From: Sedimentisphaerales bacterium
GTDB lineage: Bacteria; Planctomycetota; Phycisphaerae; Sedimentisphaerales; SM23-30
NCBI GenBank assembly: GCA_963666285.1
Contig: OY762711.1
Length of the DNA stretch: 64,000 nucleotides
Strand: one strand, 5' to 3'
A model generated the notes under the pieces. The model was not told the origin of the DNA. It saw only the letters and a program-made list of their open reading frames with translations, and made no database searches. Both the position numbers and the translations under genes were made by a program. Numbering within the stretch: position 1 is the stretch's first letter; each line of letters opens with the position of its first letter. Shown piece after piece: positions 1 through 64,000 of this stretch.

Positions 1-157
1 GGTCTTTGCCGGTTACCAGCTTGCCGTTAAATGCACCGCCGATCATAAACGAATCCTTAAAAATATCTTTCAATGCAGGTTTATCGTCAGCATAGCTCAA
101 ACTGGTAATCAGCAGAACTATGAACACTGCTGGCATTAAATATATTTTACTTTTCAT
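1..157 (-). CDS. N-terminal fragment of a secreted glycoside hydrolase, probably GH10 endo-1,4-beta-xylanase (runs off window)
   Basis: Hand translation from ATG 157: MKSKIYLMPAVFIVLLITSLSYADDKPALKDIFKDSFMIGGAFNGK. Signal peptide followed by the LKD.FKD.F.IG.A.N start typical of GH10. Starts 3 nt after the stop of the upstream esterase. Confidence 0.6.
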   Translation of the reverse strand, partial: MKSKIYLMPAVFIVLLITSLSYADDKPALKDIFKDSFMIGGAFNGKLVTGKD

Positions 158-160
158 AAT

Positions 161-1402
161 TTACTCCTGGTTCTCAAACCACGTTAGAGCTATTGCTTCC
201 GCCATCAATCGATATCCTTCATCACTCAGGTGCAGATGATCGCCCGAATCCGCTATCGGCAGCAATTTTGCCGGGTTTTCCGGGTCACGTACTACGGCAT
301 CCCAATCGATAACTTTATCAAATTCACCGCTGGTTCTTATCCATTTATTAATCTTCAGCCGTTTTGCCTCTAATGTTTCTTGATAATAAAACGATTCTCC
401 GCACGGCAGAATTGTAGAGCCGATCACTTTCATACCGCATGATTTACATCGGTATATTATCTGCTTGTAACTGGTAATAATATCTTCTGCCGATGTCTGG
501 CCGCCGCCCAGGTCATTAATCCCTTCCAGTATAATAACCCATTTCGCTCCCGGTTGAGACAGTACATCTCTATCCATACGCTGCATAACAGGCTGGCCGA
601 TTCCCCCGTATATCAGGCAGTTACCGCCTATTCCCTGGTTCAAAATACCAATTCCTTTTGTCCCTTCATTTGCCTGTAGTCTTCTTGCCAGGTAATCTGG
701 CCAGCGACAATTATCTCCTTCCGTCGAACCTTTACCATCGGTTATTGAATCGCCCAGGCATACGATTGAGGCATTCGAATCTTCTGTCAGTATGTCAACT
801 CCGCTTAGAAAGTACCAGCATTTGTTTGCTGCAGCTGATTCTAATCTTTCATTTTTAGCGGCATTACCGGATTGTATATATACAACTTCACCTCTTGCAC
901 TGCGATGTCCGGATATTTTACTTGGCGATTTGCTAACGTATATTGTTATTACCAGGTCCGAGCCTGGTTTCAAAGCGAATTCTATCGGATCTGAAACCAT
1001 AATCGTTCCGTAAGGAATTGTTGCATTTGTTTTGCCGCTAAATGTTAATTGTTTCAATGAACCGGGTACTATTGAACTGCCGCCTGCTGAAACTGCGATA
1101 TAAGCTTCTCCTGTCTCCAGGTTATCCCGCCAATCTGCAAATGCATTCGAAAATCGAATAGAGATTGTATTTCCTCCGCAAGAAACTCGTACTACCTGGC
1201 GTATAGTTCTGTTGTCCAGTTTCTGGTGTTCTTCCGGCATAAGCTTCGGTTCAACAGTCTGCACTGAAGTGGCCCAGGTCCCAATCCAGTGTTTCTGATT
1301 ACCTGGATTTACTGCATTTTGTGAAATACAGTTTCCACAGACTGTCAGGCATAAAATTATAACCATATTGACTATAAATATATGCAAACGAGCTATAGAC
1401 AT
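161..1402 (-). CDS. Secreted SGNH/GDSL hydrolase (carbohydrate esterase-like)
   Basis: GDSITDG (block I), NQGIGGN (II), GINDL (III), DSGDHLH (V); N-terminal WIGTWATS domain. Confidence 0.9.
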   Translation of the reverse strand: MSIARLHIFIVNMVIILCLTVCGNCISQNAVNPGNQKHWIGTWATSVQTVEPKLMPEEHQKLDNRTIRQVVRVSCGGNTISIRFSNAFADWRDNLETGEAYIAVSAGGSSIVPGSLKQLTFSGKTNATIPYGTIMVSDPIEFALKPGSDLVITIYVSKSPSKISGHRSARGEVVYIQSGNAAKNERLESAAANKCWYFLSGVDILTEDSNASIVCLGDSITDGKGSTEGDNCRWPDYLARRLQANEGTKGIGILNQGIGGNCLIYGGIGQPVMQRMDRDVLSQPGAKWVIILEGINDLGGGQTSAEDIITSYKQIIYRCKSCGMKVIGSTILPCGESFYYQETLEAKRLKINKWIRTSGEFDKVIDWDAVVRDPENPAKLLPIADSGDHLHLSDEGYRLMAEAIALTWFENQE

Positions 1403-1756
1403 ATTTTCCTCTTAATTGGCTGCATAATATTATCTATAAAAATGTTATATCAAATCCTAAATGAATGGTATTTGGCAATAATAACAAATAATTGTGTGAT
1501 ATTGACTTATAAAGGCATTATTTAAGGAATGGCACGGAAAATTTTCTGGAATCAAAAATATGCTGTCAACCGGTATCGAACCAATCAACAGCATATTCTG
1601 AATATAATCTTTTGTTTGAAAATGTCAATATTTGACTTTTGAATTATTCAAAATGTTCAATTTAACAATTTATATTGCTGTAAAAAAATCTGTTATAAGA
1701 AGTCTGCCGCTTTACGGCTTTCAAGCTGATCGATGGTCAGTTTGAGTTTAAGTTTC

Positions 1757-4513
1757 CTATTGTAATTTAACTATGGTAGTCTGGCCAGACAAAGGAATCA
1801 GGCATGCGTTGCGCTCCAGGTTATATTCTTTTACTGGTGCAATCTTTCCTATCCCCGCTATTTTAGCAGGCTGTTCGATTCGCAAACGAGCTGTTTTAAG
1901 AGTGTCTGTTGCCGGATCAAGTTCAACTAGTATGCTGTTATCACTGATATTTATCGATAGCGACTTGAACTTTCCGCTGTCCAGAGTCAGCCATAGACCA
2001 AGCGGTGCTAAATAGCATCTCTGCCTGAACGAATCTAACGGCACAATCTTTATCATACCGCCTTGTATTGATACATTGCCGCCAAATGCATGCCAGCCAA
2101 ATTCCGGATGATTGATAACATATGTACCGGTATTCCAGGTATGACCGAACATATTACAGCCGAAATCGCCCGTTGTCGCGTCTTCTCGCAAAGTATTTGG
2201 CCATGCGTGAAATGCGGCCGCGGCAAAGCCTTCCCGGTCGATATTTGTTAATGTTCCCATCGCTCCGCCATAACCGACTCTCAGCAGGTGATAGTCATTT
2301 GGCCTTTCCCGGTAAGCTTGCAATACCGGTATTGCATTCAAACTTGAGCCGTAATGATGTATCTGGCGTTCGATTCGTGAGGTCGGACCTGGTGCAGCTC
2401 CATAAATGAAGTCCCAGTATCGGCGGGCATTGCCGTTATAGCCCCAATGCGGTACTTTTGGCATATATCCCAAAATTGCATTCAGCGTTACCTCGGCCTT
2501 ATCCTCATAACCAAAATATTTACACCATCCATAAACCTCTTCCTGGCCGGTTGAGTCCCATGCCATCTCGCTGCCGAATGGATAGTTCAATTCCCGCCAG
2601 TGCTGTGCCCGTTCTTTCATCACATTTTCCATCTTCTCTGCCTTTTCCGTCCAGCCTTCTTCCTTAAGGTCTTTCAAAATCTGGATAAATATACTTCCTT
2701 CCATCAATCCGAACTGGAAGTAATGGTGACCGAACTTTGGCATCGCCATTGCCGTACCGTATGCATTTTCCAGGTACCATTCCCACGGTTGATTTGTTAC
2801 CAGTCCGTCATAATGACGTGCCAGGCGGTAAAATACCCAGTGCGACAAAGCTACATGCGGATAATTATATGTACGGCCCAGGCTGTATGCCTGTTCCTTA
2901 TTCCAGCTCATCCAGCCGCCATAGTGTATTTCAGGGCTGTATGTACCTTCCGGCATTGTTTCTGGCTCATAATACAGCAGGCTCTTTCTTACCCCGTATT
3001 TCTGATCGCCTTCGCTTACCTGCAGGTGGCCCCACAGACATTCATCCATAAATCGCTGGAGTTTCTGCAGCTCTTCCTTATCGGGCTGGCCCAGCTGCTT
3101 CATTATCGCAGAGACATAGCCGCCGGTACCGCCTTCATCGCCCAGCCCGGCATGCCAGACACGGTTATCTTCTAATACAAGTTCATTTTTCTCGCGATTA
3201 TAGTTCATCACCGCTGGCGAACGGCCAAATGGATCGTTCGGATTATCATACCATTGGGTTGTGGTCATAAAATGACCCATATCTTTTAGTACCTGCTCTG
3301 CCGGCTTGATTACCCGGTAATGTATCGCCTGTTTCAGACCATCACCATAAGTGATCTCCAACCGTGCCCGGCCCCATTTTTTGCCTTCTACCGTTAGCTG
3401 CTGCCAGCCGCCGGCGGTATTTGCTTCTTGGCTAACTTCTAATGCTCCTTCTGGCACGACATTTAGCGATTTCAACTGGATACCGTATTTCAGGTATAAT
3501 GTGCCCTTGATATCTGTAGGCAGTATCATTCCCGGCATACCAACTGCAACTGGCCTGTCATTTGCTGTCAGGGTTGCTTCTATATCGCGTATTTCTGGTG
3601 CTAGTAATAATTTCAAACCGTAAATCCGGCTTTCGCCAGGCTTCAATACAGCACTTGTCGGTGCGTTCCATGGCCTGGCTTCTTTCCAGTCGGTTTCTGC
3701 CAGTGCTTTTGTATGCGGCATCCATTCGTAAAAACCTTCAAATGTTTGGCTAAGACGGGTTCGCTCGTCGAGCAGGGGATTATATCCTTCCAGCGGTGTC
3801 TCGCCTTCTGGAACTACCACCAGTGCAGGACCATGGCCGCTCAATCGCGTTACCTGAACAAATCCGCCGTCCAGCCCGATTGCAGGGTCTGTAAATGAAC
3901 ACACTGCATGCGCCTCATCCAGCGACCGCCTTGTTATGTAATTGTTAAAGATCAGCGGCATACCCAGCCCGCCGATTTCCACTGCTTCGTTGCTCTTATT
4001 GGTAACTGTAAAAGTTAATATCAGTTTACCTTTATCTTCTGACCATGTTCGTACTATCTGCAGCGGGCAGTCTTCCGGCAGGGTAGCTCCAAGATCCGCC
4101 GCCGCCAGGTCAGGTTTTGATACGGGTAATGCCTTTACCGGCTTACGATTTGCTGCCGTTGACAGCTCTGTCCATTCTGTATCATTGCCGCATCGTATCC
4201 GCAGATTAATATCGCCTAGATGGTAGAACCGGTTACCGACTCGTCTTTCCAGCTGGTCAGCCGGCGTAAAGTCAAATCCTTCGCCGCCTTTCGGCTCCAG
4301 CCCGGCAGCTGTTTGTGAGGCCTTTACCAGTTTTAGTGTAAAATCTGATGCGGCGTATTCTTCTATACCCTGGTCCAGTCCCAGGGTTGGAGTAATTGGT
4401 CGGCGGTTGCCCCAGCCTTGCCCGTTTACCCCGGCTATAGGAACCAACAAAACCGTTAACAGTAATACCATACATGTTCGTCGAGATTGATTAATCATCT
4501 TTGTGAATTTCAT
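1757..4513 (-). CDS. DUF5695-family secreted protein (putative glycoside hydrolase)
   Basis: GSEMAWDSTGQE, HWGYNGNARRYWDF, ERQIHHYGS motifs; start moved to ATG 4513 behind an AGGAGAG RBS. Confidence 0.75.
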   Translation of the reverse strand: MKFTKMINQSRRTCMVLLLTVLLVPIAGVNGQGWGNRRPITPTLGLDQGIEEYAASDFTLKLVKASQTAAGLEPKGGEGFDFTPADQLERRVGNRFYHLGDINLRIRCGNDTEWTELSTAANRKPVKALPVSKPDLAAADLGATLPEDCPLQIVRTWSEDKGKLILTFTVTNKSNEAVEIGGLGMPLIFNNYITRRSLDEAHAVCSFTDPAIGLDGGFVQVTRLSGHGPALVVVPEGETPLEGYNPLLDERTRLSQTFEGFYEWMPHTKALAETDWKEARPWNAPTSAVLKPGESRIYGLKLLLAPEIRDIEATLTANDRPVAVGMPGMILPTDIKGTLYLKYGIQLKSLNVVPEGALEVSQEANTAGGWQQLTVEGKKWGRARLEITYGDGLKQAIHYRVIKPAEQVLKDMGHFMTTTQWYDNPNDPFGRSPAVMNYNREKNELVLEDNRVWHAGLGDEGGTGGYVSAIMKQLGQPDKEELQKLQRFMDECLWGHLQVSEGDQKYGVRKSLLYYEPETMPEGTYSPEIHYGGWMSWNKEQAYSLGRTYNYPHVALSHWVFYRLARHYDGLVTNQPWEWYLENAYGTAMAMPKFGHHYFQFGLMEGSIFIQILKDLKEEGWTEKAEKMENVMKERAQHWRELNYPFGSEMAWDSTGQEEVYGWCKYFGYEDKAEVTLNAILGYMPKVPHWGYNGNARRYWDFIYGAAPGPTSRIERQIHHYGSSLNAIPVLQAYRERPNDYHLLRVGYGGAMGTLTNIDREGFAAAAFHAWPNTLREDATTGDFGCNMFGHTWNTGTYVINHPEFGWHAFGGNVSIQGGMIKIVPLDSFRQRCYLAPLGLWLTLDSGKFKSLSINISDNSILVELDPATDTLKTARLRIEQPAKIAGIGKIAPVKEYNLERNACLIPLSGQTTIVKLQ

Positions 4514-4629
4514 TTGCACTCTCCTATACATTCTATTTAGTACAAAATATAAACTGTTTGACACATTTTCTTTTGCTCTAACACATTGTAATATATTTGT
4601 TACATATATAGTCTGCCGCTTTGCGGCTA

Positions 4630-6039
4630 TCAGTTTGCCGGCTCCGGTCTCAGCTCAGAATCTTCTTTTTTCACCGGCTTCATAAATGGCAGCAGTCCTA
4701 TACATACCAGTCCAAACAGGGCATCTATCAATAGTGTTGCTGGATATCCATAGTGGTCAATTGCATAGCCTTGCCAGCGTGCTGTGTAAATTATCGTAAG
4801 GTTCAACAGTGACATATATGCCGTAAATTGAGTGCCTGCTACTTTCGGACAACATACATCCATGAATAGTGCATTTCTGGCTCCATACATCAAACCGTTA
4901 AATAGCGAAAATACTATACTGGCTATCCAGAACGCTGCTATCAAGCCATCCGGGGCGACCGGTCGATCTACAGCTTTAACATCAATAGGGTTGATCCAGC
5001 CGTAATGATACATCATATATGCAAAAAACAGTGTCGGCAGGGCGGTCAGGCATAAATAACCTGCCAGTGCTTTGCGCCTTCCTATTCTGTCTGATATAAA
5101 ACCTCCCAGTATGCACCCGCCGGCTGAAAATATGCCTGATACCAGGTTAACATTTCCATTCTGATTTTCATTCAGCCCGATTTCTACTGCTACATTACTC
5201 ATTAATGAGAGTGACAAAGCTAAAGCCCCGGGTGGTAGCAGTGCAAACCACACTCCAATAAAGGCTGCTTTACTACCAGTAAATGCCTTGAATGTCGTTA
5301 CTCCGAACTCCTTTACCTCATAAACCGCTGTTTTCAGTTTGCTCCCGCGCCATGCAACCTCTATAGCCGCATATTTTTCTTTCATCGGATAAGCTACCAG
5401 AAATGTTATTGCCAGGATACAGCATGATACAAATATACATGCCACTTTTAAACCCAGGTTTGTGTCATTGGTTTCTGATAGACTGTTTACATAATATATT
5501 ATTTTTAGTGAAACGGCTCCGCCTATGATTTGTCCGATATATGCTCCGCCAAACATTAAACCGTTGGCAAAACCGAGTTCTGCCTCATCTAATGTATTAC
5601 AGGCCAGTGCGTCAATTGCAATATCATTGGTTGCGCCGAATATATTATGGAAAAAAATAATTGCTGTAAACAGATTCAATACCAGGTGAAATTTATCCGG
5701 CAAAAAAGTGAATAACGCTATTTCCTGCGAAAACTTCACCGGCATGCTCGCCAATAGGCATGCGGTCATACTTACCTGCATCAGCAGTATCCAGAGCCGC
5801 CTGTGGCCGAATCGTTTCGAACTGAATAGATCAACAAACGGTGCTATCAGGAATTTGAACATCCATGGTACTGACAATGTCGCAAAAAAGGCGGCTACCT
5901 CTGTGACGCTTAGTCCTTGGCGACGCATCTGATCTATTAATACAACAGAGGTAAAACCGTATGGCAATCCTTCGGTTACATATAAAAAGAAAAACGCAGT
6001 TAAGCGGCCTTGTTTTGTCGCTAATAGATTCGGCAGCAT
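4630..6039 (-). CDS. MFS transporter, AmpG-like
   Basis: LYVTEGLPYG, PWMFKFLIAPFVD, G.RR.W, DIAIDA, GTQFTAYMSL; multiple TM segments. Confidence 0.85.
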   Translation of the reverse strand: MLPNLLATKQGRLTAFFFLYVTEGLPYGFTSVVLIDQMRRQGLSVTEVAAFFATLSVPWMFKFLIAPFVDLFSSKRFGHRRLWILLMQVSMTACLLASMPVKFSQEIALFTFLPDKFHLVLNLFTAIIFFHNIFGATNDIAIDALACNTLDEAELGFANGLMFGGAYIGQIIGGAVSLKIIYYVNSLSETNDTNLGLKVACIFVSCCILAITFLVAYPMKEKYAAIEVAWRGSKLKTAVYEVKEFGVTTFKAFTGSKAAFIGVWFALLPPGALALSLSLMSNVAVEIGLNENQNGNVNLVSGIFSAGGCILGGFISDRIGRRKALAGYLCLTALPTLFFAYMMYHYGWINPIDVKAVDRPVAPDGLIAAFWIASIVFSLFNGLMYGARNALFMDVCCPKVAGTQFTAYMSLLNLTIIYTARWQGYAIDHYGYPATLLIDALFGLVCIGLLPFMKPVKKEDSELRPEPAN

Positions 6040-6169
6040 ATACTCTCCGGAACAAATTCGATTTTTGTGCTGTCATTTGAATGATTATATTGGCAATAGT
6101 TTAGAGTATTACTGCTTCGATGACAATGATAATCGAAAAGAATTGATTATATGTGCGCATTGGATAGGA

Positions 6170-6808
6170 TTACCTGTTGTACTTACATATTGTGCGTAAG
6201 TATAGTACAGCAAGTATTGCCCCGATTATATCCGCTATCAGATCCAGCGAGGTATTGATATAATCACCCACACCGGATTCAGGAACTGCCAGTGTAACAA
6301 AAAACTCCAAAATCTCATTGACAGCACCTATCCCCAGGCCTGCCATCGCAACTATCAGCCATAGACCAAAGCCTCTCGCGCCGTCTTTTAATGATGGTTT
6401 TACTAGATGATAGCAGAGCAGGGTGGTTGTACCGAAACCCCAGATATGTACAAACTGATCAAACCGGAATATTGGCAGACTGTTACTTAACGGTACCAGG
6501 ATTAGCTCGTATAGCCGTACCTCTCCGACCCTGACCGCTCCGCCTGCCATATGCATTATCGCCCACACTGTCAATCCGGTAAGCACATCAACCGGATAAC
6601 GTACTTTTTTATATGTCGCCGCCACCAGGATAAACGCCGCCAGCACAACTGAAAGATAGATGATAAATTCATAGTTCAGCTTAGAAATGTAATATATCCC
6701 GAACCCCAGCATATTAGCAATATTTATTATCGCCAGTGCAATTACTGCCTTGCTGAATATTGTCCCTTCAGTTGTTTGTTCTTTTTCCATTTTTTTCTGC
6801 TTATTCAA
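6170..6808 (-). CDS. DUF2238-type inner-membrane protein
   Basis: Polytopic; HMAGG, FDQFVH, NEILEF, NTSLDL motifs. Confidence 0.6.
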   Translation of the reverse strand: MNKQKKMEKEQTTEGTIFSKAVIALAIINIANMLGFGIYYISKLNYEFIIYLSVVLAAFILVAATYKKVRYPVDVLTGLTVWAIMHMAGGAVRVGEVRLYELILVPLSNSLPIFRFDQFVHIWGFGTTTLLCYHLVKPSLKDGARGFGLWLIVAMAGLGIGAVNEILEFFVTLAVPESGVGDYINTSLDLIADIIGAILAVLYLRTICKYNR

Positions 6809-6879
6809 TTTTACCGGTTTTATATTTTAGTTTTCTCCCGCAGTTTTTAAGATGCAATAACGAAGTGCCTCTGGTAAAT

Positions 6880-7542
6880 CGCCTAAAAGGGCCTTCCTGT
6901 AACGCTTATGTTTTAAACAAAGCGAGAGACGATAGCGAATTATTCCTGATGTCAACGTACATCAGGACACCTTAATTTTTCATTATTCGTTTCTCACTTA
7001 GGTGGTCCTGTTTTGATCTTTGCAGATAACGTTGAACAGTTAAAAGTGCGATATCGCACTTTTATTTTGATGTAATAGATTTAAGGTTGCCTCCGAAGTT
7101 GTCAATTTCTGTAAAAAATATCAAAATCATGGCTCCCTGTTATCGGCCACAATACCAGGAAATGATGAATCAGGTCGCTCAATACCATCGCTGAACCAAT
7201 AATGATACAGTACGGCATAAGTTTCAGCCATTTTCCCTTTAACAGCAGGCATCCGATCAGCATCAACAAACCAATATACCCATGATGGATACGTATCCCT
7301 CCTGTTATCACACCAACCGTAGATGCCGTATCACGGGTCGATTCCATATGCAGCCCAAACCGGAAAAACGCTGTGATCCCTTCAATTACAACAGTAAGGA
7401 TTACTGTCCATATCAAAATCTTCAATTTAGTAAATTCCATGGAATCTTTTTCATTTTTCACTGTTTATAGCTGTTTACTTTCGCACTTTTTAAGTTGCGA
7501 TAAACGCCTAAAAGGGCCTTCCTGTAACGCTTATGTTTTAAA
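6880..7542. repeat. 38-bp exact direct repeat (6880-6917 and 7505-7542) flanking the 7102-7461 gene
   Basis: CGCCTAAAAGGGCCTTCCTGTAACGCTTATGTTTTAAA present twice. Confidence 0.9.
7102..7461 (-). CDS. Small membrane protein of unknown function
   Basis: Three hydrophobic segments; RIHHGYIG and SDLIHH motifs. Confidence 0.7.
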   Translation of the reverse strand: MKNEKDSMEFTKLKILIWTVILTVVIEGITAFFRFGLHMESTRDTASTVGVITGGIRIHHGYIGLLMLIGCLLLKGKWLKLMPYCIIIGSAMVLSDLIHHFLVLWPITGSHDFDIFYRN

Positions 7543-7604
7543 TCAAGCGTGAGCCGCAAGGCGAACACTTCAAAACTTCTTCCTTCTCGCTTCTGTCTTC
7601 TAAC

Positions 7605-10600
7605 TTATTTATTATATATTTCCAGCATCCAGTTTTCACTCATAGTCTGAACGTCTTCCATTTCATAACCGTTCAGCCAGTTTTCAGCCAGTATGCCAAA
7701 GTCAGCCAAATCAACTTTCTCATCGTTGTCCAGGTCGCCCTCGATTACCACATTTTCATAGCTCAGCCAAGGATAACCATAACCATCAACAACCTGCCAC
7801 AGATCTTCGCTGCCGTTTTCGGTCTCTCCGATCATGTCCCAGCCTGTCTCACTGTCATACCAGAATTCAGCGTCTGAACTGATATTCTCGCCCCAGTTGA
7901 CTGCATTTGGATTCGGTCCGTAGTAACTTCGTTCCGGGCTGGTAAACAGGCTGTAGCCGGTTAGACCGCCGAAATTGTCATATGCTGACACTTTCGCATT
8001 GGAATAGCAATTTGTGATATCTGACAGCTGCCAGCCGCCGGCCAAACCGCCGACATATTCCACGCCGATAACCTCACCGTTAAAGCAGCTATTGGAAATC
8101 GAACCATAGTTTAATGTTCCTGCCAGCCCGCCAACGAAATCTGAACCTATAACGTAAGCATCGCGAACAGCACAGTTCTTCAACTCTCCGGCATAAATCT
8201 CGCCTGCTATCACGCCGGTAAACTCGCTGCCAAGTAGCGTTTGTATCGTAGGACTGTACACTGCCAGGTTAGATACCCCCGCTGTATAGTCATCTTCGCT
8301 GTCAACATCTACAATATATCCAAAGATGCCGGCGATACCGCGAACACCTGACATTGTATAATTGCTTATTGAATGACCATCACCGTTGAATGTGCCTGTA
8401 AATGGATTGTCGACGTCATGCCCGAATAATGGCTTTTCAAATTCCATGCCGGTCAGGTCAATATCAGCACTCAGCTTATAATGCAGTCCCGGCAAATCGC
8501 CTGCCAGTAGAAAATCTACATAACTGCTCAGCAGGTAAGGGGTTTCCAATGTACCTTCTCCGCCGCCGAAATAGTACAGCATAAGCAGCTTAGGTTGTAT
8601 ATAACCGTCTGCCATCAGCCATGAACTGTAAGGGGCATTGCCAAACACCCATCCTGCCGATTCGAATATGCTCTTATCCAGCATCTCCGAGGCCGTCAGA
8701 CCTGTTACTCCGATTCCGAGACTATTGTCGGTACTCACGCCGCTCTCTGATAAGCTCCAGAAACAGGATGTCATACTACCGCTATTCAGACCGCTAAAGC
8801 CGCCGTAGATTATATCTGTTGGCACTGACATTGAGCCGGTACTGTAGCAGTAGCCGATTACACCGTTATTTGTGCCGATAAATCCACCGGCATTATCACT
8901 TGTAGCCATTACCGTTGCACGCGAATAGCTGTCATAGATGCTGCCGTCGTTAATTCCGCACAGCCCGCCGATATCGCCTTCACCTGATACCACACCCTGA
9001 TCGGTGTAGCAGTTCATGATTACTCCGGCATTCTCGCCTACAATCATTCCAACGCCGCTGCCGCTGCTGTTCAGCGTTGTTTGACTTACATAACTGTATA
9101 GGATCATACTGTTGGTCAGGTTGCTTCCCGCCAGCATACCGGCAACCCCGTCAGTATCAATTGTTCCGCTTACTGTGCAGTAATATATATTGCAGCCGTT
9201 AGTTCCTACCAGTCCGCCGCAGGCCCCGTCATAACTGTCCGAAATTATATCAACTCCGGTCAGATTTAGATCAATTATCTCGCTGCTGATCGTATCGGAC
9301 TTGTCGGTATAGCCAAATATTCCCGTGGCGTCACCGCTGCTGTTTATTACATAATTTGATATTGTATATCCCTGACCGTTAAAATTGCCGATAAACGGCA
9401 CTGATGATGTACCGATACTGTTATATTCACCTTCCAGTGTACTAAGATCTATATCATGTGTCAGTACAAAATAATCTTCCATTTGCGTTGAGATTTCCGA
9501 TATCATATCCAGGTCAAACGCAGTCGATATCTGCCAGGGCGAGCTTGAGGTTCCGCTGCCGCCGCTATAGCCGTAATCTTCGCCTACCGCTAATATTATC
9601 GTTGGAGAAGCATTATTGTCTTCGTCCGATTCATCTATCAGTTCTACCGCATCGACAAACGCTTTCATATAATATATCCCGTCTGACTCCGGTATTTCAA
9701 TGGTAAATGTCCCTGACGCATCATCTGTATATTTGGCTATGCTTAATGTACTGTCCAGTGAAGTTGCTATTACTTCTGCTGTTGACCAGTTTGCATCAAT
9801 ACTGCTCGCAATCTTCAACTTTGCATTTACACCTGTTACAGCTGCCGTTCCTTTATTGCTGACTAGAATCGTTGCCTTAAAACTTGTTATTCCGGCTTCG
9901 GAGCTTAGATATTTCTTAGCCATCTTACACGTCAGGTCTGGCGCATCCAGCACACTCTTCACCGTTATCGTATATTCCGGGATCTCCATGTCATTTCCAG
10001 GCTCGTTTACCTTCAGGTAATAAGTGTCTTTTTCAAGAATTACATCCCAGGTATATTTATTCGTCCCGGTTGTCGAATTATCAAAGTAAAGGGTTTCGGT
10101 CGCTTCCGGGTCATAAACATCATCTGTTCGGTACAGTCCCAGCTTGATTAGCGAATTACAGGTTATCTCCACCGTAACCTTTGATTTATCTGTAACTTCA
10201 AAATACATATAATCTACGTCTGCGACAGGTTCGATCGAATAGGTGGACTTAGTTCCAAATATTAACTCTTTGGCGTCTTCCATAGCATCGTCCGGTTCAT
10301 ACGAATCTAATTCATAGGTGTGCACACGTACTGATGATGATAGGTTATTGTTTTCATTAGACTCGCTTAACTCATCTTCGCTGTCGACTATCACGGCATA
10401 ATACCTGTCGCCCAGGTCTGCTGTGACTGGTTGGAAACTGAACAGCTCACTGTATTCCTCCTCGCCAACCAGCGATATTCGGCCATTCCGACCTTCTACT
10501 GCCGTATAACTGTCTGGATCACTCAAGTCTATTGTATCTGTTGCCGCCGATACCAGTTGATAACTGTAAGTTCCCGATGATATCACCGAATTATTTACCA

Positions 10601-12539
10601 TTGTAAAATTAATATCGATGGTATTTGTACTGTTCTGCAGTATGTATATAGTATCCAGGCTGTTCAGTTCCACAGCAACATCCGGCAGTATCTTATCTAT
10701 CTCTGCCGCCAGGCTGTACTGCATTACAACTTCATCATCCGGCTGATATATCTTTAGGTAATATGTCGCCGCACTCAGCAGAACTGACAGCTCCGCACTT
10801 CCTTCGCCCTCGGCTTCGTTCGGCGATACATCAGCTTCCGTTCCGTCTGCATTATACAGCTCCATCACCAGGTTCGTCTCATAGCTGTTTGTCAGCGTCA
10901 GGGTTACATCGCTTGTATCTGCTATTACCAGTTCTATCCAGTCTATATCTGTTTCCGGATATATCGCCGCCGTTCGCGGAAAACTTGCTCCTTGTCCGGT
11001 TACATCGCTAATGCTGTCATCATCTTCCCAGGCCTGAGCTTCAAATACCTCAACTTCCAACTCCGGCCCCCAGTTATTTGATGTATCGCTCTCTTCATCA
11101 ACGCTTACTTTCATGCAGTAATAGTATACTCCAACATCTGACTTGGCTGGCAGCTCGATATCAACGCTTTCGCTGTCGCCTGCGGCCAAATCATTTATAT
11201 CTTCATCTGTAAATATCATATATGGATCATTCTCATCCGCAATCTCATCCCAGTCAGCATCTGCCGTGGTTGAGGTATAGATATTTACCGAAATTGTATT
11301 AGAATTGTCGAAACTGCTTATATTGCTGAGCGTTACAGGTATCACGATTTCATTGTTCAGTACATCATCATGATGGCTGTCATAAGTTATCGTTAAATCC
11401 GGCAGGGAGGCTAATATCGGGTAATCACCGCTGTTTATTGTCCAGACCGCTGTAAAATCCCAACCGATATCTGTATAGTTCTCTTCATCCTGCATCTCGA
11501 TTGTACTATATCCTAGAACATTGGTTACTGTACCGCCGTTGTTCAAACCTACTCCTGCCGTAGATTCACTTACTGTATTATCCCAGATACAGCTGACTAT
11601 TGTGCCGCTGTTTCGTGCTACAATACCGCCTCGCACCTGGTTTGAACCTGTCGCACTAAAAGTCTGGGTTCCAACCGCATAGCAGTATTTCACATTCGCC
11701 AATGACGAACAATAACCTGTTATGCCTCCGGCCTGCGTTGTCCGCACCTGAACATTTGCTATTGCATAACAGTTTATTATGCTGCCGTTATCGCCATTGT
11801 ACCCGGCTATACCGCCGGCATTATTTGTATAACTCTCAATGTACCCGCCCGGAGCAGTTTCCACATAGCTTTTGCTTATCAGCCCGCGGTTTATACCCGC
11901 TATTCCGCCTATCGCATTACTTCCACCGTAGATATCCATATTCGTGGCCGAGCAGTCTATTATCGACCCGGCCTCAACATTCTCGCCGACTATGCCGCCC
12001 AGCACCCATCCGGCATTAATCGCGCCGCTTACATGGCAATTTCGAATTGTGCCGCTATTCCTCGCTGCGATAAATGCGATATAACCCTTATTGTACATGG
12101 ATACATCGCCATTCTCTATCCAGAGATTTTCTACCAGCCCGCCGCTGCCAATATAGCCGAACAGGCCAAAGTCATTATATTCGCCTTCGTTCAGACCGCG
12201 AGAGTAATTGAACCCGCTTATTGACTTACCGTTTCCATTAAAATAACCCTGAAAGACATTTGTTGAGCTTCCTATGGGCTCTAAGCTGTTTGCGACACTT
12301 AATATGGATATGTCATTTACTAAGATAAAATAACTCGAAAAATCGTCCGAATTATCGCTTATTGCTAATAGATGGGCTGCGGTTTTTATCTGATATGGAT
12401 TGGCTTTCGTTCCACTGCCGCCGCCATACTGGCATAATGCCTTTCCTGGTAAGATAGTCAAAATAGACAGAATTATACATATTCGTACTATAAATACAGA
12501 CTGATTACCCCGGGTTACCATGTAACGCTCATTTTTCAT
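7605..12539 (-). CDS. Large secreted GLUG-repeat protein with CARDB/PPC-like Ig domains and a dockerin-like C-terminus
   Basis: Three GxGT..PYxI...FxGxFNGxG modules with GGLxG repeats; D..ESNENNN CARDB-like motifs; GDLDNDEKVDLADFGILAENWL. Confidence 0.8.
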   Translation of the reverse strand: MKNERYMVTRGNQSVFIVRICIILSILTILPGKALCQYGGGSGTKANPYQIKTAAHLLAISDNSDDFSSYFILVNDISILSVANSLEPIGSSTNVFQGYFNGNGKSISGFNYSRGLNEGEYNDFGLFGYIGSGGLVENLWIENGDVSMYNKGYIAFIAARNSGTIRNCHVSGAINAGWVLGGIVGENVEAGSIIDCSATNMDIYGGSNAIGGIAGINRGLISKSYVETAPGGYIESYTNNAGGIAGYNGDNGSIINCYAIANVQVRTTQAGGITGYCSSLANVKYCYAVGTQTFSATGSNQVRGGIVARNSGTIVSCIWDNTVSESTAGVGLNNGGTVTNVLGYSTIEMQDEENYTDIGWDFTAVWTINSGDYPILASLPDLTITYDSHHDDVLNNEIVIPVTLSNISSFDNSNTISVNIYTSTTADADWDEIADENDPYMIFTDEDINDLAAGDSESVDIELPAKSDVGVYYYCMKVSVDEESDTSNNWGPELEVEVFEAQAWEDDDSISDVTGQGASFPRTAAIYPETDIDWIELVIADTSDVTLTLTNSYETNLVMELYNADGTEADVSPNEAEGEGSAELSVLLSAATYYLKIYQPDDEVVMQYSLAAEIDKILPDVAVELNSLDTIYILQNSTNTIDINFTMVNNSVISSGTYSYQLVSAATDTIDLSDPDSYTAVEGRNGRISLVGEEEYSELFSFQPVTADLGDRYYAVIVDSEDELSESNENNNLSSSVRVHTYELDSYEPDDAMEDAKELIFGTKSTYSIEPVADVDYMYFEVTDKSKVTVEITCNSLIKLGLYRTDDVYDPEATETLYFDNSTTGTNKYTWDVILEKDTYYLKVNEPGNDMEIPEYTITVKSVLDAPDLTCKMAKKYLSSEAGITSFKATILVSNKGTAAVTGVNAKLKIASSIDANWSTAEVIATSLDSTLSIAKYTDDASGTFTIEIPESDGIYYMKAFVDAVELIDESDEDNNASPTIILAVGEDYGYSGGSGTSSSPWQISTAFDLDMISEISTQMEDYFVLTHDIDLSTLEGEYNSIGTSSVPFIGNFNGQGYTISNYVINSSGDATGIFGYTDKSDTISSEIIDLNLTGVDIISDSYDGACGGLVGTNGCNIYYCTVSGTIDTDGVAGMLAGSNLTNSMILYSYVSQTTLNSSGSGVGMIVGENAGVIMNCYTDQGVVSGEGDIGGLCGINDGSIYDSYSRATVMATSDNAGGFIGTNNGVIGYCYSTGSMSVPTDIIYGGFSGLNSGSMTSCFWSLSESGVSTDNSLGIGVTGLTASEMLDKSIFESAGWVFGNAPYSSWLMADGYIQPKLLMLYYFGGGEGTLETPYLLSSYVDFLLAGDLPGLHYKLSADIDLTGMEFEKPLFGHDVDNPFTGTFNGDGHSISNYTMSGVRGIAGIFGYIVDVDSEDDYTAGVSNLAVYSPTIQTLLGSEFTGVIAGEIYAGELKNCAVRDAYVIGSDFVGGLAGTLNYGSISNSCFNGEVIGVEYVGGLAGGWQLSDITNCYSNAKVSAYDNFGGLTGYSLFTSPERSYYGPNPNAVNWGENISSDAEFWYDSETGWDMIGETENGSEDLWQVVDGYGYPWLSYENVVIEGDLDNDEKVDLADFGILAENWLNGYEMEDVQTMSENWMLEIYNK

Positions 12540-13633
12540 AATTTTCGCATCCTTGCAAAAGTAATTTAGCTCTCTTTAGCTTCACTACAGCCGATATCCA
12601 TATCAGCTCACTCAAATAATTATCAATTCAATGTGATGGATTAGTCTCTTAATATTTTTGTAAGATATCTTAAGCCAATCTGTTATATTAGATTTTTATT
12701 AAGTCTGCCGATTTACGGCATTTCTTTCCTAATACCTAAATACTAATACCTAATACCTTTCAAATTGGCCATCGGGCAGTTTGAACAGATAATATTATAC
12801 CATCATCCTTAATGATAACAAGAATAATAATTTCTGTTTTAAGTCTAATAAATTGAATGATTTAGACACCGTTGTGCTTCTCTTGACCGCTCACAAGCCT
12901 TATTTAGCTTCAGCAATCTACGCATAGGGTATGGTTCTTTTATCACCTGTTATGCCCGTGATATACCTGATTTTATATATTTTTGACTTAAAAACGCAAT
13001 TTTTACTGTTACCTTCGCTGCTGGTTTGTTATAATCGATACAAATCTGATAACCTTATCTGGTTTTATAAGCTTGTAGCTTAGTCAGAATGAGAAGTTCT
13101 TGGAGAGAAAAGAGGCCTTTCTGGTGTTTTCCGAGTCATCTCAATCAAATTTGCACATTGGAAAATGTTTGTTTTTTGCAGATTAATTAAAAATTTAATT
13201 TCTAACGAATCATTATCAGTAGATTAGCTTGTTTTTAGTTTTTTATTGCTATTATTAGCAATCGCATTTTCTGTATTTTGTGTAACTGACATAGCATTCA
13301 AATTTGTTGTTTGCTAATCACTTTTTAAAAATTTAAGTAAGAACAGCAAGATGAATCCAATTTTTTGTTTAGCATGCTTTTAATGCTTTCAGGTAAAGGA
13401 GATGAGCGTTTTTTTCACTTGGCTTTCGCTCATTCCTGCACTTTGATGTATGCTGGTAAGCAATTTTTTGGGTTACATCAAATCGTATATATCATGGAGG
13501 GCTGGTATAGAGCAGCTTTTGAAATTTATTATCTATTTTTCCTTAGATTGCTCTGAGACTTTTCATTTAGCTTGAACTGCCTGAATCAGCCTGCATATTT
13601 TTTAGATTAAAAACTACGTTTCGGAGTGGAGTA

Positions 13634-15052
13634 ATGTATCTGATGCACAAATTATTTTTGCTATTATTGTTTACCGTAGCCAACTGTACCATTGCCGCAA
13701 CTGCTGCCCTTACCGGCAGCGGTACTGTAGATGACCCGTATTTGATACAAAATAATGATGATTTCTTCTTTTTTGCCAACCAGGACAACAGCTTTCTATG
13801 GGAGCAGGGCGTTCATATCAGGCTGGATGCCGATATTAACCTCAAAACACATACTTTCAGCCAGGCGCCAATTGCCGGCGATCCCGATGAAGATACTGGT
13901 TTTGACGGCTTACGATATTCTGGCTGTTTCGACGGCAATGGCAAAACTATCAGTAACTTAACTGTTGACTGTCCCAGCTATGCAGGGCTTTTCGGCGTTG
14001 TCAGCAGGTTCGGTTCGGTTTGTAACCTGACCATTACCAATGCCGACATGTCGTGCAAAGGCTATTATGGCGGCAGTATCTGTGCTTATAATTTCGGTAT
14101 TATCAAAAACTGCTTCTCTAGCGGATCTGTTTCCGGTTCTGACGAGGCCTATTATGTTGGCGGGCTTTGCGGTTATTCCGAAGAAGATACTTCAATTCTC
14201 GGCTGCAAGGTTGATATGACAGTTACCGGCATGCAGTTCGTCGGAATTCTTTGCGGCAGGAATTGCGGCACAATGATCGACTGCTTTTCTGACGGTTCCT
14301 CTACCGGTTTACTTTTTGTCGGCGGACTCTGCGGCAGAAATTCTGGTACTATTAACAACAGTTACTCCACCGGAAAAACGTCCGGTACCGGCTACTCCAA
14401 TTCGGTCGGTGGGTTCTGCGGGCATAACAGCGGCATAATCAAAAGCTGCTATTCTACCGGAAATGTTTCTGGTATGTACTATGTTGGCGGGCTATGCGGC
14501 TATAACAAGGGCGGTACTATCAGCTTCTGTTATACCAGCAGCATAGTAACCGGCGAATCTTATCTCGGCGGACTGCTGGGGTTCAATTCCAGCGGCAGTG
14601 TCGATGAATGTCTTGCTGATGGCGATGTCACCGGCAACAGTTATTCTGCCGGACTCTGCGGCTTTAACTCATCTGGCAGTATTAGCGATAGTTTCTGGAA
14701 TATGGAAGCGATGGAAGCTAATGTCGGTTATAACGAGTCATCAACAAAGCAGGGCAGTGAAACCAATGTGCAAGGTATTACCAACGATCAGATGCATGAT
14801 ATCAATACCTTCCTTAAAGCTGGCTGGGATTTTGTTAACGAAACCCAAAACGGCACAGATGATATCTGGCGCATGCCTTATGTTATTGACGCGCCGATTC
14901 TGTCATGGCAGCGTGATATACCCGGAGATATTACCGGCACTTACGGTGTCGATCTCGAAGACTTCGCCGTCATCTCAAAGGCCTGGCAATCACAGTACAC
15001 TATTATAGACCTGCAAACCTTTGTTCAGAACTGGCTCGCCGGCCTCGAATAA
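13634..15052 (+). CDS. Secreted GLUG-repeat protein with dockerin-like tail
   Basis: Signal peptide; GSGT.DDPY; repeated VGGLCG.N.G.I; GDITGTYGVDLEDF. Confidence 0.85.
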   Translation: MYLMHKLFLLLLFTVANCTIAATAALTGSGTVDDPYLIQNNDDFFFFANQDNSFLWEQGVHIRLDADINLKTHTFSQAPIAGDPDEDTGFDGLRYSGCFDGNGKTISNLTVDCPSYAGLFGVVSRFGSVCNLTITNADMSCKGYYGGSICAYNFGIIKNCFSSGSVSGSDEAYYVGGLCGYSEEDTSILGCKVDMTVTGMQFVGILCGRNCGTMIDCFSDGSSTGLLFVGGLCGRNSGTINNSYSTGKTSGTGYSNSVGGFCGHNSGIIKSCYSTGNVSGMYYVGGLCGYNKGGTISFCYTSSIVTGESYLGGLLGFNSSGSVDECLADGDVTGNSYSAGLCGFNSSGSISDSFWNMEAMEANVGYNESSTKQGSETNVQGITNDQMHDINTFLKAGWDFVNETQNGTDDIWRMPYVIDAPILSWQRDIPGDITGTYGVDLEDFAVISKAWQSQYTIIDLQTFVQNWLAGLE

Positions 15053-15082
15053 TAACGGGATTACTTAAACATAAATAATTTC

Positions 15083-15123
15083 AAAGCCGCATCGGAGTAG
15101 CTTATCTCCTTTGCGGTTTTTTT
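15083..15123 (+). terminator. Intrinsic terminator
   Basis: AAAGCCGCA...TGCGGTTT hairpin followed by a T-run. Confidence 0.6.
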
Positions 15124-15364
15124 TATCAATGTTTGTCCGTTTAGCTTTTTTCTATTCTTAACAAGCCTCCCCATATCCCTAAAACTATCTTCGCCTAGCA
15201 CGTATTCATCTTCCTCCTGTTCTACTGCTCAACTGTTCTAATCTCTACGACTTTCGGTCGTTCGCGTAGCACGTATTTTCTGTTAGCTGACTGCTGGTCG
15301 CTCGCAGCTGGTAGCTGTTTGCTGCTTGCCTGCTTGCCTGCTTGCTGTTCGCTCGCCGCTCGCA

Positions 15365-15523
15365 GCTGACTGCTGATTGCCTGTTCTACTATCACCTGCT
15401 CTAATTTTAAACAAGCCGTGAGACGATAGTCGAACACCTTAATTTTTCACTTTTAATTATTCATTTTTCATTTAGCGTAGCTCGTAGCTGTTCGCTGCTT
15501 CCCGGTAGCCCTCGGTTTCAACC
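15365..15523. repeat. 159-bp intergenic repeat, copy 1
   Basis: Colinear and near-identical to 20957-21115. Confidence 0.9.
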
Positions 15524-15925
15524 GGAGGGGAGGGAAATTAGCTGCGTTTTTAATTTATTTAGCACACTATTTTACCTAAATCATATTTATTAGCTATTTT
15601 AACCTGTCTGCATATCATTTTTGTGTTTTTGACGATGTTTTAAAATATCTTGCATATAACTCTTTGATCTTTTTGGGTTCTTATATATAATAAATCACTA
15701 ATAATTGTTTAACGATAGGGTATTTAAGGAATCTGAGAGAAAAATGAATAGAGTGCGTAATTGAGCTGTTATATTACTTGGTCATCTTCTAGATGCAAGG
15801 CCGGCTGTGCTTTATCTATTTTTTGTTTCTAGTCATTTTATACAAGTTAGTAAAGTAAAGACATTGTTTCTTTAGTGAAGTTTGTAACTCTGGATATAAA
15901 TATTACATAAAAACTGGAGATTGTT

Positions 15926-18900
15926 ATGAAGAAAGTATTAAGCATTATTTTATTGCTGGTTAATACTCTTGTTTATGCTGTGGATGGTGATTTGGGAGCG
16001 AGTAAGGGAGCGAATGGTTCTGAAACTGCCCCCTGGCTTATCGAAGATTTTTCAGACTTCCAGGCATTTTGTGCTGATACCGATTACTGGACCAGTGGTG
16101 TTTATGCACAACTCAAATGCGATATCGACCTGTCCTATGCAGGAACATATTCTCAAGCTCCAATAGCTGGTGATATTGATACCCATTTCGGCGTAACAGA
16201 ATATTATGGCAGTTTCGACGGCAACGGCCATACTATCAGCAACCTTATAGTTGAAGGAGCGTATTACTGCGGACTATTTGGTAAAGTTGGTTTCGATGCA
16301 GACATTACAAATCTGGGCTTGATAAATGCCTCAGTTACAGGAATTGGTGATTATGTTGGCGGACTGTGTGGGTTTAGCTCTTCCGGTAGTATAACAAAAT
16401 GCTATGTCTCTGGTTATGTTTCAGGAACTAATTATATTGGAGGATTAGTTGGAGAAAATGATGAAGGTAGCATCACCAATTGTTACAGTGCTGTCTCTAT
16501 AATTGGTAATGATTGTGTTGGTGGACTAATAGGGAATAATGGCGGTAGTGTCACCGATAGTTTCAGTACTGGTTCTATTTCTGGAAACAATTATATAGGC
16601 GGCTTGTGCGGATATATTTGGCATGGCAGTTTGATAGATTGTTTTACCAAATGTCTAGTAGAAGGAAATGCATCTGTTGGAGGTTTGTGTGGTGATAATA
16701 ATTCTGGAGATATAGTTAAATGTTCTGCAAATAATTCAGTTACTGGGAATAGGGATGTTGGTGGCTTGTGTGGTTCTGTTAGTGGTGGAATTATAAACCA
16801 AAGTTATACTGATGGTTATATAGTATGTAATGGAGACTATGTTGGTGGTTTTTGTGGCAGTGTATTTCAAACTATAATAAATGATTGCTATTCACTAACG
16901 CAAACGATCGGATATGGAGACTATGTTGGTGGTTTTTGTGGTCTAATCCAATATAGTCAGACTTCTAATAGCTTTTCATCCGGTTATGTGTTTGGTGAAT
17001 CGCAATATTGTTCTGGTTTATGTGGATGTCTTTTTGGTAGTGAAGCAATTATACAAAATTGTTTTTGGAATACTGAGACTTCTGGACAGAGTGATGGGTA
17101 TATTCTTTACTCTTTAAATCCAGGAAATGTAATTAATGTAATGGGATTGACAACGTCAGAATTGCAAACGCGAACGTCCTTTATCGATGCCGGATGGGAT
17201 TTTGTTGGGGAAGAAGATAATGGTAAGGATGACATTTGGCAAATTAGAAATTATCCGGTATTAAGCTGGCAGTTTAACAAAGTTCAAGGATCTGGCTCAG
17301 AGGAAGATCCATATGTTATCAGCAATTTATATGATTTCTATAAGTTCTGTTTTGAGTCAAATTATTGGGCGAGTGGTGTTCACACACAGCTAGTCTGTAA
17401 TCTTGACTTGATCAATGCAGGTGTTTTCACTAAAGCTCCAATTGCTGGTGATATTGATATACATTTCGGCGGAACAGAATATTGTGGCAGTTTCGACGGC
17501 AACGGTCATACTATCAGCAACCTTACAGTTGAAGGAGCGTATTGCTGTGGACTATTTGGTAAAGTTGGTTCCGATGCAGATATAACAAATCTGGGATTAA
17601 AAAATGTCTCTATTATTGGAACGAGTTATGTTGGTGGGCTGTGTGGATATAATGATGAGGGGAGTATAATAGGTTGCTTTGCTACTGGCATTGTTGCTGG
17701 AGTTGGTGATTATAGTGATTATGTTGGCGGACTGTGTGGTTTTAATAATAAAGGTAGTGTAACTGATTGTTACAGTATGGTTTCTGTTTCTGGAGATAAA
17801 GTTTGTGTTGGTGGACTGTGTGGGTTTAACTCTTCTGGTAGTATAACAAAGTGCTATGCCTCTGGCCCTGTTTCGGGTGTTTATTCTGTTGGTGGGCTGT
17901 GTGGATTTAATAATTCAGGAATTATAATAGGTAGTTTCTATAATATTGATATTTGCGGAATAAATGTTAGTGATGGCGGCCATCCGCTGACTGATGATCA
18001 GATGAAACTGGCTTCCAGCTTCTATGGCTGGACTTCTGGCAATTGGACCATAGATCAAGAAAATGACTATCCACGTCTTGCTTGGGAAAATGCCTGTGGC
18101 ACAACCATTAATACCGACTACCCGGGTATTACTTATTCTGGCTCCGGCACTGAAGATGATCCCTACCAGATCGGCTCCGCTGAAGACCTGCAAATACTTA
18201 TGCACCGTGAAAATGACTGGGACAAATACTATCTTCTTACCTCGGATGTAAATATGTCCGGCATTAATTTTTACCATGCTGTTATTGGTCACGGCTGTGA
18301 ATTTACCGGTTCTTTCGACGGTTTCGATGGAATAAAGTATCACATTATCAGTAATCTTACCGTTAGCGGTTCATCTTGCTGTGGTTTGTTTGGTCGTATT
18401 GGTTCCGGAGGGACTGTTGCTAATTTGGGGTTGGAAAATGCCTCAGTTACAGGAATTGGTGATTATGTCGGTGGACTGTGTGGATATAATAATTCCGGCA
18501 GTATAACACAATGTTATGCTATCGGCTCTATTTCAGGTGATGATTCTCTCGGCGGCCTATGTGGATATAATAATTCCGGTAGTATAATAAAATGCTATGC
18601 CACTGGTTCTGTTTCGGGTGATTATTCTGTCGGGGGACTGTGTGGATTTAATGATTCCGGCAGTATTGCAGAATGTTATGCCATTGGTTCTGTTTCGGGT
18701 GATTATTATGTCGGTGGACTGTGTGGATATAATTATTCCGGCAGTATTGCAGAATGTTATGCCGCTGGTTCCATTTCTGGTAATCCTGCCTACGGCCTAT
18801 GTGGGTTTCAGTATGGTAGTTCGGCAGAGATTTATAGTAGTTTTTGGAATATTGAAATATCGGAGAAGGCTATTGGGTATAATCTTAGTTCTTTTTATCC

Positions 18901-20944
18901 CGGTACAATTACCAATGTGCAAGGAGTAACAACCGCCGAAATGCAAATGCAAACATATTTCACTGATGCCGGATGGGATTTTATTAGTGAAGATGATAAC
19001 GGCACAGGTGATACTTGGAGAATGATAAATTATCCTATATTGAGCTGGCAATTGGATGGTATTGAAGGTGACGGTTCGGAGAACGAACCTTATGTCATAG
19101 ACAACTTAAATGACTTTTATGACTTCTGCCTAGATTCAGAATATTGGACATATAACAAGAGTGTGAGTCTTAATTGTGATCTTGATTTAAGTGTTGCAGG
19201 AGTTTATTCGGAAGCTCCGATAGCACCTTATATATCAAGTGATATCAATTTTCAAGGTGTTGAATATAAAGGTATTTTCAAGGGTAATGGGCATGAGATA
19301 AGCAATTTAAGCATAGAAAGTGAAAATGGTTACCTCGGCCTGTTTGGCAATATTTTGAACGGTTCTGTGTCCGATTTGAATATATCTGGAATCATCAATT
19401 CAAATGGGAGTAAGGTCGGTCTTTTAGCTGGAGGGGCTTCATTAGTAAATATTGACAACTGTCATTCGGATGGGGTGGTATTAGGCAAATATGATGTTGG
19501 AGGACTTATAGGAAGTATAGGCGGATATATAAATAAAAGTTCTGCAAGTTGTTCGGTAAAAAGTACCGGCAGTTGGGCTGGAGGATTGCTTGGTAGAAAT
19601 TCTGGAACTGTTGAAGCATGTTATTCATCCGGTAATGTAACTAGTTTAACTTTTGATTGTGGTGGTATGATAGGTATTAATAGCGGAGATTTATTAAATA
19701 GCTATTCCTCTTGTGCCGTTTTGGGGAGTAGTATGATAGGAGGGCTTGTCGGTTTTAATTCCCAAGGCTCTATAGATAAGTGCTATTCGGCGGCAACCAT
19801 GCCTCAAACCAACAGGCTTTTCTGGGTAGACCAGGTTAAAGACAGTATTCAATATTCGAATTTAAAAGATAATGCAGAAGCTATGTCGGCAAATGGTACT
19901 TCTCCTTACGGTGTTGCAATAGACAATGAAAATTTCAAGGTTTACTGGACTGGTGCAACAACCGGTTTGATCCATAGGGCAAATTTAGATGGGACAGATA
20001 TTGAAGAGGTAATTGATACTAATGGCGAATCGCCAAGGTTGATCGCAGTTGACCCTGTTGACCAGAAAGTATATTTTACCAAGAATAATGCGCATTATAT
20101 ATCAAAGGTTAGTTATGATGGAACTGGCCTGGAATATATTGTTATGGATGGTGTCAGCAGTCCGCATGGGATAGCAGTAGATTCTGTAAACAGAAAAATG
20201 TATTGGACTGATGCGTCAACTTATAAGGTTCAGCGAGCTGATCTTGACGGCAGTAATATTGAAGATCTGGCGATATTGGCTGAGCCTTCTTATTGCATTA
20301 CTATTGACAGTTACAATAGCAAGATATACTGGACGCTAGCATCGGCAAATTATATCCAGCGTGCCGAGCTTAATGGCTCGAATGTTGAGAATGTTACCGT
20401 TCCCGGTGCTAGTAAGTTTTATGGTATTGCAGTTGATGGCAAAGCGGGCAAAATGTATTTTACAGAGATTTCCAATTATAAAGTGCAATGTGCAAATCTT
20501 AATGGATCAAACTTGACAGATATTGACGTTTCAGATGGTGTTTGGGGTGGAATAGTTATAGCAGAACCACTACCAGATAGTGTTGGCGGAATTGCAGGTA
20601 TTAATAGCGGTACTATAGAGAATTCTTTCTGGGATGCAGAGTTGTGTGATATTACTTCTGAGGATAATGGGCAGGTGACCGCCCAAATGCAGAACATCAA
20701 CACTTTCCTAAATGCTGGCTGGGATTTCAACGCAGAAACTGCCAATGGTACCAACAACCTCTGGCATATGCCATATAAGGACACTGGTTATCCGATGCTG
20801 TTTTTCCAGCGTGACATCCCCGGCGACCTCGCCGGCTCCTACGGCATAGACCTCACCGACTTCAGCGAACTGTCGTCAAACTGGCTCAACACATACAACA
20901 TCACCGACTTGCAGACACTAGCTGTTTATTGGCTTGAACAATAA
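15926..20944 (+). CDS. Large secreted GLUG-repeat protein with a YWTD (LDLR-B-like) beta-propeller and dockerin-like tail
   Basis: Four GLUG modules; FWVD/YWT/YFT/YWTD/YWT/YFTE blades; GDLAGSYGIDLTDFSELSSNWL. Confidence 0.85.
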   Translation: MKKVLSIILLLVNTLVYAVDGDLGASKGANGSETAPWLIEDFSDFQAFCADTDYWTSGVYAQLKCDIDLSYAGTYSQAPIAGDIDTHFGVTEYYGSFDGNGHTISNLIVEGAYYCGLFGKVGFDADITNLGLINASVTGIGDYVGGLCGFSSSGSITKCYVSGYVSGTNYIGGLVGENDEGSITNCYSAVSIIGNDCVGGLIGNNGGSVTDSFSTGSISGNNYIGGLCGYIWHGSLIDCFTKCLVEGNASVGGLCGDNNSGDIVKCSANNSVTGNRDVGGLCGSVSGGIINQSYTDGYIVCNGDYVGGFCGSVFQTIINDCYSLTQTIGYGDYVGGFCGLIQYSQTSNSFSSGYVFGESQYCSGLCGCLFGSEAIIQNCFWNTETSGQSDGYILYSLNPGNVINVMGLTTSELQTRTSFIDAGWDFVGEEDNGKDDIWQIRNYPVLSWQFNKVQGSGSEEDPYVISNLYDFYKFCFESNYWASGVHTQLVCNLDLINAGVFTKAPIAGDIDIHFGGTEYCGSFDGNGHTISNLTVEGAYCCGLFGKVGSDADITNLGLKNVSIIGTSYVGGLCGYNDEGSIIGCFATGIVAGVGDYSDYVGGLCGFNNKGSVTDCYSMVSVSGDKVCVGGLCGFNSSGSITKCYASGPVSGVYSVGGLCGFNNSGIIIGSFYNIDICGINVSDGGHPLTDDQMKLASSFYGWTSGNWTIDQENDYPRLAWENACGTTINTDYPGITYSGSGTEDDPYQIGSAEDLQILMHRENDWDKYYLLTSDVNMSGINFYHAVIGHGCEFTGSFDGFDGIKYHIISNLTVSGSSCCGLFGRIGSGGTVANLGLENASVTGIGDYVGGLCGYNNSGSITQCYAIGSISGDDSLGGLCGYNNSGSIIKCYATGSVSGDYSVGGLCGFNDSGSIAECYAIGSVSGDYYVGGLCGYNYSGSIAECYAAGSISGNPAYGLCGFQYGSSAEIYSSFWNIEISEKAIGYNLSSFYPGTITNVQGVTTAEMQMQTYFTDAGWDFISEDDNGTGDTWRMINYPILSWQLDGIEGDGSENEPYVIDNLNDFYDFCLDSEYWTYNKSVSLNCDLDLSVAGVYSEAPIAPYISSDINFQGVEYKGIFKGNGHEISNLSIESENGYLGLFGNILNGSVSDLNISGIINSNGSKVGLLAGGASLVNIDNCHSDGVVLGKYDVGGLIGSIGGYINKSSASCSVKSTGSWAGGLLGRNSGTVEACYSSGNVTSLTFDCGGMIGINSGDLLNSYSSCAVLGSSMIGGLVGFNSQGSIDKCYSAATMPQTNRLFWVDQVKDSIQYSNLKDNAEAMSANGTSPYGVAIDNENFKVYWTGATTGLIHRANLDGTDIEEVIDTNGESPRLIAVDPVDQKVYFTKNNAHYISKVSYDGTGLEYIVMDGVSSPHGIAVDSVNRKMYWTDASTYKVQRADLDGSNIEDLAILAEPSYCITIDSYNSKIYWTLASANYIQRAELNGSNVENVTVPGASKFYGIAVDGKAGKMYFTEISNYKVQCANLNGSNLTDIDVSDGVWGGIVIAEPLPDSVGGIAGINSGTIENSFWDAELCDITSEDNGQVTAQMQNINTFLNAGWDFNAETANGTNNLWHMPYKDTGYPMLFFQRDIPGDLAGSYGIDLTDFSELSSNWLNTYNITDLQTLAVYWLEQ

Positions 20945-20956
20945 CTGACGCTTGCC

Positions 20957-21115
20957 GCTGACTGCTGATTGCCTGTTCTACTATCATCTGTTCTAATTTT
21001 AAACAAGCGGTGAGACGATAGTCGAACACCTTAATTTTTCGCTTTTAATTATTCATTTTTCATTTAGCGTAGCTCGTAGCTGTTTGCTGCTTCCCGGTAG
21101 TCCCCGGTTTCAACC
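20957..21115. repeat. 159-bp intergenic repeat, copy 2
   Basis: Near-identical to 15365-15523. Confidence 0.9.
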
Positions 21116-22079
21116 AGGGGAATATACAAGCCTCCCCATTATTTTAAAATCATCCTCGCCACCAGGCGACACCTTCACTCCTGGGAACGCTGAGCATCAG
21201 CTCGGCACATTATTTAATCAGGTCGCGTCAGCGACTCCTTCACATCATTAGACTTGTCCAATGATGTGCCAGAGTGCGAAGCACGTTTTTTCTCTTCGCT
21301 GGCAGCTGTTCGCTCGCCGCTGGTTGCGATCATTTGTGTTAGCCCAGTACTGATTCGTGTAAATGGTTTAGCAATTTTGCATTTTGATTTTTTTCTTAAT
21401 TTTTAATTCTTAATTTCTTACCGCCGCTGTCTGCTGTTCGCTCGCTGCTGTTTAGCTGTTCTAATCTCTAACGACCTTCGGTCGTTCGGCGTCAGCTTTA
21501 AAACAAGTTGTGAGCGACAGCGAATTATTCCTGATGTCAACGTACATCAGGACACCTCCTTTACACTTTTTATTTTACCCTTTACACTTTGATGTCGCAT
21601 AGCGACATCTGGTCCGCCCAACATCCAAAATACCAAATTTCAGCAAAAAATCTTCTCCGCCGCACCACCTCCGTTACCACGCGTTTACCTTCCGTTAACT
21701 TACCTCGTTCCGCCGCTGATATTCAATAGTCCGCCGCCGCCCGCCGAAAGCCGGCACGCTTCTTCTCGCCTTCCTATACCCGCCGCGTCCCGCCGCATAT
21801 GTTCAATTTCCCGTCACTACCAGCCTTTAACATGTTCGTGACCGTTCTCCTGCCTATCACGACCTACGTAATAATTTTTATCCGCAAGCTGACATTTGGT
21901 CTTGGCACTTACCTCAAAAATCTGCCATATATTTCGGTAAGCCCAAAAGTAGGGCGGTGCTTATCCTGATTTACGGAATCAGCTGATGAATTAAATTTGT
22001 AAATATCGCAAATAGCTTATATAATCACTTATAATTAGAGTTACTCTTTTAGTTATAACCCTATAATTTGGTGATACAT

Positions 22080-23009
22080 ATGGACAAAAGACAATTGTCG
22101 GATATTAGTAGAAGATTATGCGACAGCTATATCGGCTGGGGACGCATCAGTAAGCTTGACGGCATACCACGCCCCAAGCGTACTGAGATCTACCAGCTCG
22201 TCGATAAGCTGTTTGAGATCGTTTATCCCGGTTTTTGGGGCCGTCAGGCCGTTGTTAAGCAGGATTTACCCGATTTTACCGTCGAAAACCTCGCTCAGGC
22301 CTCTCAAATGCTCGCCACGCTTGTTTTCCAGGCTCAGGCTTTCTGTCCCAAAGATCCTTCTTCAGAAGACCATGAACCCGTGGAAGACATTGTAGCCGCA
22401 TTTATAAAGACCCTCCCGCAAATTCGAGAGATGGTGCTAAGTGATGTGTTATCAGCACTTAAAGGCGACCCCGCGGTATATGAAACCGACAGCATAATCT
22501 ATTGCTATCCTACCACAGTTGCTGTTACAACACAAAGGCTTGCTCATGAACTCTTCAAGCTCAAAGTGCCGCTTATCCCGCGTGCTATGAGTGAATATGC
22601 CCATAGCTATACAGGCATCGACATCCACCCCGGAGCCCAGATCGGTAAAGGTTTCTTTATCGACCATGGCACTGGTGTAGTTATTGGTGAAACTGTCATA
22701 ATTGGCGATAACTGCAAGCTTTACCAGGGAGTTACGCTTGGTGCCGCCAGTTTCCCGCATGGCGAGGATGGGCTCATTATACGCGGCCATAAACGCCATC
22801 CGACCCTGGAAGATGATGTTATTGTATATTCAAACTCTTCAGTTCTCGGCAATATAGTTATTGGTAAAGGTGCTACCATTCATGGTAGCGTATTCCTTAC
22901 CAAATCCGTCCCGCCAGGTTGCACTGTTTCAAGTACGCCGGTTGAACTGAGAATGAAAAATCGCTGTTACGCGATCGGCAGGGGATTTATACCTGATTAC
23001 ACAATCTAG
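22080..23009 (+). CDS. cysE: Serine O-acetyltransferase (EpsC/CysE type)
   Basis: GDPA, TGIDIHPGAQIG, FFIDHGTGVVIGET, YQGVTLG, KRHPT; hexapeptide repeats. Confidence 0.92.
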   Translation: MDKRQLSDISRRLCDSYIGWGRISKLDGIPRPKRTEIYQLVDKLFEIVYPGFWGRQAVVKQDLPDFTVENLAQASQMLATLVFQAQAFCPKDPSSEDHEPVEDIVAAFIKTLPQIREMVLSDVLSALKGDPAVYETDSIIYCYPTTVAVTTQRLAHELFKLKVPLIPRAMSEYAHSYTGIDIHPGAQIGKGFFIDHGTGVVIGETVIIGDNCKLYQGVTLGAASFPHGEDGLIIRGHKRHPTLEDDVIVYSNSSVLGNIVIGKGATIHGSVFLTKSVPPGCTVSSTPVELRMKNRCYAIGRGFIPDYTI

Positions 23010-23049
23010 CGAATTATTGGCGATAAGTAATTGCTGTTATTTGAGATAT

Positions 23050-23082
23050 AAAAGGGCGGAAAGAATGTTTCTGCCCTTTTTT
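23050..23082 (+). terminator. Intrinsic terminator after cysE
   Basis: AAAAGGGCGGAAA-gaatg-TTTCTGCCCTTTTTT. Confidence 0.75.
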
Positions 23083-23172
23083 GTTACTTGAATTTTTTCC
23101 GGAATGAGATATAATTAACTCTCTAACTAATTGTAAACAAATAATATAGCTTTTAATTTCATAGGAGCTGAC

Positions 23173-23964
23173 ATGATTAAGCTAGCAGTTACCGGCGCAG
23201 CCGGCAGAATGGGTAAAAGAATAATAACCCTGGCAAAAGAAAGCGGGGATTTTGAAATTGTCGCGGCATTAGAATACGATCAATGCCCGTTATTAGGTCA
23301 CGATGCTGGCGAAAATGCTGGGATCGGCTCGCTAGGCGTTAAACTTTCTGTCGAGCCGGAAACAAAGCCTGACGTTATGATAGATTTTTCGCTTCCAACC
23401 GGAACCGAAAAGTGGATTAAATATTGCCGTGACAATAAAATTGCATTAGTTGTTGGTACCACAGGACTTGACGATAGCCAGAAAGCTATGCTGCAGGATG
23501 CAGGTGACGACATTCCTGTATTACTTGGTGCCAATATGAGTCTTGGTGTCAACCTTCTTTTCAAACTCGTTCAGGATGTCGCCGGTCGTTTGGATGAAGA
23601 CTACGATATCGAGATCGTAGAGTTTCACCATCGCTTCAAACGCGATGCTCCAAGCGGCACTGCTCTGGAGCTTGGCCGCCATGCGGCATTGGGCCGCGAT
23701 TATAAATGGCCGGATTGCTGCCAGCATGGACGAGAGGGTAAGGATGCTTTGCGAGATGCGAAAACCATTGGTATGCATGCAGTTAGGGCTGGTGATATTA
23801 TTGGCGAGCATAGCGTTTATTTCTCTGCTCTGGGCGAAACCATCGAGCTTCGCCATAATGCTCATACCAGGGACACTTTTGTCAGGGGCGCTATCAAGGC
23901 AGGAAAATGGCTTTCCGGCCAGAAACCTGGATATTACACAATGTTTGATGTACTCGGACTTTAG
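23173..23964 (+). CDS. dapB: 4-hydroxy-tetrahydrodipicolinate reductase
   Basis: GAAGRMG, IDFS, VGTTG, NMSLGVN, EFHHRFKRDAPSGTA. Confidence 0.97.
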   Translation: MIKLAVTGAAGRMGKRIITLAKESGDFEIVAALEYDQCPLLGHDAGENAGIGSLGVKLSVEPETKPDVMIDFSLPTGTEKWIKYCRDNKIALVVGTTGLDDSQKAMLQDAGDDIPVLLGANMSLGVNLLFKLVQDVAGRLDEDYDIEIVEFHHRFKRDAPSGTALELGRHAALGRDYKWPDCCQHGREGKDALRDAKTIGMHAVRAGDIIGEHSVYFSALGETIELRHNAHTRDTFVRGAIKAGKWLSGQKPGYYTMFDVLGL

Positions 23965-24079
23965 AGAGTTTATCGCCAATTTTTTTGCTGAAAATATATG
24001 ACATTTAGCTTGCTTTATTAGATAAATGTTTATAAACTACTGATCTTCAAATTACTTGGCAGAATTTTCTGCCTCAGTT

Positions 24080-24153
24080 GCGCTCGTAGCTCAATTGGAT
24101 AGAGCATTGGTCTACGAAACCAAAGGTTACAGGTTCGACTCCTGTCGGGCGTA
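24080..24153 (+). tRNA. tRNA-Arg(ACG), CCA not encoded; likely prophage attL
   Basis: Cloverleaf: GCGCTCG/CGGGCGT acceptor, D-arm GCTC..GAGC, anticodon stem TTGGT-CTACGAA-ACCAA, T-loop GGTTCGACTCC. Confidence 0.95.
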
Positions 24154-24156
24154 TTA

Positions 24157-24188
24157 TAACTCCTTATTTCATAAGGGGTTATTTTTTT
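24157..24188 (+). terminator. Hairpin plus T-run immediately after the tRNA
   Basis: TAACTCCTTAT-ttc-ATAAGGGGTTA-TTTTTTT. Confidence 0.65.
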
Positions 24189-24272
24189 GCGCAGACATTC
24201 CACAAAACGCCTGTGGTCATTTTGTGGCGGTTTTTACTTGCTTAGTTTCCTATAGTAAGTTATAGTGTGTTC

Positions 24273-25478
24273 ATGGCAAATTTATATCCAAGAAATAATG
24301 TATTGTGGTATTGCTTTTACCACAAAAACGACCGCTATAGGGGTTCTACAGGCACGAATAATCGAGCTAAGGCTACTAAGGTAATGAATGACAGAATCGC
24401 CGAGATACGTGGTTCTGGTTCGGCTAATGACCTATTTGACAGGCTCCTTAAACAGCTTGAAATGCTACCAGAAAAGGATAGCGAAAAGCTAAGAACGAAC
24501 TTCATAGCAGCTCTAAGGGAAACCCATATTAAGAAAGTAACCTTTAAGGAAGCATGGGAAATATTCAAAGCTACCCCGAAAAAGAAAGAGCAGTCAAAAC
24601 ATACTGAAGGTGATTATAATTCGGTATGGTTTAAGCTTGCTGATTGGTGTAAGGAAAAACACAAAATCGAGTATATCCATGAAATTGACGAAGCTATTGC
24701 ACTTCAATACCTATCCTATTTATGGGGGACTCATATATCCCCACGCCGTTATAATCAATATATTATTGCATTTCGATATATATATAAGTTGCTAAAAACG
24801 CCTACTGGAATTACAGAAAATCCCTGGCTTGCAATGGATAAAAAAGATCAAGACACTATAAGTAAAAAGCCATTAGGAATTAAAGAAATCAAGACCATTT
24901 TTTCTAAGGCAAAAGATGAATTAAAAATACTTTTGGCTATTGGTGGTTATACAGGTCTTCGGCTTGGTGATTGCTGTCTAATGAAATGGGCAAGCGTAGA
25001 TTTTGAAAAAATGATTATTACTCTTGAGCCATTAAAGCTTAGGCATAGACGTAAAGAAGTAGTTATTCCCATGCACCCATTTCTTGCAAATTTGCTAAAA
25101 GCTTTACTTGGCGATAACTATAATCAAATACTACCATGTTTAACCAATGAATACATTTTACCAAATATTTCATCTGACTACTTGAAAAACGCATCTGAAG
25201 TAACAGATGTAGTTCAAGAGCATTTTATTAAATGTGGTATTAAGACTCAGGTTAAAAGAAAAGAAGAAGGCCGGGCTCAGGCAGTGTATGGATTCCATAG
25301 CCTGCGTCATTCATTTGTAACTATTCTCGCTGAAAACAATGTAGCCGAATCAGTTGCTATGAAACTGGTCGGGCATAGCTCAATAGCTGTACATAGGATA
25401 TACCAGCATGTACGATCAGAACACAAAGAAAATGCTATTGCACAATTACCTACATTAGATTCAGAAGATAAAGAGTAA
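24273..25478 (+). CDS. int: Tyrosine recombinase / phage integrase
   Basis: YTGLRLGD (R), FHSLRHSF (HxxR), VGHSS (H), IYQH (Y). Confidence 0.95.
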   Translation: MANLYPRNNVLWYCFYHKNDRYRGSTGTNNRAKATKVMNDRIAEIRGSGSANDLFDRLLKQLEMLPEKDSEKLRTNFIAALRETHIKKVTFKEAWEIFKATPKKKEQSKHTEGDYNSVWFKLADWCKEKHKIEYIHEIDEAIALQYLSYLWGTHISPRRYNQYIIAFRYIYKLLKTPTGITENPWLAMDKKDQDTISKKPLGIKEIKTIFSKAKDELKILLAIGGYTGLRLGDCCLMKWASVDFEKMIITLEPLKLRHRRKEVVIPMHPFLANLLKALLGDNYNQILPCLTNEYILPNISSDYLKNASEVTDVVQEHFIKCGIKTQVKRKEEGRAQAVYGFHSLRHSFVTILAENNVAESVAMKLVGHSSIAVHRIYQHVRSEHKENAIAQLPTLDSEDKE

Positions 25479-25500
25479 AATACAATTAATAATAATTACT

Positions 25501-25550
25501 AAATCAGGTAATAACTTCTTATTATAGAGGTTGTTACCTGATTTTTATTT
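25501..25550 (+). terminator. Terminator after integrase
   Basis: Long inverted repeat AAATCAGGTAATAACTTCT / AGAGGTTGTTACCTGATTT followed by T-rich sequence. Confidence 0.75.
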
Positions 25551-25995
25551 GTAACATATTTCAATTCTTTTGACCATCAACTCTCAAAAAAACATACCCG
25601 AACAAAAACCGAACAAAATTATTTGCATTCCCATCATCAATGTGATATATTTTGAATGTTGACTAGTACCAGGTCATTGAGTGCCCTTCCCCAAAAGTCG
25701 GTAATTTACAAAGCACTAATTTACATTTGTTGTTAACATAAAATTAACACAAGTATATTTGTTAAGGTAGTTAAGGTATGTTATAGTTTCATGTATAGTA
25801 AAAATATTTTTACTACAGGACATTGTGTGCAAGCAAACGAGAGAAGCTATGTGTGATAATTATCGATTACAGGAAAGGAGACCTATCATGACCTAATCAC
25901 GCCAAATCCCCAATAAAAAAGCGGCCCGCAAAGCTGTAACTTTGCGAGCCTATGTTATGACAAATTACACCCACACGTAAAAATGGAGTAATAAA

Positions 25996-26175
25996 ATGCC
26001 AACACATTCAAGTTGTACTATAGGTACTATAAGAAAATCTATTTATTTTGTTAACTTGGTATTAGAAAGAGTTCAGGAACCATCAAAGCTTATAATATAT
26101 AGTGTAAGCAATAGAATGACAAGGAAATTAACATATCTTACCACCTTGTTTTCAGAAAGAGGTGATAGATGTTAA
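25996..26175 (+). CDS. 59-aa hypothetical protein (below ORF-track cutoff)
   Basis: GGAG RBS; MPTHSSCTIG...; stop overlaps the ATG of the next gene. Confidence 0.35.
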   Translation: MPTHSSCTIGTIRKSIYFVNLVLERVQEPSKLIIYSVSNRMTRKLTYLTTLFSERGDRC

Positions 26176-26495
26176 GTATTTCTAAAAACAGCGTTAATAA
26201 GATGATCGTAAGGCATAAAGAGAACCTATTTGCCCTTTATGCAACTCTTGGAACAAATAATGATTATATCAGTGAACTTTGCGAAGCTGCTAAAATTACC
26301 AAAAGGCAATTAGCTGTTACCGTTGCAATAGCAAATAATGTTACAATGAAGGAATTGGCTGATATGATAAATGTCGATTATTCCACTATTCGACGCTGGC
26401 CTGAGATTCGTAGAATTTACCTTAAAGACGAAGGTAATCCAGATTCTAAGGATAACTACTATTCAAATAACAATGAATATGATTTTGAAGAATAA
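26169..26495 (+). CDS. Small HTH DNA-binding protein
   Basis: TMKELADMINVDYSTIRRW helix-turn-helix; GAGGTG RBS. Confidence 0.65.
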   Translation: MLSISKNSVNKMIVRHKENLFALYATLGTNNDYISELCEAAKITKRQLAVTVAIANNVTMKELADMINVDYSTIRRWPEIRRIYLKDEGNPDSKDNYYSNNNEYDFEE

Positions 26496-26511
26496 TTATT
26501 TAGGAAAAGTG

Positions 26512-26541
26512 TTGCAATGTTGATTCAGGCTACGATATAAT
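26512..26541 (+). promoter_or_regulatory. Sigma70-like promoter
   Basis: TTGCAA-N18-TATAAT upstream of structured element 1. Confidence 0.55.
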
Positions 26542-26546
26542 CGACC

Positions 26547-26751
26547 CTGACAATTTGAATGACCGTTACAGGACGTTTCGTTGGTAAATCGCTAAATTAT
26601 TCAATGAAGAAATGTCAGTTACGGCACTCTCACAACCTTGTTAATAAAGACAGAGGTTGCTGAGGGTGCTACGCTTAATGTTTCTTCATAGGCTTTAGCG
26701 AGCCTCCAACGAGCATGATGGCGTAGTGCCCTTGCAAACCTCTGTTTTTTT
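26547..26751 (+). ncRNA. Candidate structured leader/attenuator RNA 1 (rod plus alternative terminator)
   Basis: Nested helices 26578-26712; 26721-26745 pairs alternatively with 26650-26674 and is followed by a U-run. Confidence 0.6.
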
Positions 26752-27118
26752 CGCATATTAGATTTGTACTACTTAGAGTGAAACATGGCGGGGCAATTCA
26801 TCATATATATACGTAAAAGTTTTGGATTACAGTAATTATTAATTTAGTATAATATTTAGTTTTTTATTGAAATAAACAGATTGTTTTTGATATTATATGT
26901 TTTGGTTGGATTGCCTGATTTCCAGCACGGATTTTGTGCGCAAATGAAATTTCTAAAGAAATCAATCAAGGTAATTCAGAAGGTGAGAAGTAATTTGGTA
27001 AAAGGATATTTAATATTTTATTGGAGAAGTATATCATCAATTAATAAATGGTATTGGTTACAAATACCTTACTGCCATATAGCGACAATTAAATACAAGA
27101 TCACTGATCTTTTGACAC

Positions 27119-27250
27119 TTTCACTGAAACCGGCAAGTTTATTAAAGAGGTGTAAAAAAGTCAGTACCCGATATGGGTACTGCTTTGCGCAACCTCTTTG
27201 GGTTCCTTGCCGGATACCTCAGTGAAATGCGTGGGTAGTGCCCTTTTTTT
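27119..27250 (+). ncRNA. Candidate structured leader/attenuator RNA 2 (same architecture)
   Basis: Rod 27119-27227; 27228-27243 pairs alternatively with 27175-27191 and is followed by T7. Confidence 0.6.
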
Positions 27251-27342
27251 GTGGGCATAGAAATGGAAGAATTTTATATCAACTAGTCGGGATAATGTGT
27301 TCCGATATAATATTTCACTTCCTTAGAAAAGGAGATTCGCTT

Positions 27343-30045
27343 ATGAAAAAGTTATTTGCTTGTATTGTAATGTTACTTACATTTTGGTCTTCTACTATTT
27401 ACGCCGATGAGATAATTGAGCCGGAGATGGCTACTACTTCCGTATCTTATGCTTATGGTGAAAACGATGACAATGATCCAAACGAGTGCTGGAAAAAGGT
27501 GATTGACAGGCGTAGCGAAGACAGACTTCAACATCTGCATCTTTATGTTGATCTTTATATATGTACTATACCAGAATACGAAGTCTATAATATACTACAA
27601 GGTTCAGAACCAGAACCTATTTTAATGAATGTGGATGATATTCTGATTGTTTGGGATGAAGATCCAAGTCATGGTGAAGTACCGCCTGAAGGTGATTATG
27701 ATTTTACAGGAACAATTGTAGCTGATCCAAACTGTCCTTATGTTCGAGTTAGCACAAATGACGAAACCGACACCTTAAATTGGTCTATTCATAGAGTTAC
27801 TGAAGCTGGCACACTAACAATTAGCAGTACAGGCTATAATGAACATGATGTAATATTATTACCAAGTGGATTTGATGAAGTTCTTTTCTATAAAGAAGAT
27901 GATATTGATGATGGTGACTGTGCAACTGTAAACCAGACAGTAACATATAGTATCTGTTATGAAAATGTCAAGGATGTTACCTTCAATGACTGTTATATAG
28001 TGGACTGGCTCCCTGAAGGAATGACATATCCATACGGTGTTGATACAATTGACTCTAATCTAAACATAATACCGGCAGACCCTAATTATGACCCTGAAAA
28101 ACATAATTATACATGGTTTATTGGTGATATTTTGCCAAATAGCTCTGGCTGCGTTGAACTAGAAGTTGTTGTTAATGAAGGGGCTGATCCAGGGTATGAC
28201 CAGGTGAATATTGCAGAACTATATGTAGGAGACCCAACAGACCCTAATAGTGCTAATTACAGCATTATAGCGGTTGATATAGAGAAAACCCCTATTTGCT
28301 GCTGGGATACTTCAGACGTAATCTATGTGGATATAAACGCTACTGGATATAACACAGGTCTCTCATGGGAGAACGCTTATAATACTGAGTATGGACTGAA
28401 AAAAGCTTTAAAACGGGCTTGGGATTCGCCATGTGCCGGACCTTTTAAGATTTATGTTGCACAAGGCATTTACTACCCAGGAGTAAGTCTTGATGAAAGC
28501 TTTGAATTACCACCATACACAGAAGTTTATGGCGGTTTCCCAACTGGCGGCTGTGATTTCGCAGATAGAAATCCTAAAAAATATATTTCTGCCCTAAATG
28601 GTTTGAGGGACGATATTGGCTATGTTTATAAAACAGTTTACATGTATGAAAACACCTTACTTGATGGTGTAACTGTTGCAAATGGATATGACTATAATGT
28701 TTATGGTGATATGGGAGACTTTGCCGTAAACCAATGCATTATAACCAATGGTGTTCATCATGGTGTCCATGCAGAATATTGTAATGTTACCATTACATCT
28801 TGTATGATAAAAAACAACGGTACGGATGGAATTTACCATGAAGGTATTATGGAAAATCTAAATGTTTCCAATTCATGGATTATGAGAAATAATGAGTACG
28901 GTATTTATTGTTTATATACAACACCAACAGTTGTTAATTCAATTATAAGCGAGAGCGACCTAGCTGAAGAAGGTCGAGCTGGTATATCTATTACTAACCC
29001 GGCTTATAGCCCAGTTTTACATAACTTGACTCTCTCAAACAACAAATACCTTGCCGTAGAATTCACTGATAACGGCAATGCGAGTAGTGACCCAAATGAC
29101 ACAAGCCTGGATTACCCAGATATCGACAATTGCATCATCTACTTCAATAATAGTAATTCAAAACACCAAGTATCAGGTTTTGATCCAAACACTCATATTG
29201 CATATAGCTGTGTACAGGAATGTGCAGAAGTTAATAACAACATCAATGATAATCCAGAGTTTGCCTATAAAGCTGATATTCTAGGCGCACCAGACCCAAC
29301 AAACTACCATCTTGCATTCAATTCAGCCTGCATTGACACTGGAAATCCAAATTTGACTTATGATGGTCAGGTTGATTATGATAATGAAGATCGTGTGTAT
29401 GGCAATGCTATTGATAGAGGTGCAGACGAAGTTTATACCTGTGATGGTAATTATTCTGAGGATGATTTCTTCAATGATTTTGACCATGATTCTGATGGCA
29501 TAATCAATTTAAAAGAGTTCCAACCTCTTGCTGAAGGATGGCTGAGCTTAGACCCTAACGATCCGGGCTGGGGTTCTGACCCTAACTATGCAGACCCTAA
29601 TGATATGCTAAGTTGGAATAAATTAGGCAATTATGATGATACAGGTAGTAGCCAGTATATAATTGATATGGCAGACCTTGAATTATTCTGTCAAAACTGG
29701 CTATGGAAAGCTTGTTGGTATGATAGCTTAAATGATATCGAAACAACAGAAGCTTCTATACAAACCACAACTCTGGCGACCCAAAGTACGGGCATTGCAA
29801 GCCTGGCAAGAACCACGTCAAATTTAATGCTTGCTGAAGATACGGTCGAGGAAGAATATAGTTTATATGACACTCTATCGAATCCAGAACTGGCTCAGGT
29901 TGTTAAGGATTTCCGTTATTTACAGGATAATGTATTGGAAATGCTCCAAGAATGCCCGATTGATAGTGAAGATGAAGAGAATTTACTGGATTTACTGGAC
30001 TTTTTCGATGAAGAATTAGTCAAAATAAAGGAATCTCTACAATAA
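27343..30045 (+). CDS. Secreted DUF11 / right-handed beta-helix protein with dockerin-like motifs (prophage cargo)
   Basis: AAGGAGA RBS, signal peptide MKKLFACIV; VTYSICYEN..IVDWLPEG (DUF11-like); YVD..ATG...G.SW.NA; S.CIDTG...IDRGADE; DGIINLKEF. Confidence 0.75.
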   Translation: MKKLFACIVMLLTFWSSTIYADEIIEPEMATTSVSYAYGENDDNDPNECWKKVIDRRSEDRLQHLHLYVDLYICTIPEYEVYNILQGSEPEPILMNVDDILIVWDEDPSHGEVPPEGDYDFTGTIVADPNCPYVRVSTNDETDTLNWSIHRVTEAGTLTISSTGYNEHDVILLPSGFDEVLFYKEDDIDDGDCATVNQTVTYSICYENVKDVTFNDCYIVDWLPEGMTYPYGVDTIDSNLNIIPADPNYDPEKHNYTWFIGDILPNSSGCVELEVVVNEGADPGYDQVNIAELYVGDPTDPNSANYSIIAVDIEKTPICCWDTSDVIYVDINATGYNTGLSWENAYNTEYGLKKALKRAWDSPCAGPFKIYVAQGIYYPGVSLDESFELPPYTEVYGGFPTGGCDFADRNPKKYISALNGLRDDIGYVYKTVYMYENTLLDGVTVANGYDYNVYGDMGDFAVNQCIITNGVHHGVHAEYCNVTITSCMIKNNGTDGIYHEGIMENLNVSNSWIMRNNEYGIYCLYTTPTVVNSIISESDLAEEGRAGISITNPAYSPVLHNLTLSNNKYLAVEFTDNGNASSDPNDTSLDYPDIDNCIIYFNNSNSKHQVSGFDPNTHIAYSCVQECAEVNNNINDNPEFAYKADILGAPDPTNYHLAFNSACIDTGNPNLTYDGQVDYDNEDRVYGNAIDRGADEVYTCDGNYSEDDFFNDFDHDSDGIINLKEFQPLAEGWLSLDPNDPGWGSDPNYADPNDMLSWNKLGNYDDTGSSQYIIDMADLELFCQNWLWKACWYDSLNDIETTEASIQTTTLATQSTGIASLARTTSNLMLAEDTVEEEYSLYDTLSNPELAQVVKDFRYLQDNVLEMLQECPIDSEDEENLLDLLDFFDEELVKIKESLQ

Positions 30046-30048
30046 ATA

Positions 30049-30094
30049 TTGAAATAACCTGTCGCTATTTGGTATAATAGCGACAGGTTATTTC
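30049..30094 (+). promoter_or_regulatory. 19-bp perfect hairpin (terminator) overlapping a promoter for the PEP-CTERM genes
   Basis: GAAATAACCTGTCGCTATT/AATAGCGACAGGTTATTTC; TTGAAA-N18-TATAAT with TG extension. Confidence 0.65.
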
Positions 30095-30123
30095 TTTATT
30101 ATAAGTGCTTACAGGAGAGAAAT

Positions 30124-30768
30124 ATGAAAATATTTATGATGTTATTGTTATTGGTTGGTGTATCTATTACTAATGCTGGGTATTTTGATGCTAATGGAGT
30201 TACTTATGATGGCGAATTATCCGATGGTGAATACGCTTTCGGTACAAGGGTTAATGAAGATAGTGTACTAACTGTTACAGGCGGCGGAGCCGATAGAATT
30301 AGGGTGCTTGACACGGCTCATTTAGAAGTTCTTTCGACAAAAACTCCTCTTTCTGGTTATCATGAAGGAGGAGGAGGGATATACATCATTGAAGTTAATA
30401 GTCTTAATTCAAGTTCTCTTACTGTTTCTGGAGGAATAATTAACTATATTGATGTTGGAAAAGAATCAACTGTTTTACTAAATGGTGGCCAAGTAAACCT
30501 GATAAGAAGTACACAATACGCTTACACTGGTAAAACTATTACTATTGATTGTATGAAAAATAGTTGGTCATGGATAGGCGAAGAAAATAATTATACAGGA
30601 ATTACAGGCAAATGGAAAAATGGTGATGAATTTACTATAAATTTTATAAATGATAATATAGGAAATTTCTTCCCTGATACTTGGACACACGTTGAAGTTA
30701 TACCAGAACCAGCTTCAATGCTTTTACTTGGGCTTGGCGGTATATTTATAAAGAAAAAACATCCATAA
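30124..30768 (+). CDS. PEP-CTERM sorting-domain protein
   Basis: Signal peptide; C-terminal VIPEPASMLLLGLGGIFIKKK. Confidence 0.9.
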   Translation: MKIFMMLLLLVGVSITNAGYFDANGVTYDGELSDGEYAFGTRVNEDSVLTVTGGGADRIRVLDTAHLEVLSTKTPLSGYHEGGGGIYIIEVNSLNSSSLTVSGGIINYIDVGKESTVLLNGGQVNLIRSTQYAYTGKTITIDCMKNSWSWIGEENNYTGITGKWKNGDEFTINFINDNIGNFFPDTWTHVEVIPEPASMLLLGLGGIFIKKKHP

Positions 30769-30795
30769 AAATCTTTATATTTACAGGAGAGAAAT

Positions 30796-31419
30796 ATGAA
30801 AATATTTATGATGTTATTACTATTGGTTGGTGTCTCTATTTCCAATGCTGGCTATTTTGATGCCAATGGTGTTACTTCTGACGGCGTATTATCTGACGAG
30901 GAATATGCTTATGCTGCTAGAGTTGACGAGGATAGTATATTGACTGTTATTGGGGGTGGAGCTGACGGAATTAGATTACTAGATAATTCACATTTGCATG
31001 TTTATTCTACTGCTGAATCTGTTGATGATGCGTTATACTGGATAGTTCCTTCAGATAGTAGCACTTTAACATTTTCTGGTGGAGTAGCTCATTATATATA
31101 TGTTCAAAAAGATGCTTCAGCTTTGTTAGACGGAGGGCAGGTCAACTACATTAGAAGTATCCAAAAACCTACACTTGGAATAACAATTACTATTGACTGC
31201 CAATATGATAGCTGGGATTGGATTTATGATGGAGAAGACATTGTTGGCATTACTGGCTTATGGCATAATGGTGATAATTTTTCAATTGGTTTTTTAAACG
31301 ATACTATACAATATAAGTACCCTGATACATGGACACATGTACAAGTAATTCCAGAACCAGCATCAATATTGCTGCTTAGTGTAGGAAGTATTTTTCTTAA
31401 AAGAAAGTATAAGATATAA
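30796..31419 (+). CDS. PEP-CTERM sorting-domain protein (paralogue)
   Basis: Near-identical RBS and signal peptide to 30124; VIPEPASILLLSVGSIFLKRK. Confidence 0.9.
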   Translation: MKIFMMLLLLVGVSISNAGYFDANGVTSDGVLSDEEYAYAARVDEDSILTVIGGGADGIRLLDNSHLHVYSTAESVDDALYWIVPSDSSTLTFSGGVAHYIYVQKDASALLDGGQVNYIRSIQKPTLGITITIDCQYDSWDWIYDGEDIVGITGLWHNGDNFSIGFLNDTIQYKYPDTWTHVQVIPEPASILLLSVGSIFLKRKYKI

Positions 31420-31578
31420 TTTACATTGGAATAGTTTTATATTATAATTTTCCCTTCTAGCGAAAGATAGCTGGAATAAATAACAATAAGACACTCAATT
31501 TTGGCTAGTGTGGTTTTGCTTTTTCCCTTCTGAATCCCGACCATAACATCATAAGGGCAAGATCACGCTGGCTTTTTT
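31420..31578 (+). ncRNA. Candidate small RNA with its own promoter and terminator
   Basis: TTTACA-N17-TATAAT; 20-bp helix 31504-31523/31553-31572 with six G-U pairs, then T6; no ORF in the track. Confidence 0.45.
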
Positions 31579-31918
31579 ATTTTAAACTGACCTAACTATA
31601 TTGTTTGAATTAAACCAGCTTTTTATTTTTCCTCCCCCCATCAGAAAATAGTAAAATGCGCACTCAATGCGCACTTTTGACTTTAAAATATTTTTTTTAT
31701 TCATTTGTCACACAAGAACTTACGTGTTTTTGTGTGGTTTTTTTATGCGCACTTTCTGCCTACTTACAGAAGCACTTTGTGTTTTTTACAAGTAAATAGA
31801 AGGTTGCGACCAAAAGAAAAATAACGTGGCATAAGCCCACTGAAATAAACCCATCTGCCGGACGGTTTTTCGCAACCTAACCTAATGGCAGGTGGGTTTT
31901 TTATTTTAAGGTTGTGAA

Positions 31919-32191
31919 ATGAAAAAAACAAATATCGATATCATCGAAACAATACTTGGTTCGGATCAAAGCGTATCTAGCCAACAACGAGAGCAGATAC
32001 TTGCAATTTGTAAAGGCAAGCCTGCCCCTATTACCCCCAGTTTCCTCAAAGCATCTGAAGCAGCAAAATATTTGAGCGTCAGCCTGAATACATTTTATTT
32101 AATGCGAAAAAGCGGAAAAGTCAAGGCCGTAGAAATATCCCCCGGCCTTAAAAGATATAAGCGTTCTGACCTGGACAGTCTTGGTAATTAA
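31919..32191 (+). CDS. Excisionase-like HTH_17 protein
   Basis: LKASEAAKYLSVSLNTFY...G.....RYKRSDL. Confidence 0.85.
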   Translation: MKKTNIDIIETILGSDQSVSSQQREQILAICKGKPAPITPSFLKASEAAKYLSVSLNTFYLMRKSGKVKAVEISPGLKRYKRSDLDSLGN

Positions 32192-32253
32192 ACAGCAAAC
32201 TAAGGATGGTTATTATCCGGCAAGGATGCCGGGCTATTTTACAGGAGCTAAAG

Positions 32254-32757
32254 ATGAATACATATTATGCAATCGGTGATTTATTCAAGTGTGCTGCATT
32301 ACAGAAAAAGATAGATGTAATTGCAGAACAAAACGAGGGTGAATTTCCAGAAGAATTACTAACAGAACTATTTTACGCACAGACTCAAAGTATTGATTCA
32401 TTGCAAGAACTAGGCGGCTTTGTTAAATACCTGGAAGCCAGACAAAACATGATAGCAGATCGCATAAAGGAATTAAGAGAGCTAAAAGATAAAGAAGACA
32501 GGCTTATACAGCGTGTAAAACAGGCTCTAACTGATTTCCTTATAGTGAACGGTAAAACGGTAGCCGGTGAATATACTTTCTCATTACGCAAATCTGAAGC
32601 CGTTAATGTTCCTGATATTACTACCCTGCCGTCTGAATACGTCAAAGTAAAGGTCGAAAAGTCCGCAGATAAAACCGCTATCAAAAAGGCTATTAAATCA
32701 GGTCTGGAAATCCCCGGTGCAGAATTAGAAACAAAACAGAATGTGCAAATCAAGTAA
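32254..32757 (+). CDS. Siphovirus Gp157-family protein
   Basis: Coiled coil, then SLRKSEAV..LPSEY..DKTAIKKAIKSG.EIPGAEL; start ATG 32254 behind AGGAG. Confidence 0.9.
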   Translation: MNTYYAIGDLFKCAALQKKIDVIAEQNEGEFPEELLTELFYAQTQSIDSLQELGGFVKYLEARQNMIADRIKELRELKDKEDRLIQRVKQALTDFLIVNGKTVAGEYTFSLRKSEAVNVPDITTLPSEYVKVKVEKSADKTAIKKAIKSGLEIPGAELETKQNVQIK

Positions 32758-32778
32758 TCAGATCGGAACGGAGTCATA

Positions 32779-33471
32779 ATGTCAGCAATAAAGAAATTAT
32801 CAGCAATAAGGGCTGAACTAAAAGTCCCTAAAAATCAATGGAATGATTTTAGTAAGTTCAAATATCGAAATCTTGAAGATATCCAGGAAGCGTTAAAACC
32901 GCTTGAGCAGGCACATAACGCAATAACTGTAATAACCTACGACATTCATCAAATCGGCGACAGGTACTACGTCAGGGCTAAAGCAGAACTGTTCTGTCTC
33001 GATGAAGGTGATTCTGTATTTGTAACAGCGGAGGCAAGGGAAACAGAAGAAAGACCCAAGTTTGACGCTTCACAATTAACCGGCTCTGCCTCTTCTTATG
33101 CCGGTAAATATGCTTTAGGTGGTTTGTTCGGTTTAGATGACAGTAAAGACGCAGATAGCCAGGAACCGCCAAAAGACCAGAACAAAAAACAACAAGGTAA
33201 GCAGCAGAATAAATCCAAACAGCAGCCAAAACAGCAGGAACAAACATCAAAGGAACAAAAGTTCTATGATTCGCTGAAAACTTCGATTGATGAGCTTGCT
33301 GGTGTTGACCTTGTAAAAATAGATTATGACGACAAAAAGCTGGAAGCAGCAGCCAAGAAAGCAAAGCAGGCAATAGTCGAAAAAGGCAAGAAAGCAAACA
33401 TTGCCAGTATTGCACAATACATATTTTCTGCTATTGGCATAACGGAGATAGGGAATGTTGCTACGGTTTAG
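32779..33471 (+). CDS. ERF-family ssDNA annealing protein
   Basis: KVPKNQWNDFSKFKYRNLEDI; Q.TGSASSYAGKYAL.GLF..DD.KDAD. Confidence 0.9.
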   Translation: MSAIKKLSAIRAELKVPKNQWNDFSKFKYRNLEDIQEALKPLEQAHNAITVITYDIHQIGDRYYVRAKAELFCLDEGDSVFVTAEARETEERPKFDASQLTGSASSYAGKYALGGLFGLDDSKDADSQEPPKDQNKKQQGKQQNKSKQQPKQQEQTSKEQKFYDSLKTSIDELAGVDLVKIDYDDKKLEAAAKKAKQAIVEKGKKANIASIAQYIFSAIGITEIGNVATV

Positions 33472-33856
33472 GCGTATTGGTGAAAAGGTCGCAGGCGATT
33501 GGAGCGGGCTTAAACGAGCGATAGACCTATTCCCCGATTGTATAGTTGAAGTTCGGAAATACGACAAGCAGCGTGAAATATCCAAGCAGCAAATGGCATA
33601 CTTGCACGCTGTAGTATTTCCGGCTTTAGCTGAATACATGGGCGTATCTGAGCTAATGGCAGAACTAATCCTTAAAAAGAAATGCGGCGAGCAGTGGTTT
33701 GTCAAAACCCTTAACCGGGAAAAGTTCATCATAAGCAAAACAGAACTGTCAACAAAACAAACAACTGTTTGGATGGAAAACATTTGGGATTTTATGGAGG
33801 CTATCGGTTGCCCTGTCCCACCACCAGATAAAGACTGGAAATCAGTATTAGAATGA
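33455..33856 (+). CDS. NinB/YbcN-like phage protein
   Basis: S.QQ.AYLHAVV..., S..ELSTKQ...MENI; position in recombination module. Confidence 0.5.
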   Translation: MLLRFRRIGEKVAGDWSGLKRAIDLFPDCIVEVRKYDKQREISKQQMAYLHAVVFPALAEYMGVSELMAELILKKKCGEQWFVKTLNREKFIISKTELSTKQTTVWMENIWDFMEAIGCPVPPPDKDWKSVLE

Positions 33857-33885
33857 AATCTTAGCTATTAACAAAGGAAAATGAA

Positions 33886-34185
33886 ATGATTAACACTACC
33901 CCGGAAATAGAGGCAAAACATAGAGAAGTCAAAGAATTAAGAAAAAGGCTTTTAGATGTTATTGGTGAAACTGATTTTACTATTGCCATGCTTGCATTAG
34001 CAGAAGCAACAAGCACTAAAGTAATAGAAATTCGGGACGACCTTCTGGCAAATCCATCTTATGAAAAGCTACTAATAGCTAATTTCACAATGGTTGATTG
34101 GGTAAATATTCTAAAACCTGATATTGACTTGGCAAATGGCATCAAAGAAAAACCATTTCCTGATATTACGCTGGAGGTCAAATGA
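33886..34185 (+). CDS. Hypothetical phage protein
   Basis: AAGGA RBS; ATGA overlap with ssb. Confidence 0.6.
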   Translation: MINTTPEIEAKHREVKELRKRLLDVIGETDFTIAMLALAEATSTKVIEIRDDLLANPSYEKLLIANFTMVDWVNILKPDIDLANGIKEKPFPDITLEVK

Positions 34186-34580
34186 GCAGTTATAACAAAA
34201 TAATTCTTTTAGGCAATCTAACAAGAGACCCGCAATTAAACTACCTTCAATCTGGTATGCAGGTTTGCGAGTTCGGTATCGCCTGCAATCACAAGTATAA
34301 AAGCAATGGTCAGGACAGAGAAGAAACAATGTTTATTGACTGTTGTGTCTTTGGTGCAAAAGCAGAAACCGTCAATCAGTATTTCAGCAAAGGTAAACCC
34401 ATATTGATAGAAGGCAGGCTAAAGCTTGAAAGATGGCAGGATCAGCAAGGTAATCAACGCAGCAAACATAAGGTAATGATAGATAACTTCTCTTTTGTGG
34501 GCGGCGGCAATGCACAGAACCAGGCCCAAAACAATAATGATAACTACGATGTCAATGATGACGATGAGATTCCATTTTAA
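34182..34580 (+). CDS. ssb: Single-stranded DNA-binding protein
   Basis: NKIILLGNLTRDP...KG..ILIEGRL...W; acidic tail DDEIPF. Confidence 0.95.
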   Translation: MSSYNKIILLGNLTRDPQLNYLQSGMQVCEFGIACNHKYKSNGQDREETMFIDCCVFGAKAETVNQYFSKGKPILIEGRLKLERWQDQQGNQRSKHKVMIDNFSFVGGGNAQNQAQNNNDNYDVNDDDEIPF

Positions 34581-34592
34581 GGAGTAAAAGAG

Positions 34593-35471
34593 ATGGCAAA
34601 AACAGAAATAGTAAAAATTGAAACACGTTTCAAACGTGCAAATAAATCACATGAACTTGCAGAGAAGAGTAAAGAAAAGACATTTCAGAATATGAAAAAA
34701 GTTTTGCAGTATGCCGTTGATGCAGGCAGAGAGCTAAGTGAAATAAAGCGTGAAATTCCACATGGGGAATGGGGTAGTGCTCTTTCTGAACACTTTACAG
34801 GATCGGAACGGTCAGCAAGAAATTATATCAAAGTTTATGAGGCATGGGGAAATGATGAGCTTCCAGAAGGTTGCACACTTACAGAAGCTTATAAGCTACT
34901 AAGTGAAAAAAGCGTGTGCAAATCGGCAACTGTTTCCGATAACGGCAAAAATAAAGGACTTACAGACGAAAACATAGAACCAGAAGATGATTTGCTTGAT
35001 GACATTGAGGGCCTGGAAGATGAGGAAACAGAAGAATCAACAGATGATGACTTTGAATATGAACAGCCTAAAGTTGTTAAGAAAACTGATGCTGTTGTAG
35101 TTGATAAGCCTTCTAAAGATAGATTTGGTCAGAAAGTTCCGGCAAAGTTGAATGACGTATTTGCAACAGATACGCAATATAACCAGTGGCGAAATCAGAT
35201 AAGCGATGTTAAAAGCGATATGATAGAGGTCGGCGGTCAGCCAGGTTTTGAAAGAATAGAAGAAAAGTTTATCAAGGCAAGATTTGAGAATCTTTTCGAG
35301 CTTATCAGGATTGCGCGGCCCTATTGTGTTTGTCCGGTATGTAGCGGTGACGGTGGTGTTGGTAGTGTATGTGGTTATTGCAAAGGTAACGGCTGGATGA
35401 CAAAACAGGTCTTTCATGCGACACCGGAAGAGTTCAAAACCGGGCTTAAAAACTATAAGGTTAAGAAATGA
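34593..35471 (+). CDS. DUF3102-like protein with acidic linker and C-terminal Zn-finger
   Basis: AGRELSEIK..IPHGEW...SERSARNY; CPVCSGDG...CGYCKGNG. Confidence 0.65.
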   Translation: MAKTEIVKIETRFKRANKSHELAEKSKEKTFQNMKKVLQYAVDAGRELSEIKREIPHGEWGSALSEHFTGSERSARNYIKVYEAWGNDELPEGCTLTEAYKLLSEKSVCKSATVSDNGKNKGLTDENIEPEDDLLDDIEGLEDEETEESTDDDFEYEQPKVVKKTDAVVVDKPSKDRFGQKVPAKLNDVFATDTQYNQWRNQISDVKSDMIEVGGQPGFERIEEKFIKARFENLFELIRIARPYCVCPVCSGDGGVGSVCGYCKGNGWMTKQVFHATPEEFKTGLKNYKVKK

Positions 35472-35635
35472 CGTGTATATGTGGTAATTGCAAACGGCGG
35501 GTTTCCATAGTTGATTTAGAACCAATTAAGATTAGCGGTAAAGAACTGCAAATATGCCCTATGTGTCGTAAATGGGTTTTTAATATCGAGAGAAGAGATG
35601 AAGGCGAGAAAATACCAACAAGAGGCGATAGATAA
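35468..35635 (+). CDS. 55-aa Zn-ribbon protein (not in ORF track)
   Basis: MTCICGNCKRR...ICPMCRKW; ATGA overlap with upstream stop. Confidence 0.55.
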   Translation: MTCICGNCKRRVSIVDLEPIKISGKELQICPMCRKWVFNIERRDEGEKIPTRGDR

Positions 35636-37262
35636 CGCTTTTGATATATTCAAAACAAAGCAGTCTGCACTTGCGGTAATGGCTACCGGTCTGGGAAAGA
35701 CGATTACTTTTTCCCATGCCATAAGCCGCCGTCATAATGAAACAGGCAAAAGAGCTTTAGTTCTGGCCCATCGTGAGGAACTAATTAACCAGGCAGCGGA
35801 CAAAATAGAACGTGCTACAGGTTTACATTCAGATATTGAAATGGCTTCAAACTATGCACAGACATACGGTGCATTTATATCTGAGGTTGTAGTGGCAACG
35901 GTGCAAACCCTTTGTCGTGACCATAGATTAGAACGCTTTAATCCGCATGATTTCGGCCTTATTGTAACAGATGAGGCACATAGGGCCGCCGCTGCTTCAT
36001 ACCGCAAGATATATAATTATTTTCTCGATAGCAATCCTGATTGTAAACATTTGGGCGTTACGGCAACACCAGACAGAACAGATGAGCAGGCTTTAGGGCA
36101 AATATATGATGACGTTGCTATTGACTATAGTATTTCTGACGGAATTACAGACGGCTATTTGGTTGATGTTGAACAGCAAGTTGTAGAGGTTGTAGGTCTT
36201 GACTTATCTAGCTGTAGAACCAAGCTCGGCGATTTGGCTTCAAGTGACCTTAACGCCATATTAGAGCATGAAAAAATAATGCACGAAATGGCTATCCCTA
36301 CAATGGAAATTGCCGGGGATAGGAAAACGCTTGTTTTTGCCAGTTCAGTTACCCAGGCAGAAGGATTAAAAGAGATATTCAACCGATACCAGCCTGAATC
36401 GACAGAATTTGTATGTGGTAAAACGCCAAAGGATGTCAGGCGTGATATTGTTGAACGGTATTATAAAGGTGAAATACGCCGTCTAGTGAATGTTGGCTGC
36501 TTTACTGAGGGCTTTGATGATCCAGGTGTCGAAGTTATAGCCAACGGCAGACCAACTAAAAGCCGGTCATTATATGCTCAGATATTCGGCAGAATGACAC
36601 GCCCGGCAGAATGTATCGCCCATGAATTAAACTATCTGGAAACTGCACTGCAACGGCGAGAACTTATTGCTAACTCAATTAAGCCTAAAGCCTTAATGAT
36701 TGACTTGGTTGGCAATTCAGGCCGTCATAAACTTGTTACTGCTACTGATATATTAGGTGGTAAATACCCCGACGAGGTAATAGAACTTGCAGCAGAAAAC
36801 GCCAAACGTAAGGGCAAGCCTGAAAATGTAATGACAGAACTTGCCAGGGCTGAAGCTGAAATAGCACACCGGCACAGGAAAGCATTAGAAGCCGCAGAAC
36901 GTGAACAAATCAAGTTTCAGGCTAAATATTACGCTGTTGATGTTTCGCCTTTTGATGTACTGGATATTACCCCTAAACGCATTCCAGGTTATATCACTAA
37001 AAAGCCAATGTCCACCAAGCAAAGGGAAATGCTAGAAAGATGGGGAATCCCCAATATTGACCAGATCGATAACAGCATACACGCATCACAGGTAATTGAT
37101 GCAGCACCGCCGTCAGATAAACAGGCTTATAGATTACGGCAAGTTGGGATAGACCCATCAAGCGTTAATAGAATTACTGCTAATAAGATTATGGGTAGTT
37201 TGGCTAAAAATGGCTGGAAAATGAATGACTATGTAAGAGGGCTTGTTAAGGATGTCGGATAA
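35598..37262 (+). CDS. SF2 DEAD/DEAH-box helicase
   Basis: RKYQ, ATGLGKT, DEAH, TATP, TEGFDDP, QIFGR. Confidence 0.95.
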   Translation: MKARKYQQEAIDNAFDIFKTKQSALAVMATGLGKTITFSHAISRRHNETGKRALVLAHREELINQAADKIERATGLHSDIEMASNYAQTYGAFISEVVVATVQTLCRDHRLERFNPHDFGLIVTDEAHRAAAASYRKIYNYFLDSNPDCKHLGVTATPDRTDEQALGQIYDDVAIDYSISDGITDGYLVDVEQQVVEVVGLDLSSCRTKLGDLASSDLNAILEHEKIMHEMAIPTMEIAGDRKTLVFASSVTQAEGLKEIFNRYQPESTEFVCGKTPKDVRRDIVERYYKGEIRRLVNVGCFTEGFDDPGVEVIANGRPTKSRSLYAQIFGRMTRPAECIAHELNYLETALQRRELIANSIKPKALMIDLVGNSGRHKLVTATDILGGKYPDEVIELAAENAKRKGKPENVMTELARAEAEIAHRHRKALEAAEREQIKFQAKYYAVDVSPFDVLDITPKRIPGYITKKPMSTKQREMLERWGIPNIDQIDNSIHASQVIDAAPPSDKQAYRLRQVGIDPSSVNRITANKIMGSLAKNGWKMNDYVRGLVKDVG

Positions 37263-38133
37263 CTGGATTGGAATAGAAAAGGCCCGCAAGTTATGTCCGG
37301 TTTGTGGTAAAAATGACTGGTGTCAGATAACCATTGATGGCTCTACTGCTCGCTGTATGCGCGTTGAATCAGATTGGCTCAAGATTGGCAAAGATGGTTC
37401 TTATGGCTGGCTGCACGTAATTACAGACAGTACAGAGGTAAAGCCTGTTGTTAAGCAGACAATAAATAAGCCGCCTAAACTACGCCCTGAACGCTGGTTT
37501 GAGCTGGCTATGGGTTATCGTGCTGGATGTGACTTATCGCCGCTAAGTACAGATTTGGGCGTGTCTGTGGCAAGCCTGGAACGCATGGAAACAGGCAGCG
37601 GATTAATAAAGTATAAGCCAGATCAACCCGCCCAACAATGTTGGACGTTTCCAATGCGAGACGGCAACGAAAGCATTATTGGTATCAGAACCAGACATGC
37701 AGGTAGAAAGGCAAGTTACCCCGGCAGTGAAAACGGCCTGTTTATCCCAGATGAAATATGCAGTAGTGAACTTGTCATTGTAGAAGGTGCAACAGACCCG
37801 CCCGCATTACTTGATATTGGTATTGAAGGCGTGATAGGCAGAGCTAATTGTAATAGTGGTATTAACCATATCCAGTGTTATATCAAGCGTACCAAACCAA
37901 AGAAAATAATCATAGTTACTGACAATGATGAGCCGAAAAAGCGTCCTGATGGTTCTGTATGGTTTCCCGGTCAGGATGGTTCATTAAGGCTTGCAAAGGA
38001 ATTACCTTATAAAGATATACCTGTTTGCATTATCAAACCTATTCGCTGTAAAGATGTTCGAGAATGGGTACAGAATGGATTAACAAGACAATTGTTTTAT
38101 AGCGTTGTAAAAAACACCAGACGCTTTTTATAA
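37252..38133 (+). CDS. Phage primase-like protein (Zn-binding + TOPRIM)
   Basis: CPVCGKNDWC...CMR; FPM; VEGATD; DND; KDVREW. Confidence 0.85.
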   Translation: MSDNWIGIEKARKLCPVCGKNDWCQITIDGSTARCMRVESDWLKIGKDGSYGWLHVITDSTEVKPVVKQTINKPPKLRPERWFELAMGYRAGCDLSPLSTDLGVSVASLERMETGSGLIKYKPDQPAQQCWTFPMRDGNESIIGIRTRHAGRKASYPGSENGLFIPDEICSSELVIVEGATDPPALLDIGIEGVIGRANCNSGINHIQCYIKRTKPKKIIIVTDNDEPKKRPDGSVWFPGQDGSLRLAKELPYKDIPVCIIKPIRCKDVREWVQNGLTRQLFYSVVKNTRRFL

Positions 38134-38526
38134 GCTCGTAAGCCTCAACCTGTAAAGGTCATGCAGAGCAAAAGACAACTTATTACAGCGGTGATTTCGA
38201 CCGTTCAACCTTGCGAGGTATCGAAATAGCAGAAGTTTGATTACACCGTCTATCTGCTTAATAAAACAGGCGATGAGCTGAATTATGTATCTGTTAATGT
38301 CGTGATGATATTTTCAGGAAAAAGTCGTGTAGGCTACTAGCGTTACCGCCTGCACGCCTTAAAGGTAACGCAACTTTAAGCACTCCAGCGTATCAGGCAG
38401 TGTCAGCGGTAATGGTGAAATGATACGCCGCACGAAAGCGACGGCTCGGCTCCGGTAGAGCAGAATTTTAGCATGTGCAGTCCCTATCCTGGGACGCAGT
38501 GCGCTCCGACTCTCACCAATAGAGCA
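38133..38526 (+). ncRNA. Candidate large structured RNA (or ssDNA) element
   Basis: More than 10 helices and two loop-loop pairings; no ORF of 60 aa or more; see findings. Confidence 0.6.
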
Positions 38527-38566
38527 TTTAATATTAACAACTATTTTAAGTAAAGAGATTTATATT

Positions 38567-39031
38567 ATGTCTAAACAACAAACAAAAAAAACTATTAAAA
38601 AGCATTGTGACCAGCTCTGGTCAATGATTGTACGGTTTCCCGGCAGGTGTGAAATATGTGGTAGTTCGACCAAGCAGCTACACGCCCACCATTTAATATC
38701 AAGAGAGCGGATACACTATCGTTATGACCTTAGTAACGGTGTTTGTCTTTGTGCAACCTGCCATGAGTTTAGTAATGATTGTGCTGCACATTCAAGTAAT
38801 ACCGCAGGTGTTGAAAACTTTATTGAATGGCTGAAAGGCTCAGAACATGGTCAATGGTGGAATGACAATAAAACCCAAAGGCCGTTAGAGACTTATAACC
38901 TTGCCTGGTATCAACAGCAGAAAGATTATTTGATGAAAGTCCTTGCAGATAAGTTGGGCTATAAGGGTAAACATACTTTATCTGGTCTTAGGAAGGCATT
39001 TAGAGATAGGGATAACGTATATGGCTATTGA
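38567..39031 (+). CDS. NinG/HNH-like endonuclease
   Basis: CEICG...HAHHLISR....RYD..NG.CLC..CH. Confidence 0.8.
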   Translation: MSKQQTKKTIKKHCDQLWSMIVRFPGRCEICGSSTKQLHAHHLISRERIHYRYDLSNGVCLCATCHEFSNDCAAHSSNTAGVENFIEWLKGSEHGQWWNDNKTQRPLETYNLAWYQQQKDYLMKVLADKLGYKGKHTLSGLRKAFRDRDNVYGY

Positions 39032-39221
39032 AAGCTGGGACGACATTAAACCGGGCAAGTGCAGAGTAAAACAAAGCGAGTTTCGGAAAAATGCCGTTCA
39101 GCTTATTCAAATTATTGAGGCTATGCCGGTAGATTGCCAGATGAGGTCTAACGGTATGGCATGTATTAAGAACATGATAGAACTGTACGAAGGAAGACAG
39201 TTAAAAGCTAAATCTAAGTAA
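39021..39221 (+). CDS. Small hypothetical phage protein
   Basis: ATG 39021 overlapping upstream gene end. Confidence 0.5.
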   Translation: MAIESWDDIKPGKCRVKQSEFRKNAVQLIQIIEAMPVDCQMRSNGMACIKNMIELYEGRQLKAKSK

Positions 39222-39233
39222 GGAGTACAAAAG

Positions 39234-39695
39234 ATGAAAGCAAAAAGTAATGTAATTTTGGTATTGGTAGTATTGATGATGATTGCGCTGGTGGGCTGTG
39301 GCAGCCTGCTTGACAGGGTTACACCTTCAACTATTCCCAAACGTGCGGCAACTTATGCAAAGATGCCTGATAAAGAAGGTGTGCAAAGCCTATATGACGC
39401 TGAAATCATCAAACGTGAACTTGGCATTGTCCATCGTGATAATCAGCTTGCCTTTATGCGGCAAATTGAAGATGACAAGCTTGCTTACGATGATGCCAGG
39501 GTGATAGTAGAAAACAATATTGCTGATTCAAGAGAACTGCAAAGCACTGTATTAAATGGCGTTGATATGATACCCGGTGTCAATTCAATGTTGTATGGTA
39601 TGGGCGGCTTATTGGTCGGTAGGAATTTTCTAAAGCGTCCTGGAGATCTAACTAAAGAGGAAGCGGCAAGCCAGCCCACCGAGCAAAAGGCATAA
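39234..39695 (+). CDS. Putative lipoprotein
   Basis: AAGGAG RBS; basic N-terminus, hydrophobic stretch, LVGC lipobox. Confidence 0.7.
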   Translation: MKAKSNVILVLVVLMMIALVGCGSLLDRVTPSTIPKRAATYAKMPDKEGVQSLYDAEIIKRELGIVHRDNQLAFMRQIEDDKLAYDDARVIVENNIADSRELQSTVLNGVDMIPGVNSMLYGMGGLLVGRNFLKRPGDLTKEEAASQPTEQKA

Positions 39696-39714
39696 GGAAA
39701 GAGAATTTTAATAT

Positions 39715-39742
39715 TGTTCTGCCCGTTTCGGCGGGCAGAACA
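39715..39742 (+). terminator. Strong UUCG-capped hairpin (possible terminator or processing site)
   Basis: TGTTCTGCCCGT-TTCG-GCGGGCAGAACA. Confidence 0.5.
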
Positions 39743-39761
39743 TTTGCAAAGGATTGCGGGA

Positions 39762-40427
39762 ATGGATTATTTAGATAAGTTTGAAATTTCAGGCAGAGCC
39801 AATATCACTATATACAATATGGATTGTATGGCTTATTTGCGGGAATGCCAGGATAAACAATTCGACCTTGCCATTGTTGACCCACCTTATAATCTGCAAT
39901 GTTTTACAAAGCCACGTAGCCCAAAAGATACCAGATTTAAGTCTATAGGTAATAAGCTGCAATGGAATAACAATAAACCTGATGAAAGCTACTTTCAAAA
40001 GCTTTTTAATGCCAGTGCAAATCAAATTATATGGGGTGCAAATAATTTCGAGTTACCAATAACAGAATACTTCTGTGTTTGGGATAAAGAACAGACGGTC
40101 GATAATTTTTCTTCTGCCGAGTATGCCTGGGTAAGTTTAGGTCTAAAGATGCCTGCAAAGGTGTTTAGATACAGCATTCATAAAAACAATAGAAATAAGT
40201 GTAAGTTTCATCCCACACAAAAGCCGGTTGATTTATATAAATGGCTTCTGGACAAATACGCAAAAGACGGTCAGTTGATATTAGATACCCATCTTGGTAG
40301 TGGTTCAATAGCTATTGCATGTTGGGATTTAGGCTTTGACTTAGTGGCTTGTGAACTTGATACGGATTATTTTCATGCTGCTTGTGAACGATTGAGCAAT
40401 CACACAAAACAAGGGCAGCTATTTTAA
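39762..40427 (+). CDS. Beta-class N6-adenine/N4-cytosine DNA methyltransferase
   Basis: DPPY, HPTQKP, LDTHLGSGS. Confidence 0.92.
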   Translation: MDYLDKFEISGRANITIYNMDCMAYLRECQDKQFDLAIVDPPYNLQCFTKPRSPKDTRFKSIGNKLQWNNNKPDESYFQKLFNASANQIIWGANNFELPITEYFCVWDKEQTVDNFSSAEYAWVSLGLKMPAKVFRYSIHKNNRNKCKFHPTQKPVDLYKWLLDKYAKDGQLILDTHLGSGSIAIACWDLGFDLVACELDTDYFHAACERLSNHTKQGQLF

Positions 40428-40436
40428 GGAGTAAAG

Positions 40437-40793
40437 ATGAAAAGACTAATATATTTGGCCTCTCCGTATTCGCATGAATCGGAAGCTATTAAAGAAAAGC
40501 GTTTTGAACTGGTTTGTGAATATGCAGCGGGGTTAATGAAACAGGGATTGTTTGTGTATAGCCCTATAGCACATACTCACCCGATATCCCGCTATGGCTT
40601 GCCAGGTGATTGGGATTTCTGGGAAAGTTATGATACTTTGATGATAAGTAAATGTGATGAGATAAAAGTGCTGCAAATCCCCGGTTGGCAAGAGTCAAAA
40701 GGTGTACAAGCAGAAATACAACTTGCTAAAGAACTGAATAAGTCAATTAGTTACATACCTATTAATAACGCAGAAAAATACAACTATGAATAA
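40437..40793 (+). CDS. DUF1937-family protein (deoxyribosyltransferase-like fold)
   Basis: IYLASPYSH, SPIAHTH, GWQESKGV..EI..A. Confidence 0.8.
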   Translation: MKRLIYLASPYSHESEAIKEKRFELVCEYAAGLMKQGLFVYSPIAHTHPISRYGLPGDWDFWESYDTLMISKCDEIKVLQIPGWQESKGVQAEIQLAKELNKSISYIPINNAEKYNYE

Positions 40794-41556
40794 CATAATC
40801 TCGTTGAGTGGCGGCAAAGATTCAACTGCAATGCTGCTGCACATGGTAGAGCTTAATGAGCAGATTGACGAAGTAGTATTTTTTGATACAGGTTGGGAAT
40901 TTCCCCCAATGTTGAAGCATATCGACCAGTTAGAAATAGTAACCGGCCTAAATATAACCAGGTTAAAACCTGATAGGCCATTTAACTATTGGCTATTGGA
41001 TCGGCCTGTAAAAGCACGCAAAGGCCCATTAGTCGGACAGGTGCATCGGATAGGCAATGGCTGGCCTTCGCCGCTACGTCGTTGGTGTACCCGCATAAAA
41101 GTAAATACTATAGAACGGTATGTTAAAGCCAATTATGACATTAAAAAGGTTATTATGAATGTTGGCTTTGCTGCTGATGAATCACACAGGCAAACTCCTA
41201 CAATGGAATCAAAGGCATATTCATATCGATACCCGCTAATTGAATGGGGTTGGAATGAAAATAAATGTCTTACCTATTGTAAAAGCAATGGTTTTAACTG
41301 GTCTGGCTTATACGATGTATTTTACCGGGTTTCCTGTTACTGCTGTCCACTGCAAAGATTAAGCGAATTAAGAAAGTTGCGTAAATACTGCCCTGATTTA
41401 TGGGCTGATATGTTGCGTAAGGATAAGTTAATAAATAACAATATCGGATTTCATGGCTATTCGACTGTATGTGACCTGGAAAAAAGGTTTGCCGCTGAAG
41501 ACTGTCAATTGGAATTTGATTTTATGCCGGAATGTACAGAAACGGAGTTAATATGA
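40786..41556 (+). CDS. PAPS-reductase-family (PP-loop) phage protein
   Basis: SGGKDS, DTGWEFP, RWCT..K, RVSCYCCP. Confidence 0.85.
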   Translation: MNNIISLSGGKDSTAMLLHMVELNEQIDEVVFFDTGWEFPPMLKHIDQLEIVTGLNITRLKPDRPFNYWLLDRPVKARKGPLVGQVHRIGNGWPSPLRRWCTRIKVNTIERYVKANYDIKKVIMNVGFAADESHRQTPTMESKAYSYRYPLIEWGWNENKCLTYCKSNGFNWSGLYDVFYRVSCYCCPLQRLSELRKLRKYCPDLWADMLRKDKLINNNIGFHGYSTVCDLEKRFAAEDCQLEFDFMPECTETELI

Positions 41557-41909
41557 TAGAACGAAAAATACATCCTGTATATCAGTTGCCAATTTCCCAG
41601 ACTGCATATTTAGCGGAAATGATAGGCACAGAGCCAATATCAAAAAATGAACTATACCTGGAAATGTTAAAGGTTTGGGATGGTATGCCGAAAAACCACT
41701 TTAATATATTACTTTCCAGGGTGATAAAGACGCTTAATGCAAAGGTAGTTAAGAATAATGTTTCTATAACATCAGAACAATTACAAGTTCTGAAAGAAGC
41801 TTATGCAATACAGCGTTTGCGTGTGATTGGCTTAATAAGGGTTGGCAAAACCGGCTATGTATCACTTACTACAATTGCGGAAATTTACAACAAACCTTAC
41901 AACAAATGA
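41553..41909 (+). CDS. Hypothetical phage protein
   Basis: GGAG RBS, ATGA overlap. Confidence 0.6.
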   Translation: MIERKIHPVYQLPISQTAYLAEMIGTEPISKNELYLEMLKVWDGMPKNHFNILLSRVIKTLNAKVVKNNVSITSEQLQVLKEAYAIQRLRVIGLIRVGKTGYVSLTTIAEIYNKPYNK

Positions 41910-41984
41910 CGGCCTTTTGTCTATTAAACTCCTGTATGTGTGTTATGATTCATATATAGCAAAGACGCATACAGGAGTATTTTT

Positions 41985-42233
41985 ATGAGCGAAAAAAAAG
42001 AGAAATTGCAGGCAGAACTTACCCAATGGCAAAATCCGGCTACAGCTGATGACCTGATAGATGGGATAGTAAGCAAATTACAGTTACATGTTGATAATAT
42101 TAGTGTCTGGCCTACTGTACAGGCTAATTGTGCTTTGCAGATTGAGGCAATCAATAATGATAGACAGGCATATATTGACAGTAAAATATCATACCTGCAA
42201 GGGGTAATAGAAAGTATAGAAGATGATAGCTGA
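41985..42233 (+). CDS. Small acidic helical protein
   Basis: AGGAG RBS, located inside a hairpin. Confidence 0.6.
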   Translation: MSEKKEKLQAELTQWQNPATADDLIDGIVSKLQLHVDNISVWPTVQANCALQIEAINNDRQAYIDSKISYLQGVIESIEDDS

Positions 42234-42534
42234 AAGTGATATTCAGGCATTTATTGATAGTCTTGTTAAAAAGTATAATCCAATTAAGGTTTTACTATTT
42301 GGTTCTTATGCTAAAGGAGAGGCAACGGATTTGTCAGATGTGGACATACTGGTAGAAATAGAAACATACATACCAAGTATAGTATTAGCAAAACACATGT
42401 TAGATGATTTGCAACCTGCCTTTTCTGTTGACTTGAGAGTTTATCGGCCTGATGAGATTAAAGAGCGACTATTAGTTAGAGACGAATTTTTGATACAGGT
42501 ATTTTCTGAAGGATTAGTAAAGTATGGCATTTAA
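42223..42534 (+). CDS. Minimal nucleotidyltransferase (MNT)
   Basis: LFGSYAKGEA...SDVDILV...VDL. Confidence 0.85.
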   Translation: MIAESDIQAFIDSLVKKYNPIKVLLFGSYAKGEATDLSDVDILVEIETYIPSIVLAKHMLDDLQPAFSVDLRVYRPDEIKERLLVRDEFLIQVFSEGLVKYGI

Positions 42535-43417
42535 TACTAGAGATGGTTATATACAGATAGCTAATTTTGCAACACTTCAGGCTTATAGGGATTATTACGA
42601 TAGTCTTTCAAACCCTATATTAAGCGTGCAGGCTTATGGTGCAGAGTTGCAAGCAGATATCCTTTATAATGACCCATATAGCCGTAGTTATAGTGAGACA
42701 TACTGGTCAGGGTTTACATGCTATCAACATGATTTTTTCGGTAATGGCTATGTGATTGATAAATTTAAGGCTAATAGTTCGGAAAATGGTTTTATAAGAG
42801 AGCTTTCAGGAAGAGCGTTAATAAAGGAAATAGGCTTTACTGATGCTTACTGTACAGATTTGAGTTATGGAGCAGGTTGTCTAATTGGCAGGATAGCAGC
42901 TGATGATTACGGCGAAATAACAATAGCTCGCTGTTTTGTTGATGGTTACAGTGAAACACCTTACGGCTATGAAGTTGGTTGTTTAATCGGCTTTGCGGAG
43001 TTGTCTATTGTCCAGGACTGTTATAGCACAATGATTGCAGAGAATGGTAAACCAGGTGTTATAGGTTATAGTCAATTTACAGTAAGGCGTTGTGTATTAA
43101 ATGCACATGTTTACAGCAATTCTCAATTTGACCCATTTATGGAATATTACGAACCTGGGGCTGATGGATATACTTCTGATAATTATTATAACTCAGATTT
43201 AGTAACCTTAGATAGCAGCCAGGTCGCTACAGGATTAACAACAGAAGAATTTACTAATAAAGATAACTTCACTAACTTTGATTTTGTGAATACATGGTAT
43301 ATGGATGTACTTTCCGGTATGCCAAAATTAAGAGCATTCCAGAAGAACAAAGTTAAATCATTTCGTAACAGATTTAATTCAAAGATGATGAGAAAGGAAA
43401 AACGCTATTATGAATAG
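42524..43417 (+). CDS. GLUG-like repeat protein (possible virion protein)
   Basis: FFGNGYVI; GCLIG twice; GLTTEEF....FTNFDF...W, resembling the host GLUG module. Confidence 0.55.
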   Translation: MAFNTRDGYIQIANFATLQAYRDYYDSLSNPILSVQAYGAELQADILYNDPYSRSYSETYWSGFTCYQHDFFGNGYVIDKFKANSSENGFIRELSGRALIKEIGFTDAYCTDLSYGAGCLIGRIAADDYGEITIARCFVDGYSETPYGYEVGCLIGFAELSIVQDCYSTMIAENGKPGVIGYSQFTVRRCVLNAHVYSNSQFDPFMEYYEPGADGYTSDNYYNSDLVTLDSSQVATGLTTEEFTNKDNFTNFDFVNTWYMDVLSGMPKLRAFQKNKVKSFRNRFNSKMMRKEKRYYE

Positions 43418-43928
43418 TCTAAATGGCGATGTGAAATCCAAATGGCAGACACTAAGGTCAATAAGTGCTATTGACAGCGTAAGGATAGCGGATACAGCCT
43501 TGTTATTAGATAAAAGGCCGGACGGTACATATTCACTTGATAGTAACCTGGAATCGGTAATTAAGCTTTGCGGCTATGCTACTGGTGTATCGGCAAATAG
43601 TACCTTTACTGTTAAGTTATGGGGATTCCGTAATGATTCTACCTTAGCCGAATATATAGCAACAGTATCATTAACGGTCGGTACTTCTGCTATTACTACA
43701 GACCCGGTTACAGGAGATAAGGTAACAGGCTTGTTAATAGATACATGTACTATAGCTAATGATAACTGGTCTTTACCAGATACACCACTGATTATAGAAG
43801 GTGCAGACTCGGCCCATAATAGGCTTGGTTGTGTTCACCTGGACTTAGTTGGCTTACATTATCTATATGCGGAAAGAACAGCAGGAGCCGGAAGCTTAGT
43901 ATTATTCTATAGCTATCTGAATGACTAA
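43410..43928 (+). CDS. Hypothetical beta-rich protein
   Basis: Overlaps both neighbours. Confidence 0.6.
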   Translation: MNSLNGDVKSKWQTLRSISAIDSVRIADTALLLDKRPDGTYSLDSNLESVIKLCGYATGVSANSTFTVKLWGFRNDSTLAEYIATVSLTVGTSAITTDPVTGDKVTGLLIDTCTIANDNWSLPDTPLIIEGADSAHNRLGCVHLDLVGLHYLYAERTAGAGSLVLFYSYLND

Positions 43929-44224
43929 TGCCAATAGCACCAGTACCACACAGCAGGAAGAGAAAGCCCAAGAAAGATACAAGACCGTCGGCAGCGAAGC
44001 GGGGATATGATAGAAGGTGGAGAAAAGCAAGGCTTCTATTCTTAAAGCAAAACCCCTTATGCGTATTCTGTAAGGCCAAAGGTATTACAACAGCGGCTAA
44101 TGTAGTTGACCATATAAAGCCGCATAAAGGCGATATGACGTTGTTCTGGGATAAAGACAATTGGCAAGCCTTGTGTACACAGTGCCATAACAGCACAAAG
44201 AAGCGGATAGAAAACCGGGGATAG
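43928..44224 (+). CDS. Terminase-associated HNH endonuclease
   Basis: RGYDRRWRKAR..FL..NPLCVFC..VDHIKPH.GD..LFWD..NWQALC..CH. Confidence 0.95.
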   Translation: MPIAPVPHSRKRKPKKDTRPSAAKRGYDRRWRKARLLFLKQNPLCVFCKAKGITTAANVVDHIKPHKGDMTLFWDKDNWQALCTQCHNSTKKRIENRG

Positions 44225-44300
44225 GCGGTAAAAATCTCTACAGGGTAAAAGTAGCAAGACCAAACGCCCCCAGTTGATTATTTTTTCACGAGATAGAGGA
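44217..44300. other. Probable cos/packaging region
   Basis: Position between HNH and terS, G-rich start then AAATCTCT; inferred from HK97-like gene order. Confidence 0.4.
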
Positions 44301-44308
44301 TTTTTATT

Positions 44309-44722
44309 ATGCCAGGCCCACCGAAAACACCAACGGCTATTTTAGAGAAGCGTAATAGCTGGCGTGCTAAAGTGCGTCATAACGAGCCTGAAACTATCGG
44401 CCTGCCAGAGCCGCCGGAATGGTTAGACGGTGATGCTCTGGCCCATTGGGATAGATGTGTACAGAGACTTGTAAACATGAATATAGCGGGTGAGGCTGAC
44501 GCTGATAAGCTGGCTATATATTGTGTTACTTATATCAAGTTTCGGGATGTTTGCCGTAATAACGATGACCCTAAGCAGCTTGATAAGATGGTAAAGGCTG
44601 CACAGTTGATAGACAGGCTTGGTTCACAGTTCGGGTTCAGCCCATCGGCAAGGGCTAATATGGCTATTGAAATGCCTAAAAAGGACGTAGAGAAAAAGAA
44701 ATTCTTTAGAGATCGTGAGTAA
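44309..44722 (+). CDS. Terminase small subunit (P27 type)
   Basis: GPPKTPT, PPEWL...A..HW, FGFSPSARA. Confidence 0.9.
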   Translation: MPGPPKTPTAILEKRNSWRAKVRHNEPETIGLPEPPEWLDGDALAHWDRCVQRLVNMNIAGEADADKLAIYCVTYIKFRDVCRNNDDPKQLDKMVKAAQLIDRLGSQFGFSPSARANMAIEMPKKDVEKKKFFRDRE

Positions 44723-46332
44723 TGGACTACCCCGATTATTTACAACTTATACCGGATTATGACCCGGTTGCAACAGCCGAGGACTGTACTTTTGACGCTG
44801 AAATTGCGCAGCTTGCTATTGATTTCTTTGCTGAAGAGTTGTGTTTAATCGAGGGTGTACCGGGTTATCCTGCCTTTATCCTTGAGGCATGGCAAAAGGC
44901 TATTATCGCTAATCTGTTCGGCTGGCTGCGTCCTGATGGCACTAGGCGTTATACCGAAGCGTTTTTAATGATACCACGTAAGAACGGTAAAACCCCGCTT
45001 ATGGCAGGTGTGATTAACCATATAGCCTATAATGAGGATGAGCCAGGCGGTCAGATATATTCCAGTGCCGGGGAAAAGAACCAGGCCGCTTTGATATTCC
45101 GTCATGTAGCGGGCATGATTCAGCGTAATCCAGAGCTTGACAAGCGGGCCAAGATATACAAGACCTATAAAAGTGCCGAATTTTACGGCGGTGACTGTAT
45201 CTATAATGCTCTTTCTGCTGACGCTAATACCAAGCATGGTCAGAACGCCCATTTGATTATCAATGATGAGCTGCATGTACATAAAACAAGGGATTTGATT
45301 GATACCCTGGAAACGTCCACCGCTTCACGAAAGCAGCCTTTAGTAATTCATATTACTACTGCCGGATATGACAAGGAAACAATCTGTTATGAAAAATATG
45401 ATTATGCCTGTAAGGTTCGTGACGGTGTTATAAATGACAGTTCATTCCTGCCTGTTATCTATGAAATCAAGCAGGCTGATTATGACCGCTGGGATGATCC
45501 GGCTGTATGGGAATATTGCAACCCGAATTTAGGTATATCGGTTAATCGTGACTATCTGGAAAAGCAGTGTCAGAAAGCAAAGGCAATCCCGGCAAAAGAA
45601 AACACCTTCAGGCGTTTACACCTGAACCAGTGGACAGAGCAGGAATGCCGCTGGTTAAGTGTTAAGGCGTGGCAGGATTGCAATGTCGAACTTAGAAATG
45701 ATAACGGTATTATCTGGATCGGCGGGCTTGACCTATCAACTACAACAGATTTAACGGCCTTTACTGCTTTGGGTTTTGATTCGCTTGGTAATCTGCACTG
45801 GCATAGCTGGCCTTTTATCCCGAAAGATAATGCAACCAAGCGGGAACATCAAGACGGCGTTCCTTATCTGACCTGGGCGCGGCAAGGTAAAATCACTCTT
45901 ACAGATGGTAATGTAGTTGATTATAACGTGATTCAGGATCATATATTGAAAATGCACCAGATATATAACTTTGCTGAAATAGCTTATGACCCATATAACG
46001 CTACTCAGATGATATTAAACTTACAGGATAAAGGCATAGAATGTACGCCTTATGGTCAGGGTATAAAGAATATATCCCCGCCTTGTAAAGCTTTAGAGGC
46101 TTTGTTACTGGCTGGCAAAATCGCCCATGATGACCATCCTGTATTAAACTGGTGCGTTTCTAATGTAACGGTCAAACAGGATGAAAACGAAAATATCAAG
46201 CCTGTCAAGCCTAAGAACTTTAAGCGTATCGATATTATTGTTGCCGGTCTAATGGCTTTAGGCCGGTTAATTACAGAGAACCACGAAACCCAAGAATCAA
46301 TTTATGAGGAAAGAGACCCTTTTACATTCTAA
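44722..46332 (+). CDS. Terminase large subunit
   Basis: LEAWQ, PRKNGKT, DELH, ITTAG, GLDLS...DLTA, RID. Confidence 0.96.
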   Translation: MDYPDYLQLIPDYDPVATAEDCTFDAEIAQLAIDFFAEELCLIEGVPGYPAFILEAWQKAIIANLFGWLRPDGTRRYTEAFLMIPRKNGKTPLMAGVINHIAYNEDEPGGQIYSSAGEKNQAALIFRHVAGMIQRNPELDKRAKIYKTYKSAEFYGGDCIYNALSADANTKHGQNAHLIINDELHVHKTRDLIDTLETSTASRKQPLVIHITTAGYDKETICYEKYDYACKVRDGVINDSSFLPVIYEIKQADYDRWDDPAVWEYCNPNLGISVNRDYLEKQCQKAKAIPAKENTFRRLHLNQWTEQECRWLSVKAWQDCNVELRNDNGIIWIGGLDLSTTTDLTAFTALGFDSLGNLHWHSWPFIPKDNATKREHQDGVPYLTWARQGKITLTDGNVVDYNVIQDHILKMHQIYNFAEIAYDPYNATQMILNLQDKGIECTPYGQGIKNISPPCKALEALLLAGKIAHDDHPVLNWCVSNVTVKQDENENIKPVKPKNFKRIDIIVAGLMALGRLITENHETQESIYEERDPFTF

Positions 46333-49300
46333 TGTTACCGGAAATTATAAAAAAGAATAAAGACGAGGTATTAGATGAGCTTGTTAGTGTTATTATGGTT
46401 GCACGTAATGAAAAGCTGCTTGGTAAAACCTTAAATAATATGCAGCAGATGTCAGAAGGCCCGATAGAGTTCATTGTTTTACTTGATGGCCCAAATGATG
46501 AGCCGATTGATATAGCAGGTGCAAAGACTACTATTATCACCCTGAAAGATAATATAGGCAGAAGGCCCGCAACTGACAAGGCTGTTTCTTATGCTAAGGG
46601 TAAGTATGTATTTCATATAGATTCACACTGTAAAACCGATGTTTTCGGTTGGGATACTATATATAAGCAGCTATGTATTGATAAGCGTACTATGGTAATT
46701 CCAGACCTTGACGCTTTGTTAGTAGATAAATACAAAAGCAAAGGCCGTCGAGCTGGTCATAAATATATTGATGTTCGCTATAAAGATCAATGGAGCGGCG
46801 TTAAGACCCAGGGCCGTAATGAATATACCATTACTGGTAACGGTATGGGCTGGTTTCTGGAAAAGCAGTTTTATGATGCTTTTAATGGCTGCTGTAAAAA
46901 ACAGCCTGCCCGGTGGGGTAATTTCGGGGTTGAATGGGCCTCTAAAGTCTGGCTTTCTGATCCATACGGCGAGGGTATCGGCGGTAAGGTTATATTGTGC
47001 GGTGAAGTGCCGTTTGCTCACATGTGGAAAACAGGCGGCACAGGCTATAATACACCGGGGGTATCTAAAGGCAGGCAGGATTTATTCAAGTGGTTTAATG
47101 GTACAGGTGAGAATCAGTGCCGGGAATTTAGCTTTTTTGAAACTGAGCTTAAACACTTACTGCCTAAAAGGGTTAAGCATGAACATAAACGGCCTTTAAC
47201 TGTCTCATTACCGCCTGTCGCTGTTGTCAATTGTGACAAGCCCGCTGTAACGGCGATAATGAATACAAACGGTCTTTACCCACATTTAGACGCTGAGGCC
47301 ATAGAAAGCTTTTTACGGCAGGATTACGAAAATAAGCAGCTTATTATAGTTGCAACAAATCCAACATACAAGCTTGATAAGAGCTATGAAAATATTACAG
47401 TAATCAACCATGAACCGTTTAACCGTTTCCCGCAGCAGATAGCCTATGCCTTAAAGCAGGTTAAAACGCCGCTATGGTGCATTATGGATTCAGATGATGT
47501 ATTTAGTTCTGACCATATAAGCAGACTTGTAAAGCTATATCACAGGGCTAAAAGTGACGGTCTGGAAAGTCCCGGCTATGTGGTAAATGATACAGCCTGG
47601 GAACAGGTAAAAAATAACTGGCCTAAACGCCGGGAGCGTGGCTGGTGGTGTTGCCTGTATGAAAAGGTTGATAGTACCTTTATTGATGAGGTATTCAATG
47701 ACTTTCTAGCTAGTAAACAGAAAGATACCGGCAGCGACTTACATTTCATTAAAAATCAGGAATGGAACTGGATTAAATACCATAATGAAAAAGCGACCGT
47801 ATTGCACCGGCTCGGCGTAGGCTTCCATATCAGGAATGAACATAGTAAGCCAGGCTATTACAGAAATTCAATAGAAAAGGTCAAAAATAACATATTAGAG
47901 CCAATTATACCCGGTTGGCAGAAAGATTATAATGATATGATAGATAACTTTAACAATCCCGCTATTACCTGCATTATGAATACATTTCAAAGGGATAGAG
48001 CAACACTTGAAATAGCTGTAAATTCCTTTTTGAATAATGACTATGAAAATAAAAAGCTTCTTATTGTCAACAGCAATCCTAAACCGCTATGGATTAATGG
48101 CTATCACCCATGTATTGAAGTTGTAAATATTGCACCTTCTGACCATATAACCGAGTTTAAGCAAGCCTTAAATTATGTTAAAACATCGCATGTATCAATC
48201 CTTGACGATGATGACCGGGTAAGTATTAACCACGTTGGACAGATAGCAGAAGCTCTAAAAGCCAATAAGTTCAAGAATATTATCAATCTGAACTTTGAGG
48301 AAATGGATTGCAGTAATATCAAGCCTGGAAATATGTCCGGGCCGGTAAAGCAGCTTAAAAAACTTATGTGGTGGAATGGTGTCTATCGTACTGATGATAT
48401 GCGTAAAGTTGATATCGGTACAGACCTGCAAGGCTTTGATAAACGTATTATGGCAGCTTTAGCACCGCTTGAACTTGACTTGCCTGTTACTTATACATGG
48501 TGTCGCAACCATGTAATACATGAAAGCAAGTCCGGCAGAAACGCCCATAAAAACAAACTGGATCGGATTGCAAGAGCCAGAGCCGAGGCAAGCCCGCAGC
48601 CTATTACATTGGATTATACATTAAGTGAATACCCCGAAGTTACTGTAGTTTGCTGCACGTATGGCGCACATAAACACCGTACCGAAGAAATGTTAGAATC
48701 ATTTTTACGGCAGAGCTATCCAAAGGCAAGGCTTTTATTGCTTAATACCCATAAAGACCCTATTGTATTTCAGCAGCGGTATAGCAATATAGATGTTGTG
48801 GAAATGCCGGGCCATAACTTCGATACCCTTGCCAAAAAGCATGAACACGCTATCAGTCTGGTTAAAACACCTTATTGGATGATTTGTGATGATGACGATA
48901 TTATGCTGAAAAATCACATATTAACCTTAATGCAGGTCAATTACTGGAATAAGCGAGGGTATCATAAACCATCAAATAAACGGCCTTTGCAATCTTCACA
49001 TGAACGCAAGATTGTAATGTGTAATAATGATTATGCCTTTATCAAGAATGGTTCGGGCTGGACTTGTGCAGCATTTGAGACAGTGAGCCGGGATAAGCTG
49101 GCAGCCAAGTTTAGCAAACCTGTAAAGGGTTTGCCTGATAACTGTTACGATGGCCGGGTTCGTTTAAGTTCATGGCATGAGCAGCGTATCAGTTACCCAT
49201 TTTTACCGGGCTATGTCTGGCGTGGCGGTGGTAATGGATTTCACTTATCTATGACCGGAAAAAACAAGCAGTTAGCCGATTATGCCTATGAAAATGCCGA

Positions 49301-49907
49301 GCAGCGGGCAAACCTTATTAATAATGGTACTTGGCATCCGCATTTTGAAAAAGACTATAATAGCGAATTTGCGGCGTTTCTGTACAAGGCAGAAGAAAAG
49401 CGGCTGCATGGCAAAAATGCTTTTTATGTTCATTTGGATGATAAAGGTGCTATGCGTACAAAGGAATTTAACTTTGTTGTTGATTTCCTGAAGCAGCATA
49501 ATATCAGCAAAATAGTAGAGTTTGGCTGTGGTGCTTCTACTCTTTCCTTTGCTTCACTTGGCTTTGATATTACCAGCTATGAAACAAGTCAGTATTGGCA
49601 TGATAAAATTAGGCTGCTATTAGACCGGGATTGTATCAAGTTATATGATGGTGCAGCCATTAATTTGCCTGTACATGACTTTATTATCATTGATGGCCCA
49701 GACCCACCGGAAACAAGGGAAGAATCATTTATCGCTGCTGTTAACTCAAAGAGTAAATACATTGCCTGTCATGATATATTCAGAAAGCAGGAGCAGGATT
49801 TAATCAGTAAATACCTGATTGGCACAGGTTACAGGGAAATAGCCAGGCTTGAACCAAGTAAAAAACATAAACTGCATGGAGTAGCTATATATGGTCTTGG
49901 CAATTGA
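46332..49907 (+). CDS. Five-domain glycosylation enzyme: ppGalNAc-T-like GT-A + three GT2 domains + class I SAM methyltransferase
   Basis: IDSHC/WG...E...KVW..GG/AHMW; three P.(V/I)T...ESFL.QDY...VKT...DxDD-type units; VEFGCGAST...IIDGP...HD. Confidence 0.8.
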   Translation: MLPEIIKKNKDEVLDELVSVIMVARNEKLLGKTLNNMQQMSEGPIEFIVLLDGPNDEPIDIAGAKTTIITLKDNIGRRPATDKAVSYAKGKYVFHIDSHCKTDVFGWDTIYKQLCIDKRTMVIPDLDALLVDKYKSKGRRAGHKYIDVRYKDQWSGVKTQGRNEYTITGNGMGWFLEKQFYDAFNGCCKKQPARWGNFGVEWASKVWLSDPYGEGIGGKVILCGEVPFAHMWKTGGTGYNTPGVSKGRQDLFKWFNGTGENQCREFSFFETELKHLLPKRVKHEHKRPLTVSLPPVAVVNCDKPAVTAIMNTNGLYPHLDAEAIESFLRQDYENKQLIIVATNPTYKLDKSYENITVINHEPFNRFPQQIAYALKQVKTPLWCIMDSDDVFSSDHISRLVKLYHRAKSDGLESPGYVVNDTAWEQVKNNWPKRRERGWWCCLYEKVDSTFIDEVFNDFLASKQKDTGSDLHFIKNQEWNWIKYHNEKATVLHRLGVGFHIRNEHSKPGYYRNSIEKVKNNILEPIIPGWQKDYNDMIDNFNNPAITCIMNTFQRDRATLEIAVNSFLNNDYENKKLLIVNSNPKPLWINGYHPCIEVVNIAPSDHITEFKQALNYVKTSHVSILDDDDRVSINHVGQIAEALKANKFKNIINLNFEEMDCSNIKPGNMSGPVKQLKKLMWWNGVYRTDDMRKVDIGTDLQGFDKRIMAALAPLELDLPVTYTWCRNHVIHESKSGRNAHKNKLDRIARARAEASPQPITLDYTLSEYPEVTVVCCTYGAHKHRTEEMLESFLRQSYPKARLLLLNTHKDPIVFQQRYSNIDVVEMPGHNFDTLAKKHEHAISLVKTPYWMICDDDDIMLKNHILTLMQVNYWNKRGYHKPSNKRPLQSSHERKIVMCNNDYAFIKNGSGWTCAAFETVSRDKLAAKFSKPVKGLPDNCYDGRVRLSSWHEQRISYPFLPGYVWRGGGNGFHLSMTGKNKQLADYAYENAEQRANLINNGTWHPHFEKDYNSEFAAFLYKAEEKRLHGKNAFYVHLDDKGAMRTKEFNFVVDFLKQHNISKIVEFGCGASTLSFASLGFDITSYETSQYWHDKIRLLLDRDCIKLYDGAAINLPVHDFIIIDGPDPPETREESFIAAVNSKSKYIACHDIFRKQEQDLISKYLIGTGYREIARLEPSKKHKLHGVAIYGLGN

Positions 49908-49990
49908 TATTTGTCTATTGGGCGTGATATATAGGGTTTCAATATTGTTATTTTATCAAGCGATTAAATGTTTAAATACACGAGGTGTAT

Positions 49991-50680
49991 ATGGAAGAGA
50001 ATAATAAAGCTGTTGTGATCCGCTGGTATGGGCCTGGAACACCTAGAATTATAGACCCTAGCTGTATTACTAAAGGTTGGGACTATATATTTCTGACAGA
50101 TGATTTATCACATAATAGTTCTGATATATGGGAATCGCTTTTAATGCGTTTCCCAGGCTATAGCGGTGAACATGAATCGAAGATCATCAAGGCTATGTTT
50201 CCAATAATATATCCTAAATATGATTGGTGTGTAATTATCGATACTGAAAAGTATATCATTGATTCAGACCTGGACGCTCTTATCTACCAGTTACAGCCTG
50301 AAACAGAATTTGCAGCGTTAAGGCATAGAGTAACAAATTGTACCTATCACGAAATAGCACGCAACCGCAAGTATAAAAGGGATAGTAACGAGGCTTTAGA
50401 TGCCATAACTACAACAAACCTTACAACAAACCTACCTGTTAAATCTGGTTTATATGACACTTCTATAGTAATTTATAAATGTACAGAAAAGATGTGTGAA
50501 GCTCTTAAAACATGGGCTGAAATGATAAAGGTTTGTAAGCGTGACCAGTGCAGTATAGTAACTGCCATGCGTGAACATAAAGTTAATACCGAATATTTAC
50601 AGCTTGCTAATTACAAGCACTATAAGAAGCTAAGGCCAACAAGTAACGTATATGCTGAAAAGTCTATTGAACATATTTAA
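49991..50680 (+). CDS. DUF616 (TOD1/MUCI70-like) glycosyltransferase-related protein
   Basis: DYIFLTDD, RH...C.Y.E, GLY, W......RDQ.S. Confidence 0.65.
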   Translation: MEENNKAVVIRWYGPGTPRIIDPSCITKGWDYIFLTDDLSHNSSDIWESLLMRFPGYSGEHESKIIKAMFPIIYPKYDWCVIIDTEKYIIDSDLDALIYQLQPETEFAALRHRVTNCTYHEIARNRKYKRDSNEALDAITTTNLTTNLPVKSGLYDTSIVIYKCTEKMCEALKTWAEMIKVCKRDQCSIVTAMREHKVNTEYLQLANYKHYKKLRPTSNVYAEKSIEHI

Positions 50681-51881
50681 GGCAAGCGAAAAGCCCCAGA
50701 AGAAAAGTCCTTATGATGACTTCTGGTATTCTGCTATACCTGCTTTGTCGGCGGCTGGCGTTCCGGTTACACCTGAGAACGCATTAAAGGTTAGTGCGAT
50801 ATGGGCCTGTAACAAGGTTATATGTGAGACAATAGCATTATTGCCATTTCTGACATATCAGAAACAGCCGGACGGCGGTAAGCAGCGAGCCGAGAACCAT
50901 TATTTGTATTTACTGCTTAAAGAATCGCCTAACAAGATTCAGACAAGCTTTGAATGGCGTATGACGCTATTAACACATAAAAACCTTTACGGGCGTGCAT
51001 ATAGCCCGATTAAGCGTGATTACTTTGGCAATATAATAGAGTTTGGTTTACCGATACACCCGACCCAGGTACAGAACCAGTTAATGACCGATGATACTTT
51101 ACGGTATAAAGTGACAAGGAACGGTGAAAGCCGCATATATTTACAAGATGAAATGCTGTATTTACCTGGTATTACTTTGAATGGTTATGATGGTATATCA
51201 CCTATTGAAGCGGGCAGCGATACTATCGGGTTGGCAAGGGCTACCGAGTTATTTGGTGCTAAGTTCTTTCAAAAAGGAGCAAGGCCGAACGCTGTATTAG
51301 AACATCCTAACACCTTATCGGAAACCGCACAGAAGCGACTTGTCAAGTCTGTAAAGCGTATGGCAGAAGAAGGCGTATTAGTTACTGAGGAAGGTATTAA
51401 ATATTCTTCAATGTCAAATACGCCGGAAGAATCGCAGTTTTTACAGACCCGCCAACACCAGATAGAGGAAGTATGCCGCTGGTATCGTATGCCGCCGCAT
51501 AAGATAGCACATTTACTTAGATCGACCTTTACCAATATAGAACACCAAAGCTTAGAATTTGCGACAGATACTATTTTACCGCAGGTTAAAAGCTTTGAAG
51601 GCCGTATAAAGAAAACTGTATTAACTGGTGATGATTACTTCTGTGAAATGCTAATGGAAGGCTTGTTAAGAGGTGATATCAAAACCAGACAGGACGCATA
51701 TACAAAGGAATTTTACCGGGGTACATTGTCTCGTAATGAGATACGGATTTTAGAAAACCGAAACCCTATCCCCGGTGGTGATAACTATTACATGCAAACA
51801 AACATGACCAGAATTAGCGAAGATGGCACAATTGAAAGTTCTGGTATTGAACAGGTGAAAGAGCCAACAGATGAAGAATAA
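50652..51881 (+). CDS. HK97-type portal protein
   Basis: VTPENALKVSAIWAC..I.ETIA.LP; G.SPI; QFLQTR; PPH; NEIR.LEN..PIPGGD. Confidence 0.95.
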   Translation: MLKSLLNIFKASEKPQKKSPYDDFWYSAIPALSAAGVPVTPENALKVSAIWACNKVICETIALLPFLTYQKQPDGGKQRAENHYLYLLLKESPNKIQTSFEWRMTLLTHKNLYGRAYSPIKRDYFGNIIEFGLPIHPTQVQNQLMTDDTLRYKVTRNGESRIYLQDEMLYLPGITLNGYDGISPIEAGSDTIGLARATELFGAKFFQKGARPNAVLEHPNTLSETAQKRLVKSVKRMAEEGVLVTEEGIKYSSMSNTPEESQFLQTRQHQIEEVCRWYRMPPHKIAHLLRSTFTNIEHQSLEFATDTILPQVKSFEGRIKKTVLTGDDYFCEMLMEGLLRGDIKTRQDAYTKEFYRGTLSRNEIRILENRNPIPGGDNYYMQTNMTRISEDGTIESSGIEQVKEPTDEE

Positions 51882-52710
51882 AAATAAAATCTGGCACATA
51901 CACGAGGATTACGCCGCTGATATTAAAGACATTATTACCGAATGTCACGATATGGAAAAGCCGCAAAATGCAAGCTGGTATGAAAAAGCTGCTACGCTAA
52001 ATGTGGTCGGTTCTGCCGGTGTAATACCAATTCAAGGGCCGCTATTTAACCGGGACAGTGCATACTCCCGCTATTTCGGCCAGAGTTACCAAAACTTGAA
52101 TAACCTGTTAGATCAGGCTATGAGTAATAAAAAGGTAAACCGTATCATACTTGATATTGACAGCCCCGGCGGTGACGCTATGGGAATGGATGAGATGAGC
52201 GGTAAGATTGCTTCTATGCGGTCACATAAACCTATTATAGCTATGGTTAACGGCTGGATGGCTTCTGCTGCTTATGGTATTGGCTCGGCGGCAAGTGAAA
52301 TTGTGGCAATGCCTACCAGTCAGTCCGGCAGTATTGGTACTCTGGTAATTCATCAGGATGTCAGTAAGGCATTAGATAAGATGGGTATCAAGCTTACTAT
52401 TGTCAAAGCCGGTGAACATAAAGTTGAGGGCAACCCATACGAGCCGTTAAATAAAGATGCTAAAGAATATCTACAATACCAGGTTAACCAGTATTACGAC
52501 CGCTTTGTTAATACCGTTGCCAGTAACCGCAATACAACAGCAGACAATGTTAAAGCTACTTACGGTAAAGGTAGAATGTTAATTGCAAGTGATGCTTTAC
52601 AGGCCGGTATGATCGACCGTATAGCAACATTTGAACAGATAATGAGGGGAAGTCCTGTCAATAAACAGGCAATGCGTAATAGGCTGAGACTTGCGCGGAC
52701 AGCAAGCTAA
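51871..52710 (+). CDS. S49 (SppA/ClpP-fold) prohead protease
   Basis: LDIDSPGG, ASAAY, GSIG, AGEHK.EGNP. Confidence 0.9.
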   Translation: MKNKNKIWHIHEDYAADIKDIITECHDMEKPQNASWYEKAATLNVVGSAGVIPIQGPLFNRDSAYSRYFGQSYQNLNNLLDQAMSNKKVNRIILDIDSPGGDAMGMDEMSGKIASMRSHKPIIAMVNGWMASAAYGIGSAASEIVAMPTSQSGSIGTLVIHQDVSKALDKMGIKLTIVKAGEHKVEGNPYEPLNKDAKEYLQYQVNQYYDRFVNTVASNRNTTADNVKATYGKGRMLIASDALQAGMIDRIATFEQIMRGSPVNKQAMRNRLRLARTAS

Positions 52711-52756
52711 ATATACGCTATATGTAAACACCATTTCATTTAAAGGAGTAAAGAGA

Positions 52757-54058
52757 ATGGATAAGTTATTTAAGCTTAGAGCGAAGCATAAAGAGATTTG
52801 CGACAAGGCCGACGCAATTCTCAATCCAGAAGACGGCCACGAAATTACAGAAGATGAGCAGGCAAAGTTTGACGAGCTTATGGAAAGTGCCGAAAAGGTA
52901 CAGCAGCAGATCGTCAATGAAGAAAAGCTTATCGACCAGAAGCGTACTGTCCCGGCACAGAGTACAGATACTACAATTAGTAATGTACATGACCGCCGGG
53001 AAGATGACCCGACTTGTGGTTTTTCTAACCTGGGCGAGTTTGCAACTATTGTACATGCCGCCGGTCAGGGTGGAGTCAGACCGGATGAAAGATTACTTGT
53101 TTCCGCTGCTGCTTCCGGTGCTAATACCCAAACCGGATCGGAAGGCGGCTTTGCTATCCCGCCTCAGTTTTCAACTACCATACATGAAGGTTTGATGGCA
53201 GATGAGGCAAGCCTTCTATCCTTATGTGACCAGTACACAGTAACCGGCTCAAGCCTTACATTCTCTGCTGTTGATGGTAATGTAAGAAGTGGCGGTTCTC
53301 GCTATGGCGGTGTTGTTGCGTTTTGGGTTAAGGAAGGTAACAAAATTAAGAGCAGCGATTATAAGCTACGTGAAATGGAGCTTAAACCGCAAAAGCTGGC
53401 GGTATTGATACCCGCTACAAATGAGCTGCTTAGTCAGGCTGTAGCGGCTGACCAGTTTATTTCCAGGGCTGCAACATCGGCATTGAAAGCAAAGGTTAAT
53501 GATGCCATTCTAAACGGTAATGGTACAGGTAAACCGCATGGCATTATGAACTCTGGCTGTTTACTTGGTATCGATGCCGAAAGTTCACAGTCAAAACAGA
53601 CTATTGTTGCACCTAACATTAATAAGATGTGGGCGCGTATGCCTGCCGAATGTCGTAACCGTTCTATCTGGTTACATAATCATGGTTGCAGCGAGCAGTT
53701 CGACGGTTTGAATGTAATATCAACTGATAGTGCAGGTTCTAAGACGGTTGTTGGTTTGTCTTCCGGTATTTATAACAGCGGTAAGGAAACGCTAAAAGGC
53801 CGTCCAATGCTGACAACTGAGTATTGTAAAGAACTTGGTACAAAAGGCGATATTGTCCTTGTTGACCCTTCTTTCTATGCTGTTGGTTTGCGTGGCGGTG
53901 TTAAATCTGCAATGAGTATTCATTTGCGGTTTGACTATGATGAATCTGTTTTCCGCTTTACCTTCGAGCTTGACGGTCAAAGCTGGCTGAATGGTGTAAT
54001 TATACCTGAAAACGGCCCGGAACTATCGCCAATGATAGCACTAAACAATCGTAAATAA
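52757..54058 (+). CDS. Major capsid protein (HK97 fold)
   Basis: AAAGGAG RBS; coiled N-terminus; GGFAIP, WVKEG, NGNGTGKP.GI, L.GRP. Confidence 0.92.
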   Translation: MDKLFKLRAKHKEICDKADAILNPEDGHEITEDEQAKFDELMESAEKVQQQIVNEEKLIDQKRTVPAQSTDTTISNVHDRREDDPTCGFSNLGEFATIVHAAGQGGVRPDERLLVSAAASGANTQTGSEGGFAIPPQFSTTIHEGLMADEASLLSLCDQYTVTGSSLTFSAVDGNVRSGGSRYGGVVAFWVKEGNKIKSSDYKLREMELKPQKLAVLIPATNELLSQAVAADQFISRAATSALKAKVNDAILNGNGTGKPHGIMNSGCLLGIDAESSQSKQTIVAPNINKMWARMPAECRNRSIWLHNHGCSEQFDGLNVISTDSAGSKTVVGLSSGIYNSGKETLKGRPMLTTEYCKELGTKGDIVLVDPSFYAVGLRGGVKSAMSIHLRFDYDESVFRFTFELDGQSWLNGVIIPENGPELSPMIALNNRK

Positions 54059-54102
54059 TACGGTTATTAACTATTAACTTCATAGTATGGAGATTTAAGA
54101 TA

Positions 54103-54576
54103 ATGAAATCTGTTATAGAAGAATCAAAGTATGTATCAGCACTAGCACCAATTACCCCGGCTAGTTCTGTACCTGCTTTTGTAAGCCTGGAGAACTATAG
54201 AAAGCTGGCTGTTGTTATTACTGTTGACAATGGAACAGATGTAACCGGCTCTGCTATTTCCTTGATCCAGGCTAAGGATGCAGAAGGTGCGGACGCTAAA
54301 GCTTTATCGTTTGATACTGTATTTGCAAATATTGATACCGATTCCGGTGATACATTAGTTAAGACAGAAGTTGAATCAGATACTTTTACTACTGATGCAA
54401 CTGCTGACGCTAACCTGTTGTATGTGATTGGAATTGATGTCGCCGACCTTGATGTTAACGAGGACTTTACCCATGTAAGGCTTGTTACCGCTGACGGTGC
54501 TAATATGGCGTTAAGTGCTGTATATCAGCTTTACGAAGGCCGCTATCACCAGGAAACGCCGCCTTCAGCAGTGTAA
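54103..54576 (+). CDS. Probable capsid-associated/decoration protein
   Basis: Directly after the MCP; acidic and beta-rich. Confidence 0.55.
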   Translation: MKSVIEESKYVSALAPITPASSVPAFVSLENYRKLAVVITVDNGTDVTGSAISLIQAKDAEGADAKALSFDTVFANIDTDSGDTLVKTEVESDTFTTDATADANLLYVIGIDVADLDVNEDFTHVRLVTADGANMALSAVYQLYEGRYHQETPPSAV

Positions 54577-54604
54577 TATACTAAAAGTTTTCTTCATTTT
54601 TTAT

Positions 54605-54631
54605 GTGTGACTGTCTAAATGGCAGTCACAC
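54605..54631. terminator. Hairpin after head genes
   Basis: GTGTGACTGTC-taaat-GGCAGTCACAC. Confidence 0.55.
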
Positions 54632-54735
54632 TAATATATTTAATGTTTACAATTGCAATTATTCGTTAGGGCGTATTGTAAATATTGGCAATATAGAATA
54701 TCAACAAGCGGCTAAATAAAATACACAAGGTGTAC

Positions 54736-55293
54736 ATGAATCATAAAGTAACAATAGAACCAAATACCGAGCCTGTAACACTGGAAGAGGCTAAAACACA
54801 TTTGCGGGTAACTTCAACCGCAGAGGATAGTTATATATCGTCTTTGATTACTATTGCCCGGCAATGGTGCGAAGGCTACGAAAATACCAAGTATATTACT
54901 CAGACAGTTACAGTTAAATACAATGCTATGAGAAGTGTTATCGAGTTGCCAGTTGGCCCGGCTCAGTCTGTAACTTCATTTAAGTATATTGATGATGACC
55001 AGATCGAACAGACAATTGATACAGCCGATTATGTGCTTGATACTTATAGTATGCCGCCTCTGGTATATGAGGCTTATGATGTTGAGTTCCCGACACCTTT
55101 GGATATTAGAAACGCTGTTGAAATCGTTTATGTTGCCGGGTTCGGTGATGCTGACGCTGTACCTGAAAGAATCAAGCAGGCTATAAAACTGATACTTACT
55201 CATTTGTATGAACACCGGGAACAGAACAGCGAGTTAAAACTTGAAGAAATGCCAATGAATGCAAAAGATTTATTGTTTGAGAGGGTATTTTAA
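54736..55293 (+). CDS. Head-tail connector (gp6-like)
   Basis: EPVTLEEAKTHLRV...ED.YI.SLI..AR; VP..IKQAI.L...HLYEHRE. Confidence 0.92.
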   Translation: MNHKVTIEPNTEPVTLEEAKTHLRVTSTAEDSYISSLITIARQWCEGYENTKYITQTVTVKYNAMRSVIELPVGPAQSVTSFKYIDDDQIEQTIDTADYVLDTYSMPPLVYEAYDVEFPTPLDIRNAVEIVYVAGFGDADAVPERIKQAIKLILTHLYEHREQNSELKLEEMPMNAKDLLFERVF

Positions 55294-55613
55294 TGCAGGT
55301 TGGACAGTTAAGGCATTTAGTAGAATTGCAGAATTATAGCACAACTGTAAACAGCGATTACGGTGAGCCGGTAAAAAACTGGACAACCTTTGGTGATGCT
55401 TGGGCTAGTATTAAGCCGGTATCAGGTCAGGTTAAAGAACAGGGTAATCGTGAAACTGCCAGCATAACACATAGTATTGTAATCAGGTATAACGCCGATT
55501 TGGATGAGAATTGCCGCATAGTATGGGAAGATAGAGTTTTTGAAATTGTAGCTATTCAGAACTATCAGCAGCGCAATATATTTATGATAGTAACAGCCAG
55601 GGAACAGAAATGA
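55293..55613 (+). CDS. Head closure protein
   Basis: GQLRH.V.LQ, WASIKP.SG, IRY. Confidence 0.9.
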   Translation: MQVGQLRHLVELQNYSTTVNSDYGEPVKNWTTFGDAWASIKPVSGQVKEQGNRETASITHSIVIRYNADLDENCRIVWEDRVFEIVAIQNYQQRNIFMIVTAREQK

Positions 55614-56056
55614 GCAGTTTAGAAGGTTTTGACAAGCTTGAAAAAAAGCTGCTTAAAATGGAAAAGACACAGGCAAAGAATATTGTCCGTAAAGCAAACA
55701 GAGAGGCTCAGAAAGTCACACTTGCACAGGCAAAGGCAAACGCTGTTTCTATGGTTGGCGGTGAAATGGGTAATAAGATAAGCGGTGCATTAAAGGTAAA
55801 GGCAGCTCGCAGGCAAAAGCCTGGTGAATACCGGACAAATGTTGAAATTGATTCAAAACGTGCAGAAGAGTTTGTACATAATACCGAGTCAGGTGAAAGG
55901 TATTTTATCCCGACCGCTATAGAATATGGACATATTTCAACTGATGGCGGTTTTGTACCACCAATACCGTATATGTGGAAAGCAGCAGAAACAACCAAAG
56001 ATTCACGTATAAAGGTAATGGAAAAGGAAATCAAAAAAGGTATTGAATCAGTATGA
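55610..56056 (+). CDS. HK97 gp10-like tail completion protein
   Basis: LEGFDKLEKKL; IEYG; PIPYM..A. Confidence 0.85.
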   Translation: MSSLEGFDKLEKKLLKMEKTQAKNIVRKANREAQKVTLAQAKANAVSMVGGEMGNKISGALKVKAARRQKPGEYRTNVEIDSKRAEEFVHNTESGERYFIPTAIEYGHISTDGGFVPPIPYMWKAAETTKDSRIKVMEKEIKKGIESV

Positions 56057-56487
56057 ACAGTGCAGAAAAAGCAATATATAAGCTTCTGGCAAATTGCAGC
56101 CAGGTAACGGCTTTAGTGGCTGAACGGATATCGCCGGAACTGGGCGAGTCTAAAGATATTATGCCATATATTACATATAACCTTATCTCTGAAGAAAGAG
56201 ACCATGTATTAGATGGTGTAGGTGGTATGAGTAAAGCACGTATGCAGCTAAATTGCTGGTCTGGCAGTTATACAAGCACTGTAGAGCTTAAAAATGCTGT
56301 AGTTGAAGAATATAACAAGTCAGATGAAACCGGCGGTATAGACGGCTTTAGTGGTTCTATTGATGACTTAATAATACAGTGTGTACATGTAAATGATATA
56401 AGTGATATTTTTGACTATACAGAGGGTACAGATAAATCGAAACGCTACGGCAAGCGAATAGATATACAGTTATGGTATAACCTGTAA
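56053..56487 (+). CDS. Tail terminator (DUF3168-like)
   Basis: V..RI.P; PYITY..IS; RMQLNCW. Confidence 0.8.
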   Translation: MNSAEKAIYKLLANCSQVTALVAERISPELGESKDIMPYITYNLISEERDHVLDGVGGMSKARMQLNCWSGSYTSTVELKNAVVEEYNKSDETGGIDGFSGSIDDLIIQCVHVNDISDIFDYTEGTDKSKRYGKRIDIQLWYNL

Positions 56488-56508
56488 CAGCTTTAAAGGA
56501 GTAAAGAG

Positions 56509-56910
56509 ATGAGCGGTGCAACACATGGTTACGGCACAACATTTAAGGGCAGCAGTGCCGGTATTATCGGCGAGTTAATTTCGATCACAATCGGCGGTTT
56601 GACCGTTGATATGATTGAAGTATCAAATATGGATAGTCCTGATGCGTATAAGGAATTTATCGCCGGGATGATTGATGCCGGTGAAATAACATTTTCAGGT
56701 AATTATATTAAGGCAACTTTTAGTTCTCTGAAAGATGCAGCAGACGGCAGAGAGGCAGAAGATTGGACGGTAACTTTCCCTGATGGTGCAAGCTGGAAAG
56801 GTTCCGGCTATGTTTCCGGTATTTCCGGTACATCACCTAATGATGACAAGATTACTGCCGACATAACAATTAAACTAACTGGCAAGCCTGAATTTTCGGC
56901 AGGTGCATAA
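56509..56910 (+). CDS. Major tail tube protein
   Basis: IEVSNMDS...KEFIAGMIDAGEITF; VTFPDG; IKLTGKP. Confidence 0.88.
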   Translation: MSGATHGYGTTFKGSSAGIIGELISITIGGLTVDMIEVSNMDSPDAYKEFIAGMIDAGEITFSGNYIKATFSSLKDAADGREAEDWTVTFPDGASWKGSGYVSGISGTSPNDDKITADITIKLTGKPEFSAGA

Positions 56911-56946
56911 TTTAATATAACATTCTAATACAAGGAAGTAGCAAAG

Positions 56947-57291
56947 ATGTTGACAAGAGAAGATATACTTAATTCAAAAGACCTTACTATACAGGTTGTT
57001 TCTGTCCCTGAATGGGGAGGCGATGTAATTGTAAAGACAATGTCAGGCGTTGAACGTGACGCATTTGAAGCGTCTATAGTACAAGGTGGTGTAACGGATA
57101 CCCGCAATATACGTGCTAAACTTGCCGCTATGAGCGTTGTAGATTCAAGTCGTAACCTGATGTTTACCCAGGCTGATATTGTAGAGCTTGGCAATAAGTC
57201 GGCGGCGGCCCTGGATAGAATATTTACGGTAGCCAGTAAGCTATCGGGTATTAGCCAGAGCGATATAGATGAACTTGAAAAAAACTCGTAA
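56947..57291 (+). CDS. Tail assembly chaperone (G-like)
   Basis: VPEWGG.V.V..MSG.ERDAFE; ends EKNS at a slippery site. Confidence 0.88.
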   Translation: MLTREDILNSKDLTIQVVSVPEWGGDVIVKTMSGVERDAFEASIVQGGVTDTRNIRAKLAAMSVVDSSRNLMFTQADIVELGNKSAAALDRIFTVASKLSGISQSDIDELEKNS

Positions 57292-57593
57292 ACCATCCAT
57301 TCAGGCAATTTGTATTTACCCTTGCCGGTCATTTAGGAATGACAGTCAATGAACTGTTAAACCGGATGACCAGCAAGGAACTATCCGAATGGATGGCATA
57401 TTATAAAGTTAATCCTTTTGGCGAATGGCGGGCAGATTTTAGAAATGCCTTATTGTGCCAGGTTAACGCTAATCTGCATAGTAAAAAGAATTATAACCTT
57501 AAAGAATTTATGCCAACATTTAGCCGGTTCAAAAAAATGATGAGCTGGCAGATGATGAAAGAACTGTTAAAGGCAACATGTAAACATACATAG
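57285..57593 (+). CDS. Tail chaperone -1 frameshift extension (GT-like)
   Basis: A AAA AAC at 57279-57285; the -1 frame is open: LVNHPFRQFVFTLAGHLGMTVNELL.RMTS.EL.EW. Confidence 0.85.
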   Translation, partial: LVNHPFRQFVFTLAGHLGMTVNELLNRMTSKELSEWMAYYKVNPFGEWRADFRNALLCQVNANLHSKKNYNLKEFMPTFSRFKKMMSWQMMKELLKATCKHT

Positions 57594-57608
57594 TATGTAA
57601 AGGTCATT

Positions 57609-59012
57609 ATGGCAACTGTAGCAACATTATTAGTAAACCTTACCGCAAAGACTGTATTGTTTGAGCGTAATATCAAGCGAAGTCGTAAGAAGCTTAACAG
57701 GTTTGAAAAAGCCGCAAAAGCAAGCGTGACGGCTGTTTCCAGAGTCTTTAAGGCTATGGGTATAGCAGCGGCGGCGGGCTTTGGTGCTGTTTCTGTGGCT
57801 GTTGGTAAGTCTATGGGTAAAATTGACAGTATTGCCAAATTATCCGACCGGCTTGGAATTGCGACAGAGGATTTAATAAAACTGCAACATGCCGCCGAAC
57901 TGTCCGGGGTTAAAACTGAATCGCTGAATACTTCCATACAAAGGATGGTTCGGCGTGTTGGTGAAGCTGCACAGGGTACAGGAGAGGCCAAAAATGCCCT
58001 GGTAGCTTTGGGGGTAGATGCCAAGAAACTCAACCGGGAAGGCCCGGCAAAAGCACTTTTAACGCTGGCTGATGCCTTTGCTAAAGTTCCGAGCCAGGCA
58101 GATCGTGTTAGATATGCCTTTAAACTATTCGATACTGAAGGTGTGGCAATGCTGCAAATGCTGCAAGGCGGTTCCGGTTCAGTACGTGAAATGATGGCTG
58201 AGATAGATAAGTTTGGTGGTGCAATAAACCGGGTTGACGCTGCACAGGTTGAAGCTGCTAACGATGCTATTACTAACCTGAAGAAATCAACCGCCTTGCT
58301 TACTGACAAGCTTGCTGTGGGCCTTGCGCCGTATATACAGTATGTAAGCGACTTGTTTATTGATATGCGTTCCAGCGGTGTTATAAGCACAAATAGCATA
58401 AACAAGGGTTTGGAAAAGACCTTTAGAATAGCAAATATTATCGCAAAAGCTTTTAATGTTGTTCATGGAATACTGAAAATAGTGTCGGCTTTTATAGGTG
58501 GTGTTATAACCTTATTCAGTGGGCTTACAAGTGTTGTTCTTGATGTAGTGTCGGCAGTGTCAAAACTGGTTGGTAAGCTGCTTGACTTGCAGTCAGTATC
58601 AGATTTTGCCGAATCGACAGGCAATAAAGCAAGGGAGCTTGAAGCTTTTGCAACTGAATTAAGTAAACAAAATAACAATCTTGCCAAAGAAGGGTTAAAC
58701 CAGATATTTTCCTTTGATGATGGTAAAAAGACAATAGATAAAATATTCAATGAGGTTGAAAAAAGGCGTAAAGCTACAGAACTGAAGATTAAGACCAGAG
58801 ATAAAATAGGTTCTGTTAGTGAAAGTATGCCGGTGTCTGCTGCTATGAAAGGCGGCTCAATAATTAGTATTGATGCCGGTGCTGTTTCTGTTGGCTCGCT
58901 TGGCTCTTCATTGAGTAATAACAAAATAGCCCAGAACTTAAAGGCAAACGAAAAAACAGCACAGAACACAACGGCAATAGCAAATACTATCCAGAATGTT
59001 GTATTGAGGTAA
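57609..59012 (+). CDS. Tape measure protein (short, 467 aa)
   Basis: ATLLVNLTA; AKLSDRLGI; Ala-rich helical; position after chaperones. Confidence 0.88.
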   Translation: MATVATLLVNLTAKTVLFERNIKRSRKKLNRFEKAAKASVTAVSRVFKAMGIAAAAGFGAVSVAVGKSMGKIDSIAKLSDRLGIATEDLIKLQHAAELSGVKTESLNTSIQRMVRRVGEAAQGTGEAKNALVALGVDAKKLNREGPAKALLTLADAFAKVPSQADRVRYAFKLFDTEGVAMLQMLQGGSGSVREMMAEIDKFGGAINRVDAAQVEAANDAITNLKKSTALLTDKLAVGLAPYIQYVSDLFIDMRSSGVISTNSINKGLEKTFRIANIIAKAFNVVHGILKIVSAFIGGVITLFSGLTSVVLDVVSAVSKLVGKLLDLQSVSDFAESTGNKARELEAFATELSKQNNNLAKEGLNQIFSFDDGKKTIDKIFNEVEKRRKATELKIKTRDKIGSVSESMPVSAAMKGGSIISIDAGAVSVGSLGSSLSNNKIAQNLKANEKTAQNTTAIANTIQNVVLR

Positions 59013-59015
59013 TAG

Positions 59016-59819
59016 ATGTCAGTAGTATATACAGATTTAATCGATGGTGACGCTGCAACCTATACCCGACGTGGTTGGGAAAATATCAGCCGTTCAGCTT
59101 TGGTAAGTGGTATTAGCCCAAGTATTAGCGGTCATGCAAAGATAATGCAGGCTTTTAATATATTAGAGCTTGATATTGGTATGCAGCATCCAAGTTTTGA
59201 CAATAACTATATCCGTTCTATTTCGCCGACTTCGATAGCTTCTGATACTGTAACATTCCTAATACAGTATGAGCAAATGACCGGCTTTGCAGATGAAATA
59301 AGCGGCGGTGGTGGACTGATACAGATTGAAACTAACCTGGATCGGAACGGCAAAGCAATTGTTTTAGAATACACGTATCCTGATGACTATGCTATTGATA
59401 TAAAATATGCCGGGCAGACAGATAAAGTAAGCAAGTTAATAGCTGTTGATAAGTCAGTTGTGCCATTGTCAATTAAACGCAGACAGATATTTTCTGCTAT
59501 TCAGAAGCCTCAGCAGCTTGCGGAAAGCTATGTCGGTAAAGTCAATAGTGATAACTGGTCTGTTGCCTTTGATGGTGCAACTCGCAGATGGAAATGTACA
59601 GGTATAGACTTTAATTATGTACTTCCAATATTTAATTCAGGCAAACAGTATGTTTATGATATGACATATCAGTTTCAATATAATTCTAACGCCTGGAATG
59701 AGTCGCTTATTTATGTTGACCCCAATACCGGCAATCCGCCCGAAGATGCCGAGGCAGATGAATTTGAAGTATTAGACCAGATAGCTTTTAACAGCCTTAT
59801 TGACAGTATAATTACATGA
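59016..59819 (+). CDS. Putative tail-tip protein
   Basis: Immediately after TMP; ATGA overlap with next gene. Confidence 0.55.
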   Translation: MSVVYTDLIDGDAATYTRRGWENISRSALVSGISPSISGHAKIMQAFNILELDIGMQHPSFDNNYIRSISPTSIASDTVTFLIQYEQMTGFADEISGGGGLIQIETNLDRNGKAIVLEYTYPDDYAIDIKYAGQTDKVSKLIAVDKSVVPLSIKRRQIFSAIQKPQQLAESYVGKVNSDNWSVAFDGATRRWKCTGIDFNYVLPIFNSGKQYVYDMTYQFQYNSNAWNESLIYVDPNTGNPPEDAEADEFEVLDQIAFNSLIDSIIT

Positions 59820-61252
59820 GCAGAAATTCATATAAAATTGAAAAATTTACACAAGGCCCGCATTCGACCGTTAAGCGTCTGAACCAGGTTATAGACACAG
59901 TAAATACGCTATCCAGCCGTAAAACAAGTGTTATCAATGGTAAAGTGCTTAAAGATGATATGGTCTTTGGTATTATAAATAGTACCGAGGTAGATGATGA
60001 GGGTTATTTCAGGGGTACATTATTTAATCGTGAAAATGAAGAAGTACCGGAAACAAATCCTTATTATGATATACTGATAAAGTGTCAGATAGCCGAATAC
60101 CCAAATGTATTAAAGAACAACTACTTTACTGCTATCAGGAATAAAATACAAGATGAATGGTATTGTACTGGTATCTATGTAGGTGATGCCAGTTCGTTAA
60201 GTTCATTCCTTAGCTCTGAAACTGAAAGCAGCTCGAAACATTCGAGCGATAGTTCAGAGTCAACAAGTGGCAGTTCTGACGGCACAACAGCAAGTTCATC
60301 ATATAGTTTTTCCAGTGAATCAAAATCTATAAGCAGCAGTTCATCATTATCAAGCTTTAGTTCTTATGATAGTTCTGGCAGTTCCGGTACATCTGCAAAA
60401 AGTTCTCATAGTTCAGGGCATAGTTCAAGTTCAGTGGATAGTTCTGGTAGTTCAGATGGCAGTTCGGGCAGTTCTGACCATACTTCCGGTAGCTCATACG
60501 AAAGTACAGGCAGTTCAGATTTAACATCGGGTAGTTCAGACGAAAGTTCCGGCAGTTCGGATAACACTTCTGGTAGTTCAGGTAGTAGCTCAGGTAGTTC
60601 TGACTATACGTCGGGTAGTTCAAGTGTAAGTTCTGGTAGTTCTGACCATACATCAAATAGTTCTGATAGAAGTAGTGGCAGTTCAGATCATACATCAGAA
60701 TCACGTAAAAGCTCAAGCAGTCGTGATTTCAGTACGCCACCGCCTTTGTCTAGTTATAGTTCCTGGGATAGTTCCGGCAGTTCTGAAGATGAATCTTCCT
60801 CTAGTTCCGGTGATTCATCAGATAGTTCAGCTTCAAGTTCTGGCAGTTCTGCTAGTTCAAGTGGCAGTTCCAGTAAAAAGTCAAGCTCTAGTTCTGGGGG
60901 GAGTTCCAGTTCAAGTTCTGACAATTCCTCAAGTAGTTCAGAGGGTAGTTCCAGCGAATCATCTTCAAGCGATTTGCCGATAGAAGTTGGCGGCGATTGC
61001 TGTTTATGTAGTATGTTAAGTGGCAAAGATGTTACTGTTGGTTGGGGAGGTGGTACTGGCGGTTATTCCGGTGGTAGTTGTGCTTCTAATATAGCTATAG
61101 ATTGTGGTGGTATTAGTGGAGCTGGTACATATACAGTTTTATGTCCAGGCAATAAAAAGGTAACTGTGTCCGTTGGCGGCGGTGAATATTGTGCAAGTTG
61201 TTGTAACGCATATTTTGCCGATGCTGTAATTGATAGTATAGAGTATTTATAA
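59816..61252 (+). CDS. Serine-rich repeat (mucin-like) tail-module protein with Cys/Gly-rich C-terminal domain
   Basis: About 260-aa Ser-dominated tract; 12 heptads SGSSDxT/S; C-terminus CCLC...C..C..C..CASCC. Confidence 0.8.
   Translation: MSRNSYKIEKFTQGPHSTVKRLNQVIDTVNTLSSRKTSVINGKVLKDDMVFGIINSTEVDDEGYFRGTLFNRENEEVPETNPYYDILIKCQIAEYPNVLKNNYFTAIRNKIQDEWYCTGIYVGDASSLSSFLSSETESSSKHSSDSSESTSGSSDGTTASSSYSFSSESKSISSSSSLSSFSSYDSSGSSGTSAKSSHSSGHSSSSVDSSGSSDGSSGSSDHTSGSSYESTGSSDLTSGSSDESSGSSDNTSGSSGSSSGSSDYTSGSSSVSSGSSDHTSNSSDRSSGSSDHTSESRKSSSSRDFSTPPPLSSYSSWDSSGSSEDESSSSSGDSSDSSASSSGSSASSSGSSSKKSSSSSGGSSSSSSDNSSSSSEGSSSESSSSDLPIEVGGDCCLCSMLSGKDVTVGWGGGTGGYSGGSCASNIAIDCGGISGAGTYTVLCPGNKKVTVSVGGGEYCASCCNAYFADAVIDSIEYL
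60443..60694 (+). repeat. 12 x 21-nt degenerate tandem coding repeat (SGSSDxT/S)
   Basis: SGSSDGS SGSSDHT SGSSYES TGSSDLT SGSSDES SGSSDNT SGSSGSS SGSSDYT SGSSSVS SGSSDHT SNSSDRS SGSSDHT. Confidence 0.9.
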
Positions 61253-61253
61253 T

Positions 61254-62372
61254 ATGGTTGTAGTATTAGAAAAAAATAATCTTGTACATGAATATCCAGA
61301 ATGTTTCCATAGGGTAGGTAATATTTGCCTGTATGGTTCCAGGCGGACAGGTAGAGCATGTAGGGTAAATGAGGTATTTTGTAAATTCTTATGTGCTGCT
61401 AAAGGCGGCCCATGTAATAAAGAATGTAACGGCAATGAGCCAAAAGCCGTATTTAAAAAGATGTTTGGTAAATCGATGCCTTTTCTTAATTCATTATTTA
61501 TAGAAAAGATACTCAAGAAATATTTTGGTACATTTGAAATCAAAGTGCCGGGAATGTGGGAACTAATAAAAAAAAGCTTCCAGCCGGTATTAGATGAGTT
61601 TGACGACTGTTTAGGCGGTGTGCTTATAACAGGCTCTTTAATGGTTGTTGGTGCACCATTGAAAGACATAGATATTTTACTTGAGGTTAAGGATGAAAAG
61701 CTATTTGGTCAGAAGTATGACGAGATAATATCAAAGGTTCCCAAAACAGTTAATAATATTACGGTGGATTGCTTTTTCTGTTTTGATAAGCATAAGAACT
61801 TTTTTATGTTGATGAACCCTGATAAGCGAGAGGTTTATACAAGTGAGTTTTTTGAACCATCAATTGTTAACGGTAAAGAGTTTAATATTGTATCTTCTGA
61901 TAATCCGTACTATTCAGATGGCTTTGTTGCTATGGTAGAATTTTTGTATGAATATAATGCTGATACTAAATTCATTATCGATGAAATTGAACGTATAAAA
62001 AAGGTATATGGTGAGGAAGTCGTTAATCATATATTGGCTTTACAAGCTAAGTATAGAGACAGTATCGAAGCTTTACAGAAATGCTATACCTGCCAGTATT
62101 ATAGAAATAAATGCAATAATTGTTCCCCATATTGTTTATGGTTAACCAGGCAAAAAAATCTAATTGAATGGCTGAAAAATGGGAATGCCTGTCCATTAGA
62201 TAATAATGCTGCATTGCAATCTGATGATAGCAGCTTTTGCCGTAAAAAGAGTATGTGTACTAATTGCAAGTATTATATTGAAAGTAGTGATATGTGCCTG
62301 TATTTAACCAGGGCAACAAATCTAAACAACTGGATCAAGCAGGATAACGCTTGCCCGCTTAATAAATTCTAA
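61254..62372 (+). CDS. Cys-rich protein with central Pol-beta-type nucleotidyltransferase motif
   Basis: LITGSL....PLKDIDILL...VDCF; two C-terminal CxxCxYY...CL.L.R..NL..W.K..NACPL repeats. Confidence 0.6.
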   Translation: MVVVLEKNNLVHEYPECFHRVGNICLYGSRRTGRACRVNEVFCKFLCAAKGGPCNKECNGNEPKAVFKKMFGKSMPFLNSLFIEKILKKYFGTFEIKVPGMWELIKKSFQPVLDEFDDCLGGVLITGSLMVVGAPLKDIDILLEVKDEKLFGQKYDEIISKVPKTVNNITVDCFFCFDKHKNFFMLMNPDKREVYTSEFFEPSIVNGKEFNIVSSDNPYYSDGFVAMVEFLYEYNADTKFIIDEIERIKKVYGEEVVNHILALQAKYRDSIEALQKCYTCQYYRNKCNNCSPYCLWLTRQKNLIEWLKNGNACPLDNNAALQSDDSSFCRKKSMCTNCKYYIESSDMCLYLTRATNLNNWIKQDNACPLNKF

Positions 62373-62382
62373 AAGGTGCTGT

Positions 62383-62592
62383 ATGTGTGATAAGTGTGTA
62401 CAAGAAAAAAGGGTAACAAATATTGAACATGACCTATACGGCAACGGTCGGCCAGGTCTGAAACAAGATGTTACCCAAATTAAAAATGATTTAATGTGGT
62501 TGAAGCGGATAGGCGGCTGGATCGCCGGTATGCTTGCGGTTATTATAGCCGGGCTGATACTTGCAGGGGTGCAGTATTTGACTAAGCTTTAG
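62383..62592 (+). CDS. Small single-TM protein (XhlA/holin-like)
   Basis: LYGNGRPGL, coiled segment, C-terminal TM; last + strand gene of the late operon. Confidence 0.5.
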   Translation: MCDKCVQEKRVTNIEHDLYGNGRPGLKQDVTQIKNDLMWLKRIGGWIAGMLAVIIAGLILAGVQYLTKL

Positions 62593-63853
62593 GAGAGGTG
62601 TTTTCAGGCTTTTGGAATTGAAAATTTATATCACCATTGATTTCGTTTGGCAAGTTATCTACTTTTATACTATATCTACATTTGAAGGGTTTGATGGATT
62701 CATAATTGTTGAAAATTAAAAAAATTTCATTTATACACCCTATAGTGTTATGTTTAATTGATGAAAAATGGTCACAAACATCATAACTGTTTGTTTTTTT
62801 AAGTGAAAATGAAGAAAATGTTGACAATTTGGGTTCGGTCATTAGTGCGAGATTGGCTATGCCTAACTGCGTTGACTGAAACAAGTTTTCAGTTGCACTT
62901 AAAGGCTTAGAAGGTAAAGTTGGTTCTATTGGAGCTTGGGGACAGTCATCTTCTTCATATAACTCGAATCCATCTGGAAAATGTAACTCGATATCAACGT
63001 TACATGCAGGAGTGTTACCTTTATTGGCAATTCCTATTATAAATCTAAATTTTGGTTTATTTTGATACTTCTGAAGCTCTACTAAATACTTTTCATACTC
63101 TGTAATGTAGTTATCTAGTTTCTTGTGGTATGCTGAAATTCTTTCTTTTGAAATTGGTAAAACCATATCTAAAAATGATTCTGAAGGCTGAGTGGACATG
63201 TAATGTTCTTTGGTATATGTTTTTAGGTTAAGTATCATTTCTTCAATTTCGTTATCAGACAAAACTTCATAGTCTATAGGAAATATAGGATTAGCTGTAA
63301 CGTTGTTTTCGGCATAAATAATACCAATTTCAAGTTTGGGGTGAGCGTTTTTCAATTGATCAATCTCACGTTTTAAGCGGCGATTTTCTTCTTCAATTGG
63401 GTGGATGATTGAAGGTAGCATCAGTGATTCATCAATTTCCTCCGCTATAATGCCGAGGTGTTTGGCAGTAAGTAGCATGTTTGTATCGTTAGTTATAAGA
63501 ACTTTATCCTCTATTGCCTTTGGATATTCAATAATATTTGCAAGTAAGATATCATCATTAGAGGTTTTATCTAAACCATGCTCTTCTGGGTTTGGGGTAT
63601 GTATAACAAATTCAAAACCTAATTTGTCAGATACTGTTTTTGTTTCACTCCAACTTGCAATAGAATTGCATATAGAACGCGCTCTTTTTTGAATTGCGTT
63701 TGATTTATGCGAATCTTTATGCTTGTTAAGTTCACCTAGCGTTACTCGTGGAACTACAAGTACGCAATCCTTATCAAACCGATTAAGGTTAAGTTCAACA
63801 ATTGGTTTGTAATGGAGATATACCATTGTGTCTAAAAAAATGTATTTAGGCAT
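62582..63853 (-). CDS. PIN-domain ribonuclease-like protein (moron)
   Basis: FLDT, VP..TLGEL..HK, NDD.L, LITND..M...AK; coiled coil and C-terminal domain. Confidence 0.8.
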   Translation of the reverse strand: MPKYIFLDTMVYLHYKPIVELNLNRFDKDCVLVVPRVTLGELNKHKDSHKSNAIQKRARSICNSIASWSETKTVSDKLGFEFVIHTPNPEEHGLDKTSNDDILLANIIEYPKAIEDKVLITNDTNMLLTAKHLGIIAEEIDESLMLPSIIHPIEEENRRLKREIDQLKNAHPKLEIGIIYAENNVTANPIFPIDYEVLSDNEIEEMILNLKTYTKEHYMSTQPSESFLDMVLPISKERISAYHKKLDNYITEYEKYLVELQKYQNKPKFRFIIGIANKGNTPACNVDIELHFPDGFELYEEDDCPQAPIEPTLPSKPLSATENLFQSTQLGIANLALMTEPKLSTFSSFSLKKTNSYDVCDHFSSIKHNTIGCINEIFLIFNNYESIKPFKCRYSIKVDNLPNEINGDINFQFQKPENTSPKA

Positions 63854-63998
63854 TTGATGTTCCTTGCGTAAGTGTAGAAAAAATATCCTTTATATAGCTA
63901 TTGATAGGTTGGTAAGATACGATTGTAATAAGGCTAGCAACTAATCCTATAAGCCAGAAAATAAATTGCAGGAATTTAAGAAACTTTGATTCTTCAAT
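63846..63998 (-). CDS. 3' end of a membrane protein, coupled to the PIN gene (runs off window)
   Basis: ..FLQFIFWLIGLVASLITIVSY..SNA*; stop overlaps PIN start (ATGCCTAA). Confidence 0.5.
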   Translation of the reverse strand: MEESKFLKFLQFIFWLIGLVASLITIVSYQPINSYIKDIFSTLTQGTSNA

Positions 63999-64000
63999 TG

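Follow-up and report, generated by a model that had tools for sequence, protein, structure and literature searches.

A rare multi-pseudoknot element, most likely an RNA and apparently undescribed, behind the primase gene of planctomycete prophages

In a prophage of a Sedimentisphaerales bacterium, a primase-like gene is directly followed by a real, rare, multi-pseudoknot element of about 330 nt, which is tied to one clade of phage primases and apparently undescribed. This element most likely represents a structured RNA of a new kind, which may perhaps help to start viral DNA replication. Its novelty is one of structural class, any new mechanism being hypothetical; transcription and function are what we infer. 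The conserved, covarying, single-stranded fold accompanies one helicase-primase module found in temperate phages of planctomycetes of the Sedimentisphaerales type, and the element class is rare (four distinct sequences). The initial annotation of the window (i.e., the whole 64,000-nt stretch analysed here) had already proposed a large multi-domain structured element on the + strand next to the primase gene, which covariation among homologues now supports.

The prophage holds a gene-free gap of 433 nt between ORF 37243-38133 and ORF 38567-39031 of the 64-kb window, which is indeed, as had been noticed, the largest gap in the operon (maximum within the + strand gene run from 31.9 to 44.2 kb). 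The early prophage genes are ordered as excisionase, Gp157, Erf, SSB, DUF3102, SF2 helicase and primase, and the element borders these replication genes on one side and another 24 kb of + strand genes on the other. The features of this neighbourhood are as follows:

35598..37262, + strand: superfamily-2 helicase gene of the same replication module (Pfam ResIII/Helicase_C; PHROG 16)
37243..38133, + strand: primase-like gene (Cys-rich N-terminus and TOPRIM), constant upstream neighbour of the element
38188..38525, + strand: conserved structured element, most likely RNA (match of covariance model R1; covariation)
38567..39031, + strand: NinG/Rap-like HNH gene (PHROG 5034; 154 aa)

The primase-like ORF matches PHROG 239 (E 2e-8) and, weakly, DnaG (E 4e-4), and its residues E181, G182, D185, D227 and D229 are invariant or nearly so. 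The NinG-like HNH gene is the downstream neighbour in this genome only and lies outside the conserved unit, as different genes are found 3' of the element in homologues L132 and L038.

Three diverged homologues were obtained through a primase search: one in a same-genus genome (L014/L132, hereafter L132), one in IMG/VR (L038) and one in a metagenome (L111). The sample thus consists of four distinct sequences from related phages, plus a near-identical second prophage copy in the window's own genome (98% identical over the element). The element is located directly 3' of the primase gene in all five copies, and its 3' neighbour differs in all three distinct readable cases (a NinG-like gene, an uncharacterised 121-aa ORF and a helicase-like gene, one copy's contig ending first). 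Pairwise identity of the element is 51-70% among the four sequences, while four-fold (silent) sites of the element-bearing primases are only 18-37% identical, i.e. saturated. In addition, every reading frame across the element is broken by 3-14 stops in each of the four sequences. The decayed ORF that had been envisaged is thus not what we observe. As for the second prophage copy (G000:C1, about 967,000-998,600, - strand), most of its blocks are about 85-94% identical to the first, and the two copies show no difference over window positions 38227-38913, versus 8.9% in the primase gene, which implies either recent exchange or strong constraint.

The gap that follows the primase gene could be measured at 98 distinct loci where the next ORF was callable; it is 50 nt or less in 87 and at least 250 nt in three, all of which are element-bearing (this count relied on a mechanical ORF caller and dropped L111, duplicates and loci with less than 350 nt downstream). 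Element-bearing primases form one branch together with two context-less proteins, P0004 and P0073 (SH-aLRT 100, quick tree), and only two 50%-identity clusters stand out in this clade, so the element family is rare. The close helicases P0224-P0226 are likewise context-less. The covariance model, which matches the window at 38183-38531, gave no match near the 95 other sources scored nor, with filters off, in six sister loci. In the own genome it matched twice, both times on C1. Two of 150 relatives were positive (the own genome and G003), as was one of 150 phylum genomes and one of 150 class genomes (the own genome in both cases); these three sets overlap partly, and distant homologues may have escaped, just 10 candidates per genome being scored. 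No element was detected away from a primase gene in the three sets or in the viral pattern scans. BLAST searches with the element returned no relatives across 60 genomes, missing even the homologue-bearing G003, and those with the L111 version returned just 20-35 nt matches, in 6 of 300 other genomes. Similarly, GenBank phages and plasmids contained no useful match to the element, and GenBank phages no match to the primase. Among six DNA-pattern scans of IMG/VR, one was empty and two gave the L038 contig alone; the other pattern loci (10 of 11 and 60 of 61) were attributed to chance, nearly all falling within long open frames, and so were the at least 120 stretches of a further scan, 80 of which were scored by the model. 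Contigs of four sequencing runs yielded solely the two copies already known, along with close strain variants.

The element measures about 340 nt in the window and about 290-330 nt in the homologues, and its parts, all on the + strand, can be described as follows:

38188..38227, + strand: 5' pseudoknot domain (P1, PK1, P2)
38188-91/38201-04, + strand: P1, whose 3-bp core covaries (register uncertain)
38196-200 (P1 loop) with 38221-25, + strand: PK1, 5 pairs in all four sequences, 2 of them two-sided
38208-11/38216-19, + strand: P2, inner hairpin, 3 of 4 pairs two-sided
38229..38272, + strand: H-type pseudoknot, P3 crossed by P4
38229-32/38254-57, + strand: P3, invariant
38247-51/38268-72, + strand: P4, 5 pairs in all four sequences, 3 of them two-sided
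38277..38428, + strand: central domain, P5 and P9 crossed by P10
38277-80/38404-07, + strand: P5, 1 of 4 pairs two-sided
38326-34/38348-56, + strand: hairpin A, 5 of 6 outer pairs two-sided, conserved loop motif near 38339-47
38358-64/38374-80, + strand: hairpin B, 5 of 6 pairs two-sided, loop variable
38381-84/38399-402, + strand: P9, invariant
38388-95/38421-28, + strand: P10, 6 of 8 pairs two-sided
38429..38525, + strand: 3' domain, with hairpins 38449-52/38458-61, 38480-84/38491-95 and 38503-06/38522-25
38429-33/38499-503, + strand: possible closing stem of the 3' domain

The tetraloop of P2, UG(C/A)G, is conserved, and the U-rich loop 1 and A-rich loop 3 of the P3-P4 pseudoknot suggest that a triple helix may form there. 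The central domain contains an invariant unpaired AAUGGUG (38411-17) and surrounds hairpins A and B as well as a variable hairpin, which is missing from L038. The 3' domain is the least certain, as it aligns poorly between two subgroups.

Folding of a single sequence is no better than that of shuffled ones, so that stems seen in one sequence prove little: the MFE z-score of the window is -1.21 on the + strand (8 of 100 shuffles are as good) and -0.52 on the - strand, and two homologues score -1.44 and -1.36. Support for the fold comes from the comparison of the four sequences. On their unedited MAFFT alignment, 96.3% of the 163 cells of nine helices are paired and 19 of 41 pairs show two-sided changes, a score reached by none of 500 shuffles, while slid controls leave 27-42% of cells paired. 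As this nine-helix structure was picked after the alignment had been seen, we added a structure-free test, which takes helices of 4 bp or longer that all four sequences share. It counts 14 covarying pairs, versus 1.9 +/- 1.6 in 200 column shuffles (none of which reaches 14), helix number by itself (4) being matched by 16 of the 200. Finally, a motif-anchored map of ten helices, in which registers were allowed to slip, comprises 179 Watson-Crick, 12 G-U, 1 mismatched and 0 A-C cells. R-scape-grade statistics are beyond the reach of four related sequences. The proposal that G-U pairs favour the + strand agrees with the 12 G-U and 0 A-C cells of this map; however, the map was picked on the + strand and the structure-free test scores 12 on the - strand, nearly as high as on the + strand. 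The + orientation thus also leans on the operon.

The region had also been described as densely paired, and the 12 strand pairings tested are all complementary where they had been placed, the hairpin at 38449-61 being present too. The stems listed at that time therefore exist in the window, but the conserved ones are partly different. The outer stems of the proposed domain I (38133-45 and 38150-55/38183-88) lie 5' of the conserved region, and a T to A change at 38153 in the second prophage copy puts a mismatch into one of them; moreover, strands 38268-72 and 38277-80 pair elsewhere, with conserved partners (in P4 and P5). Comparing homologues 3' of related primases, as had been recommended, likewise reveals stems that covary, but not the proposed kissing loops. 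The kiss between hairpins A and B amounts to 7-8 bp in the window, is weaker in the homologues and fails in one of them, with no compensatory change, the longest loop-loop match being 3 bp in L111 (5 bp by eye, if the terminal stem pair opens), 4 bp elsewhere in L038 and 2 bp in L132. Loop A also matches the 3' strand of the 38480-95 hairpin (4-7 bp with wobbles in all four sequences), a pairing that competes with this hairpin; its partner may be either loop B or 38493-97. In L111 (1627-1640/1771-1784) and in L038 (818-828/960-970), a second copy of the hairpin A loop stands just past the equivalent of the 38480-95 hairpin, which suggests an internal duplication or a strand-exchange switch. 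The second proposed kiss, TGGTGA/TCACCA, probably involves the wrong partner: it is intact in the window and L132 and broken in the other two homologues, L038 and L111, whose 3' strand has changed opposite an unvarying 5' strand. The loop of the last hairpin covaries instead with that of the 38449-61 hairpin, and a loop-loop contact between 38454-56 and 38515-17 is probable in the 3' domain (GGU/ACC in the window and L132, AUG/CAU in L038 and L111, within matches of 4-5 bp).

Judging from its setting, the element is probably part of the early transcript and made as RNA, since it has the same orientation as the early operon and no terminator-like site separates it from the primase gene in the window. 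A promoter-like + strand site is found upstream in two of the four distinct homologues: L038 has a sigma-70-like promoter (11/12) that overlaps the primase stop codon, with +1 near the first helix, and L111 has a promoter-like site and a U-tailed hairpin. No + strand promoter was called in the window or L132. Downstream, none of the four homologues scanned has a + strand terminator-like site 3' of the element, and the window contains two such sites between 38.5 and 50 kb, both weak. In L111, positions 1352-1470 comprise a sigma-70-like promoter at the primase stop followed by an A-tract, a long hairpin and a U-tract; positions 1384-96 are complementary to a stretch within the long hairpin, an attenuator-like arrangement (alternative pairing by eye) that the other homologues lack. 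Since the next gene changes between homologues, a gene-specific riboswitch is unlikely.

The element had been presumed unannotated, and we found no Rfam family that matches it. Rfam 15 detected one tRNA (at 24080) in the whole window and nothing over the element, three weak unrelated matches far below cut-off in 38000-38700 at E<=10, and two matches at the three homologue loci at E<=5, both outside the element. ARRPOF and GEBRO, both of which are Rfam families, were not matched at the window or homologue loci. ROOL and GOLLD (RF03087/RF02032) gave no match at E<=1 in the own genome, although the ROOL search was positive in no control genome either. HEARO/omegaRNA was rejected (no RF02033 match in the own genome, no constant IscB/IsrB downstream), as was tmRNA (ARAGORN empty at all four loci, no conserved open frame). 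Group I and II introns do not fit an element that is intergenic in all copies, next to a complete primase gene and with no Rfam match; neither the group I G-binding pair (P7 G-site) nor group II domain V is conserved in it (by eye). An iteron-type origin is not supported by the four regions, which contain two-copy repeat families at most. In the literature, we found no description of such a primase-adjacent phage RNA, although supplementary and subscription-journal motif catalogues could contain one: motifs in the available part of PMC10690425 are 151 nt or shorter, and the accessible text of 10.64898/2026.09.22.753630 does not mention primase.

A primer similar to ColE1 RNA II, a folded transcript acting at its origin, had been suggested and finds no direct support: the longest G run is 3-4 instead of a long G tract, the element has no conserved promoter of its own (promoter-like site in two of four homologues), and the phage encodes a primase. 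A link to replication stays our leading guess on other grounds, and we tentatively favour an origin-associated RNA of the helicase-primase module, while rating it below an even chance. The folded transcript, made in place, would bind the neighbouring primase or helicase or, alternatively, would keep the duplex open behind RNA polymerase; it would mark the replication start and do the job of the small initiator-like protein of related phages. Among element-free relatives, 58 of 108 loci carry at least one of six initiator-like/ATPase families in the fetched flanks; in 33 of these 58 this is a short, N-terminal initiator-like ORF that lies 0-1.8 kb beyond the primase gene on its strand, and four of the six nearest sister loci hold an initiator-like gene in the slot after it. 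Three element-bearing prophages, complete and from two independent lineages, contain none of the six families, although profiles built from element-free loci could miss an unrelated initiator. At the other 50 element-free loci, the short flanks contain no member of these families, and in many of them nin-type genes come straight after primase. The sister-group family owes its initiator label to Atlas leads (0.90-0.91) and has no Pfam or PHROG match and no profile match to the PHROG-labelled family. Since the four distinct sequences all come from related phages, the association with primase could be due to linkage alone. A bolder version, in which a 330-nt pseudoknotted RNA has replaced the initiator protein and specifies the origin together with an active TOPRIM primase, as an RNA-directed primosome, is doubtful. 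Directly after the primase gene in L008-L139, numerous related phages have short ORFs of ~120 aa that match only the N-terminal part of replication-initiator families, and an unnamed family resembling replisome-organiser N-termini is also found after primase there.

The best-surviving alternative, possible if rather unlikely, is a cis-acting leader or processive antiterminator, in which the nascent RNA would modify RNA polymerase or gate translation and transcription would continue into nin-type and late genes. It accords with a position between the replication genes and 24 kb more of + strand genes, with the indifference to the identity of the next gene, with the L038 promoter at the first helix and the L111 promoter-like site and U-tailed hairpin, with the overlap in L132 between the last hairpin and the ribosome-binding site of the next gene, and with the lack of any recognised Q-like gene in the window. 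HK022 put and B. subtilis EAR are, in the available text of PMC8632103, cis antiterminator RNAs, and resemble the element as structured RNAs oriented like the long operon that contains them; but put, according to the same text, is about 65 nt with two hairpins, whereas the element is larger, has no Rfam match and is followed by the two weak terminator-like sites mentioned above. The absence of a called promoter from the window and L132, and the overlap of the L038 site with the primase stop, also speak against a leader. EAR, too, is smaller than the element. No antiterminator was detected at E 1e-8 in 59 ORFs from eight element-free regions and one element-bearing prophage; being absent with and without the element, it does not discriminate.

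An independent ornate phage RNA comparable to ROOL and GOLLD is unlikely. Such an RNA would be released, have pseudoknot-protected ends and act in trans as a protein sponge, counter-defence or self-assembling particle, its proximity to primase being due to descent only. Both ends of the element are indeed knotted, a promoter-like site stands at the 5' end in L038, and size and complexity are similar to this group, whose members are also prophage-borne (available parts of PMC5737381 and 10.1101/2024.12.08.627333), ornate, with several pseudoknots and no assigned function. However, ROOL and GOLLD measure about 580-830 nt and often lie near tRNA genes, whereas the element is about 330 nt, has no tRNA beside it and occurs in one primase clade only, never away from primase in the genome sets or viral pattern scans; nor does it have a + strand 3' terminator-like site in the four homologues scanned. 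A 119-nt tRNA-like match (42 bits), longer than a normal tRNA, lies in the early region of the G003 prophage (L214 1817-1935, - strand).

The fold could also act as single-stranded DNA and serve primase as a recognition site, as the G4 origin and plasmid ssi signals do; this is very unlikely. The primase, helicase and SSB genes adjoin, the U-tailed hairpin upstream in L111 could block transcription, and comparative analysis does not distinguish RNA from ssDNA (PMC5737381, as far as its available text goes). Against this, several crossing helices joined by A-rich and U-rich linkers are characteristic of RNA tertiary structure, and the element keeps the sense orientation within the operon. Known ssDNA priming sites are simple sets of hairpins. 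A self-cleaving or processing ribozyme cutting the early transcript has slimmer chances still: invariant unpaired nucleotides surround the crossing helices, and large ornate bacterial RNAs are often catalytic (available part of PMC5737381), but there is no Rfam match even at E up to 5-10, no conserved group I G-binding pair, no conserved group II domain V (by eye) and no interrupted gene. Finally, chance hairpins or a decayed gene are scarcely credible despite MFE z-scores of -1.2 to -1.4 and a sample of four sequences, given covariation well beyond shuffled and slid controls, an identity well above that of primase four-fold sites, and frames that are broken in every sequence.

To our knowledge, bacterial RNAs of at least 300 nt with several pseudoknots are few, and those that are understood are catalysts, guides or scaffolds. 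HEARO/omegaRNA resembles the element in size and pseudoknots, and an HNH gene follows in the window, but this HNH gene is NinG-like, encodes 154 aa and is missing behind the homologues. The closest parallels to an origin-associated RNA are ARRPOF, GEBRO and PAGEV, which in the available text of PMC5737381 have a similar length (223-349 nt), are linked to replication by position and may be RNA or ssDNA. ARRPOF (255 nt) has four pseudoknots and, going by the accessible parts of PMC5737381 and PMC12990946, lies in a plasmid region needed for replication. These motifs are plasmid-borne and from other phyla, whereas the element lies in a phage operon behind a primase gene. It comes with a structure model and a named candidate partner, the primase, next door. 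Should the element prove to have a part in replication initiation, phages would have their own counterpart of the ARRPOF-type motifs, which are still unexplained, and it would be much easier to test, as primase and helicase can be purified with the RNA.

Elsewhere in the window, a gene for a 1191-aa multi-domain glycosyltransferase (46332-49907) is located between the prophage terminase and portal region, and an intergenic repeat of ~100 bp (31475-31590) is present in about a dozen copies over all four contigs.

Follow-up and report, generated by a model that had tools for sequence, protein, structure and literature searches.

A predicted tail-tip protein with a serine-rich stalk and a candidate mucin-type glycosylation enzyme in a prophage of a Sedimentisphaerales bacterium

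Phage-encoded glycosylation of virion proteins is established for the mycobacteriophages Che8, Corndog and Myrna, in which, in the accessible parts of the sources, phage-encoded glycosyltransferases (GTs) act by O-linkage on the phage's own structural proteins, the targets being capsid and tail-tube subunits (Freeman et al. 2023, via PMC12619734, PMC13445384, PMC11256854, PMC12363180). In Gram-positive bacteria, the serine-rich repeat proteins (SRRPs) PsrP, Fap1 and SraP have long Ser-rich repeats, neighbouring GTs and, according to the available portion of the source, a proposed extended glycosylated stalk (PMC10269691). Polypeptide Ser/Thr residues are O-glycosylated by families GT27 and GT60, in which, as far as the excerpt at hand goes, DxH replaces DxD (PMC7185993); GT60 is described, in the accessible text, as having no lectin (PMC8724618). 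Like Che8, the phage described here is a tailed phage that encodes its own GTs; the proposed O-linked target differs, being a stalk with 162 densely packed sites that is borne by a trimer at the tail tip.

The window, a 64,000-nucleotide stretch of the genome, carries a 40.6-kb prophage inserted at tRNA-Arg(ACG), with attR at G000:C1:2144712 (G000 being the present genome), about 0.7 kb past the window end. The features considered below are the following:

24079-24155 (+): tRNA-Arg(ACG) gene (ARAGORN and a 44-bp direct repeat), the 3' 44 bp of which are attL
24267-25478: integrase (PF00589)
44722-46332 (+): terminase large subunit (PF03354/PF20441), left neighbour of the GT block
46332-49907 (+): 1191-aa multidomain GT (three PF00535 stretches, PF13641, weak FKRP_N)
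46377-47060 (+): domain 1 of this GT (residues 16-243), polypeptide-GalNAc-transferase-like by profile A6 against PDB, proposed initiator
49985-50680 (+): small GT-like protein (weak PF04765 TOD1/MUCI70, E 0.005, below cut-off)
57609-59012 (+): short (467 aa) tape measure protein (PHROG tape measure families, best E 3e-62)
59016-59819 (+): conserved tail-end protein in the distal-tail or hub slot (family A3/A5, found after the tape measure gene in many related elements)
59816-60187 (+): N-domain of the Ser protein (residues 1-124, 124 aa), of ordinary composition, with a helix at 16-34 and an OB fold
60188-60973 (+): Ser-rich stalk by composition (residues 125-386, 262 aa, 162 Ser/Thr), putative O-glycosylation acceptor
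60440-60691 (+): twelve heptads (S/T)SGSSxx (TRF and composition)
60974-61252 (+): Cys/Gly-rich tip (residues 387-478, 92 aa, 9 Cys, 21% Gly), variable between phages
61254-62372 (+): Cys-rich partner (21 Cys) with a GS..DxD nucleotidyltransferase-like motif
62383-62592 (+): 69-aa protein with a hydrophobic C-terminus and without family match (Pfam, PHROG), presumably holin-like by its position

Surface-type morons at 27238-30768 (Pfam) and DNA methylase and PAPS-reductase-like genes (Pfam, PHROG) were also found in the prophage. The genome contains three related prophages (P1, the window copy, P2 and P3), every one with an OB-Ser gene and the large GT, and the three full-length matches to the large GT in the genome are all these prophage copies. 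The att sites are intact and the GT and Ser genes show no visible lesion, so the prophage may be inducible.

The Ser protein (59816-61252, +, 478 aa) is encoded by the second gene downstream of the tape measure gene, as the earlier note had placed it, with the tape measure assignment now made by PHROG; it lies within the late operon and overlaps the tail-end gene at the latter's stop codon. The proposed division into a globular N-terminal part, a Ser stalk of about 260 aa and a Cys/Gly tip was confirmed, as were the 12 heptads, for which 60443-60694 in the earlier register corresponds to 60440-60691 in ours. The stalk comprises 57% Ser, 10% Gly and 8% Asp, with zero Cys. TRF detected arrays of periods 21, 42 and 84 across 60428-60687, the period-21 array with 62% matches. 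Identical heptad residues are encoded by different codons in 159 of 313 pairs, and pN/pS in the five core columns is 0.22; a simple DNA-repeat artefact was rejected, and the view that the repeat is kept at the protein level holds. Position 4 is encoded by AGY and position 5 by TCN in 12/12 copies each, indicating that the unit was born by DNA duplication and only afterwards maintained at the protein level. Genes approaching the tract threshold (at least 0.6 over 30 aa or 0.4 over 100 aa, fixed after the data had been seen) occurred in 1 of 60 host windows of 20 kb, and public run X1, perhaps the source sample, has contigs identical to the Ser gene over long parts (0 differences); thus the stalk is neither a chance product nor an assembly artefact.

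No signal or membrane segment was found by hydropathy, 0.12 being the highest Kyte-Doolittle value of any 19-mer in the first 30 windows, in agreement with the initial impression that a signal peptide is not apparent. Likewise, no fibre or Tal gene was recognised: the Ser protein, its separate domains and the tail-end protein matched no Pfam or PHROG family, and 61254-62372 has no Pfam match, while PHROG scored it weakly along the whole protein (E 0.002) with no passing stretch. The ESM Atlas returned one match at 0.75 for the whole Ser protein, which is a lead only, and zero for the tip. Among 401 genomes of the phylum, the N-domain profile matched the present genome only; longer forms of the domain, sought in a 5.8-billion set as a weak test, gave zero hits. 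Fourteen N-domain matches were obtained, P0012 and P0016 being removed as repeat or low-complexity artefacts.

The resemblance to SRRPs lies in the long Ser-rich repeat region (here 262 aa) and the GT genes. However, the Ser protein has neither a signal peptide (by hydropathy) nor a cell-wall anchor, its C-terminus being the Cys/Gly tip without Pfam match; the SRRP repeats are of SAS type, as against heptads and a modelled N-terminal OB-trimer anchor here; and no secY2/secA2 or gtfA/gtfB was detected by Pfam among the flanking genes 44722-63853 (leaving aside a 137-aa gene before the terminase). SRRP initiation is performed by GtfA/B, the fold of which differs from GT-A, whereas the phage initiator candidate is a GT-A enzyme. 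5HEA, a GT2 protein of the Fap1 pathway, is a weak PDB match of the phage enzyme. Membership among the SRRPs was therefore rejected for want of signal peptide, wall anchor and accessory secretion genes; of the proposed adhesin analogy the likeness in working stands and the kinship does not. The Ser protein would resemble a mucin or SRR adhesin in working, yet is not an SRRP.

The predicted structure of the N-domain (pLDDT 82.6) matches OB folds at Z 5.7-7.1, all under 8, with gp5/VgrG-type spikes amid generic OB folds and not singled out from ribosomal and other OB folds that tie with them. As a homotrimer the domain reached 0.87 versus 0.00 for the best control, with runs agreeing in at least 90% of contacts and partner pLDDT of at least 76, a favourable outcome for the trimer prediction that had been suggested. 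Of 30 solved homo-pairs 20 reached this mark, as did 1 of 23 single chains, counts that are only roughly valid for three copies; the trimer was the sole stoichiometry modelled, and the pass may reflect resemblance to solved OB trimers. These models suggest that the slot is that of a central-spike-like OB trimer, not of a side fibre, which corrects the original assignment to a tail-fibre position. The likeness to gp5/VgrG-type spikes consists of the OB fold (Z ~6 to 7aef_q, 6rbk_C, 8kea_D, 9vzk_q, 4uhv_A and 6orj_A), the predicted trimer and the place after the tail-end gene. In those spikes the OB domain is followed by a triple beta-helix needle, whereas here a disordered Ser stalk takes its place and the tail is non-contractile. 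The model of the tail-end protein (pLDDT 45) was too poor for a fold search, for a choice between Dit and hub or for recognising a gp27/Tal-like hub of the kind on which gp5/VgrG-type spikes dock; this protein and family A3 had zero matches in IMG/VR, and the protein was unmatched in GenBank phages.

The tip appears to be exchangeable. In P3 the stalk is kept and the Cys/Gly tip is replaced by a helical tip with 1 Cys. A profile made from the tips of seven relatives failed to match the window tip, and a helical-module profile matched neither the P3 tip nor 61254-62372, so both resemblances were dropped. A conserved Cys receptor-binding tip was rejected, and the receptor-binding role that the earlier note had envisaged is unsupported: the tip varies, is lost in P3 and matches no tip family. 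One Cys module of 61254-62372 weakly resembles the N-terminus of a GT fusion at locus L144 (E 0.0017 in a phmmer comparison of 14 selected proteins), which by sequence is suggestive only.

The large GT comprises GT27-like domain 1, three further GT2-type domains and a C-terminal region that is methyltransferase-like by motif reading, without Pfam match. Domain 1 contains the motifs DSH (97-99), WGxxGxEW (195-202) and the distal His230. Profile A6, built from four domain 1 sequences (P1, P2, P3 and L072), had as its 14 best PDB matches exclusively polypeptide GalNAc-transferases of GT27, along profile positions ~5-248 (best E 6e-15); the best non-GT27 match (9e-9) covers 2-158 only. The L072 domain alone retrieved these enzymes at E 6e-8, and the window domain alone at E 0.02 only, ranked below a streptococcal GT2. 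The closest solved relatives of domain 1 are thus polypeptide GalNAc-transferases, in accordance with the proposed GT27-like character. The DSH and His230 align with DAH and HVF of GalNAc-T1, and the GT27 motif WGGEN corresponds to WGNFG-VE, with the first Glu replaced and the second kept.

In addition to the match along the entire catalytic domain, the DxH, the WG..E segment and the distal His, domain 1 shares with GT27/GT60 a partner bearing a dense Ser/Thr array. GT27 enzymes carry a type II membrane anchor and a C-terminal ricin-type lectin; the phage enzyme lacks both, no lectin being found after domain 1 by Pfam, where GT2-type domains occur instead. It differs further in the fusion to GT2 domains and a methyltransferase-like region, in its predicted cytoplasmic location and in the missing Glu. 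The partly kept WGGEN and the absent lectin suggest that donor and acceptor may differ from those of GT27. Domain 1 shares DxH and lectin absence with GT60, the Pfam model of which matched neither the window protein nor its relatives. Searches of PDB gave nothing for 61254-62372 or the small GT, and the large GT and the L072 GT were unmatched by tblastn in 50,697 GenBank phage records.

Comparison of the sister prophages shows selection on the stalk hydroxyl residues. Between P1 and P2, Ser/Thr changed at 0 of 162 stalk positions and other residues at 28 of 100, with pS 0.53 and pN/pS 0.11 for the stalk; in three other proteins 25 of 188 Ser/Thr changed. The large GT is present in P2 (92%) and P3 (50%), with pN/pS between P1 and P2 of 0.11-0.16 across all five regions, and the small GT-like protein is kept in both (93% and 36%).

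Of 19 GT clusters (70% identity), 8 have a Ser/Thr-tract gene no more than 1.6 kb upstream of the enzyme; among the 9 with at least 1.9 kb visible upstream the number is 7, versus 1 of 32 control tail modules without match to the enzyme, these counts ignoring kinship, the loci being chosen by enzyme and their relatives not independent. Nine of the 19 had too little upstream sequence; L121 and L149 were left out as partial matches (A7 score 31 and 25), L117-L119, L126, L128 and L150 as repeats of L113, L115 or L116, and in the control elements Pfam was run on 94 chosen proteins. The proposed co-occurrence of tract genes with GT27-like enzymes is observed, across sipho-, myo- and podovirus-type gene sets, the tracts elsewhere being mostly poly-Thr rather than Ser. 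In the closest outside relative, L144, an OB and Ser-stalk gene is directly followed by the enzyme, which is 48% identical over residues 16-536 and forms a clade with the P1-P3 enzymes (support 100/99). At L113 a GT block is preceded by the same OB domain joined to another Ser repeat. In the enzyme tree, where two host outgroups form long branches, the Ser-linked enzymes are not one clade, L113 standing apart; co-evolution of enzyme and tract is consequently not claimed. In the literature searched, mostly non-subscription papers, no account was found of a GT27-like enzyme of phages accompanied by a Ser/Thr stalk on the tail.

Phage-encoded mucin-type O-glycosylation of the tail-spike stalk is the best and a probable reading of these data. 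The pairing of stalk and GTs proposed at the outset is upheld by the presence of both genes in P1-P3, their adjacency in L144 and the invariant stalk Ser/Thr. On this view a temperate phage with a long tail would carry the Ser protein at its tail tip: the OB-fold N-domain would trimerise at the tail end, and three Ser stalks would project from the trimer, each capped by a small exchangeable tip. In the late lytic programme, domain 1 of the co-transcribed large GT would initiate the glycan in the cytoplasm by attaching a sugar (probably a HexNAc) to serines of the stalk; the GT2 domains and the methyltransferase-like end would probably extend and then cap the chain. The product would be a mucin-type bottle-brush with a stiffer stalk and protease protection.

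A bolder version is possible, although we hold it only tentatively. The large GT would be a complete and self-contained mucin assembly line, uniting in a single polypeptide a GT27-like initiator, three domains for extension and one for a methyl cap. It would clothe the central spike, at up to ~490 sites per trimer, with a bottle-brush that takes the place of a conventional fibre. Reaching through or binding the host envelope would fall to the glycan brush and not to the variable tip, and tract and enzyme would move as a module among sipho-, myo- and podovirus-type phages, with Ser and Thr versions arising repeatedly.

A plain spacer would be expected to accept Ser substitutions, but none of the 162 Ser/Thr changed; this makes it unlikely that the stalk is an unmodified flexible acidic spacer letting the tip scan for a receptor, with the GT block decorating capsid, tail tube or another virion protein as in Che8. 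The other virion proteins of the window never exceed a Ser+Thr fraction of 0.33 in 30 residues (capsid 0.33, tail tube 0.30), and neither capsid nor tube has a Ser/Thr-rich stretch; the L144 gene order also speaks for the stalk. Such decoration, the published case in the accessible parts of the Che8-type sources, is favoured by some gene arrangements. In P1-P3 the GT genes are placed after the terminase gene and before the portal gene, a location that suits capsid modification equally well, and in P1 they are 9-13 kb away from the Ser gene. The complete phage L177 has GT2 genes in its head module and no tract within 20 kb, and in L122 and the L129-L135 group the enzyme gene is surrounded by structural genes and the 4-5 kb upstream contain no tract. 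Decoration of capsid or tube and stalk glycosylation are not mutually exclusive.

Mucin-type initiation by domain 1 has a further and less probable competitor, in which the stalk serines are modified otherwise, by a phospho-glycan (Stealth or nucleotidyltransferase type, possibly through 61254-62372), by phosphorylation for cation binding or by a host GT. In the complete 30-kb phage L152, a Ser-Pro stalk protein forms a fusion with a domain resembling Stealth CR2 (below cut-off, E 4e-7), and the GT27-like profile finds no match in this genome; the reverse-strand GT2 of L152, considered as GT27-like from DSH and GGEE seen by eye, was rejected for having no GT27 PDB match. The nucleotidyltransferase-like motif in the gene directly after the Ser gene, the acidic Ser-Ser-Asp/Glu context and the partly kept GT27 motif are also compatible with such chemistry. 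However, the nucleotidyltransferase-like gene is missing from P3, and the GT27-like domain is kept in all 4 members of the Ser-stalk clade. L152 also bears on the earlier expectation that tracts would not occur in relatives without GT genes: it has a tract without a GT27-like match and encodes further GTs, including one joined to the tract protein itself, so it is not a clean case, and none was found (L082 was left unscored as its contig ends).

It is very improbable that the Ser protein is, instead of a virion part, a glycoprotein that serves lysogenic conversion or is released by lysis and acts on the host surface or biofilm: the generic OB fold, the missing tail family match and the surface-type morons of the prophage would suit this role, but the gene overlaps the tail-end gene in the late operon, its product has no signal or membrane segment, and same-slot genes recur in tail modules without any stalk. 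Hypermodification of phage DNA by the GTs, unrelated to the Ser protein, is hardly credible even with phage GTs known to glycosylate DNA (accessible part of PMC12619734) and the DNA methylase and PAPS-reductase-like genes present, as the closest solved relatives act on polypeptides and the GT genes lie in a structural operon and adjoin Ser/Thr tracts across phage types.

Overall, the interpretation of the earlier note is partly supported. If mucin-type glycosylation of the stalk is correct, phage virion glycosylation would extend from a few capsid and tail-tube sites to dense mucin-type O-glycosylation of an adsorption device. The phage would also provide a soluble, lectin-free GT27/GT60 relative of the bacterial cytoplasm together with its natural acceptor, which would bear on the origin of mucin-type glycosylation and may be of use in E. 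coli glycoengineering.

The window spans G000:C1:2080001-2144000. The prophage P1 begins at a 44-bp repeat in tRNA-Arg (window position 24112) and ends at attR (C1:2144712), just past the window, for a total of 40.6 kb. The same tRNA-Arg holds P1 and the related prophage P3 in tandem (G000:C1:2104112, 2144712, 2184213); another relative, P2, is integrated at tRNA-Leu(TAG). P2 is ~90% identical to P1; in P3 the structural genes are 30–57% identical to those of P1 and the terminase is broken by an insertion. The late operon of P1 is ordered as follows:

terminase
46332–49907, large multidomain glycosyltransferase (GT) with a GT27-like domain 1
49985–50680, small GT-like gene
portal, S49 protease, capsid and connectors
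tail tube, chaperones and a 467-aa tape measure
59016–59819, gene 59016
59816–61252, Ser gene, encoding an N-domain, a Ser stalk and a Cys/Gly tip
61254–62372, Cys-rich protein with a GS..DxD nucleotidyltransferase-like motif
69-aa membrane protein

Only a PIN gene and one further ORF follow, both on the reverse strand, so P1 has no further fibre gene downstream. Two P3 genes, the terminase and one of the tail region, carry insertions, one of which is a DDE transposase, yet the GT and Ser genes of P3 are whole. The P2 helicase (G000:C1:991624-994347; 907 aa, compared with 554 aa in P1) has an in-frame insertion near its N terminus, possibly an intein. The morons of P1 (27238–30768) include genes for a beta-helix protein of 935 aa and for one that is PEP-CTERM-like.

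The three-part anatomy described in the earlier note, the 12 heptads and their diverged synonymous codons were all borne out, and the stalk is 57% Ser. Two heptad positions keep an invariant codon class, AGY at one and TCN at the other, indicating that the repeat was born of DNA duplication. Between P1 and P2 the stalk has a pS of 0.53 and a pN/pS of 0.11, as low as in the folded parts (N-domain 0.13, tip 0.23). None of its 162 Ser/Thr residues is changed, against 28 of the 100 remaining stalk positions; the alignment is near gap-free (478 and 481 aa), and low-complexity matching may slightly flatter the Ser/Thr count. Selection thus acts on the hydroxyl residues, beyond mere length or disorder. 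Across three other collinear proteins, 25 of 188 Ser/Thr residues are changed.

Domain 1 of the large GT alone matches polypeptide GalNAc-transferases (ppGalNAc-Ts) weakly (E 0.02), and its relative at locus L072 does so at 6e-8. With a four-row profile of domain 1 (P1, P2, P3 and L072), the 14 best PDB matches are all ppGalNAc-Ts, covered over the whole catalytic domain (best E 6e-15). The DxH motif and distal His are retained; the first Glu of WGGEN and a lectin domain are missing. DxH is described as the variant of GT27 and GT60, both families of polypeptide Ser/Thr O-glycosyltransferases, in PMC7185993, and GT60 lacks the lectin domain according to PMC8724618. Domain 1 would work like a GT27/GT60 initiator, yet stands outside strict GT27 membership. 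The host genome has no full-length copy of the large GT beyond the three prophages.

The proposed pairing of such enzymes with Ser-rich tail genes across phages found support among relatives. Loci found with two profiles of the enzyme, collapsed at 70% identity, gave 19 clusters, of which eight have a Ser/Thr-tract gene (at least 0.6 Ser+Thr in 30 aa or 0.4 in 100 aa) within 1.6 kb upstream of the enzyme: 8/12 where at least 1 kb upstream is in view and 7/9 where at least 1.9 kb is. The tract is of Thr in six and of Ser in two. The positive clusters have long-tailed (L113–L116, L144), P2-gpI-type baseplate (L141, L148) or SU10-adaptor (L123) gene sets. In controls anchored on other genes, a tract was found in one of 21 elements of the 59016 family in which 3 kb or more can be seen downstream (n = 29 in all), namely G855, where the enzyme also adjoins, and in one of 12 tail-tube-anchored viral loci with at least 8 kb in view (n = 42), namely L152. 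Enzyme-negative control units with a tract thus number 1/32. Fisher tests return 1e-5 (7/9) and 8e-4 (8/19); these values overstate the case, since relatives are non-independent and the threshold was chosen after the data were seen. The key relative is L144, encoding an OB domain, a ~280-aa Ser stalk and a Cys tip, the very next gene being a GT that shares 48% identity with residues 16–536 of the window enzyme and clusters with the P1–P3 enzymes in the tree (support 100/99). The wide separation in P1–P3 is therefore an alternative layout of a pair adjacent elsewhere. Short proteins with ~50–110 consecutive Thr and a Cys tip adjoin GT27-like genes in L141 (8222-20640), L137, L148 and L123; in L141, genes for sugar synthesis come next (GDP-mannose dehydratase, transketolase-like pairs).

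The N-domain is predicted to form a helix and an OB fold (pLDDT 82.6), with structural matches including gp5/VgrG-type spike OB domains (Z ~6), tied with ribosomal OB folds. A three-copy model scored 0.87 against 0.00 for the best control (contact agreement at least 90%, pLDDT at least 76), with contacts via strands 89–97 and 116–122; the pass mark is attained by 20/30 solved homo-pairs and 1/23 single chains, and likeness to solved OB trimers may explain the pass. On these models the N-domain is read as a putative central-spike-like anchor. Among 1.84 billion representatives a profile of the N-domain matched 14, of which 12 were retained: eight stalkless (~200 aa), one fragment (146 aa), one with a short Ser run and two with long Ser repeats of differing units. 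This mixture indicates a tail-slot module that gained Ser stalks more than once. One host family, f9, often has a 59016-like gene together with the two or three tail genes downstream of it (L013–L034; 21/45 genomes). In L064 it lies amid housekeeping genes with no capsid gene within view, suggesting a domesticated tail remnant; L058, L060 and L061 are compact, possibly gene-transfer-agent-like elements with portal, capsid and 59016-like genes and no intervening tape measure, argJ adjoining in L058 and L060.

The Cys-rich receptor-binding tip envisaged in the earlier note fared less well. The tip is preserved in P2; in P3 the stalk is preserved and the end is replaced in the same frame by a helical 1-Cys segment. 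Tips of other relatives are Cys-rich but of different kinds, and none matched that of the window; receptor binding by the tip finds no support in these comparisons and is no more than possible. What follows the tip gene in many relatives is either a small Cys-rich gene or a Cys module at the N terminus of a GT, with GTs present or absent.

We consider it rather probable that, during late lytic growth, domain 1 would put the first sugar on stalk serines, the remaining domains of the large GT would lengthen and then cap it, and the Ser-protein trimer would dock at the tail end. By rules of thumb of ~0.25 nm per glycosylated residue and 0.15 nm per tape-measure residue, the glycosylated stalk would be ~65 nm, equal to the tail length. 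Some clusters carry the enzyme with no tract in view (L122 and the L129 group), and complete L177 has GT2 genes in the head module and no Ser/Thr tract; that the GTs target capsid or tube, the stalk staying bare, seems unlikely, though it is the best placed alternative. Somewhat less likely still, the stalk carries another modification chemistry. L152 (complete, 30 kb) has a Ser-Pro stalk and no match to the enzyme profile. At L152:13824-18687 its tail protein combines Ser-Ser-Pro repeats with a Cys knot and a Stealth-like fusion domain, and GT34, methyltransferase, sulfotransferase and GT2 genes come behind; this favours stalk modification, possibly phosphoglycosylation, but not the GT27-like enzyme as its sole route. 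The Thr/Pro tract of L082 lies where a contig ends, and the genome concerned, G405 (90% complete, 260 contigs), yielded partial GT2-type matches only. Action of the Ser protein outside the virion is improbable, and DNA modification by the GTs marginally more so.

Further tracts and repeats occur in the genome. As a second candidate acceptor, the P3 head-completion protein (G000:C1:2169370-2171253; L004:5371-7254) is extended by 520 aa that include two Ser/Gly/Thr (SG[TS]) tracts; the tail-completion protein is likewise extended. A long repeat of TSSTN type (Ser+Thr 0.8 over 100 aa) lies in a host ORF (G000:C1:4764949-4765734) that could be genuine or just a shadow frame. An 81-bp tandem repeat of 3.9 copies (18460–18771) lies within a 1672-aa host ORF.

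Virion glycosylation by phage-encoded enzymes is known in mycobacteriophages (as cited in PMC12619734, PMC13445384, PMC11256854 and PMC12363180). PsrP-type serine-rich repeat proteins (PMC10269691) share the stalk logic, but their defining parts are missing from the Ser protein. The literature, judged mostly from search listings, gave no account of a phage GT27-like enzyme paired with a tail stalk, and passages of PMC13738210 and PMC13345888 add no information about phages. The P1 locus contributes the Ser version of the stalk on an OB-fold spike, together with a direct selection test on acceptor residues and anchor-independent controls.
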